Under the pieces are notes generated by a model. It saw only the letters and a program-made list of their open reading frames with translations, searched no databases and was not told where the DNA came from. Source: Candidatus Xenobia bacterium (GTDB lineage: Bacteria; Vulcanimicrobiota; Xenobia; Xenobiales; QWHO01). From it: DNA of 48,038 nt. Numbering within the stretch: position 1 is the first letter of the stretch; every line of letters begins with the position of its first letter. The translations under genes and the position numbers were made by a program. Location of the stretch: positions 1 to 48,038 of the forward strand of contig BTUM01000062.1 of the NCBI GenBank assembly GCA_045863235.1. Reading direction: 5' to 3'. This document shows, one piece after another, positions 1 to 48,038 of the stretch.

Positions 1-37
1 ACATGCACGACGAAATCGCTTTCGTTTCTACTATCCT

Positions 38-56
38 CTTCAGTTGTCAAAGAACG
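38..56 (-). promoter_or_regulatory. boxA-like antitermination element of a probable rRNA operon leader (operon lies beyond the left edge)
   Basis: Minus strand reads CGTTCTTTGACAACTGAAG, matching the rrn leader boxA (GTTCTTTGAAAACTGAA type), just downstream of a consensus promoter in non-coding DNA. Confidence 0.7.
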
Positions 57-64
57 CAAAAGCG

Positions 65-93
65 AATCTAGCAGACCCCGGAGGCCCTGTCAA
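65..93 (-). promoter_or_regulatory. sigma70-type promoter pointing out of the window (probable rRNA promoter)
   Basis: TTGACA (93-88), 17-bp spacer, TAGATT (70-65) on minus strand. Confidence 0.75.
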
Positions 94-132
94 GGCTTTT
101 GGGCCGAAGGATGCCGGCCCCCGGCGGCCGAA

Positions 133-807
133 GTGGCTCGGGCCGTGCTGAACTTCCTGAAGAAGAAGGATGAGGACGGGCCGGCCGTCCAGGTGCTGGG
201 CTATCAGAATCAGGTGGTGCGGGTGCTCTCCACCTCCCGCCTTTCGATGAACGCCGAGCTCACGCTCAAGCTGATCCTGCCCGATGGCAGCGCCATGCGG
301 GTAAGTGCCGTACTGCTCACGGAGGAGAACGCCCCCGGCCGGGGCGTGATTTACCAGGCCGAGCTGCAGGGTGGCCCCGAAGTGGGCGATACGCTCGTCA
401 AGCGCCTGCAAGCCCCTTCGCCCCAGGCCCAGACGTCGGCCGCGGGCGATCGCCGGCGCTGGCCCAGGGTCGAGCAGCAGGTTCAAGTGATTTCGCGGCA
501 GCTTCCTGGATTCGTGGCCATGGCCTCGGACCTGGGGGAGGGAGGCATGCGCTTGCGCTTGAGCGCTCCCGTGGTCGAGCGCACCCCGCTCCTCATCGCC
601 TTCGACGTGGACGACACCGCGCCGGCCCCGATCCAGGTGCAGGCTGAGTCGGTCTACTGTTTGGACAATCGCGACGGCTCCTTTTCGGTGGGAGTGCGCT
701 TCGTCGGGCTCCCTCCGGGCCAGGAGAACGCTGTGGAGAAGCTGCATCGCGCCCTGCAGCAGATGCGCAAGAAGCCCGGGAGCAAGGCCTACTCACTCGA
801 GCCATGA
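133..807 (+). CDS. PilZ domain protein (c-di-GMP receptor)
   Basis: RRRWPR (RxxxR) and DLGEGG (D/NxSxxG-like) motifs, C-terminal VGVRF strand. Confidence 0.8.
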   Translation: MARAVLNFLKKKDEDGPAVQVLGYQNQVVRVLSTSRLSMNAELTLKLILPDGSAMRVSAVLLTEENAPGRGVIYQAELQGGPEVGDTLVKRLQAPSPQAQTSAAGDRRRWPRVEQQVQVISRQLPGFVAMASDLGEGGMRLRLSAPVVERTPLLIAFDVDDTAPAPIQVQAESVYCLDNRDGSFSVGVRFVGLPPGQENAVEKLHRALQQMRKKPGSKAYSLEP

Positions 808-3800
808 GCCTGGCCTCCCGGCTCTCGCTGGTTTTCTTCTTTCTCTCCGGCATTACTGGCCTGGTCTATGAAGTGCTGTGGACCCGTCGCCTGACGCTGA
901 CCTTCGGTCACACGACCCTGGCCGTCAGCACTGTCCTGACGGCCTACATGATGGGCCTGGCGCTGGGCAGCGTGATGGGTGGCCGCTTCGCCGACAAGAA
1001 GTCGGCCGACCCCGCCTTCCGTCCCGGCCTGTTCTTGAGCCTCTACGGGGTGCTGGAGTTCTTCGTGGGCATCTGGGCCCTGCTCTCCCTGCCCCTGCTG
1101 GGTCTCGTCGAGAAGGGCTACCTGACCCTCTCGCACCAGGGCTGGAGCGGCCTGCCCCTTCACCTGGCCTGTTTTGTTGGCAGCGTGCTGGTGCTCTTGC
1201 CTCCCACGGTGGCCATGGGGGCCACTCTACCCGTCATGAGCCGTCTCCTGGTGCGCCAGAATCAGGAATTGGGCTCGCTTCTTGCTCGCATTTACGGTAT
1301 CAACACACTGGGAGCGTTTCTGGGGGCCGGCTTGGCGGGGTTCGTGCTGTTGCCCACCCTGGGTTTGCTGGTCTCGCTCTGCCTGGCGGCGGCCATCAAT
1401 CTGGGCATCGGTGTGGCGGCCTGGTTTGTCGGCCGACGCGAAAGCGCGCCCGAGCGCCCGGCTGAAGAGCTCTCCGTCGAGGCACCCGGGGCCCCCGGCC
1501 TGGGCTGGCTGCTGCCGGTTGCCTTCGGTCTGGCCGGCCTGACCTCCATGACCTACCAGATCGGCTGGACGCGTGGGCTAGCCCTCTCGCTCGGCTCCTC
1601 GGTCTACGCCTTCAGCGCGATTCTGACGACCTTTCTGGCCGGTCTGGGACTGGGCAGCCTGCTCTATCCGCGCCTGGCCCGGGGACGCCATCCGCGCCTG
1701 GAGCACCTGGCCTGGCTGCAGATCGGCGTGGGGCTGCTGGGAGCGGCCACCATCCCCATCCTGGGTCAGATGCCCCGCATCTTCTTTCACCTGGCCCCCA
1801 GCTTTGGCACGAGCTTCGGGGCGGTGCTCTCCACCGAGGTTGCTCTGTCGGCCCTGGTACTGGGAGGACCGACTTTCCTGATGGGCCTGGCCTTCCCCCT
1901 CACGAGTCACCTCTACACCCAGGACATGCGCCTGCTGGGCCGTTCCATCGGCGAGGTCTACGGGGCCAACACGATGGGCTGCATCGTGGGCTCGTTTTTG
2001 GCCGGCTTCGTGCTGCTCCCTACTCTGGGTACCCAGAACGCCCTCAAGCTGGCCGTGGTGGTCAATCTGCTGGTGGGTGCGCTGGTTCTGTTCGCTGCCC
2101 GGCGGGCACGCAGCCTGGGCACGGCCCTGGTGGTGGCCGGTCTTGTGCTGGTGGTGCTGCTGCCTCGCTGGGACCCGGGGGTCATGGCCAGCGGGGTCGT
2201 CCTGCAAGCCTTGCGCCATCAAGGCATGTCCGAAAGCGAGCTGCGTCGGACCCTCTATCGTCCCCCCGCCTTCTACAAAGATGGCCTCTCGTGCCTGGTC
2301 AGCGCCAACGTCTTCTCGGACGGCTGGCGCAGCTTTCTGGACATGCGTGTGAACGGGAAGGTGGACGCCAGCCTCGAGCAACTCGATCGCCAGACGATGT
2401 ATCTGACCGGCTACATCCCGGGCGTGCTGCACCAGGGCCCCGAGGACGTGGTCGTGATCGGGCTTGGTGGCGGCATGACCGTGGAGGCCCTGGCCAATCT
2501 TCCTGGCGTCAAGAGCATTGATTGCGCCGAGCTCGAGGGCACCGTGGTGGAGGTCAATCGGCTCTGGCAGGACTACAACGGCCACGTGCTCCAGGACCCG
2601 CGCGTGCGGATGGTCATCACCGATGGGCGCACCTACGTGCTGGGCTCGCCGCGCAAGTTCGACATCATCGCCAGTGAGCCGTCCAACGTCTGGATCGCGG
2701 GCGTGGCCAATCTTTTTACCCACGAGTTCTACCGCAGCTGCCAGGCCCACTTAAAACCCCGGGGGATCATGTGTCAGTGGCTGCAGGCCTACGGCCTCTC
2801 GCGCGAGTGCCTGGGTTACGTGCTGCACAGCTTCTTCGACGTGTTCCCCAACGGGATGGTGTGGCAGAGCAATTTTGGCGATCTGATCCTGATCGGGTCC
2901 AATGAGCCCGTGCAACTCGACCTCGAGCGGCTGCGCCAGCTCTACGACCAGAGCCCGGGCATGCAGCGCAACTTCTTTGCCATCGACCTGTTCCGCCCGG
3001 AGGAGATGATGGGGCACTTCGTGATGACCCGCGAACAGGCTCTGCAGATCTTCGGGCAGTCGCCCTTCAATACCGACGACCTGCCTTTGCTCGAGTTTCA
3101 CGCCCCCCTGCGCCTTTATGACAAGAGCAGCGAGGCGGCCAACTTCGAGCTGATGCGCCGCACCAACAACGGTGCCCTGCCACCCGGCGTGGCGGTGACC
3201 CCCGAGAACCTGCTGCTGGCGGCCCATGCCTGGCTCAACCTGGGAGATACGACCCGGGTGGGCGAGTTCCTCAAGATTTTTCCCAATGCGCTTTTGAAGG
3301 CTCGCTGGCTGGCCGCATCCAACGCGCCCGCCCCCGAGGTGCAGTCGGCTTTCCAGGCTGCCCAGGGGAACAGCGAACTGGGCGCAGGGGTGCCCCCCTG
3401 GCTGTACGCGCGCTGGCTTTTGATCAAGCGCGATTTCCGCGCGGCTCTGCCCTGGTTGGAGAAGGCCGCCCAGGACCCGCCCCCGGGCGGAAGGCTGGAG
3501 ATTTTGTACTGGCTGGGGGCCAGCCTCATGGGCACGGACCAGCCCGCGCGGGCCGCTCAGGTGTTCGAGCAGGCCGTTGAGCCACCCCTGGACAGCCGGG
3601 CCTTCACCGGCCTGGGCCGGGCTTTGCTGCGCCTGCGCCAGCTCGAGCCGGCCTTGACCGCTCTCAAGCAGGCCATCGACCGCAATCCGGCCGACATCGA
3701 AGCTTTCCTGGCCATGGGCGAAGCTTTGACGCTCCAGAAGCGTTATCGGGAGGCGGCCGAGGCCCTCCACCAGGCCTACAAGCTGATGCCTGACCACGCC

Positions 3801-4019
3801 GACTTGCTCGTGGCACTGGGGGTGCTGGCCCTGCATCAGGGTCAACTCGAGGAGGCCATCGGGCGGTTTCGGGCGGCGGCCGAGCTGCACCCGGCCCATC
3901 CGGTGGCCCGCAAAGCCCTGACCGAGCTGGGTCAGCCTCTGCCGGCTCTGCCGCCCGTCACTCGTAGCCCAGAGAGCGCAGCCAGTCCGGGCGCTCCCGC
4001 CAGTCCTCCTTCACCTTGA
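804..4019 (+). CDS. fused MFS-like membrane domain / spermidine synthase-like protein with C-terminal TPRs
   Basis: N-terminal multi-TM region (SGITGLVYEVLWTR, YGINTLGA repeats); SAM-binding IGLGGG, AELE, DGR, DIIASEP; TPR-like C-terminus; ATGA overlap with upstream gene. Confidence 0.85.
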   Translation: MSLASRLSLVFFFLSGITGLVYEVLWTRRLTLTFGHTTLAVSTVLTAYMMGLALGSVMGGRFADKKSADPAFRPGLFLSLYGVLEFFVGIWALLSLPLLGLVEKGYLTLSHQGWSGLPLHLACFVGSVLVLLPPTVAMGATLPVMSRLLVRQNQELGSLLARIYGINTLGAFLGAGLAGFVLLPTLGLLVSLCLAAAINLGIGVAAWFVGRRESAPERPAEELSVEAPGAPGLGWLLPVAFGLAGLTSMTYQIGWTRGLALSLGSSVYAFSAILTTFLAGLGLGSLLYPRLARGRHPRLEHLAWLQIGVGLLGAATIPILGQMPRIFFHLAPSFGTSFGAVLSTEVALSALVLGGPTFLMGLAFPLTSHLYTQDMRLLGRSIGEVYGANTMGCIVGSFLAGFVLLPTLGTQNALKLAVVVNLLVGALVLFAARRARSLGTALVVAGLVLVVLLPRWDPGVMASGVVLQALRHQGMSESELRRTLYRPPAFYKDGLSCLVSANVFSDGWRSFLDMRVNGKVDASLEQLDRQTMYLTGYIPGVLHQGPEDVVVIGLGGGMTVEALANLPGVKSIDCAELEGTVVEVNRLWQDYNGHVLQDPRVRMVITDGRTYVLGSPRKFDIIASEPSNVWIAGVANLFTHEFYRSCQAHLKPRGIMCQWLQAYGLSRECLGYVLHSFFDVFPNGMVWQSNFGDLILIGSNEPVQLDLERLRQLYDQSPGMQRNFFAIDLFRPEEMMGHFVMTREQALQIFGQSPFNTDDLPLLEFHAPLRLYDKSSEAANFELMRRTNNGALPPGVAVTPENLLLAAHAWLNLGDTTRVGEFLKIFPNALLKARWLAASNAPAPEVQSAFQAAQGNSELGAGVPPWLYARWLLIKRDFRAALPWLEKAAQDPPPGGRLEILYWLGASLMGTDQPARAAQVFEQAVEPPLDSRAFTGLGRALLRLRQLEPALTALKQAIDRNPADIEAFLAMGEALTLQKRYREAAEALHQAYKLMPDHADLLVALGVLALHQGQLEEAIGRFRAAAELHPAHPVARKALTELGQPLPALPPVTRSPESAASPGAPASPPSP

Positions 4020-4845
4020 CCCACAGCTCCAGGAACAGCTTGCTTCCCAGCAGCTGCTGCAGCTCCTCGCGCGCCTGCTGGCCGATCTTCTTGAGCAGCG
4101 CGCCGCCCTTGCCGATCACGATGCGCTTTTGTCCCTCGCGCTCGACGTAGAGGTTGGCAGCCACATACAGGGTATCGGGCTGGGCGCCGGGGCGCATCTC
4201 CTCCACCTGCACGGCCACGGCGTGGGGGATCTCCTGACGGGTGTTGAGCAACACCTTCTCGCGGATAACCTCCTCGATCAACAGGCGCTGGTTCTGGTCG
4301 GAGACCTGCTCGGGCGGATAGAAGGGCGGCCCCGGCTGAAGTCGCTTCACCACGGTCTGCAGGAGTCGGGGCAGGTTCTTGCCGGTGAGGGCCGACAGGC
4401 TCACGGCTTCCTCGAAGGGAGCCAGTTGAAGGTAAGCCTCCAGGGCTTCCTCCGGGCGTTTGGCTCGATCGAGCTTGTTGCCCACCAGCAGGCAGGGAGC
4501 CTTCGTCTTGCCCAGCAGGCTGACCGCCTCGCGGTCGGCCTCGGTGGGGGGGTGGGTGAGATCCACCAGGAACAGCACCAGGTCGGCGTCCCGGCTCTCA
4601 CTCTGGGCGGTGCCCACCATGCGCCGGCCCAGCTCGTGGCGGGCCTCCGAGAGCCCGGGGGTATCCACCAGCACCACCTGGTAGCCGGGTCGGTGGACCA
4701 CGCCCAGCACCCGGCGCCGGGTGGTCTGGGGTTGAGGCGAAGTGATGGCCACCTTGGTGCCCACCAGGGCGTTGAGGAGGGTGGATTTGCCCACGTTTGG
4801 CTTGCCCACCAGGGCCACGAAGCCGCTCTTGAAGTCGGCCTTCAC
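3958..4845 (-). CDS. era: GTPase Era
   Basis: GKPNVGKS, QTTR, DTPG, NKLD motifs; KH domain with VIGKGG; LWVKVKEDWR. Confidence 0.97.
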   Translation of the reverse strand: MKADFKSGFVALVGKPNVGKSTLLNALVGTKVAITSPQPQTTRRRVLGVVHRPGYQVVLVDTPGLSEARHELGRRMVGTAQSESRDADLVLFLVDLTHPPTEADREAVSLLGKTKAPCLLVGNKLDRAKRPEEALEAYLQLAPFEEAVSLSALTGKNLPRLLQTVVKRLQPGPPFYPPEQVSDQNQRLLIEEVIREKVLLNTRQEIPHAVAVQVEEMRPGAQPDTLYVAANLYVEREGQKRIVIGKGGALLKKIGQQAREELQQLLGSKLFLELWVKVKEDWRERPDWLRSLGYE

Positions 4846-5585
4846 GCCAGCTCCCGGTCGTAGACGGCGCGCGAGAGCCGGGCCAGGGCCAGGTCCACTT
4901 CCCAGGAAGGGCCGCCTCGTCGGGTCAGCAGGGCCAGCGAGTAGCGGCCGGCCACCACCCCGGCGTCATGGCGCACCCCTTCGAGCTCGCCCGTCTTGTG
5001 GGCGACCTCGGTGCCCTCCGGCAGCATGAGGGGGATCTTCTCGCGGTACTGCTGGCGCAACAAGATGGCCCGGGCCTCGGGATGGGCGTTGGCGGCCTCC
5101 AGGCAGAGGGCCGCGTCGCGGGCGCTCATCCAGTTGTCCCGCTCGCCCTGGGCCGGCTCCATGAAGCGCCGGCCCAGACGGCTGTGCGTCAGTCCCAGGG
5201 CCCGCATGCGAGCGTTGACCGCCTCGAAGCCCAGCCGGTCGAGGAGAGCGTTGGACGCGACGTTGTCCGAGACTACGATCATGAGCCGGCACAGGTCCAG
5301 CAACTTCAGCCGGGTCCCGTTGGAAAGCTCTTGCAGCACGCCCGCCCCCCCGACACGGTGGCGTTCCTGCAGCTCGAAGGGCTCCTCCAGGTCGATGCCG
5401 CTTTCAAAGAGCTCGAGCATGATGGGCACCTTGATCAGGCTGGCGGCCGGGAAGCGGACTTCTGCCTGAACTCCCCAGCAGGCTCCGTCCATCAGGTTGC
5501 GATAGAAGACGGCGGTGTCGGCGGGAACTGCCGCCACCAGCTGGGCCAGCTCAGTCGGTGGCGTCGCGCAGAAGGTCGATGACAT
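4842..5585 (-). CDS. class A beta-lactamase-like serine hydrolase (start uncertain)
   Basis: SxxK (ASLIK), SDN and HKTG motifs; no signal peptide; 4-bp overlap with era. Confidence 0.85.
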   Translation of the reverse strand: MSSTFCATPPTELAQLVAAVPADTAVFYRNLMDGACWGVQAEVRFPAASLIKVPIMLELFESGIDLEEPFELQERHRVGGAGVLQELSNGTRLKLLDLCRLMIVVSDNVASNALLDRLGFEAVNARMRALGLTHSRLGRRFMEPAQGERDNWMSARDAALCLEAANAHPEARAILLRQQYREKIPLMLPEGTEVAHKTGELEGVRHDAGVVAGRYSLALLTRRGGPSWEVDLALARLSRAVYDRELA

Positions 5586-6300
5586 AGTCGCCCAGCAGGC
5601 GCACCTGCGACGGCGTAACCGAACCGAAGCGGATGCTGGTCAGATAGCCTTCGCTCTCGTCTTGCTTGCGGGTCGAGATGATGGTCCCTTCCAGGTCGAG
5701 CGGCTTGAATCGCTTGTAAGGCCCGACCCGGAGTCGCAAGCTGGAGCCGGGCGCATAGGAGTTGGCCGATTGAACCAGCGCCCCTCCCACGCCCAGGTTG
5801 AGGATCGTGCCCGGGATGGTGGTTTGGCCGTCGCGCATTTCGCCAGTGATGGAGGCGGGGGCGCGGATCGCCTTGCGGCGCGTATAGATTGCGCGCTCGT
5901 CGAAGCCAAGCTCCTTGAGCAAGAACTTGACCCAGGAGCGACGCATGTTGCCGGGAGTGTCGGCATACTGAACGCCGACCTCCAGGTTGGGGCTCTTGGG
6001 CTTGCGTCGGCACCAGCGCACCTCGCACAGCACGTGCTCGTTGTCGAAACGATGCGAAGGCTTGGGGTGGTGCACGTAGAGCGAGGAGCCGCTGCGCAGG
6101 CGGTCGCGCATCTCCAGGCGCATCCCGTAGAGGCCGACGTCGATGACCCGGGCGGGCATGGTGCGATCGCCGACGATCGCGGTGACATCATAGCTGCACT
6201 TGAGCCGAATCAATCGACGCCGCTCCTCGGGCGTTTTGCCGCCTCGGCCCTGGAACAGGGCCATCAAGCCGCCGATCAGATCTTGTAGCGCGTTGAGCAT
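5551..6300 (-). CDS. tandem PilZ domain protein
   Basis: RRRLIR...DVGLYG and RRKAIR...NLGVGG, two PilZ units; ATG at 6300 with AGGTGG RBS. Confidence 0.8.
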   Translation of the reverse strand: MLNALQDLIGGLMALFQGRGGKTPEERRRLIRLKCSYDVTAIVGDRTMPARVIDVGLYGMRLEMRDRLRSGSSLYVHHPKPSHRFDNEHVLCEVRWCRRKPKSPNLEVGVQYADTPGNMRRSWVKFLLKELGFDERAIYTRRKAIRAPASITGEMRDGQTTIPGTILNLGVGGALVQSANSYAPGSSLRLRVGPYKRFKPLDLEGTIISTRKQDESEGYLTSIRFGSVTPSQVRLLGDYVIDLLRDATD

Positions 6301-6352
6301 GTTGCCACCTGCCGCCCGAGAGCACCTCGGGATCCCATCCTCCAAATTTTCT

Positions 6353-6781
6353 TCAAGAAACCTCGGGAAGGTCGGCTGCCCGAACTCCGGACACGACCTC
6401 AAAGTACAGGCGAGCCCGTTCTTCGCCTTCCAGAAGACCCACCACCGCGTAGCGCCCGGGGACGTCGAGCCTCAGGTCGAAATCGCCCGAGAACTGCCAG
6501 CGCTGCTCGCGTCCCGGGGTCAGCCCGGGCGGGCGTCCCACTTCGAATTCCGCTCCCAGCGACTCGAGCACCTGGCCATCTTCAGTGATGAACTCGATGG
6601 TGAATTCGTGAGTGATCTCGGTCTCGTGCCAGGGAACCCGAACCGAGGCGGCCACGGCACAATGTTGCTCAAGCGGGAAGCCAGCGTGCACCGTGAGTCG
6701 GTCCCAGCCGCCTCCCAGCAGGTAGAGCTTATTTCCGACGACCTCAGCGGCGTCGGCCAGGATCAGCCATTCAATTTCCAT
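6353..6781 (-). CDS. conserved hypothetical protein (DUF6941-like)
   Basis: N-terminal LILADAAEVVGNKLYLLGGGW pattern typical of this family. Confidence 0.65.
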   Translation of the reverse strand: MEIEWLILADAAEVVGNKLYLLGGGWDRLTVHAGFPLEQHCAVAASVRVPWHETEITHEFTIEFITEDGQVLESLGAEFEVGRPPGLTPGREQRWQFSGDFDLRLDVPGRYAVVGLLEGEERARLYFEVVSGVRAADLPEVS

Positions 6782-6917
6782 CGGTAGGCGGGCAGCCTTC
6801 GTCGCACTTTCAAGGATCCCCTGGCAGGGGAATCTTTTCTGGAGGGGGCCGGTTTCAGGGGGAGAAATCTTTCTGACGGGTCGCCCGCGATCCGTCAGAA
6901 ATGCATCGAGGTGTGGC

Positions 6918-7538
6918 TTGCGAAGAGTTCTGGCGCTCCTGCTCCTGGTTCTCGTCTCTCTCCCTGTTCTTGCGGAGACGCAGGAGGTTCAGCCGGGCGT
7001 GTTCGTCTCGGGGGTACCGACCGAGCAGTTCGTCCACTTTGCCGCTCCAGATGGGGGGGGGCGCCAGCAGCAATCGAATTGGTGCTGGGCGGCCTGCATC
7101 CAGATGGTGCTCAACTACCACGGGTTGTACGTTTCTCAGCAAGACATCGTGACCCGTGTGTACGGCCAGCTCGTGGACCGTCCCGCCCACCCACACCAGA
7201 TCCTCCAGGCCCTCAGTGGCTGGGCCCCCGACATGCGGGGCCGCTATTCGGCCGTCCACGCTGACGCCCAGAATATCAACGAGATGACCGTCATCGACGA
7301 CCTGCACAGGCGCTGGCCCTTGATCGTGGGTCTGCGCAGCCTGAATCCAGGCGAGCAGGGACACGCCTACGTGCTCACGGCCGTCTACTACCAGATGGAC
7401 GAATACGGCCAGCCCGAATTACTCGGCTTCATCTTGCGCGACCCTTTCCCCGGTCGTCCCAGTCGCGTCGAGATGGGCGCCGACGAGTTCCTGGCCCGGC
7501 TGAGCTTCGCGGCTCGAATTTACGTCGAGCGCATGTAA
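6918..7538 (+). CDS. secreted papain-like cysteine peptidase (C39/C70-like)
   Basis: Signal peptide, QQQSNWCWAAC catalytic Cys, GHAYVL His, RDP Asp; TTG start after GAGGTG. Confidence 0.8.
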   Translation: MRRVLALLLLVLVSLPVLAETQEVQPGVFVSGVPTEQFVHFAAPDGGGRQQQSNWCWAACIQMVLNYHGLYVSQQDIVTRVYGQLVDRPAHPHQILQALSGWAPDMRGRYSAVHADAQNINEMTVIDDLHRRWPLIVGLRSLNPGEQGHAYVLTAVYYQMDEYGQPELLGFILRDPFPGRPSRVEMGADEFLARLSFAARIYVERM

Positions 7539-7581
7539 TTTTTTTCAAGGACTCCTCTGCGAGGCGTCGAAATCAATCCTT

Positions 7582-8577
7582 ATGGATTATGATTCCCCTG
7601 CCGCCAACGCCCAGGACATCCTTCGCCGTAACTACTTCTGCGACGGTCACGCCGACACGCTTGCCATGGTGGCTCTGAAAGGCTACGACCTCGCCTCCCT
7701 GGAGCCGGACGGGCACCTGAGTCTTCCCCGTCTCGAGGGGATCGACCAGAACCTTCAATTTCTGGCCATCTTCGTGGCTCCCTCGGTGCGCGGCTCCCGT
7801 GGCTTCCTGGAGGCCTTGACGGTGGCCAGCGCGGCTCATCGCCTGAAGCTCCCGCTGGTCAGAAGCCGGGCCGATCTCGAGCGCTCGCGGCGTTCCTCCA
7901 GGCCCCATTTCCTGCTCTCGCTGGAAGGCGCCGGTCCGCTTCAGGGCGACCTGGGTCGGCTGGAGATCCTATTTCACCTGGGCCTGCGGGCCGTGGGCCT
8001 GACGCACAACCACGACAACCAGGCCGCCGCTGGCTGCGGCTCGCCCATGGCACCCCCTCCCACCGGATTTCGCGGCTTACGTCCCTTCGGGCGACGCCTG
8101 ATCGCTCGCATGAACGAGCTGGGCATGGTGGTGGACGTAGCCCACCTGGCGCGCAAGGCCTTCTATCAGGTGCTGGAGGTGGCCAGTCGGCCGGTGATCA
8201 ACAGCCACACCTGCTGCGCCCGCTTCGTAAACATCGAGCGCAACTTCGACGATTCCCAGCTGAGGGCTCTGGCCTCCACCGGAGGGCTGGCCGCGGTCAC
8301 CTACGTTCCGCGCTTTCTCAAGTCGGAGGGCCCGGTGACCAGTGAGGACGTGCTGCGCCACCTGGAGCACATGGTGGAGCTGATGGGTGTAGAGCACGTG
8401 GCCCTGGGCAGCGATTTTGACGGGGTGAGCGAATTGCCCACCGATCTCGGCCATCCCGGGCAGGTCGTCAACCTTGTGGAGAGAATGCTGCGGTCAGGCT
8501 GGCGTGAGCCAGACATCGCCCGGGTGCTGGGCGGAAACTGGCTGAGGGTTTTGCGCCAGGTTCTGCCTCAGGAGTAG
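7582..8577 (+). CDS. membrane dipeptidase family (M19)
   Basis: DGHAD, SLEG, THN, DVAH, NSH, RN, GSDFDG motifs. Confidence 0.9.
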   Translation: MDYDSPAANAQDILRRNYFCDGHADTLAMVALKGYDLASLEPDGHLSLPRLEGIDQNLQFLAIFVAPSVRGSRGFLEALTVASAAHRLKLPLVRSRADLERSRRSSRPHFLLSLEGAGPLQGDLGRLEILFHLGLRAVGLTHNHDNQAAAGCGSPMAPPPTGFRGLRPFGRRLIARMNELGMVVDVAHLARKAFYQVLEVASRPVINSHTCCARFVNIERNFDDSQLRALASTGGLAAVTYVPRFLKSEGPVTSEDVLRHLEHMVELMGVEHVALGSDFDGVSELPTDLGHPGQVVNLVERMLRSGWREPDIARVLGGNWLRVLRQVLPQE

Positions 8578-8578
8578 C

Positions 8579-9418
8579 ATGGACCCCAAGTCGGCCACTC
8601 ACATTCTCTATCACGCCCACTGCGACGACGGCTTCGGCGCCGCCTGGGCCGCCTGGCGCACATTGGGCGACCGGGCCGTTTACGTGCCGGTCAGTCACGG
8701 GGCGGCAGCCCCCGCGCTGCCCGCTTCGGCCCGCGTGGTGCTGGTCGACTTTTCCTACCCCCGGGCCGAGCTGCTGGCTCTGCGCGAGCGTTGCCAGGAC
8801 CTTTTCGTGGTTGACCACCACAAGACGGCCCAGCAAGAACTGGCCGGCCTGGACTATACGATTTTTGACATGGAGCGCTCGGGCGCTCACCTGGCCTGGG
8901 AATTCTTCCACCCCGGCGAGCCGCTTCCCGAGTTGCTGGCCTACGTGGAGGACAAGGACCTCTGGCGCTTTGCCCTGCCTCAGAGCAAAGAGGTCACTAT
9001 CGCCCTGCGCTCCTATCCGATGGACTTTCAGGTCTGGACGCGCTTGAGCGTCGACGAGCTGAAGCGCGAAGGCACTATTTTGCTGCGTCTGCAGGAGCAA
9101 CTGGTCAACGAGGCCTGCGCCCGGGCTCGCTGGTCGCAGGTCGGCGGACATCGCGTGCCGGTGGTCAATGCGACGGACTTTCGCTCCGAGATCGCCAATC
9201 GGCTGTGCGATCTGCACCCCTCCGCCCCCTTCGCGGCAGCCTACTACGATGATGAGCACGGCCTTCGCACCTGGTCGCTTCGGTCGGTGGCCGACTTCGA
9301 TGTCTCCGAGGTGGCCCGCAGGCTGGGTGGGGGGGGGCACAAGCACAGCGCCGGCTTTCAAGAGCCTGCCGCGCAGGATCCCTCTGGTTCCAGGAGTGCG
9401 TCCGGATCCCCCCCTTGA
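8579..9418 (+). CDS. DHH/DHHA1 phosphoesterase
   Basis: CDDG, VDF, DHH and GGGHKHSAGF motifs. Confidence 0.9.
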   Translation: MDPKSATHILYHAHCDDGFGAAWAAWRTLGDRAVYVPVSHGAAAPALPASARVVLVDFSYPRAELLALRERCQDLFVVDHHKTAQQELAGLDYTIFDMERSGAHLAWEFFHPGEPLPELLAYVEDKDLWRFALPQSKEVTIALRSYPMDFQVWTRLSVDELKREGTILLRLQEQLVNEACARARWSQVGGHRVPVVNATDFRSEIANRLCDLHPSAPFAAAYYDDEHGLRTWSLRSVADFDVSEVARRLGGGGHKHSAGFQEPAAQDPSGSRSASGSPP

Positions 9419-9429
9419 GCCGGGCGACT

Positions 9430-9459
9430 GTTCAGAATTCGAACGCGCGGCGCCTTAGC
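9430..9459 (+). repeat. partial copy of the intergenic repeat found at 21745-21854
   Basis: 9430-9450 matches 21767-21787 at 19/21; 9442-9459 matches 21837-21854 at 17/18. Confidence 0.55.
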
Positions 9460-12331
9460 TGAATTTCATGGGGCTTCCCACCAGCAGCGGGTTGTGGCCG
9501 CCGGCGGGATCCAGTGCGTAGGCATAGAGCTCGTGCTGGGAGCCATCGAGATGCTCAGCTGGGATCTGGAACATGAAGCCGTGGTCGCCCGGGTAGCCGG
9601 TGGACTCGTTGACGTCGGAGCGGGGTCGATCCCCCCGAACCCCCCCCACGAACTCGCCCCGGCCTGCCGGGCCGTCTAGATAAAAGTGCAGGTCGATGGA
9701 CTGCTCGGGGCAATTGGGATCGAACGTCCACCCGACGGCCAGACCGCTGGGCTCAATTCGCTCCAGGTGACCGATTGGAGGGGTTGGATAGGGAACCGCG
9801 CCCACGAAGGTTCGGGGCGAGCCCGGAAGCTCGACCAGGCGCCCTCCGACCTCGGCCCTCACCACCAGGGCCTTCTTCTGGCCCGTGACGTAGGGCTTGG
9901 GGATCTGAAAGCGAAAGGCGCCCGGCCCGTCCTCGGGGCTGGGCGTGGCCAGCCCGACGAACTGGCAGATGGAGTTGCTGTCCACGTACATCCTGACCGC
10001 TACCACGCGGTCGGGCTCGGCGGGGTCCCGGGCCCAGCCCTGGACCGATCCGTCCGGTCGAATCAGCTCCAGATCCCCCTCCACCCGGGGAGCACCTTCC
10101 AACCCGGGCTGACCGGGCAAGAGCGAGCGGGCCACCACTTCCTGGAAGCCCTGATCCAGCTTCGGTCCGCCTCGAGCCGAGCGGGCCACCTCGCTGAGCA
10201 CCACCGAGGCCATCAAAGTCAGAGCCGCCGGGTCTTGATCGAAGGCCTGCAGAACGGCTTTGACGAGCGGGTCCTGGCGATTGATCCGCGGGCCGTCCCA
10301 GGAGCAGATCACGGCAGGCTCGTTGGGTCCGCTCACCAGGGAGAGATTCCAGCGCGCCATGAGAAGTTCTGAGCGGGCATCCTGCAAATGGCTCAGAAGC
10401 TCTTGCAGCTTCTCGAGAAAGCGATTCTCGACGGCGGTGGAAGCCGGCTGAGGCCGGGCTGGCTCACTTTCCTGCTGCTTGATCAGAGCCTCCTTTCCCA
10501 GCAGGCGCTCAAGCGTCTCCAGGTCGGTTTCGTCCAGGCACAGGACCTCCGGGCCGGCTTTGTGACCGGGGCTGACCCAGGCCAGGGGAGCTCTCTGGCG
10601 CAGCGACTTCACCGACTCGAAGCTCCTGCCGACTTGGAAGATGGGCAGCTCTTCCAGCCATTCCAGGTCGACCCGGGGCAGGGCGATCTGGCTCAGGCGC
10701 AGTGCCCGGGCGAGACTCTCGGCGGAGCCGGTAGCCAGGTGGGCCCAGCCTCGCAGGGACGAGCGCGAGCAGGGATTGAGGCTCTGGCTGGCCAGCTCCG
10801 TATACAGCTCGGGCAGGAGGGCCAGCCAGCATTCCATAGCCCGGACGTAGAACGCATCTCGACGCACGCCGTCAAAATCTTCCGCCGGGGTGAATGCGCC
10901 TTCCAGCACCACCTCGAGTCCGGTGAGGGGGAGAAGAAGAGGGACCTCGGGCAGTTCGCAGCCATCGAGAATGAGTCGGACCCGGGGAGAACCTCCGCTT
11001 TTACTCAACCCCACCTCTCCCCGCAGTTGCGGAGCGCTCAGCGAGCGGCGCACGGCCATTTCTCTCCCCGAGATCACGGGCTTTGCTCTCCTCTTGCTCC
11101 ACAGCCGTCGGTTGGTCTCGCGGCGCCTGCGATTGTGGATGCGCCGGGTGACGTTGCGCACCCGGTGGCGGAGCAGCTTTCGCAGCTGCTCGAAGCTGGG
11201 CCCGTCATCGAAGAGCACCAGCGGCATGCCCTCCAGCTCCAGGCCCGGATGCCTCTCGCTGGAGCTGGGAACGTCGCCAAGCTCCGCCACGACCTGCAGG
11301 ATTTGCTGCAGGGAGACGCTCTGACACTCTCCTGTGGCCGTGGCCCAGAGGTGTAGACGGGCCAGCGCCTCAGGGGCCACTGCCTCAGCAGCTTCGAAGG
11401 TGAAGATCTCCTGGCGCAACAGGGAATGCCAGTCCCAGTGCTTGACCAGCAGCAGCGGTTGTTCACAAAGACGGGCCACGGATTCGGTGCGGGCAGCCCG
11501 GTAGGCGGCCACCAGGCGCTCGTAGGTGGCATCTCGCACGATGGCGGTCTGGGAGACGTTCTCCAGCAGCTCGTCGCAGCTGAGCACGGCCTGAAAGGGG
11601 AGCACTCGCTCGGGAAGATCCACCCATTCCACCAGCACTCCGGCTCGGAGAAAACCAAGACGGGCTCGTTCGAAGAGTCGGAACCCACCCCACCCCCTGA
11701 AACCTTCCCCCTGGATCAAGACAGCTCCGTAGGGATAGTGCTCTTCCAGGGGCTGCGAGATCAAGCGCCTGTTCAATTTGATGGGAACAGGGGCCAGGGC
11801 ACAGTGCGTCTTCAGCAGGTCGCCTTCGCTCGTTTGCCCGAGCAGGCTGCGAAAGACCTCCCCCATCCGAAGGCCAGGACGATCGCGAACGTGGATGTGG
11901 GTGTGGGCACCTTCCGGTCCACGGCCCAGCACGTCCGGCTTGCCAGGACGAAGCTCCAGCCGGTTGCCTGCGCTGTCTACCCGGGCGAAGCGGGGCTTGA
12001 GCGCCATGCAAGCGCTCAAGCCCAGGCCCAGCTGACGCAAGGAGGAGTCCCCCCGGCTCTCTAACATGGCTGCCTCGGCCCGGCTCAGCTCGTCGGCCTG
12101 AAACGGGGGGCCGTCAAAGCGCATGTGCATGTCGTCCGAGTCGATGCGGAAGGCGATCTCGCTGGCGCCGCGCAATACAGCCGCCTGCACCAGCTCGAGC
12201 ACGTAGGCGTGCGGGTCAGCCAGCTGAAAGCGGCGCATCTTCTGGCGAGCCATCTCCTTGTCCAGGGTGAACTCGCCCTCGGCCACCGGTCGTCCCCCGA
12301 CCATGAGTTGCTCGATCAGCTCTTGCGACAT
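9455..12331 (-). CDS. degenerate Hsp90-like GHKL protein with two C-terminal Ig-like repeats
   Basis: FQLADPHAYVLELVQAA resembles a GHKL N-box without the Asn; FDGPPF replaces DxGxG; C-terminal repeats GWARDP and GWTFDP, each followed by YxD and GxxxFxFxIP. Confidence 0.7.
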   Translation of the reverse strand: MSQELIEQLMVGGRPVAEGEFTLDKEMARQKMRRFQLADPHAYVLELVQAAVLRGASEIAFRIDSDDMHMRFDGPPFQADELSRAEAAMLESRGDSSLRQLGLGLSACMALKPRFARVDSAGNRLELRPGKPDVLGRGPEGAHTHIHVRDRPGLRMGEVFRSLLGQTSEGDLLKTHCALAPVPIKLNRRLISQPLEEHYPYGAVLIQGEGFRGWGGFRLFERARLGFLRAGVLVEWVDLPERVLPFQAVLSCDELLENVSQTAIVRDATYERLVAAYRAARTESVARLCEQPLLLVKHWDWHSLLRQEIFTFEAAEAVAPEALARLHLWATATGECQSVSLQQILQVVAELGDVPSSSERHPGLELEGMPLVLFDDGPSFEQLRKLLRHRVRNVTRRIHNRRRRETNRRLWSKRRAKPVISGREMAVRRSLSAPQLRGEVGLSKSGGSPRVRLILDGCELPEVPLLLPLTGLEVVLEGAFTPAEDFDGVRRDAFYVRAMECWLALLPELYTELASQSLNPCSRSSLRGWAHLATGSAESLARALRLSQIALPRVDLEWLEELPIFQVGRSFESVKSLRQRAPLAWVSPGHKAGPEVLCLDETDLETLERLLGKEALIKQQESEPARPQPASTAVENRFLEKLQELLSHLQDARSELLMARWNLSLVSGPNEPAVICSWDGPRINRQDPLVKAVLQAFDQDPAALTLMASVVLSEVARSARGGPKLDQGFQEVVARSLLPGQPGLEGAPRVEGDLELIRPDGSVQGWARDPAEPDRVVAVRMYVDSNSICQFVGLATPSPEDGPGAFRFQIPKPYVTGQKKALVVRAEVGGRLVELPGSPRTFVGAVPYPTPPIGHLERIEPSGLAVGWTFDPNCPEQSIDLHFYLDGPAGRGEFVGGVRGDRPRSDVNESTGYPGDHGFMFQIPAEHLDGSQHELYAYALDPAGGHNPLLVGSPMKFS

Positions 12332-14256
12332 CGTTGCCTCCAGGTCTGCAGGGCCAGTCGGGCATCCTCCTGGGCGTCCGGGCGCAAGAAGAGCTTGAGC
12401 AGGAGGTAGGCTGCCAGGCAGGGCTCCTTCTGGCTGACTTCGAGCAGGGTCGCGAGCAACGGATGGTCCAGGTTGAGCGCAAGTTCCGCCGGACGAGAGA
12501 GCAGCCCGGCTGGCAGGCGGTCGAGCTCGCCGGTCACGGTGAGCTCGCCCGGGACCGCCTTGCCGGCAACCCGCTCGGGACTGTCAAAATGGGCCAGTCG
12601 AACCTGGGAGATTCGGGCTCCGTTGGAGCAGGCCAGCTTCTGCACGGCCGCCCGGAGAGGGGCTGCCTGCTGCTCGAGCTGCCTGTCGGCCGGGCGCGGC
12701 AAACACCAGTTCTGGGCGGCCGGCACGGGGGGCTGGTCGAACAGAGCTTCCAGCAAGGCCCAGGAACCCTCGCCTGGCCGGGCTTTGAGCACCAGGTTGC
12801 CTTGCTCCTCCAGTGCCTGGACCAGGGGCCCGGTCTCCCAGGCCGTGAGGCAGGGCCGGGCGGCCAGGGCTTCGCGCAGCGAGACTTCGGCTCCCGCGGG
12901 AGTGCGAAACAAGGTGCGCTCCAGTCTCCGGGGCTTTTGGCGCGCGCCGCCCAGAACCTCCACCTGCTCCACCCAGAGGGGATGCTGGCCGTGCCAGGAG
13001 ACCCGAAACTCGAGCTTGTTGCCCTGGAAGGCCCGAAAGGCCAGGGAGATGTCACAGGCCCGATCGCGGTGGGGGAAGTCCTCGCTCTTGAGGTTGCGCA
13101 CAATGAACTGGCAGTTGCTGGCCGCATCATACACGTCCAATTGCGCCACCTCGCCCGGAACGTCCGCCTCGCAGCGCAGGCGGAAGCGGGCCACCGAGTC
13201 GCCCGGCTCCAGATCGGCCACATAGGGGCCGTAGCAGATGTGGCAGCTGCCGTGCCGCCCCGGCACCGCCCGCCAACTGTCCCCCTCGGCTTCGCCATCT
13301 CGGTGGCTCAACTCCGCTCCTGTCCACCGGCGCCTGATGGGCCAGCCAAAGAGGGCCGTGGCGGCGGCGTAGTGCATGCCTGCATCCTGGTTCTCCTGCA
13401 GGCGTCGCTCGAGTTGCTCGAGCAACAAGTCCGGCAACTCGCCCGAGGCGATCTCGCGCACCTCGGCCATCAGGGTGGCGAAGCGGGCATCCTGAACCAC
13501 CCCGTCGCGCGCCAATGTGTGCTCGAGGAAGCGCGAGTCGATCTTCACCGCCAGCCCGGGGAGAGTGTGCTCTTTAATACTCTCGGCCAGGGTCAGGCCG
13601 CGGTTGTAGAAGCCGATGAAAGGCTTGCCATCCGCGGGGTAGCCCACCAGGATCGTGGTGCCCTTGTGGTTCCGGCGCACGGTGCAGGGACCGACGATGT
13701 CGAAGGGCTCGTTCTGCAGCTCGCCCTGGAAGAAGATCTGGCCGTCCACATGTCGACACCAGAAGCGAATCACTTCTCGTGAGCGGTCGATGAGCTGGGC
13801 GCACTCCTCGGGGGTGGCTTTCTTGTAGATGCGGATGCGGGTGCCCTCCACCGGCTCTTCACGCGCCAGGCGCACAAAGGAGCGGTCGGCCTTGAAGATG
13901 ACCCGCCAGTGGGCGCCGTCGCGCGAGGTGTCCACCACAACCGCGTCCGGATTCAGGGCGAAGACCGAGACAAAGCCGATGCCGAAGCGGCCGATCTTGG
14001 TCAGGTCCTCCTCCTTGCCCGAACTGAAGAGCCGGGTCAGGCGGGTATCGATGATCTCGGCGCTCATGCCCTCGCCGGTATCGTCCAGGGAGATCACCAT
14101 GGTGCCGTCCTGGTGCTCGACCTGGATGTCGATGCGGCGGCTGTGGGCGTCCAGCGAGTTCTGGATCAGCTCGCGATAGAAGGAAAGGGGATCGGAGAAC
14201 TGATGGACCAGAGTCTCCAGCGCTCCGCCGGCTTTGCACACCAGACTGTCGGCCAT
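12316..14256 (-). CDS. Hsp90-like GHKL ATPase with inserted beta-sandwich (CBM-like) domain
   Basis: RELIQNSLDA (N-box), DDTGEGM (G1), FSSGK, IGRFGIGF (G2), EGT; insert with YGPY..LEPG...FRL and LEFRVSW. Confidence 0.85.
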   Translation of the reverse strand: MADSLVCKAGGALETLVHQFSDPLSFYRELIQNSLDAHSRRIDIQVEHQDGTMVISLDDTGEGMSAEIIDTRLTRLFSSGKEEDLTKIGRFGIGFVSVFALNPDAVVVDTSRDGAHWRVIFKADRSFVRLAREEPVEGTRIRIYKKATPEECAQLIDRSREVIRFWCRHVDGQIFFQGELQNEPFDIVGPCTVRRNHKGTTILVGYPADGKPFIGFYNRGLTLAESIKEHTLPGLAVKIDSRFLEHTLARDGVVQDARFATLMAEVREIASGELPDLLLEQLERRLQENQDAGMHYAAATALFGWPIRRRWTGAELSHRDGEAEGDSWRAVPGRHGSCHICYGPYVADLEPGDSVARFRLRCEADVPGEVAQLDVYDAASNCQFIVRNLKSEDFPHRDRACDISLAFRAFQGNKLEFRVSWHGQHPLWVEQVEVLGGARQKPRRLERTLFRTPAGAEVSLREALAARPCLTAWETGPLVQALEEQGNLVLKARPGEGSWALLEALFDQPPVPAAQNWCLPRPADRQLEQQAAPLRAAVQKLACSNGARISQVRLAHFDSPERVAGKAVPGELTVTGELDRLPAGLLSRPAELALNLDHPLLATLLEVSQKEPCLAAYLLLKLFLRPDAQEDARLALQTWRQRCRKS

Positions 14257-14274
14257 GCTTCCCCCAACGACGTC

Positions 14275-15738
14275 TCAAGGCCGGGGAACGAAGTAGTACA
14301 TCGCACCCGTGCCCCCGGTGTGGCCCACTTCGACGTAGTTGGCCTTGAGAGCCTCCATCGCCTCGCGCGTGAAGTGGGGGCTGTTCTCTTTCCAGGTGAG
14401 CAGGATGAGGTCGAAACGGCGCTCTTCGAACTGGTCGGTCAGCAGCTTCTGATTCCACCAGCCCAGACCGCTCAGCGCGCAGTAGGTGGAGGGGTCGCAC
14501 AGCCAGCTGGTTCGGCCCAGGCAGAGGGGCAGAGCGGAGTATTCGGCCAGAAGGGGGCCGGGGTGTTGCTCGAGCATCTCCTTCAAGCGACGAGCCTGGT
14601 CGATGCGATCTTGCACCCGGGCCGGGGTCCGCCCGCTCAACACGGGCCAGACCTCCTGCTTGTATCGATCGCTGGCTGGCTCTAGATAGGTGCCGTTCAG
14701 GTCGCTCGTGAAGCCCAGCCAGAAGAGCTGGCCTGCCAGCAGCAAGGCCACGGCGCCTCGGGTGACCGGGTCGGAAGCCCAGCGCTGCACCGCCAGCGCT
14801 GCCAGCACGGCCAGAGCCAGTTGTAGCTCGAGGAAGTAGTTGTACCAGCTGAACATGCGCCCGCTCCCCAGCACGATTCCCAGGCTGGTCAAAGTGTAAA
14901 GCAAGAAGACGCGCTCGCTGCGCCAGGCTGGCAGGACTCCAAGCAGGGCCAGCCCCATCAGACAACCGGCCGATGCCGTGTAACCCTTGAGGTAGCCGGT
15001 CATCTGATGGACGTAGTAGGGGAGGGCGTTGTAGCGAAAGAGCTGGTTGAAGAGCTGCCCCTGGGAGGAAGCGTTGAGCCACAGCAGGGTCAGACCGGTG
15101 AAGAGCACGCAGAGCACGACCAGCCGCAGGGCCCGCAGCGGACGGGGCAGCCAGAGCAAGAAAATGGCTACGGGGGCGGCCAGAAACGATTGCTTGGTCA
15201 GGACGGCCATCGACAAACAGAGGGCTACGGCAGCTTCCTGAGCCAGGGGCCTGCGCCAGTCGGGCGCAGCTGCCAGCAGGCCCAGCACGGAGAACATCAG
15301 GGCCAGCGTGTCTACCCGGCAGTAGAAGCTCCAATTGAGCGTCAGGGCGTGGCCCAGGAAGAGCGCCAGGAAAGTGAGGCTGACCAACCAGCCGTGGCGT
15401 TTCTTGAGGGCCACGGCCGTGGCCGCTGCGGTCACGAGGGTGGCCAGAGCGGACAGGGCTCGGGCTGCCCCCAGGTTGGGCTGCTCGCCCTGGAGCAGGC
15501 TGGCCAGGCCGATGTAGAGGGGCGTGTAGAGGCAGGCCTGGAAGGGGGGCTCATCCAGCGAGCGGTAGAGCGGCTCGCCCTGGTGGACCTGGTAGGCCAG
15601 TTGCAGGACCGGTCCCTCGCCGAAATCGATCTCGTACGGGCCGGAAACCATCAGAGTGCCGTGCACCAGCCAGACCAGCCCGTGCATGAGCAAAGCCAGG
15701 ACAACCAGGCCGGTCAGCAGGGGGTAGCGAGGCTTCAT
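14275..15738 (-). CDS. GT-C fold membrane glycosyltransferase (ArnT/PMT-like)
   Basis: Multi-TM protein, first-loop DFGEG, YTPLY, RVD and TKQ motifs. Confidence 0.7.
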   Translation of the reverse strand: MKPRYPLLTGLVVLALLMHGLVWLVHGTLMVSGPYEIDFGEGPVLQLAYQVHQGEPLYRSLDEPPFQACLYTPLYIGLASLLQGEQPNLGAARALSALATLVTAAATAVALKKRHGWLVSLTFLALFLGHALTLNWSFYCRVDTLALMFSVLGLLAAAPDWRRPLAQEAAVALCLSMAVLTKQSFLAAPVAIFLLWLPRPLRALRLVVLCVLFTGLTLLWLNASSQGQLFNQLFRYNALPYYVHQMTGYLKGYTASAGCLMGLALLGVLPAWRSERVFLLYTLTSLGIVLGSGRMFSWYNYFLELQLALAVLAALAVQRWASDPVTRGAVALLLAGQLFWLGFTSDLNGTYLEPASDRYKQEVWPVLSGRTPARVQDRIDQARRLKEMLEQHPGPLLAEYSALPLCLGRTSWLCDPSTYCALSGLGWWNQKLLTDQFEERRFDLILLTWKENSPHFTREAMEALKANYVEVGHTGGTGAMYYFVPRP

Positions 15739-15776
15739 GGGCTTAACGCCCGTTACGCATCACGCGAATCGACTTG

Positions 15777-16253
15777 TCAGAGATCGAACACCTGGCCGGT
15801 GTTCGGGGGGGGCGTGGGCGTGCTGCTCGGGGTCGCTCCTAAAACCGGCAGCCCCATGATGTTGGTGCCTGGTGCAGGGACCAGGTTGGGATCGAGGTTG
15901 GATGGGCCCGTGACGCCGCCGGCCGTCCCCGTCCCGGTGGTTCCCCCGGGAAGCTCGGCGCCCGAGGAGCCTCCGGTTGTGCCTGTGCCTCCAGTGGTAG
16001 ACTCCGCCGCGCTTCCGCCTGAGCTGGCTCCACCGGTCGACCCTGAATTGGATTGGCTGGCCACCTGAGGGGCAACCAGCCGGATGGGGCCCGAGCTGGT
16101 GCGTTGAGGGCCGCTGGTGCCGGTGACCGACATCAAGGCCACCGTCACCAGCGAGCCGAGGCACAAGATGATGACCCCGAGAATGGTCAGAATGCGTCCG
16201 CGTTTGACCAGCTCGGCGTCGGAAGCGATTTCCCAGCGTTCTGCGCGCGCCAT
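15777..16253 (-). CDS. single-TM protein with G/S/T/P-rich exported tail
   Basis: Hydrophobic helix at about aa 20-42 followed by low-complexity sequence; 2 bp from the upstream pilin gene. Confidence 0.7.
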   Translation of the reverse strand: MARAERWEIASDAELVKRGRILTILGVIILCLGSLVTVALMSVTGTSGPQRTSSGPIRLVAPQVASQSNSGSTGGASSGGSAAESTTGGTGTTGGSSGAELPGGTTGTGTAGGVTGPSNLDPNLVPAPGTNIMGLPVLGATPSSTPTPPPNTGQVFDL

Positions 16254-16255
16254 TG

Positions 16256-16921
16256 TTATTTCCCCACGATAAAACAGGCCGTCGAGTAGGACGAGGTGTA
16301 GGACTGGCTGCCCTGCCCCTCTCGCGCCGTCACGGTGATGTTCACCATGCTGGGCGATTGCCAGGAGAATGCCAGCGTTACCGCACCATTCTGCTGTGCG
16401 CTGGCGATGATCTCCTGGGTCGAGGTCCCGGCCGTGCCGGGCCGATTCTCGCGAATGACATCCAGTCCCTGCACACGGTAGGTGATCGTCCTGTAGTTGC
16501 TGGCAGTGGTGCTGTTCCAGCCACTCTGCATGGGGTTCCAGCCCCCACCGGTGGTCGTCGGGTGAGGCTCGGTGAAGACCACCTGGGCCGCATTGCGAAC
16601 GTTGGCATTGGGCATCAGCACCCCGGTGGGAGCCACCGCCGGGCTGATGCTCATGTAACCGCGGGTAGGGTCAGCCCAGGGGATGGCCTGGCGCAGCTCA
16701 TTGGCGATGGTGCTGGTGATGAAGCGAGCATTTTGAGCCGCGTTGACCTTCTGGGCCACGCTGCCCCACTGGCGCAGAGCCATCTGCAGGCTGCCCACCG
16801 CCACCAGGCCAAAGATTCCTATGAGAAACAGGCTGACCAGCACCTCGGCCAGGGTCAGACCTCGGAGATTTGTTCGTCGCCGAAAAGATCCGCGTATCAC
16901 TGTATTTGCCTTCTTTCTCAA
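16256..16921 (-). CDS. type IV minor pilin (PilW/GspJ-like)
   Basis: Class III signal RG/LTLAEVL with E5 and hydrophobic helix. Confidence 0.85.
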   Translation of the reverse strand: MRKKANTVIRGSFRRRTNLRGLTLAEVLVSLFLIGIFGLVAVGSLQMALRQWGSVAQKVNAAQNARFITSTIANELRQAIPWADPTRGYMSISPAVAPTGVLMPNANVRNAAQVVFTEPHPTTTGGGWNPMQSGWNSTTASNYRTITYRVQGLDVIRENRPGTAGTSTQEIIASAQQNGAVTLAFSWQSPSMVNITVTAREGQGSQSYTSSYSTACFIVGK

Positions 16922-17280
16922 CGGTAGACCATGCTGGCGAGCTCAACCCGCCGTGAGCGCCCGAACTCGAGCCAGACCACCTCGACGTGCAACACCTGGG
17001 TGTTGCCGTCCGGCCCGGCAGTGCACCACCAGCGGGCGCTCGCTCCCGTGGCCAGAGCCGGCAACGGGATGGTGCCGGCAGCGTTGAAGGTGTTCTGGGA
17101 GATCAGGTTGTCCATGTGGCTCTGGGCGATGTAGAGGGCCTGACTCTGCTTGCCGGTGGTCGAGCCCTGCTTGGAGGCGGCCGGCATCAGCCCGAGCAGG
17201 GCCAGAATGGCGACCGTCAGCACCATGAACGAGATGAGCACCTCGATGATGGAGAATCCTCTGCGTCGTGTCCGTCTCAT
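16918..17280 (-). CDS. type IV minor pilin (PilV/GspI-like)
   Basis: RRG/FSIIEVL prepilin motif, 120 aa. Confidence 0.87.
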   Translation of the reverse strand: MRRTRRRGFSIIEVLISFMVLTVAILALLGLMPAASKQGSTTGKQSQALYIAQSHMDNLISQNTFNAAGTIPLPALATGASARWWCTAGPDGNTQVLHVEVVWLEFGRSRRVELASMVYR

Positions 17281-17290
17281 CGCGCGCTCC

Positions 17291-17779
17291 TTACTGCGAG
17301 ACCGTCACACCACCGGTCATCTGCTTGACCGAAATGGTGGTGGTGCGATCGGTGTTGAAGCTGCCCACCGTGATGGTGTAGTTGGTGTTCAGCCCGCCGG
17401 TGGACATATAGTTCAAGGTCAGGTCGGGGGCGCCGGTCAGCCGGATGCTTCGGTGCAGCCTTCCCGCCTGCTCGTTGGCCCCTCCGATGGTGCTCAGGGT
17501 CCAGGACCCTTCGGCACTGCCGGTGCCGCTGACGAGGGTCAGACGCACCACCGGGGTGCTGGCCGCCTGGCCGGCCGGGGGCATCCGGTTGGTGGCCGTC
17601 TGGCGGGCCAGGTTGAGGGCCGACTCGATCTCCTTGGCGGCCTTGTCCTGCTCGCGGTTGTCGATGCCGCGCCGGCCATTGAAGATGACCAACCCCAGCA
17701 CCAGCGCGAGCAGGAAGATCACCACCAGAAGCTCGACCATCGTGAATCCCTTGCGGGTTGGACGCAGGTAAGTGCTCAC
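17291..17779 (-). CDS. type IV minor pilin (FimT/GspH-like)
   Basis: RKG/FTMVELL prepilin motif; LNLARQTA helix. Confidence 0.87.
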   Translation of the reverse strand: MSTYLRPTRKGFTMVELLVVIFLLALVLGLVIFNGRRGIDNREQDKAAKEIESALNLARQTATNRMPPAGQAASTPVVRLTLVSGTGSAEGSWTLSTIGGANEQAGRLHRSIRLTGAPDLTLNYMSTGGLNTNYTITVGSFNTDRTTTISVKQMTGGVTVSQ

Positions 17780-19365
17780 AGCGAACCGGTGGCCCCCCTG
17801 TCGTTGATATTTACGATGTAGACCTCGCCCGTGTTGGGGAAGTTGAGCGGGGGCTTGGTGATCAGCTTGTCGTCGTAGCGGTAGTCTTTGGCGTAGCCGG
17901 TGGAGACCTGCGAGGCCGAGCCTGTGCCCACCGGGCCGCGGGTGCGCTGGATGATGCCTCCAAAGAGGTGCAGCGTGCCGCGCGGGCTGCCCTGGTTGTA
18001 CTTGTCCACGGTGAAGGAGCCGTTCAGGGCCATCATGGTGGCGTGGATGGTGCGGTCCTGGCTGGTGTTGGTGCGGCTCTCGACGATGATGTCCTCTTTG
18101 GCCACGATGCCGAGCACGTCCTGGGCCATGTCCGAGTAGACGAGGTTGTTGCTCAGATGCACGTCATACTTGCTGCCCACGGTGGCGCGGCCCTTCACGG
18201 TGCCTTCCATCACGACGAACCCGTCCACGTGGAAGGTGTCCGCCGAGGTGTCCAGCACGGTGGTCGAGGCGGTGAAGTTCCTGGCCACAGGGTCCCAGTT
18301 CCGGAAGGAGGTCGAGGCCGAGTCCCAGCGCTGGATCACGGCACCGGCAGGGTTCGGGGTGCTGCGGAAGGTCATCTTGAACACGGGCGGCGCGTCACTG
18401 GCACTGATGTTGTTCCCGTTGCGCGTGAAACCGCTCGGGCGCCCGGTCGTCTCATCGAAAACCATGTCGTAGTCCGAGGCGGAGTTGGCCGGGTTCTTGT
18501 AGTGGTTGGGCGGCAGGGCGCCACCGGGGGTATTGATGGCCAGGTTGGTGGTATCGGGCGCGTTGGATTCGGCCAGGGTGCGAATCTTATCGTTGTCGGT
18601 CGGCAACGGGATCTCGGCCTGTCCGCCGGCAAAAGAGAAGTTTGGGCTGTTGTTCAGGGCCACGGGGGCGTTCTGGGCATAAGAGCCGTTGTTCTCGGTT
18701 CGGTAGAATCTGGCCGGGTCCGAGGTGGTCGTGCCATTCGGGTTGCGATAGACGGGCGGGGGTCCGGCCGTGTAAGCGGTGTCGCTCAGGTTGGAGGAGC
18801 GCATCTGGTCGGAGAAGCGCGGGTTGCCGGCGATCGTGAAGTAGCCATTGGTGCGCACCGGACCGGTGATGGCGTCGTTGGAGACGAAGCGGATGATGGC
18901 CCCGCCCACGCCGATGTCGCGGTCGGTAAAGTAGGCATACTTGGAGAACGGCTCTTGCTGGATGAAGGCCACCACCTGGCGTTGGGCCTGGCGGGGGGGC
19001 TGCCCGTAGAATCCGGTGGAAACGACCTCCCAGGCCAACTGCGAGGTGCGGGTGGTGGTGTTGTCCGGGTGCGGACGCACGACGACTGTAAAAGACGTGA
19101 CGCCGGGCTCGAGGGGCAGCGTCACGTTGCCTCCATTCTGCACCCAGGCCGTATCGCGAAGCTGGGTCACCTTGGACATGGCGTAATTCAAACCGGCGCG
19201 AGCCGCGTACATGGCGCGGGAACCGGCGTAGTCTTGCATGGCGGTGCGCGACTCCAGGGTGGAGACGTTGACCGCCATAAAGGTCACCAGCGTGATCAGG
19301 GCGATGATGATGAGGGTCATGGCTAACACGAAGCCGCGACCTCTCCTCGTCCGTTGCCTCAACAT
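17776..19365 (-). CDS. large PilX/GspK-like minor pilin (DUF4900-like C-terminus)
   Basis: RG/FVLAMTL without E5; AMYAARAGL PilX N-terminal motif; FSKYAYFTD, GPVRTNG, GYAKDYRYD; AAGGAG RBS. Confidence 0.85.
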   Translation of the reverse strand: MLRQRTRRGRGFVLAMTLIIIALITLVTFMAVNVSTLESRTAMQDYAGSRAMYAARAGLNYAMSKVTQLRDTAWVQNGGNVTLPLEPGVTSFTVVVRPHPDNTTTRTSQLAWEVVSTGFYGQPPRQAQRQVVAFIQQEPFSKYAYFTDRDIGVGGAIIRFVSNDAITGPVRTNGYFTIAGNPRFSDQMRSSNLSDTAYTAGPPPVYRNPNGTTTSDPARFYRTENNGSYAQNAPVALNNSPNFSFAGGQAEIPLPTDNDKIRTLAESNAPDTTNLAINTPGGALPPNHYKNPANSASDYDMVFDETTGRPSGFTRNGNNISASDAPPVFKMTFRSTPNPAGAVIQRWDSASTSFRNWDPVARNFTASTTVLDTSADTFHVDGFVVMEGTVKGRATVGSKYDVHLSNNLVYSDMAQDVLGIVAKEDIIVESRTNTSQDRTIHATMMALNGSFTVDKYNQGSPRGTLHLFGGIIQRTRGPVGTGSASQVSTGYAKDYRYDDKLITKPPLNFPNTGEVYIVNINDRGATGSL

Positions 19366-19432
19366 AGGATTTGTGACTCTCCTTTTTCGGTCCGTTTTGA
19401 CCGCTCTCAGCCTAGCACTCCCGAGACACCCC

Positions 19433-19454
19433 GAATGTGGGGTATCTCACATTC
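19433..19454. promoter_or_regulatory. CRP/FNR-family-like operator upstream of the pilin operon
   Basis: Minus strand GAATGTGAGATACCCCACATTC = TGTGA-N6-CCACA (9/10 to TGTGA-N6-TCACA) with symmetric AA/TT flanks. Confidence 0.55.
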
Positions 19455-19551
19455 ACACCGCTCGCAGAATAGGTCCAAACAGGCCCCTCGACCATCGGGC
19501 CGAGGCTGGAAAAAGTCCCTCGACCCATGGGTGGAGAAGGCCTGAAAAGCC

Positions 19552-21675
19552 TTACTGGACGAGGAGATCGTGCTGAGCGGCGTAGAGCAGGAGCTGGACC
19601 CGGTCCTTGAGGTGGAGCTTGCGCAGCAGGTTGTTCACATGGGTCTTGACGGTGCCCTCGCTGATGACCAGGGCCTCGGCGATCTCCTTGTTGCTCAGGC
19701 CCTGGGTAATGGAGCGGAAGATTTCCTGCTCGCGCCCGGTCAGCTCGAGGAAAGCCGAGGGCGCCTGGCGGCGCGCCTTGCTCGCGTGCAGGCGCAGCCC
19801 CTGAGCCGCCTCCGAGCTGAGCACGGTAGCCCCTCCCTGTACGCGCAGCAGGGCCGAGCGCAGCTCCCCGGCCGAGCTGTCTTTATCTAACAGGGCCACG
19901 GCCTCCAGTTCGACGAACTTCTCGATCTGCTCGGCCGGTCGCGTCGCCAGGGCGACGAGACGACCCGCGGGGATCTGTTCGGGCAGGTCGTCGAGGTCGA
20001 TGACGTGGAGCTCGAGGCCCTCCCCCGGCTCGCACAGCTCGAAGTCACGCCGCAGGCTGCGACGCAGCCAGGCAGCCAGGGCCGGTTCACGCACCCAGCA
20101 GCCGACCCGCAGGGCGGGTCGCTGAGGAGCGGATTGATCGGGCTCGACCTCGGTCACGGACGGGACAGGCCGGGCCTCTCGCACTGGAAGCACGATGCGA
20201 AGACGTTCGCCGGGCTCATTCTCCAGGTAGGCCTCGTGGCTCTTGAGAATTTGTCGCAGCAGCCCGGCTCCGTCCGATTCTGTAGCGTTGCCATTGATCC
20301 AGTGACGTACCTGGCTGGCCAGGCTGGCTTCCTGGGGGGTCAGCTCGAGCCAGACCTGCTCTTGATGCAATCGCACCGCCAGCCGCAGCTTGCTGCCCGG
20401 AGGCGACTCCTCGATCAGGCGGCGCAGCAAGGTGGAGCAGAGCAGGCCGAGCTGCTCGGGGTCGCCGGCCAGCCGACACTCCTCCCCCTTCACTTCCAGC
20501 TCGATCTCGCGCTCTCGCGCCAGACCGCTCAGGGACTGGGCGACTTCGTCCAGCAAAGCATCCAGCTCCACATCCACCATCCGCGTGCTCCAGCGGCCCT
20601 GGCTGAGCGCCTCGGTCAGGCTCAGGTTGTGGACCAGGCCACGCAGGTAGCGCGCCTGCGAAGCCAGCTCGGCGTTGCCATAGCTCTCGCACAGCTCGAC
20701 CAGACGCCGGGAAGGGCCTCGCAGCTCGTGCAGCACGACCGAGACAGCCTCCTGGCGCAGCCGCTCGAGCCTCTCCTCCAGCTGCAGGTCGCGAAGATGT
20801 AGCAATGACCGCTGCGATGCCAGCTCGACCCGCTTGGAGCGAAGCGGGATCTGGGTTCCGTCGGACCGGGTCAACAGCCAGCGCTGCTCATCCTGGCGAA
20901 CCAGGGGCAACTCCTCGAATTGGCGGCCAGTCCAGTCCTCCCCGGCCAGGTCGCGGGCAGCCGGGTTGGCCAGGGTCACTTTCTGGTCGGCATCCAGGCT
21001 CAGCCAGGCGTCTGGAATCGAGCCCACCAGTGCCTCCCAGTCGCTTCGCTGGCGGTCAAGCTCTTGCAGGCGCAGCTCCAGGACTTCCAACATGTCGTTT
21101 AAGGCTTGCCCCAGCTCGTTTAGCTCGGGCTGAGTAAAGGGTGATGCGCGCCAGGAAAGCTCTCCTTCGCGTACCCGGCGGGCCAGCCCCGCCAGGTCTT
21201 CGATGGGCTTGAGCAGCACGCCGAAGAGCCAGTAGAGCAGACCGACCAGTCCGACCAGGGTGCCGAACATCAAGACACCTCCAGCGATGAGCTGGATGCG
21301 AAGCTGCTGAGCCCTCTTTTCCTCGGCCTCCAGGATGGATTGCAGGGCCGCCTGCTCATAACGGTCGAGTGCCAGCGCCAGCGTCTCCTGATTGCCTCCG
21401 ATGAGAGCCCTTTCCAGGGCGTCCCGACCGCTCAGGTCGGACAGTTGGACCTCCCTCTCGCCCCGACGAAGCTTCTCCAGCGCCAGCAGCGCCTGCACGC
21501 CGTCCTGGGTCTCATTGGAGATCTGTTGCATGCGACCCAGACCGACCAGGGAGGTCGCGATCATGATGAGGCAAGCCAGCAGGATCAAGAGAAAGATGCC
21601 CATCACTGTGTTGCGCAACGGGTCGGGCCCCGAGTGAAGCAGCAGGCCGGTCAGCCGGGAAGGTTTCTGGCTCAC
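19552..21675 (-). CDS. membrane hybrid regulator: 2 TM - HAMP - PAS - HisKA - degenerate HATPase - REC-like - LuxR HTH
   Basis: HAMP (PIEDL...ELNELGQALNDM), PAS (SIPDA...ANPAA), LHELRGP, intact LuxR LTGREQEI...SNKEIA...TVKTHVNNLLRKL. Confidence 0.8.
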   Translation of the reverse strand: MSQKPSRLTGLLLHSGPDPLRNTVMGIFLLILLACLIMIATSLVGLGRMQQISNETQDGVQALLALEKLRRGEREVQLSDLSGRDALERALIGGNQETLALALDRYEQAALQSILEAEEKRAQQLRIQLIAGGVLMFGTLVGLVGLLYWLFGVLLKPIEDLAGLARRVREGELSWRASPFTQPELNELGQALNDMLEVLELRLQELDRQRSDWEALVGSIPDAWLSLDADQKVTLANPAARDLAGEDWTGRQFEELPLVRQDEQRWLLTRSDGTQIPLRSKRVELASQRSLLHLRDLQLEERLERLRQEAVSVVLHELRGPSRRLVELCESYGNAELASQARYLRGLVHNLSLTEALSQGRWSTRMVDVELDALLDEVAQSLSGLAREREIELEVKGEECRLAGDPEQLGLLCSTLLRRLIEESPPGSKLRLAVRLHQEQVWLELTPQEASLASQVRHWINGNATESDGAGLLRQILKSHEAYLENEPGERLRIVLPVREARPVPSVTEVEPDQSAPQRPALRVGCWVREPALAAWLRRSLRRDFELCEPGEGLELHVIDLDDLPEQIPAGRLVALATRPAEQIEKFVELEAVALLDKDSSAGELRSALLRVQGGATVLSSEAAQGLRLHASKARRQAPSAFLELTGREQEIFRSITQGLSNKEIAEALVISEGTVKTHVNNLLRKLHLKDRVQLLLYAAQHDLLVQ

Positions 21676-21744
21676 GTTCGCCCTGATTTCGCCCGCCGGC
21701 GGCGGGAAACCCCCTGACCTTGCGCGAACCTGCGTGCCGCCAAG

Positions 21745-21850
21745 CTACACTCCCGCGCGTTGACCGGTTCAGGATTGGAACGCGCGGGAGTGTAGACAAT
21801 CTGTTGAACGGCGCCGCGCGTATTCCTGAAGTGTTCAACGCGCGGCACCT
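21745..21850. repeat. two related palindromic units in inverted orientation
   Basis: Perfect 17-bp inverted repeat 21745-21761/21779-21795; second GCCGCGCGT/ACGCGCGGC stem; both units read CCGCGCGTTGA-N5-TCAGGA-Nx-ACGCGCGG on opposite strands. Confidence 0.8.
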
Positions 21851-21870
21851 TAGCGAAGAGGAGTCCCACC

Positions 21871-23259
21871 ATGCCCGCGTCCGTCCAGGAATATCTCGAG
21901 GAGAAGCGCTCCAGCTTTGAAGCCGACCTGTTCGAGCTGTTGTCCATCCCCAGCGTCTCTACCGATTCGACCCGCGCTCCCGAGGTGCGCCGCTGCGCCC
22001 AGGAGGTGGCCCGCCAACTGCGCGAGGCCGGCCTGACGAAGGTGGAGGTGATGGATACCGCGGGACATCCTGTGGTCTACGGCGAGCGTCTCAACGCGCC
22101 CGGCAAGCCCACCGTGCTCGTTTACGGCCATTACGACGTGCAGCCCGAGGACCCGGTCGAGCTTTGGACCTCGCCACCCTTCAAGCCCACCGTGCGCGAA
22201 GGCAAGGTGTACGCCCGCGGGGCTACCGACGATAAGGGCCAGTTTCTGGTTCACGTCAAGGCCGTGCAGGCGATGCTGGCCACTCGGGGCGAGCTGCCGG
22301 TCAACGTGAAGTTCGTGATCGAGGGTGAGGAGGAGATCGGCTCGCGCAACCTGGCTCCCTTCCTTCGCCAGCACAAAGACCTCCTCAAGGCTGACATGGT
22401 GGTTATCTCCGACAGCGCCATGTTTGCTCCGGGCATCCCCTCGATTCTCTACGGGTTGCGCGGTCTGGCCTATTTTCAGATCGACCTGACTGGAGCCGAC
22501 TCGGACCTTCATTCGGGCGTATTCGGAGGTGCGGTGCCCAACCCGGGCTTCGAGCTCTGCCGCCTGGTGGCCCAGCTCAAGGATGCCAACGGTCGCATCC
22601 AGATTCCCGGCTTCTACGACAAGGTCCGCGAGCTCGAGCCTGAGGAGCGGGCCGAGTATGCCGCTCTGCCCTTTGACGACGAGCAGTTCCGGGCTGGCCT
22701 GAACGTGCCCGCTCTGGACGGTGAGGAGGGTTATACGGTGCTGGAGCGCCGCTGGGCTCGTCCCACCCTGGAAGTCAATGGCATGCTGTGCGGCTTTACC
22801 GGTGAGGGGGCCAAGACCGTGCTGCCCAACAAGGCCATGGTCAAGATCTCCTGCCGGCTGGTGCCCGATCAGGAGCCCGAGGAGATTGCGGCGCTGGTCA
22901 AAGCCCACATCGAATCGCTGGTGCCGCCCACCATCCGGGCCAATGTGCGCGCTCTACACGGCGGCAAAGGCTGGATCGCGCCTCGCAACCACCCGGCCCT
23001 GAAGGCGGCTGCCCGGGCGATCGAACGCGAATTCGGTCGCCCTCCGGTCTTCGTGCGCGAGGGTGGCTCGATCCCCATCGTGGTCGACTTCGAGCAGATC
23101 CTGCGCGTGCCCGGCATCCTGGTGGGCTTCGGGCTCAACGACGAGAATCTGCACGCCCCGGACGAGCACATGGACCTGGGCAATTTCCACCGCGGCATCC
23201 GCACCTCGATGTTCCTGCTCGAAGAGCTGGCCGGCGTTCCGGCGGGAGCTTCGGTATAA
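21871..23259 (+). CDS. M20 family dipeptidase
   Basis: GHYDVQP, DDKGQ, EGEEEIGS, DLHSG, HAPDE motifs; GAGGAG RBS. Confidence 0.93.
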   Translation: MPASVQEYLEEKRSSFEADLFELLSIPSVSTDSTRAPEVRRCAQEVARQLREAGLTKVEVMDTAGHPVVYGERLNAPGKPTVLVYGHYDVQPEDPVELWTSPPFKPTVREGKVYARGATDDKGQFLVHVKAVQAMLATRGELPVNVKFVIEGEEEIGSRNLAPFLRQHKDLLKADMVVISDSAMFAPGIPSILYGLRGLAYFQIDLTGADSDLHSGVFGGAVPNPGFELCRLVAQLKDANGRIQIPGFYDKVRELEPEERAEYAALPFDDEQFRAGLNVPALDGEEGYTVLERRWARPTLEVNGMLCGFTGEGAKTVLPNKAMVKISCRLVPDQEPEEIAALVKAHIESLVPPTIRANVRALHGGKGWIAPRNHPALKAAARAIEREFGRPPVFVREGGSIPIVVDFEQILRVPGILVGFGLNDENLHAPDEHMDLGNFHRGIRTSMFLLEELAGVPAGASV

Positions 23260-23319
23260 GTCTAGCCCCGTGCCAAACCGGAAGTGAAGCGCTGAGGGTT
23301 TACAGGACTGGTCAACACC

Positions 23320-24231
23320 TTAGTCGGGAGCCCAGAACTCCCGCACCGTAGGGTCGGGGAACAGCAGTCCGTCGAGCTGCTGGAGAGCGTTCTTCATCTC
23401 CAGATCCTCGAAATACTCGGCAGCTCTGTTGAGTGGCGTCAGGGCGAAGTGCGACAACTCGAAGGGCTCGAGGGGGACATCGGCTCTCAGTGTCGCCAGC
23501 TCGAGATCCCGCAGCAGCCGCCCTCTGTGCTCTGTCAACGCGCTGGCGAATTTGCCAGCCTGAGCCGGGCTTTCCAGCAAGGCCCGCAGTGAGCCGGCCT
23601 TTCTTAGCAGCGAGATCGCGGTCTTGGGGCCGATCCCGCTGACGCCCTGCAAGTTGTCCACGGAGTCGCCTTGCAGGGCCAGGTAGTCGGGGATGAGCTC
23701 GGGCGGCACGCCAAAGACGGACTCTACCTGCTCGCGACCCACCCGTTCGACCCTGGCCGTCTTGCCCGTACCCGAGAGTCGCAAGAGCTCTATCTCGCCG
23801 GGAAACTGCAAAACCTGGGCCAGGTCCTTGTCGGAGGTGACCAGCGTGACGCTGTGCCCGGCTTCACCGGCCTGGCGGGCCAGGGTACAGATCACGTCGT
23901 CGGCCTCGAAGCCGTCCACGGAAAGCTTCGGGATGCCCAGCCGCCTGAGCCCCTCGATGATCATGGGAACCTGGACTTTGAGCGCCTGGGGAGTCTCAGG
24001 GCGGTTAGCTTTGTAGTCCTCGGCCAGCTCGGCCCTGAATACCCGCGTGCGCGACTCGAAGACGGCGACCGCGAACTCGGGCTGGAAGGTCTTCCATAAC
24101 ACCCGCAGGATGCCCAGGCAGCCGTGCACCGCGTTGGTGGGCCTCCCGTCCTTCGTTCCCAGGTGGGGAGGCAGGGCGTGAAAGGCCCGGAAAATGTGGT
24201 ACATAATGTCGATGATGTAGAGTCGAGCCAT
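23320..24231 (-). CDS. stand-alone 5'-3' exonuclease / flap endonuclease (PolA N-terminal/Xni-like)
   Basis: FRAFHA, YKANR, EADD, SDKD, GDSVDN, GIGPKTA helix-3-turn-helix; likely ATG at 24231. Confidence 0.9.
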   Translation of the reverse strand: MARLYIIDIMYHIFRAFHALPPHLGTKDGRPTNAVHGCLGILRVLWKTFQPEFAVAVFESRTRVFRAELAEDYKANRPETPQALKVQVPMIIEGLRRLGIPKLSVDGFEADDVICTLARQAGEAGHSVTLVTSDKDLAQVLQFPGEIELLRLSGTGKTARVERVGREQVESVFGVPPELIPDYLALQGDSVDNLQGVSGIGPKTAISLLRKAGSLRALLESPAQAGKFASALTEHRGRLLRDLELATLRADVPLEPFELSHFALTPLNRAAEYFEDLEMKNALQQLDGLLFPDPTVREFWAPD

Positions 24232-24244
24232 AGCATACGCCCTC

Positions 24245-24276
24245 AAAAAGGAACGGGAGACCTTCGTCTCCCGTCC
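24245..24276 (-). terminator. intrinsic terminator after tRNA-Leu
   Basis: Minus strand ACGGGAGA-cgaagg-TCTCCCGT hairpin followed by TCCTTTTT. Confidence 0.75.
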
Positions 24277-24278
24277 TG

Positions 24279-24365
24279 TGGTGCCCAGAGCCGGGGTCGA
24301 ACCGGCACTCCCTCGCGGGAACAGGTGTTTGAGACCTGCGCGTCTGCCAATTCCGCCATCTGGGC
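24279..24365 (-). tRNA. tRNA-Leu(CAA)
   Basis: GCCCAGA acceptor stem, GGAATTGG D loop, CAGGT-CTCAAAC-ACCTG anticodon arm, long variable arm, GTTCGAC T loop, encoded CCA. Confidence 0.97.
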
Positions 24366-24374
24366 AGCCTGGCT

Positions 24375-24403
24375 ATCATAGCACTCGCGCCCGCCCTGAT
24401 CAA
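24375..24403 (-). promoter_or_regulatory. sigma70 promoter of tRNA-Leu
   Basis: TTGATC-17 bp-TATGAT with extended TG, 10 bp upstream of the tRNA. Confidence 0.7.
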
Positions 24404-24546
24404 GAGTTGACCTGGTTTCAACTCTGGGTTACAACACCGGGAAGGAAATTGTCCAGTTTACGCGAACCTGGACCCGATTTTTGTAGAATCTTTTTCGCGC
24501 GAGCCGTCGGCTCGTTCACACAACCGAACCAGAGGAGGAGAGGCTC

Positions 24547-25548
24547 GTGAGATTTCCTCTCGATTTTGCCCTGACCCAGGCCAAGCACATGGTGCAGCAG
24601 CGCGCCAAAGGAAGGAAGCGCTTCCCGACCGTCTGCATGCTCGAGCCGCTCTATACGTGTAACCTCGCCTGCATCGGCTGCTCGACCGAGCGCCACACCG
24701 GCAAGTTGAAGGACCGCCTGTCGGTGGAGACCTGCCTGAAGGCGGTGGAGGACTCCGAAGTTCCCACGGTGGCCGTGTGCGGCGGCGAGCCGATGCTCTA
24801 TCCCGAGTTGCCCGAACTGCTCGGCGAGCTGATGCGGCGCGGCAAATACATCATTTTGTGCACCAACGCCCTGTTGCTTGACACCAAGCTGTTCGGTGTG
24901 ATCCCGCCTTCCAAGCAGCTTTTCGTCAACGTCCACCTCGACGGCATGCGCGACACCCACGACATGGTGTGCGCTCGCCAGGGCGTATTCGACAAAGCCA
25001 TCGAGATGATCAAAGAGAGCAAGCGCCGAGGTTATCTGACTCTGACCAACACCACGGTCTACAAGGAGACCGACATGGACGAGGTCGAGCAGCTTTGTGA
25101 CCTCTTGACCAGCTTCAACGTGGACGGCATCCTGATCTCACCTGGCTATCACTACGAAACGGTCAAGCGCGACGTGTTCCTGACCCGTGAGCAGATCCAT
25201 GAGAAGTTCAAGCGGGTGCGCGAGCTGTCGCGCCGCTACAAGCTCACTGCCACGCCGGCTTTCCTCGACTTCGCAGCCGGGCTCAAGGAGCTGCTTTGCT
25301 CGCCCTATTCAACCGTGAATTTCACGCCTAAGGGCTGGAAAGGCCCGTGCTACTTGATCGGTGATAAGTACTACGCCGACTTCAACGAATTCTGGAACGA
25401 TGTGGACTGGAACTACTGGGTGACCCGCAAGGACCCCCGCTGCGCCAACTGCAAGATGCATTCGGGCTTCGAGCAGAGTGCCGTGGATGAGGCTTCCAAG
25501 AGCGTTTCGGGCATGCTGCGTCTGGCTGCCTGGCACGTGAGCGGTTGA
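24547..25548 (+). CDS. hpnH: adenosyl-hopene transferase (radical SAM)
   Basis: MLEPLYTCNLACIGC (CxxxCxxC), GGEP, C-terminal DPRCANCKMHSGFE; GAGGAGG RBS; shc nearby. Confidence 0.93.
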   Translation: MRFPLDFALTQAKHMVQQRAKGRKRFPTVCMLEPLYTCNLACIGCSTERHTGKLKDRLSVETCLKAVEDSEVPTVAVCGGEPMLYPELPELLGELMRRGKYIILCTNALLLDTKLFGVIPPSKQLFVNVHLDGMRDTHDMVCARQGVFDKAIEMIKESKRRGYLTLTNTTVYKETDMDEVEQLCDLLTSFNVDGILISPGYHYETVKRDVFLTREQIHEKFKRVRELSRRYKLTATPAFLDFAAGLKELLCSPYSTVNFTPKGWKGPCYLIGDKYYADFNEFWNDVDWNYWVTRKDPRCANCKMHSGFEQSAVDEASKSVSGMLRLAAWHVSG

Positions 25549-26195
25549 ACGAATCCCTGGAGGTTCTTCTCTTGGGGCCGCGCGAATGGCGGCCCCTTTT
25601 TCATGTGCGCAAGCTCTGGCAGGTAGAGGCCCTTTACTGGGGGCACTACCTGGCGCGCTTCGCACCCCTGGATATCTGGCTGCAGACCCGGGGCCTGGCT
25701 CGCTCGCGCGACGACTTTCGCTTTGGCGAGACGCCCTGGGTTACGGGGTTGGAGTTGCTGAAGCTGGCCGAGGTGGGCCCGGAGGACACGCTCTACGACC
25801 TGGGGGCGGGACGGGGCAAAGTGGTCTTTCTGGCAGCCCTGGCCAGCGGCTGCCGAGCCATCGGGATCGAGCTCCTGGGCGGATACAACTACGTCTCGCG
25901 GCGTCTGGCGCGGTGGCTCAGGATCGAGAACGCGGTTTTCCGCGACGAAGACTTCCTGCGCACCGACTTGAGCCCGGCCTCGGTGGTCTACCTGGCCGGC
26001 ACCACCTGGTCGGCCGAAACCCGAGAGCGACTGGGGGAGAGGCTGGACACGCTCTCGCCCGGTTGCCGCGTGCTCTCGGTGAGTCATGAATGGCAGCGCC
26101 CCCGCCTGGACCTGGTGGGCGAGAGCCAGCACCTGTTCAGTTGGGGGCGCGCGAAAGTCTATCGCTACCGGGTCAGCGACTGGATGGGTCCATGA
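25545..26195 (+). CDS. class I SAM-dependent methyltransferase (DOT1-like motif pattern)
   Basis: FGET, YDLGAGRGK, GIEL, DF motifs; TTGA overlap with hpnH. Confidence 0.8.
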   Translation: MNESLEVLLLGPREWRPLFHVRKLWQVEALYWGHYLARFAPLDIWLQTRGLARSRDDFRFGETPWVTGLELLKLAEVGPEDTLYDLGAGRGKVVFLAALASGCRAIGIELLGGYNYVSRRLARWLRIENAVFRDEDFLRTDLSPASVVYLAGTTWSAETRERLGERLDTLSPGCRVLSVSHEWQRPRLDLVGESQHLFSWGRAKVYRYRVSDWMGP

Positions 26196-26793
26196 CCACG
26201 GCCAGCGCGATCAGACCTCCGCACAGCAAAATCGTGCCAAAGAATAGGATGAGCCAGCCTTTGACCCACTTGCTCTGGATCTCGTTGTACTCGGCCAGGC
26301 TCGAGACCGGCCTCTGTTTCCAGGCTTCCTTATTGGCAACCAGGCCCAGCACTATCCGGGGCACGAGGGGGATGAACATGCTGCCTACCAGGTCGATGAG
26401 AATCCAGATGTACATGCGGTGCGGGATGCACCACACCCAGCCCCAGAGAAAGGCGGCCCAGTTCCAGCTGGGCAGGCGGTCGAGCAAGGCCGGGTCGTTG
26501 CCCGAAGGCAGGGGCGGACCCGAGTAGGCGCCCACCGGAGCGGAGCTCAGGCCCATTCCCACCGGCCCTGACCCCCCCGAATCATACGTCGGAATAGAGG
26601 GGGCTTGCACCTGGCCCTGGGGGGCTCCGTAGCTCGGCGTGCTGGTCATGGGCTCGCTCGACCACGAGCTGCCACCGGCGCCCAGAGTGGCGGTCTGACG
26701 GGCCGCCTCGGGAACGCTGCTGCCACAGTTGATGCAGAACTGGGCATCGCTGGGAATGGTCTTACCGCAGTTGACACAGAACAAAGTCGGCAT
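26173..26793 (-). CDS. zinc-ribbon membrane protein
   Basis: CVNCG...CINCG, P/S/G linker, WNWAAFLWGWVW and TM helices; GGAGG RBS. Confidence 0.8.
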   Translation of the reverse strand: MPTLFCVNCGKTIPSDAQFCINCGSSVPEAARQTATLGAGGSSWSSEPMTSTPSYGAPQGQVQAPSIPTYDSGGSGPVGMGLSSAPVGAYSGPPLPSGNDPALLDRLPSWNWAAFLWGWVWCIPHRMYIWILIDLVGSMFIPLVPRIVLGLVANKEAWKQRPVSSLAEYNEIQSKWVKGWLILFFGTILLCGGLIALAVVMDPSSR

Positions 26794-26843
26794 ACCTCCA
26801 GAGCTTCGTCCCGGTTAGTTCGATGAATCCGCGCGCGGTGCCT

Positions 26844-28004
26844 TCAGGTGCGGGTCAGCTCTTCTTGTCGTCGCATCGTGCCACCGGTTCCAAGCACGAA
26901 GGTTTTGCCCCCCCAGCGCACCGTGTGACCCAGCCAGGAGGCGGCCCAAAGGGCGAAATAGCAGAGATCCTTGAAGGGTGTGATGAGGGCCCAGCGGGCC
27001 GCGCTCGGGCTGCCCAGGAGCTGCCAGTTGTAGCGCGTGGTAAGCCAGCGCACCAGCAGCCAGCCCCCCAATCCCTGCCAGGCGGCCGGGCTGCCCCCGC
27101 TCAGCAGCAGCCAGAGCAGGCACCACACCAACCCCTGGGTGATGATGAAGGCGGCGTGGCCGTTGGGACGGCATACCCGGTAGGTGCGCATCCAGCGCAG
27201 CTGGTGCTCCCAGTATTCCGAGAAACTGCGCTCGCCGAGCACGTCCTCCACGATGCAGGGAGCCAGGGCCACCTTCCAGCCGGCCTTGAAGGTGCGGTTG
27301 CCCAACTGGTAGTCGTCCGCCAGATGGTGGCGCACCACCCCGAACCCGCCCACCTGCTGCAGGACCTCGCGCCGGAAGGCCAGCACCGCCCCCAGCATGA
27401 AGCTCATGCCTTCGAGCTTGCGGGCCACCAGCACCGACGAGCCGAAATCGGTCACCGAGAGACCCTCCAGGGCCTGGCCGAAGTTGTCGACCTGCTTGAC
27501 CCCGTAAAGGCAGGTGGAAGCCCCAACCTGAGGGTCGCGGAACGGGCTGAATACGCGCCGCAAAAAATCCTTCGGGGCGCGCATGTCGGCATCCCAACAG
27601 ACGACCCACTCGTTCTTGAGAGAAGGCTCGCCGGCCATCATGCTGCGCACCTTGGGGTTCGTGAAGTCGGTCACCCCTCCACCCACAACCTGCACCGGCA
27701 CCGGAGCGGGCAGGCGGCGGGCCAGATCCAGGGCCGGGTCGTCCGCCAGTCCGGCCGAAAAGACCACATCCCAGTCGGAGGGGTAGTCCTGGTTCAGGGC
27801 GGTCACCAGGCAGCTCTCCAGGCGGGGCGACTGGCCGTGCACCGGCTTGAGCTGCGAGGCGGGCCGGTAGTCGGTCAGACTCAGGTCGGCTCGGGGAATC
27901 TCCTCCAACACGAACTTGCGCACCACGTGGCAGGTGTAGAGCTGGTAGAGGCAAGAGAAGGCCAGGCAAGCGATGCATAGCCCGAGCAAAAGGTCAAGGA
28001 ACAA
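26844..28004 (-). CDS. hpnI: bacteriohopanetetrol glucosamine biosynthesis glycosyltransferase (ceramide glucosyltransferase-like)
   Basis: LKPVHG, NPKV, DAD, LADDYQLG, QLRWMRT motifs; hpn context. Confidence 0.87.
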   Translation of the reverse strand: MFLDLLLGLCIACLAFSCLYQLYTCHVVRKFVLEEIPRADLSLTDYRPASQLKPVHGQSPRLESCLVTALNQDYPSDWDVVFSAGLADDPALDLARRLPAPVPVQVVGGGVTDFTNPKVRSMMAGEPSLKNEWVVCWDADMRAPKDFLRRVFSPFRDPQVGASTCLYGVKQVDNFGQALEGLSVTDFGSSVLVARKLEGMSFMLGAVLAFRREVLQQVGGFGVVRHHLADDYQLGNRTFKAGWKVALAPCIVEDVLGERSFSEYWEHQLRWMRTYRVCRPNGHAAFIITQGLVWCLLWLLLSGGSPAAWQGLGGWLLVRWLTTRYNWQLLGSPSAARWALITPFKDLCYFALWAASWLGHTVRWGGKTFVLGTGGTMRRQEELTRT

Positions 28005-28734
28005 GCTGCTGGTCCACCCGACTCAAAATCTGCTCCACCGAGCGGGATAGCGTGTGGGCCGCGTGGGCCGTGCGGCGCCCCAGCCGCATCAGGCCCCACA
28101 GAGTGCGGGGCCGAACCAGGGCGTGCAGCACGATGCGCGGCTTGTGGGGAACCCCGCGCGCATTGGTAAAGGGCTGGAAATCCATGGGCAGGTCTTCGGC
28201 GACGCCGTCGGTCAGGCTGCGCACCACCAGCCAGGGAACCCCTGCCTCCTCGGCCTCGCGCACCACCGTGCCGCTCTCCATATCGCATGCCTGGGCCCCG
28301 GTCAGGCGAGCCAGCTCTTGCTTCTCGCTGGCAAAGCGCATGATCCGATCGGGGCTGGCCAGCACCGCGCGCCGATGAGAGGCGTGCTCGAGCTTGAGGC
28401 GGCTGGGCCAGCGCCGGTGGGCAGTGCCCTCCAGCAGGATCACCTCGCTGGCCACAATGGCGTCGCCGGGAGCGAAGTCGTCCGTCAGACCACCCGCGAA
28501 GCCCGCCGCGATCAAAAGGGCGGGGCGCTCCAGGCGCAAGAGCTGGCGCGCGCAGGCAGCGGCGTGGCCGTGACCCATTCCCGACTGCGTCAGCACAACT
28601 TCGCGCCCGCCCAGCACGCCCCGCCAGGCAGGATAGTCAGGGAAGCTCCAGGGCTTGACCCGGCGCATGACCGAGCGCAGGGCCTGGCTCTCTTCGGGCA
28701 GGGCCACGATCAGGCCAACAGGGGCTGTGCTCAC
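27994..28734 (-). CDS. hpnG: hopanoid-associated nucleoside phosphorylase
   Basis: VALPEE, SGMG, GFAGGL, DMES, RSLTD (MTA/SAH nucleosidase fold); GTG start overlapping the hpnA stop. Confidence 0.82.
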   Translation of the reverse strand: MSTAPVGLIVALPEESQALRSVMRRVKPWSFPDYPAWRGVLGGREVVLTQSGMGHGHAAACARQLLRLERPALLIAAGFAGGLTDDFAPGDAIVASEVILLEGTAHRRWPSRLKLEHASHRRAVLASPDRIMRFASEKQELARLTGAQACDMESGTVVREAEEAGVPWLVVRSLTDGVAEDLPMDFQPFTNARGVPHKPRIVLHALVRPRTLWGLMRLGRRTAHAAHTLSRSVEQILSRVDQQLVP

Positions 28735-29747
28735 GCCGCTTTCCTCCAGGCGGGGGGAACCGGCGCGTAACCGTTTTCCACAAACCATTGGCAGGCACGC
28801 AAGAGGGCTTCGCGCACGGGGGTCTGGTCGAACTGCAGCTCGCGCACCGCTCGGGCGCTCGAGAACCACATCTTCTTGAGGGACATCTTGACCGCCTCAT
28901 AGGGCACGCGAGGATGGCGATGCAGGAGGGTACCCGACACAAAGCTATCCACCGCTCCGATCCCCAGGGCTACCGCGTGGGGCATGCGGAAGTTGGGAGA
29001 GGGCAGCCCGGTCAGCTCTCCAAGCAGGTCGAGGATCTGCTTGAGCGTCAAGTTCTCGTTGCCAAGAATGTAGTTGCGCCCGGCCAGGCCTTTCTCAGCC
29101 GCCAGCAGGTGGCCGCGGGCGACGTCCTCCACAGCCACCAGGTTGAGGCCGGTATCCACGTAGGCAGGCATGTTGCGGTTCAGGAAGTCGTTGATCATTG
29201 CCCCTGTGGCGGTGGGTTTGAGGTCTCCCGGCCCCACGGGGGTGGAGGGGCTGACCAGCACCACCCGCACCCCCTCGCGGGCATAGCGGAAGGCCACTTC
29301 CTGAGCCAGGAACTTGGAGCGCTTGTAGTCGCCCACCATGTCCTCGAGCTTGACGGGCGTGTCTTCGTCGCCCGGGGTGCCGTCCTTGGGGATGCCCACG
29401 GCTGCCACTGAGGAAGTGTAGACCACCGTGCCCACTCCCGCCTCGCGGCAGGCCCGCAGCAAGTTCTCGGTGCCCTGCACGTTGTGGGCGTAGAGCTCGG
29501 ATGGGTCCAGCGCCCAGAGCCGGTAGTCAGCCGCGCAGTGGTAGACCTGGTCGCAGTCGCGTACACTCTCGCGCAGAGGACGCAGGTCCATCAGGTCCGC
29601 ATAGCAGCACTCCACGTCCAGGGCCATCAGGTTGCGCAGCGGGGAGCGCTGGCGCACCAGCACGCGCACCTCGTCTCCCCGCGCCACCAGCTGGCGCACG
29701 ATGTGGCTGCCGACAAAGCCGGCTCCGCCGGTCACCAGCACCCTCAT
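28731..29747 (-). CDS. hpnA: hopanoid-associated NAD-dependent epimerase
   Basis: TGGAGFVG, HCAADYRLW, YKRSK, PVGPGDLKPT, YVDTGLN; ATG overlaps the shc stop. Confidence 0.9.
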   Translation of the reverse strand: MRVLVTGGAGFVGSHIVRQLVARGDEVRVLVRQRSPLRNLMALDVECCYADLMDLRPLRESVRDCDQVYHCAADYRLWALDPSELYAHNVQGTENLLRACREAGVGTVVYTSSVAAVGIPKDGTPGDEDTPVKLEDMVGDYKRSKFLAQEVAFRYAREGVRVVLVSPSTPVGPGDLKPTATGAMINDFLNRNMPAYVDTGLNLVAVEDVARGHLLAAEKGLAGRNYILGNENLTLKQILDLLGELTGLPSPNFRMPHAVALGIGAVDSFVSGTLLHRHPRVPYEAVKMSLKKMWFSSARAVRELQFDQTPVREALLRACQWFVENGYAPVPPAWRKAA

Positions 29748-31702
29748 TTCTTGCGCCGCGCGCCCAGCGAGACCACTTCGCTCGTCTCCGAGCGCATCGA
29801 GCGCTGATACATTCCCAGGGCAAAGAGGGGGAAATAGTGCCGGTAGTAGTGGTAGCGCAGGTAGTAGACTTTGGGGAAGCCGGTGCCAGTGAACCACTCT
29901 TCATCCCAGGTGCCCTGCGCGTTCTGGGTGTCGAGCAGGAAGCGCAGGCCGCGCTCGACCTCGCTGCCGTGCTCTTCGCCGGCGGCGATCAGGCCCATCA
30001 GGGCCCAGGCCGTCTGCGAGGCAGTCGAGGGGCCCTTGCCCTTGAGACGATCATCCTCATAGGAATCGCAGGTCTCGCCCCAGCCACCGTCCTCGTTTTG
30101 CACCGACTTGAGCCAGCGGGCCCCCCGCTGCATCACTTCCGAGCGAGGATCGATGCCGATACAGCGCAGTCCCTTGAGCACCTGCCAGGTGCCGTAGATG
30201 AAATTGGTGCCCCAGCGCCCGAACCAGGATCCGTCCGGGGCCTGGTCCTTGTAGATGAAGTCGAGCGCTTTGCGCACCTTGGGATCGGCCTGGTCGTAGC
30301 CGTAGGCGCTCAGCATCTCCAGGATGCGGGCCGTGATGTCAGCGGTGCCGGGGTCGATCATGGCGTTGTGGTCGGCAAAGGGCATGGCCTCCAGGCACGC
30401 TTTGTTGTTGTTCTTGTCGAAGGCGCCCCAGGAGCCGTCGTCGTTTTGCATGCTCCAGAGCCAGTCCAGAGCGCGCTTGATTGCTCCCCGCAGCCGGGCC
30501 GGCTCGGGATGCTGCAGCCTGGAGAAGGCCAGCAGGGCGTAGCACGTATCGTCATTGTCGGGGTAGGGCTCGTTGGCATACTCGAAATAGAAGCCGCCCG
30601 GCTTGCCCTGCTTGTTGACGTGAGCCCAGTCGCCCACGGTACGCACCTCGCGATCGAGTACCCAGTCTGCAGCCTTGATGAGCTGGGGGTGAGCCGGATC
30701 GAGGCCGGCTTCCAGCAAGGCGATGCTGGAGATGATGGTATCCCAGACCGGCGACTTGCACGGCTGCATGCGCAGAACGTCGCCTTCCCAGATCTCCAAG
30801 AGCTCCAGCTGGCGCATGGCCTCGCGCACATGGGGATCGTCCATCCCGTGCCCCATGCAGCGCAGCGCCACCACCGTGTTGACGATAGGGGGAAAGATGG
30901 CCCCCAGGCCGTCGGAGTTGTGGGTGCGAGCCAGGGTCCAGTCCAGCGACATTTTCAGGGCTTTCTGGCGGAAGGGCTTGAAGGGGAAGTTCTCGTGGGC
31001 CCAGAGCAACTTGTTGACCACCAGCCAGAAGTTCTTCCAGGTGAAGAGCTTCTGGCTCCAGGGCAGCTGTTGGGGTTTGCCATGGAGGCACAGGTCGGCT
31101 ACCGAGACGGTCTCGGGAAGGCGCACCACGGGTTTGTGAGCAAAGATGATGGAGAGGGGCACCACGATGGTGCGCGACCAACTCGACATGGCGTAGATGT
31201 TGAGGTAGAACCAGTCGGGGAAGAGGATCAGCTCGGCCGGGACGCAGGGGCAAGCGCTCCAGGGAAACTGGCCCAGCATGGCCAGATACATCTTGGTGAA
31301 CGAGTTGCATTTGTCCAGGCCGCCCAACTTGAGGATCAGCTGGCGGGTCTTCTGCATCTCGGGCTCGCTCTCGGAGTGGCCGGCGATCTTCAGGCTCAGA
31401 AATCCCTTGACGCAGTTGTTGATCTCGGAGGGGCCGCCCTCGAAGATGGGCCAGCCGCCCTCGGCGTTGCGTTTCCTGACCAGGTAGCGCGCCAGGGCTT
31501 GAATCTTGGGATGGGTGCCTGGATAACCGAGGAAGGTCAGCAGCATCACGTATTCGCAGGCGGTCAGCGTGTCGCCCTCGAGCTCGGCCACCCAGTGACC
31601 GTCAGGTTTCTGCTCGGCCAGCAGCCACTTCGTGGCCGCCTCCGAGGCATTTCGGACCCGGTCGCTCATGCTGTTGTGGGTGCTCTTGCCGTTCTTTTTC
31701 AT
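29744..31702 (-). CDS. shc: squalene-hopene cyclase
   Basis: QW repeats (QKPDGHW, QNDDGSW, QNEDGGW), YPDNDD catalytic motif, SPVWDT, GTGFPKVYY; likely start at 31702. Confidence 0.97.
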   Translation of the reverse strand: MKKNGKSTHNSMSDRVRNASEAATKWLLAEQKPDGHWVAELEGDTLTACEYVMLLTFLGYPGTHPKIQALARYLVRKRNAEGGWPIFEGGPSEINNCVKGFLSLKIAGHSESEPEMQKTRQLILKLGGLDKCNSFTKMYLAMLGQFPWSACPCVPAELILFPDWFYLNIYAMSSWSRTIVVPLSIIFAHKPVVRLPETVSVADLCLHGKPQQLPWSQKLFTWKNFWLVVNKLLWAHENFPFKPFRQKALKMSLDWTLARTHNSDGLGAIFPPIVNTVVALRCMGHGMDDPHVREAMRQLELLEIWEGDVLRMQPCKSPVWDTIISSIALLEAGLDPAHPQLIKAADWVLDREVRTVGDWAHVNKQGKPGGFYFEYANEPYPDNDDTCYALLAFSRLQHPEPARLRGAIKRALDWLWSMQNDDGSWGAFDKNNNKACLEAMPFADHNAMIDPGTADITARILEMLSAYGYDQADPKVRKALDFIYKDQAPDGSWFGRWGTNFIYGTWQVLKGLRCIGIDPRSEVMQRGARWLKSVQNEDGGWGETCDSYEDDRLKGKGPSTASQTAWALMGLIAAGEEHGSEVERGLRFLLDTQNAQGTWDEEWFTGTGFPKVYYLRYHYYRHYFPLFALGMYQRSMRSETSEVVSLGARRKK

Positions 31703-31929
31703 CGCTACCGTCCTGTTGCGTCGTCTGCTTGAGGAAAATTCATTAACCCGGAACCTGGCCAGGTTTCTTCGCCGGTCCTTCATGTCCTGCAGCGGGGCTT
31801 GCAACAGAGCCGATCTGAGCGGTCCCAAAAATTGTTGTCCAACCTTAACCATGTTTCATGCATTTTTAAGCCGCACAGCGCATATTCCGAATAGAAACCG
31901 GTGCGAGGCACCGATGGAGGTCGACGGCT

Positions 31930-32310
31930 GTGAACAAGCTTCAAGAGAAAGAAGCATCTTCAAAAGTGAGCTCGGAGCTCAGCAACCGCCTGAAGCAGGC
32001 CGGGTTGTTCGAGGCTCTAACGGAGGTGCACAGCCCGCGCTTTCGCAAGTATATGAAGCAACCAAAGCACATCTTGCGGCACGGCTGGCTGCTGGCTCCG
32101 GATATCGAGATGGACGAGACCGGACTGCGGGCCTACGTGCTGGGTGAGCAACCGGGAGCGGACGGGCAGACTCGCGGAATCGGGCAGCGGCTGATCATCG
32201 ACCGCAACCGACGCGTCGCAATCCTGTTCACCTACGGGAACGGTGAGATTCAGGAGATTCGGGTAGACATCGAGTCGGCCAAAGTGGTCGACAACCGGAT
32301 GATTGCCTAG
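31930..32310 (+). CDS. hypothetical protein
   Basis: 126-aa ORF with protein-like composition, GGAGG upstream, fills the gap before hpnD. Confidence 0.65.
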   Translation: MNKLQEKEASSKVSSELSNRLKQAGLFEALTEVHSPRFRKYMKQPKHILRHGWLLAPDIEMDETGLRAYVLGEQPGADGQTRGIGQRLIIDRNRRVAILFTYGNGEIQEIRVDIESAKVVDNRMIA

Positions 32311-32376
32311 GAGCGCAGCCGGAATTCTAGGCCGGGACAACCGGGCGCGGAGTCACTCTCCGCGCTCTTTGCGTTT

Positions 32377-33270
32377 GTGGTGGCTTTGAAGGAACCATCG
32401 GTCCGGGCCCGGAATCTGGCCCCACCGATGGCCGTATCCCTGAAAGATTCTTATCGTCACTGCAAGAAAGTCACTCGCGAGCAGGCCAAGAACTTCTACT
32501 ATGGCATTCGACTCCTTCCCGCCGAGCGGCGCGATGCGCTGTGCGCCATTTACGCATTCTTTCGTTACTGCGACGATCTCTCCGACGATGACCAGTCGGG
32601 CGACCCGGCCCGCATGCTTGCGCAGTGGCGTCAGGCCCTCGTGAGCCAGGATGTGGAGTCGAGTTCCATTCTCCCGGCCTTCCGCGACGCCGTGGCGCGC
32701 TATGACGTTCCCCAGGTCTATTTCGAGGAGTTGATCGAGGGAGCCGAGATGGACCTCACGGTCACCCGCTATACTCGTTTCGAGGACCTCTATGGCTACT
32801 GCTACCGGGTTGCCTCCACTGTAGGGCTGGTGTGTGTGCACGTCTTCGGTTTCGACGGCAGTCCAGAGGCTCTCAAGATGGCTGAGGAACGTGGAATCGC
32901 CTTTCAGTTGACGAATATTCTGCGGGATGTAGCTGAGGACGCCCGACGCGGTCGCATTTACCTGCCTTTGGAAGACCTGGCCCGCTTTCGGGTTACCCCA
33001 GAAGCTTTGCTGGCTTCCCGCCCCGAGCCTGGTTTTGCCGAGTTGGTGCGTTTCGAGGCTGCTCGGGCGCGGGACTACTATGAGCGCTCCGCACCTCTCG
33101 TGGACCGTGTCGAGCGCTCCTCGCGTCCGGCCCTCCAGGCGATGACCAACATTTATCGGGGCTTGCTCGAGAAAGTGGACGCGCTCGGGGCCGAGGTGTT
33201 GCGCCGCCGCGCTCGCTTGTCTCTGGCCGAGAAGCTGGTGGCGGCGGGCAAGAGCCTGGTTTCTCGCTAA
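32377..33270 (+). CDS. hpnD: presqualene diphosphate synthase / phytoene-squalene synthase (start may be ATG 32428)
   Basis: AKNFYYG, DDLSD, YCYRVASTVG, FQLTNILRDVAED, GRIYLP. Confidence 0.8.
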   Translation: MVALKEPSVRARNLAPPMAVSLKDSYRHCKKVTREQAKNFYYGIRLLPAERRDALCAIYAFFRYCDDLSDDDQSGDPARMLAQWRQALVSQDVESSSILPAFRDAVARYDVPQVYFEELIEGAEMDLTVTRYTRFEDLYGYCYRVASTVGLVCVHVFGFDGSPEALKMAEERGIAFQLTNILRDVAEDARRGRIYLPLEDLARFRVTPEALLASRPEPGFAELVRFEAARARDYYERSAPLVDRVERSSRPALQAMTNIYRGLLEKVDALGAEVLRRRARLSLAEKLVAAGKSLVSR

Positions 33271-33391
33271 GTTCCTGGTGGTTAACGTGGAAGCCTTGCC
33301 ACGCGCTGGATCGCAGTTCCGGCCCATTCGTCAGTTTGGGTGAGTTTGGGCCCCCGAGAGCGTAGCTCCACAGGGGATTTGCGGCCGGGCT

Positions 33392-33976
33392 TTAAGCCCG
33401 CCCGACAGCTTCCAAGAAGCGGCGGAACTTGGTCTTGCTCTGAGGCGCGAGGGGGACTCCAAGGCCGTGCAGATGGCGCTCCACCTCTTCGGGTCGCTCG
33501 GTTTCTACCTCCAGCTCATAGTCTAACCCGCCTCCCGGAAACTCGGTTCGGTCGAGTTCGGCCGTGTCGCCGGTCGGGAGCGGATACCGGATCCGCAGGT
33601 TCTGGACCTGACCCAGGGGAACAAGTTGCTTCACGCCTGGAAAATCTTGGCGGAGGCGCTCTAGAGGCTCCAGGGGGAGCTCCGGCAGTCGACCCGAGGC
33701 CAGCTCCTGCCAGAGCGGCTCGTCGAGGTCAGCTTCCAACTCCAGAATCTCGAAAAAGCTCCCGGTCTGAGAGAGGCCTCGCTTATAGGTCAGCGTGCGC
33801 TTCTCCCCTTCCCGACGAAGTCGTAGAGCCCCATGGGCGGCTGAGATGCCTCCGTCCGGGGTGTCCAGGTAGAGATTGACCTGGACTTCCTGGCCCTGGC
33901 TGGTGCCCAGCGCGGTCTTGAGTTGCTCGTAAGAGTTCTCGTCCAGGCAATACTTCAGCTCGCGCTCGATGGCCAG
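33392..33976 (-). CDS. CYTH domain protein (triphosphate tunnel metalloenzyme), probable CTG start
   Basis: Manual translation extends the listed ORF upstream to LAIERELK (ExExK), NLYLDT, LRLR, TLTYK; C-terminal ELEVE and KTKF; GGAGG RBS 7 nt before CTG. Confidence 0.85.
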   Translation of the reverse strand: MAIERELKYCLDENSYEQLKTALGTSQGQEVQVNLYLDTPDGGISAAHGALRLRREGEKRTLTYKRGLSQTGSFFEILELEADLDEPLWQELASGRLPELPLEPLERLRQDFPGVKQLVPLGQVQNLRIRYPLPTGDTAELDRTEFPGGGLDYELEVETERPEEVERHLHGLGVPLAPQSKTKFRRFLEAVGRA

Positions 33977-35190
33977 GGTAGCTCCTCCAAACGGTCCCAG
34001 ATTGCTGCAGCCAGAAGGGTCTTGCTCTGGCGGGGCAAGTGCTGCTCGGCGGTAGGCTCAACCAGCCAGACCTCGTTGTCGGGCGTTTCGAAGCCCAGTC
34101 CCTGGTGGCCAACCAGGTTGGCCACGATCAGGTCGGCCCGCGCCTGTTTTAACCGCTCGCGGGCGGCCGGGAGCAGTTTCTCCGGCTCGGTCTCGGCCTT
34201 GAAGCCAACCACGAGTAGTTCGCTTTGCCAGTTCCGCACCTGGTCGAGAATCTTGGGAGTCGGCACGAGCTCGACTGTGATCGAGCCCTCCGAAGTGGGT
34301 CGCTTGCCGGCGTACGGGCTAGCAGGGGCGTAGTCGGACACCGCCGCCACTCCTAGAAAAGCGTGGTATCGCTCTTTCTGGAGTTGTTGGCGGACCGCTT
34401 CGGCCATTTCCGCGCTGCTGGAGACGGAGAGCACGCGAACGCCGTTTGGGGGGGGATGGCTGGCCGGCCCATAGACCATGGTCACCTCGGCTCCCCGCAG
34501 CCGTGCCTCGCGGGCGAGTTCAGCTCCCATACGGCCGCTGGAAGGGTTGGTCAGCACTCGCACCGCATCCAGGGCTTCTCGAGTGGGACCCGCAGTGAGC
34601 AATACTCGTCGCCCTTTCAGGGACTGGGGACGCAGGGCTCGGAGCACTGAGTCCAGGATGACCTCGGCCGAAGCCATTTTCGCCTTGCCTTCGGTCACGT
34701 GAGGGTGGATGATGCGCACTCCAGCCCGCTCCAGTCGGCCGAGATTTTCCTGGACAAAGGGATTGTCCAACATCGGCTCATGCATGCCCGGCGCCACCAG
34801 AACCGGCAGACCGGCTCCCACAGCGGTAGTGGCCAGGGTCGTGACGGGGGTGTCGTCCAGTCCCAGAGCGATCTTTCCCAGCGAATTAGCCGTGGCCGGA
34901 GCCACCAGCAGCAGCGAGCACAGACCTCCTTGACCGCACAGCTCGATATGCTCGGCCCGGCCGCTGAACCGAGTGAGCACAGGGTGACCCGTGGCCCACT
35001 CGAGAGCCTGGGCCGACACCAGTTCGGAGGCAGCCTGACTCAATACTACGTGCACCTCGGCTCCGTGGCGAATCAAAAGGCGTGCCAAATCGGGAGTGGC
35101 AATGGCGGCGACGGAGCCGGTGATGGCCAGTGCGACGTGGCGTCCGGAAAGCCGGTCGCTCAGGCTGCCCTGGATGTCAGGGCGAGAAAT
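33955..35190 (-). CDS. coaBC: bifunctional phosphopantothenoylcysteine decarboxylase/synthetase (N-terminus extends to ATT at 35190)
   Basis: ITGSVAA, APATAN, TAGPTRE, NPSSGRMG, AAVSDY, GFKAE, VAN motifs. Confidence 0.93.
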   Translation of the reverse strand: MSRPDIQGSLSDRLSGRHVALAITGSVAAIATPDLARLLIRHGAEVHVVLSQAASELVSAQALEWATGHPVLTRFSGRAEHIELCGQGGLCSLLLVAPATANSLGKIALGLDDTPVTTLATTAVGAGLPVLVAPGMHEPMLDNPFVQENLGRLERAGVRIIHPHVTEGKAKMASAEVILDSVLRALRPQSLKGRRVLLTAGPTREALDAVRVLTNPSSGRMGAELAREARLRGAEVTMVYGPASHPPPNGVRVLSVSSSAEMAEAVRQQLQKERYHAFLGVAAVSDYAPASPYAGKRPTSEGSITVELVPTPKILDQVRNWQSELLVVGFKAETEPEKLLPAARERLKQARADLIVANLVGHQGLGFETPDNEVWLVEPTAEQHLPRQSKTLLAAAIWDRLEELPWPSSAS

Positions 35191-35412
35191 TTAGGCCTCG
35201 TCAGCAGGCATTTTTTCGTTGGCCAGAGTGCGCTCGACCTGGCCGTGGAGCCAGTACTCCGGATACAGGCTGCAGCTGTTGAACCCCGGGCAGCCAAGGC
35301 AGCGCTTCGTCCGCATGTGGATCTCGCGGATCCGCCGGTCATTGCACTGAGGGTCGAAGAAGACGAAATCGTCGAAATTTGTTTCCAGATAGGCTTCTTT
35401 ATAGGTAGGCAT
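35191..35412 (-). CDS. 73-aa Cys-rich hypothetical protein
   Basis: Strong TAAGGAG RBS before ATG; MPTYKEAY...PQC...CLGCPGFNSC; stop abuts coaBC. Confidence 0.75.
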   Translation of the reverse strand: MPTYKEAYLETNFDDFVFFDPQCNDRRIREIHMRTKRCLGCPGFNSCSLYPEYWLHGQVERTLANEKMPADEA

Positions 35413-35636
35413 GGTGCCGCTCCTTACTACCGTAGGCCGCTTGGACGCAGCCTTTGAAAAACGAGCCCGTGAGTTCTGTGATTGTGAGGATAACTCCTTC
35501 TTTTCTCTCGAACTCGAAAAAATCTCCTCCTGTCGGTCGAGGGAAAGGATAATCTTTTTAGGAGGCGAAGCGTTGTCCGCTCTGTAAAACAGGGCTTTTT
35601 CGTCCTGGCTGAGGACAGGTAGAGGAGGAACGCGCG

Positions 35637-36314
35637 ATGTTCGGGTTTGGGAAAAAGAAGCCCACCCTGAAGCTTCTCCCCAAACAAGAGGTGGAAGTAG
35701 AGTTTGAGAATGCCGATGGGGAGTTTGAGAGTCACTTCGTAAACGTCCTCGACGTGCAGAAGAAGCGCGTATGCGTGTCCTCGCCGGGGTCCGATCGGAG
35801 ACCGGTGAGGCTGGTGCCGGGGCAGCAGGTGACCATCTCTGCACTGATGGACGATCGGCTGTTCTCCTACAGCGCTTCGGTTCTCGACTCTCGCGACCGC
35901 GATTTTGACGTGCAGCCTCCGCGCGAGGTCGCGGAGGTCGAGGTCCCGCCGCGAGACGACAATTTCCGCATCGAAGTGCCCATTCCCGTCGAGTATCGGG
36001 CCATGCGAACGGCTCACACTCAGGTGGCGCAGACGCATGCGATCACCACGAACGGCCTGTTCCTTCAAACCAATTTGCCGATTCCGCCCAATACCCAACT
36101 CCACATGGAGCTTGAGATCCCGAATGCCCCGGACATCACGGCCAAGGGTCGGGCGGTGGCCAGTCAAGTGGCCCGCGACAACAGCCGTAAGCATATCACA
36201 GAAGTGGAATACGAAGACATCCCCGAGGACAATCGTACGGCGATTATCCGCTATGCGATCTACTATCGCCAGCGGCAGAAGCGCAAGGAGAGCCGAGAGG
36301 GGAACGGAAAGTAG
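35637..36314 (+). CDS. YcgR/flagellar-brake-like PilZN-PilZ protein
   Basis: N-terminal beta-barrel-like domain, RDDNFR linker, PilZ-like C-terminus; GAGGAGG RBS. Confidence 0.72.
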   Translation: MFGFGKKKPTLKLLPKQEVEVEFENADGEFESHFVNVLDVQKKRVCVSSPGSDRRPVRLVPGQQVTISALMDDRLFSYSASVLDSRDRDFDVQPPREVAEVEVPPRDDNFRIEVPIPVEYRAMRTAHTQVAQTHAITTNGLFLQTNLPIPPNTQLHMELEIPNAPDITAKGRAVASQVARDNSRKHITEVEYEDIPEDNRTAIIRYAIYYRQRQKRKESREGNGK

Positions 36315-36321
36315 GAGCCCG

Positions 36322-37950
36322 TCAGGGCTCCTTCCTTTTGTAGAGAATCATCGGGCCACTTTGAAGGCTGGGGGTGAAGCCCTCGGTGAGCAGTTGTCTG
36401 GCCCACTCCTGGTCCCGTGCGAATTCTTGCGGTGGCACGTTGGGGTAGTCGCCGTTCAGACCAGGGTCAAGCGGCGAGTAGAGCAGCCACTCGACTTTTC
36501 CCTCCTCGATCTGGCGGCGGGCGTTCACGAACTCCTCTGGCGAGTAGAGCACGGGAACGGTCTCCAGGTAGATGGTGGGATTCGAGTAGCCCTGCAGCCA
36601 GACGAGCAAATTTTGCACGGGGAAGCCGTACACTCGGCTGCCTGGTGGGGCCAGAGCGGACAGGCTCTGACTGAGCTGGTTGAGATAGCTTGCCAACCTC
36701 GGGTCATTGAAGTAGAGACGGCCCCGCGGGAAGTCCACGGGATAACGATAGGCCTTCCACGAGAGCAAGTTGTCCAGGCCATTGAGCAGATAGGTCGCTG
36801 CAATCAGGCCGGTTAGAGAAGCGCCCAGCCAGCGGCGCCACCGATACAGGCTGTAGAGAGAGTAGCTCAAGACCCCGTTCCAAAGTGGGGCCTGGAAGTG
36901 CAATCGGTAGCGGTTGGGTCGCCCAAAGTCGAACAGGCTGGCGAAGAGAAGGGCCAGCAGGACGCCCAGGAAGGCGGCATCGCTTACCTCGAAGGAGCGG
37001 GCCCGCACGCGGCGCCAGGCGGCCAGCATGGTAGCCAGGGCCAGCAACGGGTAATACCCTGCGAACTTGATGAGGTCGACGCCGGTGAAGGCAGTGGCCC
37101 GCCAGCACCAGCTCCACCAGGTGGCCAGAGTGGGCTGGCCAAAGCTCGACCACCCCTGGGCCAGGACCGAAAATTCGGTCCAAATCGGGCTCAGGTCCAG
37201 ATAGGAGCGATGCAAGATCAGGTAGCGGCTGGTGTTGAACTTAATCGCGCGGGCAAAGAAGTGCTCTAGAATTCCGTTGAGAGAAAGCCACAGCAGGAAG
37301 ACCACCCCGGGTAAGGTCGCCCCGGCAATCAAGAATCCAACGTTGCGCGCTCTCCGCACCCCCGGCAGAGGCTCGAGCAACAGCAGCAGGCCGGCCCCGA
37401 GGCATGTGGCCAGTCCTTTGGTTTGTAAGAACAGTACCGCCAGACCGCAAAGAAATCCCGAGAGCAATAGCCTTCTGACGTCGTTGGATGAGGTCATTCT
37501 CCAGCGATCAGCCAGCACACCCAGGGCCAGCAATGTGAAGATGCTGGCGTCCCAATGAAAGCTGACGATGGGCCAGGCCTGCACTCCCAGGCACAGAAAC
37601 AACAGGGTCGGCAACTCGGACCAGCCTCTAGGTAGCAGGCGGAATGAGAACCACTGAATGGTGGCGGCCAACAGGGCCGCCATCGTGACAAAGTAGAGCC
37701 GCATGGCCACGACGGACTCGCCCACGGTGGAGAAAACGATGTTAAGAAGCCAGTTGGTTGCCGGCGTGAAGCGCGTGGCGAAATCCTGATAGGGAAGCTC
37801 TCCCCTCAGCATGCGGGAACTGCATTCCAGAACGTAGGCCTCGTCGTGAATGATGCTGACCTGGCTCTGGAAGGGCCCTACCAGCATTAGAACCTGCAAC
37901 CCGAAGGCAACTCCGATCAGCAGTCGCCGGTAGCGGTTGGACCAGCCCAC
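36322..37950 (-). CDS. GT-C fold membrane glycosyltransferase
   Basis: HDE in first loop, GELPYQDF, multiple TM helices, soluble C-terminal domain. Confidence 0.72.
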   Translation of the reverse strand: MGWSNRYRRLLIGVAFGLQVLMLVGPFQSQVSIIHDEAYVLECSSRMLRGELPYQDFATRFTPATNWLLNIVFSTVGESVVAMRLYFVTMAALLAATIQWFSFRLLPRGWSELPTLLFLCLGVQAWPIVSFHWDASIFTLLALGVLADRWRMTSSNDVRRLLLSGFLCGLAVLFLQTKGLATCLGAGLLLLLEPLPGVRRARNVGFLIAGATLPGVVFLLWLSLNGILEHFFARAIKFNTSRYLILHRSYLDLSPIWTEFSVLAQGWSSFGQPTLATWWSWCWRATAFTGVDLIKFAGYYPLLALATMLAAWRRVRARSFEVSDAAFLGVLLALLFASLFDFGRPNRYRLHFQAPLWNGVLSYSLYSLYRWRRWLGASLTGLIAATYLLNGLDNLLSWKAYRYPVDFPRGRLYFNDPRLASYLNQLSQSLSALAPPGSRVYGFPVQNLLVWLQGYSNPTIYLETVPVLYSPEEFVNARRQIEEGKVEWLLYSPLDPGLNGDYPNVPPQEFARDQEWARQLLTEGFTPSLQSGPMILYKRKEP

Positions 37951-37957
37951 GTCAGTC

Positions 37958-38872
37958 TCACGGACTCGGCGAGGGGGAGGAGAGCAACTCAGCCTCCAAC
38001 TCGTCCGGAGTCTTGCCTCGATAGAACTTCAGGTCCTGATGCTCGAACCACCGATAGCGAGCCCCTTTGAACTCGAGCAGGTAGTCCTGACGCAGATCGT
38101 AAGCCCCCACTACGGCGCGCCCCGTGGTCATGTCGATCATGCTGCGTCCGACGACCTTTCCTTGACCGGCAGGCTTCATCTCCCCGGTCACCGACTCGGG
38201 ATCGATGTAGCCACTGAACTCGATCAGGGCATAGTCCTTGCCGTGGCGCTCCTCCATCCGGATCAGCTTGAAGTCCAACTTGTGGACTAACCGCAGTTCC
38301 TCGGTGAGGAGCTTACGCTTCAGAATGATCTTATCGCTCCAACGGGCGTCCTTTAAAGTGATCCGCTCGTCGGGTAGAGTGGGCCAGAGCAATAGTGAAA
38401 ACTGGCCGAGATTGCTGTCACTCAGAACGTCCTGCTTGCTGGCCCCGCTGCGGATGACCGAGATCAGGCCTCCCCTGGCGGGAATGCGCAGCGTGAAGCG
38501 CTCCTTGCCCAGCACCCCGCGAATGCCGGCGCTCAGTTGCTCGGAGCGCATTTCACGCACCTCGTACCGGATGGACTCCTCACGGCCGGTGGACTCGACA
38601 TTCTCGTAGAGCCGGATGTTGATCTGCAGTTGCTCGCCGCGAAGCTGGTCGGAGGGAGCCGCTTCTCCAACGATCTCCTGACCCCGGGTCAACACCATGG
38701 TCAGGGCCACGTCCCCTTCCTCGCCGGCCCTCAGACGGTGGCGCAACGAGTAACCGAGCAATTCCTCGCGCAGGTTTGGAACGAAGGTGAGCAGCAGGCC
38801 CATCAAAGTGACCATGATCAGCACGCTCAGCAGCAGGGCGCGCAGCACCCGGATGGGCTGAATTCGATTCAT
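37958..38872 (-). CDS. hypothetical single-TM exported protein
   Basis: ATG at 38872 (MNRIQPIR), N-terminal TM helix, beta-rich remainder. Confidence 0.65.
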   Translation of the reverse strand: MNRIQPIRVLRALLLSVLIMVTLMGLLLTFVPNLREELLGYSLRHRLRAGEEGDVALTMVLTRGQEIVGEAAPSDQLRGEQLQINIRLYENVESTGREESIRYEVREMRSEQLSAGIRGVLGKERFTLRIPARGGLISVIRSGASKQDVLSDSNLGQFSLLLWPTLPDERITLKDARWSDKIILKRKLLTEELRLVHKLDFKLIRMEERHGKDYALIEFSGYIDPESVTGEMKPAGQGKVVGRSMIDMTTGRAVVGAYDLRQDYLLEFKGARYRWFEHQDLKFYRGKTPDELEAELLSSPSPSP

Positions 38873-38917
38873 TTTTGAAGGTTCGCCTCCACCCGGGCCC
38901 GTCCTGCAGGGGAGAGG

Positions 38918-39871
38918 TTGGCCGGTCGGGAAGCCGCGCTCGTGTATCGCGACCTGCCAGTTCTGGTCACAGGCGCGGGGGGATTTCTGGGGCTGCATCT
39001 CTGTCGAGCCCTGGTCGATCAGGGCGCCCGAGTGACGGGCCTGGTTCGGCCCGAGCGCTCTTATTCCGGGCTGGAGGCCCTCGCGTCGGTCGCCCTGGAG
39101 CGGGCGGACGTGACCGATGGGTCAGCGGTGCTGGCTGCCGTTCGTCGGGCTCGGCCCCAGGTCGTGTTTCACCTGGCCGCATCGCTCGATCGCTCGCGCA
39201 GCCTGGCAGCCGTGGACAAACTCACCCAGGCCAACGTGAACGGCACCCTGAACTTGTTGCGAGCGGCCGCCGCCGCTGGCACCGAGGTGGTGGTCTACAC
39301 AGGCTCCTACGAGGAGTATGGTCGCCAGACGCCCCCGTTTTCAGAGGCCCAGTCCTGTGGGCCGCTGACCCCATACGCCGCCTCCAAGGCCACCGCGACC
39401 CTCTGGTGCCAGGCTCTGCACCAGGCCATCGGACTGAAAGCTATTTCGGCCCGCCTCTACATGGTCTATGGTCCAGGTCAACCAGCTTTCAACTTCATCC
39501 CGCAGTTGGTGCAGGCGATCAAGAGCGGGCAGCAACTGAAGATGACGCCCGGCGAACAGACGCGGGACTTCACCTGGGTCGGGGACACGGTGGAGGCATT
39601 GCTGCGCCTCGGGCGCCGTCCCGACCTCGGTGGCCAGGTGTTCAATGTCTGCTCAGGCCGCGAAACCTCTTTACACGAGGTTCTACTGTTGTTTTCTGCC
39701 GTCATCGGGCGGGAGATACCTGTCGAGATGGGGGCCCTGCCCTATCGAGAGAGTGAGCTCTTCCGGGTCTGGGGCAGCCCTCAGACCCTGCTCGGGGCCA
39801 CGGGCTATCGCCCCCGGACCGAGCTGCGTCAGGGTCTGGAGCTGCTGGCCCGCGAGGAGGGGCTGCTCTGA
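38918..39871 (+). CDS. NAD-dependent epimerase/dehydratase (sugar-nucleotide)
   Basis: TGAGGFLG, FHLAA, YAASK, VYGPGQ, RDFTWV. Confidence 0.9.
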   Translation: MAGREAALVYRDLPVLVTGAGGFLGLHLCRALVDQGARVTGLVRPERSYSGLEALASVALERADVTDGSAVLAAVRRARPQVVFHLAASLDRSRSLAAVDKLTQANVNGTLNLLRAAAAAGTEVVVYTGSYEEYGRQTPPFSEAQSCGPLTPYAASKATATLWCQALHQAIGLKAISARLYMVYGPGQPAFNFIPQLVQAIKSGQQLKMTPGEQTRDFTWVGDTVEALLRLGRRPDLGGQVFNVCSGRETSLHEVLLLFSAVIGREIPVEMGALPYRESELFRVWGSPQTLLGATGYRPRTELRQGLELLAREEGLL

Positions 39872-40012
39872 GGCTGGTCGCTTCGATAGAGCTCTATGGT
39901 TAGAGCAGCGCGCAAGAACTGATGGTCGCTGCGCGGAGAAGTCGGGCCCACCACAGCTTCTTTATTCGCGGCAAGTAACGTGCCTGACTGCTGCGCTATG
40001 CTCCCCAGCGCA

Positions 40013-40807
40013 CTAGAACCAGGGAAAGACCCAGCGACCGTTCTCAGCCCGCACCATGCGCCGGCAGTCGATGACCGCGCTGAGGGCGAACCAGCCGTGG
40101 ATATGGCCTGACAGTGTCGTTCGGCCACCTGCCTTGATGGCCTCGGGCTGGAACTTGGCCAGGTCGATCACCAGGACCGCCAGAGCCGGATCGGGCAGGT
40201 GGGCGAAGAGCCGATTGGCCATCATCTCCACGGCTTCAGGCTCCAGAGCGCACTGGATGAACTCTTGGGAGCCTTCCAGATTCTGCCAGTGCTCGGGATT
40301 GTCGAGGTCAGGCCAGCGGTCGACCCGCATCACGTAATAACAGAAGCCCGCCTCGTCCGGGTAGGCGATGCGCCGATAGCCTCGAACCTTGGCCGCGTGG
40401 TGGTCGTAGTGCTTCCACGAGATCTCCTGGGCCAGGGCCACCATGTCGGGCTCTTCCAGAATCTCGGGGTTGGCCAGGGCGGCCAGGAAGGTGCGATGGG
40501 TCTCGGCCAGACCCCGCCAGGCCTGCTGGAGGGTGTAGTGTTGCTTCTCTGCCCATAGCCTGGCGTTGATGGCATCCCCATCTTTGGCCCAGTCATAATC
40601 GAACACTCGGGGTCGGCGGCCCGACAGATACTCCTCGGTGGCGCGAATGTATTCGGTCTCCCAGGAAGCGATGTGACCCATGATATCTTTGACCGACCAG
40701 AGTCCGATCGTCTTCTCGGCCACCACGAACTCATCGGGTAATCCCGCCAGCGATTGCAAGTAAAGATGCCAGGATTGGTGGATCTTGGAGAAGACCTGCA
40801 TGTGCAT
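40013..40807 (-). CDS. DinB/DfsB-like four-helix bundle fused to a DUF952-like domain
   Basis: WSVKDIMGHIASWE...HYDHH; C-terminal FIQC..ANRLF..LVID..HIHG..LSAV. Confidence 0.7.
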   Translation of the reverse strand: MHMQVFSKIHQSWHLYLQSLAGLPDEFVVAEKTIGLWSVKDIMGHIASWETEYIRATEEYLSGRRPRVFDYDWAKDGDAINARLWAEKQHYTLQQAWRGLAETHRTFLAALANPEILEEPDMVALAQEISWKHYDHHAAKVRGYRRIAYPDEAGFCYYVMRVDRWPDLDNPEHWQNLEGSQEFIQCALEPEAVEMMANRLFAHLPDPALAVLVIDLAKFQPEAIKAGGRTTLSGHIHGWFALSAVIDCRRMVRAENGRWVFPWF

Positions 40808-40836
40808 ATGCGGCCGGCTTTCGCCCAGAGCTGAAA

Positions 40837-41496
40837 CTAGCCTTCTTGCCTGCTGCTGAAAAGGCTATCGGGCAAGTTCTGGTTGAATCGGTAGTTGCTG
40901 TACTGGGCCCGTGCGGTGGCCTCCATGGAGGCCGAAGGGAAATGGATCACGGCCCGCATGCCTTTGAGCACGAGGTAGCCATCCACCGTCTGGAACTCGG
41001 TATCCACCGTCAGAAGGCCCTCTTTGGCATAGGTAGTCTGGTGGCGCAACACGGTGTAGCTTGTGCTATGAATCCAGACATCGACCCGACGCACGTCGCT
41101 CTTGAAGACCTTGGGAATGAGCTCGACGTGGTGGCAGTCCTCACCGTTCAGCTTCTCGCGGCCCACCACTCGGGCATTGTACTTCTCCAGATTGGGAAGA
41201 TTGAAGCCGTAAATATTGGGGTAACGCTTCAGAAAGCCGGGGGCCTTCTCGAGCTCCACCTTGTTCTTGTCGGGCTTTTTGTAGTAGTAAGTGCCCTTCA
41301 GCTTGGGCTTGTAGGGCACAAAGGAAACCTTGGCGTCCAGGGCCAGGCTCATGTCCGCGGCATAGTCTTGTAAGCCTGGATTGAGATTTTTGGCCCGTTC
41401 GAAGAGCGCGTCTGCGTCCAGACCTGAGGGAGAGGCCGGCAGAGCCAGCCAGACTGACATGAGGGCCAGGATCCAGAGTCTGCAATGTCTCATCAC
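40837..41496 (-). CDS. LolA-like / outer-membrane lipoprotein-sorting family protein
   Basis: Signal peptide, YKKPDK, ELIPK, YSNYRFNQNLPDSLF. Confidence 0.75.
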   Translation of the reverse strand: MMRHCRLWILALMSVWLALPASPSGLDADALFERAKNLNPGLQDYAADMSLALDAKVSFVPYKPKLKGTYYYKKPDKNKVELEKAPGFLKRYPNIYGFNLPNLEKYNARVVGREKLNGEDCHHVELIPKVFKSDVRRVDVWIHSTSYTVLRHQTTYAKEGLLTVDTEFQTVDGYLVLKGMRAVIHFPSASMEATARAQYSNYRFNQNLPDSLFSSRQEG

Positions 41497-41534
41497 GATG
41501 AATTAGTCTCAAAGCCAGGGGATCCTCCTCCGCC

Positions 41535-43616
41535 TCAGGGGGCGGAAGTGAGCAGCCACTCCAGTCCCTCCTCCACCAGATCCTCAAAGGCGCCCGCGAT
41601 GCGAGTGCAGCGAGGTAGAGACTGCAGAAAGCGAGGCCCGTACTGTCGGGTCTGCACCCGGGGGTCGAGCAGGTAGACCAGACCGCGGTCACTGGAGGTT
41701 CGAATCAGGCGGCCGAAGCCCTGACGGAGCTTGAGGATGGCCAGCGGCAGCTGAAGAAACTCAAAGGCGCTGTACCCTTCGGTTTCGAGCATGCTAGAGC
41801 GGGCTTCAACGACCGGATCGGTGGGAACTCGGAAAGGTAGCCGGGCGAGCACCACGCAACGCAGGGCATCGCCGGGCACATCCACCCCTTCCCAAAAGGA
41901 ATCGGTGCCCACGAGAAGGGCCCGACCATGGGAGCGAAAGCGTTGCACCAGCTGGGCCGAGGGCAGATCCCCCTGGGCCAGCAGCTCGATGCCCATCTGG
42001 GCCAGCCGGGGGCGGAGCTGGCGCGCGAACTGGTGCAGTTGCTGCCAGGAGGTTACCAGCAGGAAGGTCCGTCCCCCCAGGGCTTCGGCCAGACGGAGAA
42101 GTCCCGGCACGGCCCGGCCCACAAATCCTTCGCTGGAAACCTCACCCAGATCGGAGGCCAGTCCCAGAAAGGCCTGCTGAGGATATTCGAACGGGCTGTC
42201 GAGCAGCATCCGGGCCACCCGGTTGCTGACCGCGCCGAGGCCCACCCGCCTCTCAAAGAACTCGGTCTGGCGTCCGACGGCCAGGGTGGCCGATGTCATG
42301 ACCACGGTGCGCAGTCGGGGGTACAGCTCGTCCGACAGAATGCGGCTGACGTCGAGGGGGGCAGCCGCCACTCCGGCGTCGCGCTTGCCCGCCTCAGCCC
42401 AGTAGATCCACTGGTCCGAGTCGGGAAACAGGCAGAACTCCAGTGCTTGGGCCATGGAATCCAACCTGGACAGGGCCCCGGCCAGCTCGGACGAGCCCGG
42501 ATCTTGCAGGGTCCAGGCTTCGTGGACCAGCATGGTGTCCTGCACGTGGTGCAGCATGTCGCACCAGTGTCGCAGCTCCTGGACGAGTGCCAGCCCCGCC
42601 TGGTGTAACTCGCTCTCGGCCAGCGTGCCGGGGAAACTGCGTTTGAGGCGATAGCGCCCTTCGCTGGCCCCGGCCAGGGCGGCGGCTGCGTTTCCTAGCC
42701 GCTCGGAAAGCTCGCGCAGATCGATGGCTCGGGCCAGGAGCTGGTAGTCGATCTGCTTGAGCAACTCTCGCTGCAGCTCCCCCTCGAGCCCCGAGCGCGC
42801 CACTCGAGCCCGGATCGATGCCAGCAAGCCGGTTTCCTCGCTGCGCGCACGGGGACGGTAGAGGCGCTGGAGCAAGAGCTCGAGTCCGTGGCGGCTCACT
42901 CCCTGGCCCAGGTGCTCGGTGGCAACCTCCTCCAGGTGGTGGGCTTCGTCGAGCACCAGATAGCGGTATTCAGGTAGCACTCCCTGGGCGCCGCCCAGGC
43001 GCAGATTAAGATCTGCCAGCAGAAGCGAGTGGTTGGTGACGATCACGTCGGCCTGCTCGAGGGCGCGCCGAGCCCTGAAGAAGTAACAGTCCTGAAAGTG
43101 AGGGCAGGCCTGCCGGCTGCAGGCCAGCGGGTCGGCCACCACGTGACTCCAGAGCTCGTCCGACAGTCGGAGTTGCTGGCGCTCCCCGGTCTTGCCCAGC
43201 GTGGGACGAATCTGCTCCAGGGCGGCCTGCTCGCTCGGCTCGAGCTCGTCGAGCTGAGCGAAGCGTCGCAAGCAAGCGTAGTTGGACCAGCCTTTGGCCA
43301 GCACCACCTGGTAATCGCGCCCCAGGAAGCCGGCCAGCCGAGGCAGATCGTGCTCAAGCAGTTGCTGCTGCAGATTGATGGTGCGGGTGGACACTACGAT
43401 GGGGCCATCCGTCTCTTCTAGAAACAAGAAAGCCGGCACCAGATAACCGAGAGACTTCCCGGTTCCGGTGCCGGCTTCCACCACCAGCACTTCCTGGTCG
43501 ACCAGAGCGCGAGCTACGGCGGTAGCCATCTCGAGCTGAGCCGAGCGCACCTCGTAGCCCCCCGCAGCCAGAACGCGCGTGAAGAAGTCACGCACGCGGG
43601 CCTGGAGCGGGTGCAA
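41535..43616 (-). CDS. dinG: DinG/YoaA family ATP-dependent helicase
   Basis: EAGTGTGKS, four-Cys Fe-S region, DEAHH, SATL, FWEGVD, QGFGRLIR. Confidence 0.92.
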   Translation of the reverse strand: MHPLQARVRDFFTRVLAAGGYEVRSAQLEMATAVARALVDQEVLVVEAGTGTGKSLGYLVPAFLFLEETDGPIVVSTRTINLQQQLLEHDLPRLAGFLGRDYQVVLAKGWSNYACLRRFAQLDELEPSEQAALEQIRPTLGKTGERQQLRLSDELWSHVVADPLACSRQACPHFQDCYFFRARRALEQADVIVTNHSLLLADLNLRLGGAQGVLPEYRYLVLDEAHHLEEVATEHLGQGVSRHGLELLLQRLYRPRARSEETGLLASIRARVARSGLEGELQRELLKQIDYQLLARAIDLRELSERLGNAAAALAGASEGRYRLKRSFPGTLAESELHQAGLALVQELRHWCDMLHHVQDTMLVHEAWTLQDPGSSELAGALSRLDSMAQALEFCLFPDSDQWIYWAEAGKRDAGVAAAPLDVSRILSDELYPRLRTVVMTSATLAVGRQTEFFERRVGLGAVSNRVARMLLDSPFEYPQQAFLGLASDLGEVSSEGFVGRAVPGLLRLAEALGGRTFLLVTSWQQLHQFARQLRPRLAQMGIELLAQGDLPSAQLVQRFRSHGRALLVGTDSFWEGVDVPGDALRCVVLARLPFRVPTDPVVEARSSMLETEGYSAFEFLQLPLAILKLRQGFGRLIRTSSDRGLVYLLDPRVQTRQYGPRFLQSLPRCTRIAGAFEDLVEEGLEWLLTSAP

Positions 43617-43622
43617 AGCGGT

Positions 43623-46535
43623 CTAGTCGCCGCGCGGGCGGCGCCGACGCGGAGCGCGCCGGGCGCGATCAGGCTCGGAAGCAGAGGCGCCGTTCTGGTC
43701 GCCTTCCCACTCGGGAGCCGGACGGGGGCGGTCGTAGTCCTCGCGGGGCCGCGAGGGGCGCTCTTCGCGCACGGGCCTTACATCCTCACGCGAGCCGCGA
43801 TAGTCGTCCCGGGGAGGACGCTCATAGCGGAAGTCGTCGCGGGGAGGACGATAGTCTTCACGGCTGCTCTCTCCTCGGCGAGGGGGGGGAGGTGGGGCCT
43901 CGCCCCGGCCACGGGGGGCACGGTCGAAGTCTTCCCGCGAGCGTCGCGGCTCGAAGTCTTCGCGCGGCGGGCGCTGGTAGCTGTCCCGCTCACGGGAGGG
44001 AGGGGGAGCGGGACGCTCATAGCCTTCCCGGGAGGGACGAGGAGGACGCTCTGCGCTGCGGGGCGGACGCTCGTCGCGAAAACGATCTTCGCGAGGTGGA
44101 CGCTCATCTCGAAACTCGCGGGACGGGCGGTCCTCTCGACTGCGCTCCTCGCGGCGAGGCCGATCTTCACGCGGTTCGCGCGGCGCACGCGCGGCTCGCT
44201 CTTCGCGCGGGGGGCGCTCCTCGCGGGGCGGGCGCTCTTCCCGGGGCGGGCGCTCTTCCCGAGGTGGGCGCTCTTCCCGAGGTGGACGGTCGCCACGGTC
44301 TGCGCGCTCCTCGCGGCCGCGTCCCCGACCACGATCCCCACGATCCCCACGATCGCCACGGTCGCGTGGGCCACGGTCGTCGCGGTCCTCACGAGGTTCC
44401 TTCTTGAGGCCGGGACGGGATAGATTGATGCGACCCATGGAGTCGATCTCGTCCACAACGATCTCGATGGTATCACCCAGCGATACCACGTCCTCGACCT
44501 TTTCCACCCGGCCAGCGGCCAGCTTGGAGATGTGCAGCAGGCCCTCCTTGCCGGGCAAGAGCTCGACAAAGGCGCCAAAGCTCATGATGCGCATGACCTT
44601 GCCGGTGAATACCTCGCCCACCTGGACTTCGCGAGTGAGGTCTTCGATCATCTTGGCGGCTCGATCACCAGCCAGGCGGTCCACCGAGGCTACGAAGATG
44701 CGTCCATCGTTCTCGATGTCGATCTTGGCGCCTGTCTCGGCGATGATCTTGTTGATCACGCGGCCGCCCGGGCCGATGATCTCTTTGATCTTGTCGGGGT
44801 CGATGGTGATGGTGAAGATGCGTGGCGCCAGGGGATTGAGCTCCGTGCGGGGAGCTGGGATGCAGGCTTCCATCACGTCGAGGATCTGGAAGCGGGCCGC
44901 CTTGGCCTGCTCCAGCGCCTGGCGCAGGATCTCCATCGTGATTCCCTTGAGCTTGATGTCCATCTGAAGCGCGGTGATGCCCTCGCGGGTTCCGGCCACT
45001 TTGAAGTCCATCTCGCCCAAAGCGTCTTCCATGCCCTGGATGTCGGTCAGCACAGTGAAGTCGTCGCCCTTGGCCACCAGTCCCATGGCGATGCCGCCCA
45101 CCGGCGACTTGATGGGCACGCCAGCATCCATCAGGGCCAGAGTGCTGCCACAAGTCGACGCCATGGAGGTGGAGCCGTTCGACTCCAACACCTCGCTGAC
45201 GATGCGGATGGTGTAAGGGAAGTCGTTCTCGTCCGGAATAACCGGCACCAGAGCCCGCTCGGCCAGGGCGCCGTGCCCAATCTCGCGTCGGCCCGGGCCA
45301 CGCATGAAGCGAGCCTCGCCCACCGAGAAGGGGGGAAAATTGTAGTGGTGGATGTAACGGCGCGACTCTTCCCCGATGACGTTGTCAAACAACTGCTCGT
45401 CGCTCAGGGTGCTGAGCGTCAGCAGCGACAACACCTGGGTCTGACCACGAGTGAAGAGTCCCGTTCCGTGCACACGCGGCAGCACGCCAACCTGAGACTT
45501 GAGGGCGCGGATCTCGTCAGCCTTGCGACCGTCCGGGCGGCGCCCTTCCTTTACGATCATGGTGACCAGCTCGTCCTCCTGGATCTTTTTGAGGACGTAG
45601 TCGAAGTCGCGGCCAAAGGTGTCAGCTTGCACGCGTTCTTTCCAGGCCGCCGAAGCCTTGGAATCCTTCATCACCTCCTCGGCGAAAGCGGTCTTGTTGA
45701 CCGCGCCCATGGCCTTGTTGCGCTCTTGCTTCTCGACAGTGCGGATGGCCTTGGCCACCCGGTCGGTGATGCGGTCACGTACGAACTTCTCAAAGTCCTC
45801 GGCCGGCTTGAACAAGGTGAACTCAGCCTTGGGCTTGCCCTTTTTCTCGACCAGTTCGTCGATCATCTCGATGATCGAGCGAATGTTCTTTTGGGCTTCC
45901 TCGAAGGCGTCCAGCATGAGTTCCTCGGAAAGTTCGTCGCAGCCGCACTCCACCATCATCAGGTTGTCACGGGTGCCGGCCACCACCAGGTTCATGCTGC
46001 TTTCGGCCATCTGGGCAGTATCGGGATTGACCACGAACTCGCCATCGACGTAGCCGATGCGCACGCCCGCTACTGGGCCCTCGAAGGGGATGTCCGAGAG
46101 CGAGAGTGCCGCTCCCGCGCCAGCAACGGCCAGCACGTCGGGCTCGTTCTTTCCGTCGACCTGCAAGCACATGCCCACCACGTGGACGTCGTTGCGGAAG
46201 CCGTCGGGGAAAAGTGGGCGGATGGGTCGATCGATCAGCCGCGAGGTCAGAATGCAGCGCTCGGGCTGACGACCCTCTCGCTTGATCCAGCCACCCGGCA
46301 GCTTGCCAGCGGCGTACATCTTCTCTTCGTAATCGACTGTCAGGGGAAAGAAGTCGATCCCCTCGCGAGCTTTGTCGTTGGCGGTTGCGGTGACCAGCAC
46401 CACGGTCTCGCCGTAGGTTACCAGCACGGCTCCACCGGCCTGCTTGGCCAGCTCGCCGGTCTCCATGCGCATGATGCGTCCGCCGATCTCTCGCTCGGCG
46501 ACCACCTTCTCGGCGTCTATGACTTGAGTTGCCAT
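43623..46535 (-). CDS. pnp: polyribonucleotide nucleotidyltransferase with long disordered C-terminal tail
   Basis: FFPLTVDY, RLIDRPIRP, RREIGHG, SNGSTSMAS, DFKVAG, KH (IIGPGG) and S1 domains; downstream of rpsO. Confidence 0.98.
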   Translation of the reverse strand: MATQVIDAEKVVAEREIGGRIMRMETGELAKQAGGAVLVTYGETVVLVTATANDKAREGIDFFPLTVDYEEKMYAAGKLPGGWIKREGRQPERCILTSRLIDRPIRPLFPDGFRNDVHVVGMCLQVDGKNEPDVLAVAGAGAALSLSDIPFEGPVAGVRIGYVDGEFVVNPDTAQMAESSMNLVVAGTRDNLMMVECGCDELSEELMLDAFEEAQKNIRSIIEMIDELVEKKGKPKAEFTLFKPAEDFEKFVRDRITDRVAKAIRTVEKQERNKAMGAVNKTAFAEEVMKDSKASAAWKERVQADTFGRDFDYVLKKIQEDELVTMIVKEGRRPDGRKADEIRALKSQVGVLPRVHGTGLFTRGQTQVLSLLTLSTLSDEQLFDNVIGEESRRYIHHYNFPPFSVGEARFMRGPGRREIGHGALAERALVPVIPDENDFPYTIRIVSEVLESNGSTSMASTCGSTLALMDAGVPIKSPVGGIAMGLVAKGDDFTVLTDIQGMEDALGEMDFKVAGTREGITALQMDIKLKGITMEILRQALEQAKAARFQILDVMEACIPAPRTELNPLAPRIFTITIDPDKIKEIIGPGGRVINKIIAETGAKIDIENDGRIFVASVDRLAGDRAAKMIEDLTREVQVGEVFTGKVMRIMSFGAFVELLPGKEGLLHISKLAAGRVEKVEDVVSLGDTIEIVVDEIDSMGRINLSRPGLKKEPREDRDDRGPRDRGDRGDRGDRGRGRGREERADRGDRPPREERPPREERPPREERPPREERPPREERAARAPREPREDRPRREERSREDRPSREFRDERPPREDRFRDERPPRSAERPPRPSREGYERPAPPPSRERDSYQRPPREDFEPRRSREDFDRAPRGRGEAPPPPPRRGESSREDYRPPRDDFRYERPPRDDYRGSREDVRPVREERPSRPREDYDRPRPAPEWEGDQNGASASEPDRARRAPRRRRPRGD
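44196..44285 (-). repeat. 18-bp coding tandem repeat (PPREER x5) in the pnp tail
   Basis: Five synonymous-variant units in frame; nearby 9-bp GDR repeats at about 44330-44360. Confidence 0.85.
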
Positions 46536-46709
46536 TTCTTTCTTTCACCTCGGGTACGTTCTACTTGGTCGCGCTTGCCTGTGCGGAAAAGCCGCCTGCG
46601 CGGTGTGAGGAAGCTTCCTATCTCCTGGAAGCAGGAAAACACCAGCGGGAGCTCTTCCCCTGGTGTCCGGGTTGCCAGCCGTCTATCCTTTCGGCTGAGT
46701 TGGGGGCAT

Positions 46710-46967
46710 CTAGCGGCGCAGACCGAGCTTTTGGATCAGCGTGCGATAGCGCTTGATGTAGTTTTTCTGCAGGTAGTTGAGCAGACGGCGCCGCTTGCCT
46801 ACCATCATGAGCAGTCCCCGCCGAGAGTGATGGTCTTTCTTGTGTACCTTCAAATGCTCGGTAAGATGATTGATCCGATCGCTCAGCAGTGCTACTTGCA
46901 CTTCAGCCGAGCCAGTATCTACCTCATGGGTGCGGTACTGCTCGATAACTTCTCCCTTGGTTGCCAC
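46710..46967 (-). CDS. rpsO: 30S ribosomal protein S15
   Basis: [40 protein letters not shown] start. Confidence 0.98.
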
Positions 46968-46984
46968 GGGTTAACCTCCATTGA

Positions 46985-47045
46985 GTTGTTACTTCAAGCC
47001 AGGACAGGGTGGGAGGGCACCGCAGTCCTCGCCCTGGTTCAACCC
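46985..47045 (-). promoter_or_regulatory. probable S15 autoregulatory leader
   Basis: Structured 5' UTR (CCAGG...CCTGG stem) between the promoter and the rpsO RBS; function inferred from position. Confidence 0.4.
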
Positions 47046-47049
47046 GGGG

Positions 47050-47079
47050 ATAATACGATAATCCGTTTGGTCGCGTCAA
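47050..47079 (-). promoter_or_regulatory. sigma70 promoter of rpsO-pnp
   Basis: TTGACG-18 bp-TATTAT. Confidence 0.65.
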
Positions 47080-47115
47080 CATTGGGGTGATGTGTGAACG
47101 AATCTCGGGCAAAGA

Positions 47116-47154
47116 GTTAACATGGTGTTTACATCGTTAACATCCCGTTAACAA
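47116..47154 (+). repeat. GTT(A/T)ACA direct-repeat array, probable transcription-factor site
   Basis: Copies start at 47116, 47127, 47136, 47147 (spacing 11, 9, 11). Confidence 0.7.
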
Positions 47155-47238
47155 TCTCCCCTATCGGCCAGGGCCCGGGCAGCCCTATCATACAACCACG
47201 GGAGCACACCCGTGAAGTGATTGAGGAAGTGAACCCAC

Positions 47239-47712
47239 ATGGCCCAGAAAGATCCATTTGAAATCGGTAAGGTCGACGGAGTCGGCTCGGGTGGAGGGGT
47301 TGGACACGTCAGCCCCAGCTATACTCCCCCGGTCGGCGGCGCGGCCAATCGCATTGGAGAAGGTGGCGGTGCATCCGGCGTAGCCGGCACCCAGGCGGCC
47401 AGCGGGATTACCGATAAGGTTCAGTTCTCGCCCGAAGTCGGCGATACGGACGAAGACAACACCGTCAAAGACCAGAACCTGAGCAGCTTGATCAGCGCCC
47501 TCAAAGCGCCCGAGCAGGTCGCCTCCACTCAGAAGGTCAACGAGGTCAACGATGCAGCCGCCATTCAGACGGGCGGCGGTGGACCCCCTCGCTCCAACTA
47601 CGACCCGGGAATGCAGGCTGGGGCCGTGTATGGCTCCAACGGAAGCGTTTCGGGAGTGCAGCCCGGCATGCAAGCCGGCGCCGTGCACTCGACCCGCCCT
47701 CAGAGCGTCTGA
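47239..47712 (+). CDS. low-complexity hypothetical protein
   Basis: GAGG RBS, 157 aa G/S/A-rich, DKVQFS motif, PGMQAGAV twice, terminator downstream. Confidence 0.7.
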   Translation: MAQKDPFEIGKVDGVGSGGGVGHVSPSYTPPVGGAANRIGEGGGASGVAGTQAASGITDKVQFSPEVGDTDEDNTVKDQNLSSLISALKAPEQVASTQKVNEVNDAAAIQTGGGGPPRSNYDPGMQAGAVYGSNGSVSGVQPGMQAGAVHSTRPQSV

Positions 47713-47769
47713 ACCAGAAAAAGTTGTTTGTAGCGCGCGTCCCCGCGCTCGGACCCTCCAGAACCCCTG

Positions 47770-47802
47770 GCCCGGTCTTCACCGACTCGGGCTCTTTTTT
47801 TT
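47770..47802 (+). terminator. intrinsic terminator
   Basis: GCCCGGTC-ttcacc-GACTCGGGC stem with one bulge, then TCTTTTTTTT. Confidence 0.6.
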
Positions 47803-48038
47803 CCCGATGTACCTACGGGGTGGAGGAACAGTGAGCCGCACGGTTGCGGGCAAGAACCGGGCGCGAAAACATTCAAGAGGATTGTTTCGTTGGGCTAGGT
47901 GTGGTCTTGTAAGCCATTGGAAGAGGCTTAGTGGTCCTCGACGGACTTGATTTCGTGAATCATGCGGCGACTGCGGCGAGAGTCCGGTCAGGCTGCGCGG
48001 GAGGTAGTCCGTACTTTTTCCGGAGGTCGTTGGCAGGG

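Follow-up and report, generated by a model that had tools for sequence, protein, structure and literature searches.

Within the window, the whole 48,038-nucleotide stretch of DNA that was analysed, two overlapping genes on the reverse strand, here called A and B, represent a real and conserved Hsp90-derived system that is apparently undescribed, no earlier description having been found in the literature searched. Comparison of the sequences showed that the losses in the two proteins are complementary: A keeps the catalytic residues without the N-terminal strap, while B keeps the strap without the nucleotide-binding residues. The first-pass annotation had put forward a heterodimer of the two proteins, and this complementary retention gives that idea a specific argument.

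Domain architecture of A and B

Gene A (12316-14256, 646 aa) encodes a divergent full-length Hsp90-like ATPase with the N-M-C domain order and all catalytic motifs intact, and gene B (9455-12331, 958 aa) encodes a pseudo-ATPase Hsp90 paralogue that consists of a dead N domain, two middle modules, a C domain and a two-repeat tail. The coordinates, lengths and 16-nt overlap given in the first-pass annotation were exact, and every motif it cited is present in the sequence. The overlap, together with a Shine-Dalgarno-like GGAGG at 12337-12341 inside A (12316-12341 in all, reverse strand), points to translational coupling, the ATG start codon of B lying within the final codons of A and the GGAGG 5 nt before it. 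A promoter scan of the locus gave no site. Four RNA runs contain the stretch as contigs; these say nothing on transcription, because coverage is equally flat across the flanks and contigs cannot show transcription. The suggested paralogy was borne out by the family profiles of A and B, which align over 271 columns (99.2%, E 9.7e-20), with a further profile match between their C-terminal segments (93.8%, E 1.8e-7), while pairwise BLASTP gave a weak match (22% over 258 aa, E 0.005). No description of a system with this layout was found in the full-text literature, in keeping with what had been stated before, though large published domain-architecture tables could list the family.

A genome scan gave at least 359 confirmed loci, of which the best 80 were kept; these hold 81 A genes, and 76 were informative after 5 that end at a contig edge had been dropped. 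The N-terminal GHKL domain of A (aa 1-~185, 13702-14256) matches Pfam HATPase_c_3 (E 2.8e-13) and carries E29, N33, D59-x-G61-x-G63 and G89/G92/G94, but not the strap Phe. Each of these eight residues is kept in 80 to 81 of the 81 A proteins in the best 80 of at least 359 loci, so that the retention of the Bergerat motifs ExxxN, DxGxG and GxxGxG, first noted for this one protein, extends to its relatives. In the large subdomain of the middle domain (aa ~186-300, 13357-13701), invariant R250 (80 of 81 A proteins in the same best 80 loci) occupies the position of the Hsp90 catalytic-loop Arg by alignment, a placement inferred via the A-B and B-HtpG alignments. It is followed by a lineage-specific insert (aa ~305-437, 12946-13344), present in 27 of 120 proteins of the A-family alignment, which is a beta-sandwich resembling modules of glycan-related proteins (TM 0.70-0.90 against Atlas structures, all below the tool's bar for naming a family). 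The small middle subdomain and the dimerisation-type C-terminal domain (aa 438-646, 12316-12945) align to the M and C domains of HtpG and to the C-terminal part of B. A begins directly with the GHKL helix, and the N-termini of A proteins are short and unconserved; dN/dS of the A N domain was 0.11-0.13 in three congeners.

When the A-family profile was compared with PDB, the best 60 matches were all Hsp90s, full-length chains matching in two stretches, N and M-C. Against HtpG of related genomes A aligned over 537 columns (98.6%) in the N-M-C order, although the insert of A throws the two sequences out of register within the large middle subdomain. From its sequence, A is apparently a working Hsp90 relative and a predicted ATPase. 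It is not canonical HtpG, as the first-pass annotation had also held, scoring 38 bits in comparison to a cut-off of 371 for NCBIfam PRK05218 and giving no PF00183 match. Like A, the PRK14083 HSP90-family protein is a divergent bacterial Hsp90 paralogue found alongside canonical HtpG, but A scores 40 bits against its cut-off of 455, and a protein that we take to be PRK14083-like falls next to HtpG in our tree, separate from A and B.

B gave no match to any Pfam family and none in PADLOC, and a single marginal one in NCBIfam. Its N-terminal helix, strap and helix 1 (F21, D24, A28, K31, Q36 and L37; 12212-12331) are its best conserved part and belong to a dead GHKL domain (aa 1-~190, 11762-12331). 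Two tandem Hsp90-middle-like modules follow (aa ~191-625, 10457-11761), and the duplication proposed earlier was recovered as a profile self-match (98.9%, E 1.6e-17). The C-terminal domain (aa ~626-745, 10097-10456) matches the C-terminal segment of A, and the family alignment sets off a lineage-specific tail of two ~95-aa repeats (aa 752-957, 9461-10078), presumably Ig-like. The GHKL/Hsp90 fold assigned to the B N-terminus agrees with the Atlas model of B 1-300, which resembled HtpG clusters at TM 0.69-0.72. Direct B-HtpG profile scores were weak (20-38%; PDB E 0.14), and the N-M-C plan of B is drawn for N and M from the Atlas model and for M and C through A. Relatives of B have from one to eight or more middle modules.

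Among B proteins of the best 80 of at least 359 loci, the Mg-binding Asn is replaced by A, C, S, G, L or T in all of the 83 rows listed of 84, and the catalytic-Glu position is kept in 45 of 84. The reported loss of this Asn thus stood, and that of DxGxG stood in part, since a DG remnant persists (D in 53 of 84, G in 73 of 84 in these loci); the G2 box is also replaced, and the position of the middle-domain Arg is R in just 5 of 84. Two simple explanations of B were ruled out: it is not a pseudogene, its dead N domain being under purifying selection (dN/dS 0.07-0.16 in three congeners), nor a natural lidless mutant, its lid being as long as that of A (31 aa). The rate of evolution is higher in B than in A (mean tree distance 3.7 against 2.5), and the B family is large and unannotated: it comprises 6098 clusters at 50% identity (E up to 0.001), A-type proteins being included in this number.

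The strap and the active site

Bacterial HtpG, yeast Hsp82, TRAP1 and Grp94 share the N-M-C order with A and B, but known Hsp90s consist of two identical subunits, each with a single middle domain, whereas here the catalytic residues and the strap are split over two paralogues and the middle domain of B is repeated. In canonical HtpG the strap Phe lies 25 residues before the catalytic Glu; in the best 80 of at least 359 loci a Phe at this distance from the Glu position was found in 74 of 80 B proteins in comparison to 1 of 80 A proteins, and the Phe-to-Glu spacing was 25 in 79 of 80 B proteins. The most conserved residues of B precede the fold proper and align without gaps to the N-terminal strap and first helix of HtpG, with the strap register identical in the two.

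The same division recurs further away. A distant Nannocystaceae subfamily repeats the split of strap and catalytic residues, as judged by eye at four loci (L121, L126, L127 and L128), with a long live gene (~1000 aa) and a short dead one (~515 aa), and a third Nannocystaceae subfamily (two loci, L122 and L125) likewise pairs live with dead. In a quick tree of 53 rows a branch with a support of 99 divides all 27 dead proteins from the live proteins and HtpG, a separation that long-branch attraction could also produce.

Engineered yeast heterodimers offer the closest comparison. According to the available text of one study, removal of residues 1-24 from one Hsp90 subunit eliminated the ATPase of the other, and a dead lidless subunit stimulated its partner (PMC5018835). 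The Hsp82 constructs described there, in which wild type is combined with a D79N, E33A, lidless or strap-less subunit, have one active site per dimer, as would the proposed A/B clamp, and in them the dead subunit can support or stimulate its partner if residues 1-24 are kept (PMC5018835, available text). They differ in being laboratory constructs, and the lid of B is not shortened. Earlier work cited in the same text found that Hsp82:D79N heterodimers, with a subunit dead for ATP binding, do not support yeast growth (PMC5018835), which counts against a simple transfer of the strap model to A/B.

Conservation of the tandem and the wider gene set

The coupled tandem is conserved, and homologues are not usually single: among the 76 informative A genes of the best 80 of at least 359 loci, a B gene starts -21 to +98 nt from the A stop in 65, across several phyla. 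The remainder comprise 2 A genes with B within 460 nt, 1 A-B fusion, 1 with B upstream only and 7 without B in the locus. The 63 pairs used for trees came from Myxococcota (32), Vulcanimicrobiota (7), Elusimicrobiota (6), Pseudomonadota (6), Nitrospirota (1) and unassigned sources (11), labels that may be imprecise where taken from MAG titles, and cultured hosts include Nannocystis punicea, Plesiocystis pacifica and Paraliomyxa miuraensis. In a second, hand-picked Myxococcota set (18 loci of 69 matches), 18 of 19 A genes adjoin a B. Seen from the B side, 61 metagenome loci, some of them near-duplicates, have an A-like gene directly upstream in 50 cases, and in 43 of these the locus contains the A catalytic motif; the other loci comprise 1 fusion, 2 in which B comes after another B and 8 with none of these. 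Up to five B genes may be arrayed around one A gene (L048, L040, L072 and L097). Three A-B fusions were seen, which look like one lineage; judged by the geometry of the Hsp90 dimer, their linker of ~10 residues from the C end of A to the N start of B is a misfit with an intramolecular parallel dimer. The A and B trees are congruent (r 0.76), which was not counted for binding because it is expected from gene linkage alone.

In the source genome a B follows each of the 3 A genes, and one further full B is unlinked, making 4 full B genes; 18 of its 22 B-like genes lack the C domain, and in the alignment 14 of these 18 truncated genes keep the strap Phe and none the Asn. Of 41 related genomes, the same 27 contain A and B, among them all 21 genomes of two families; three genomes whose A is unlinked also have an unlinked B in which a C-domain match is preserved. 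The number of B-profile matches, which includes matches to A and to repeats, is 20-57 in 21 of these genomes and 2-6 in six; the remaining 14, all small, have none. Canonical HtpG coexists in 37 of the 41, which rules out that A/B replaces HtpG; PF00183 was not found in the source assembly (97.6% complete) and is present in all four congeners.

What had been proposed as a two-gene system is not one, since the A/B pair belongs to a larger set that includes a coiled-coil gene, a gene X, an optional AAA+ gene, several A/B pairs and many truncated B genes. Clustering of neighbours revealed upstream of A a cassette of a ~350-aa coiled-coil protein, a ~330-aa protein X and an AAA+ ATPase, found near A in 10, 19 and 11 of the best 80 of at least 359 loci, respectively. 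Genome-wide, X and AAA+ were present in 26 of 26 other A/B-bearing relatives and in 0 of 14 relatives without A/B. In 201 Myxococcota genomes A was found in 42, X in 38, the coiled-coil protein in 34 and AAA+ in 5, the last three all within the A set; X is single-copy (38 of 42 A-bearing in comparison to 0 of 159 other genomes) and usually lies beside the coiled-coil gene, sometimes with AAA+. All these co-occurrence counts score the top candidates per genome, and kin are not independent. X and the coiled-coil protein matched nothing specific in PDB, Pfam, NCBIfam or PHROGs, the coiled-coil protein matched none of the PspA, Snf7 or TelA models, and its identification as TelA was not supported (0.7% against two TelA sequences). 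The AAA+ profile had no PDB match at E 0.001. An invariant W-P-D-I-D was observed in its Walker B region (L036 6233-7981; L134 3669-5378), which is atypical, as the usual AAA+ Walker B is a hydrophobic run followed by DE. In several Xenobia-type genomes (L241, L247, L036 and L116) the cassette lies beside primase-, sigma-70- and pseudouridine synthase-like genes (by eye), which places it in the core genome.

The cassette was not found in the source assembly. In a congener (L134 1442-7025) the coiled-coil gene, X, AAA+ and a fourth A lie just past DNA that matches 43301-47802 of the window, whose last 236 nt (47803-48038) differ from the congener before the contig ends. An assembly gap is the likely cause of the absence, and the cassette may instead have been lost.

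Upstream of A in the window, at a distance of 18 nt, lies a gene for a hydrophobic membrane protein (14275-15738, 487 aa) with no Pfam match, which we take to resemble a GT-C glycosyltransferase; it was not counted in the system because it recurs beside A only in close kin, and the glycan-module-like insert of A may or may not relate to it. Elsewhere the window holds four co-directional genes with pilin-like N-termini by eye and no Pfam match at E 1e-8 (16256-19365), hopanoid-type genes that include a radical SAM protein with DUF3463 and a squalene-hopene cyclase (24547-31852), a 1071-aa spermidine-synthase-like protein with TPR repeats (804-4019), a 707-aa protein whose N-part looks by eye like a sensor kinase and whose C-terminus carries a LuxR HTH (19552-21675), and a papain-like, probably secreted protease matching Peptidase_C70/C39 (6918-7538).

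A proposed asymmetric clamp and its alternatives

Judged from these sequence comparisons, A and B probably form a complex of some kind. At about even odds, they would together make an asymmetric Hsp90-type clamp of two dissimilar subunits, working as a dedicated chaperone or remodeller: A would hydrolyse ATP, and B would contribute the strap and specificity. A and B would join via their C domains; binding of ATP to A would let the strap and helix 1 of B swap onto A and so license the single active site of A, and the repeated middle modules and add-on domains of B would set clamp size and client range. More tentatively, the single-copy coiled-coil protein and X, with AAA+ where present, could be a common client or co-factor of several A/B pairs, and truncated B copies without a C domain might act as adaptors or regulators that dock by the same N-terminal surface. 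The tandem, the fusion, the complementary motifs, the branch of dead proteins, the selection on B, the yeast precedent, the co-occurrence of X, coiled-coil protein and AAA+, the housekeeping neighbours and the lack of matches to mobile elements argue for this proposal; the yeast D79N result, the unshortened lid of B, the fusion linker, the 7 of 76 A genes without B in the best 80 of at least 359 loci, the absence of the C domain from 18 of the 22 B-like genes in the source genome and the cassette not found in the assembly argue against it.

The first-pass annotation leaned towards defence, which the mobility and neighbourhood data did not support. The 85 neighbours of 20 loci in the source genome are housekeeping genes or genes without known function, and PADLOC 2.0, run on these and five window genes, gave generic housekeeping cross-matches only. 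No known anti-phage system was found in PADLOC as a full-length match plus partner genes, A matching the generic GHKL core only. Searches of IMG/VR, PLSDB and INPHARED gave no A-family member, and those of IMG/VR and PLSDB no B-family member, the IMG/VR matches of both being remote GHKL ones. Hsp90-like HD/calcineurin defence proteins, Tiamat and sacsin share with A/B the Hsp90-related GHKL domain, the middle-domain Arg and variable add-on domains. However, no fused effector domain was found in A/B; the HD/calcineurin proteins are set apart by their descriptions through an N-terminal effector domain absent from A, and the NOV_C / PD-(D/E)xK nuclease fused to GHKL in Tiamat has no counterpart in A or B, nor does the available text mention a dead partner for such Hsp90-like defence proteins (10.64898/2026.09.30.754977). 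The SACS and TmtA profiles match A weakly and in the GHKL core only (SACS 29.9 against a cut-off of 32.8 bits on 30 residues, and 48.8 against 50), and the C32 paralogue, which passes the SACS cut-off at 38.6, does so with a match confined to the same core.

A regulated conflict or immunity system, with B as diversifying sensors, A as an ATP switch and the coiled-coil protein or X as effector, nevertheless has points in its favour: the expansion of B, which reaches 20-57 matches in each of 21 genomes, its variable C-termini with TPR tails in 3 of the 22 B-like proteins scanned, the several B genes per A in arrays of the best 80 of at least 359 loci, the faster evolution of B (3.7 vs 2.5), the patchy spread (42 of 201 Myxococcota) and the precedent of Hsp90-like defence proteins with variable C-terminal domains (10.64898/2026.09.30.754977, available text). 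Against these, no nuclease or other effector domain was found in A or B, PADLOC and the virus and plasmid databases searched gave the results above for the 90 neighbours and both families, and A/B occurs in all 21 genomes of two families among its kin; by analogy such a system may exist here, but we regard it as unlikely. In its apparent role A/B resembles a housekeeping system more than a mobile antiviral module. Predation has been suggested for a related marine family (PMC9259500, available text), and a link to a predatory lifestyle is only a lead, as 159 of 201 Myxococcota are without A.

Less probable again is that A acts as an ordinary Hsp90 homodimer and B as a separate non-catalytic scaffold or co-chaperone without a shared clamp. 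The 7 of 76 A genes without an adjacent B in the best 80 of at least 359 loci, the unlinked and truncated state of most B-like genes in the source genome, and tree congruence expected from linkage alone would fit it; the strap that Hsp90 homodimers need in trans (PMC5018835, available text) is however found in 1 of 80 A proteins in these loci, A and B share the same 27 of 41 genomes, and unlinked A is accompanied by unlinked B with a C-domain match in three genomes. The least probable reading, by analogy, is a structural polymer loosely likened to ESCRT-III/Vps4 or PspA, in which A and B would form rings or filaments of variable size as head-to-tail or trans-dimers and AAA+ would disassemble a coiled-coil polymer, since the short fusion linker, the B proteins of ~3000 aa with as many as 10 matched stretches and the all-coiled-coil partner adjoining the AAA+ gene are set against a coiled-coil protein without PspA, Snf7 or TelA match, AAA+ in 5 of 201 Myxococcota in comparison to A in 42, and no transmembrane segment by hydropathy in A, B, X or the coiled-coil protein.

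An extension of the asymmetric clamp, possible but held with less confidence than the clamp itself, is an ancient multi-component machine, a natural heteromeric Hsp90 with one catalytic subunit and an expandable dead repertoire of tens per genome, whose dead subunits would be interchangeable specificity or size modules converging on a core of coiled-coil protein and X, with or without AAA+. If true, this would be a bacterial counterpart of co-chaperone and adaptor diversification, built out of Hsp90 itself. The finding gives a fold and a partner to the large unannotated B family and exposes two uncharacterised proteins found only in A-bearing genomes. It suggests that a machine otherwise known with two identical subunits also has an undescribed form built from two different ones. 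The need for ATP in both Hsp90 subunits and the asymmetric cycle have so far been studied with engineered heterodimers, and A/B looks like a natural experiment on the same questions, with catalysis in one gene and the trans-acting strap in the other.
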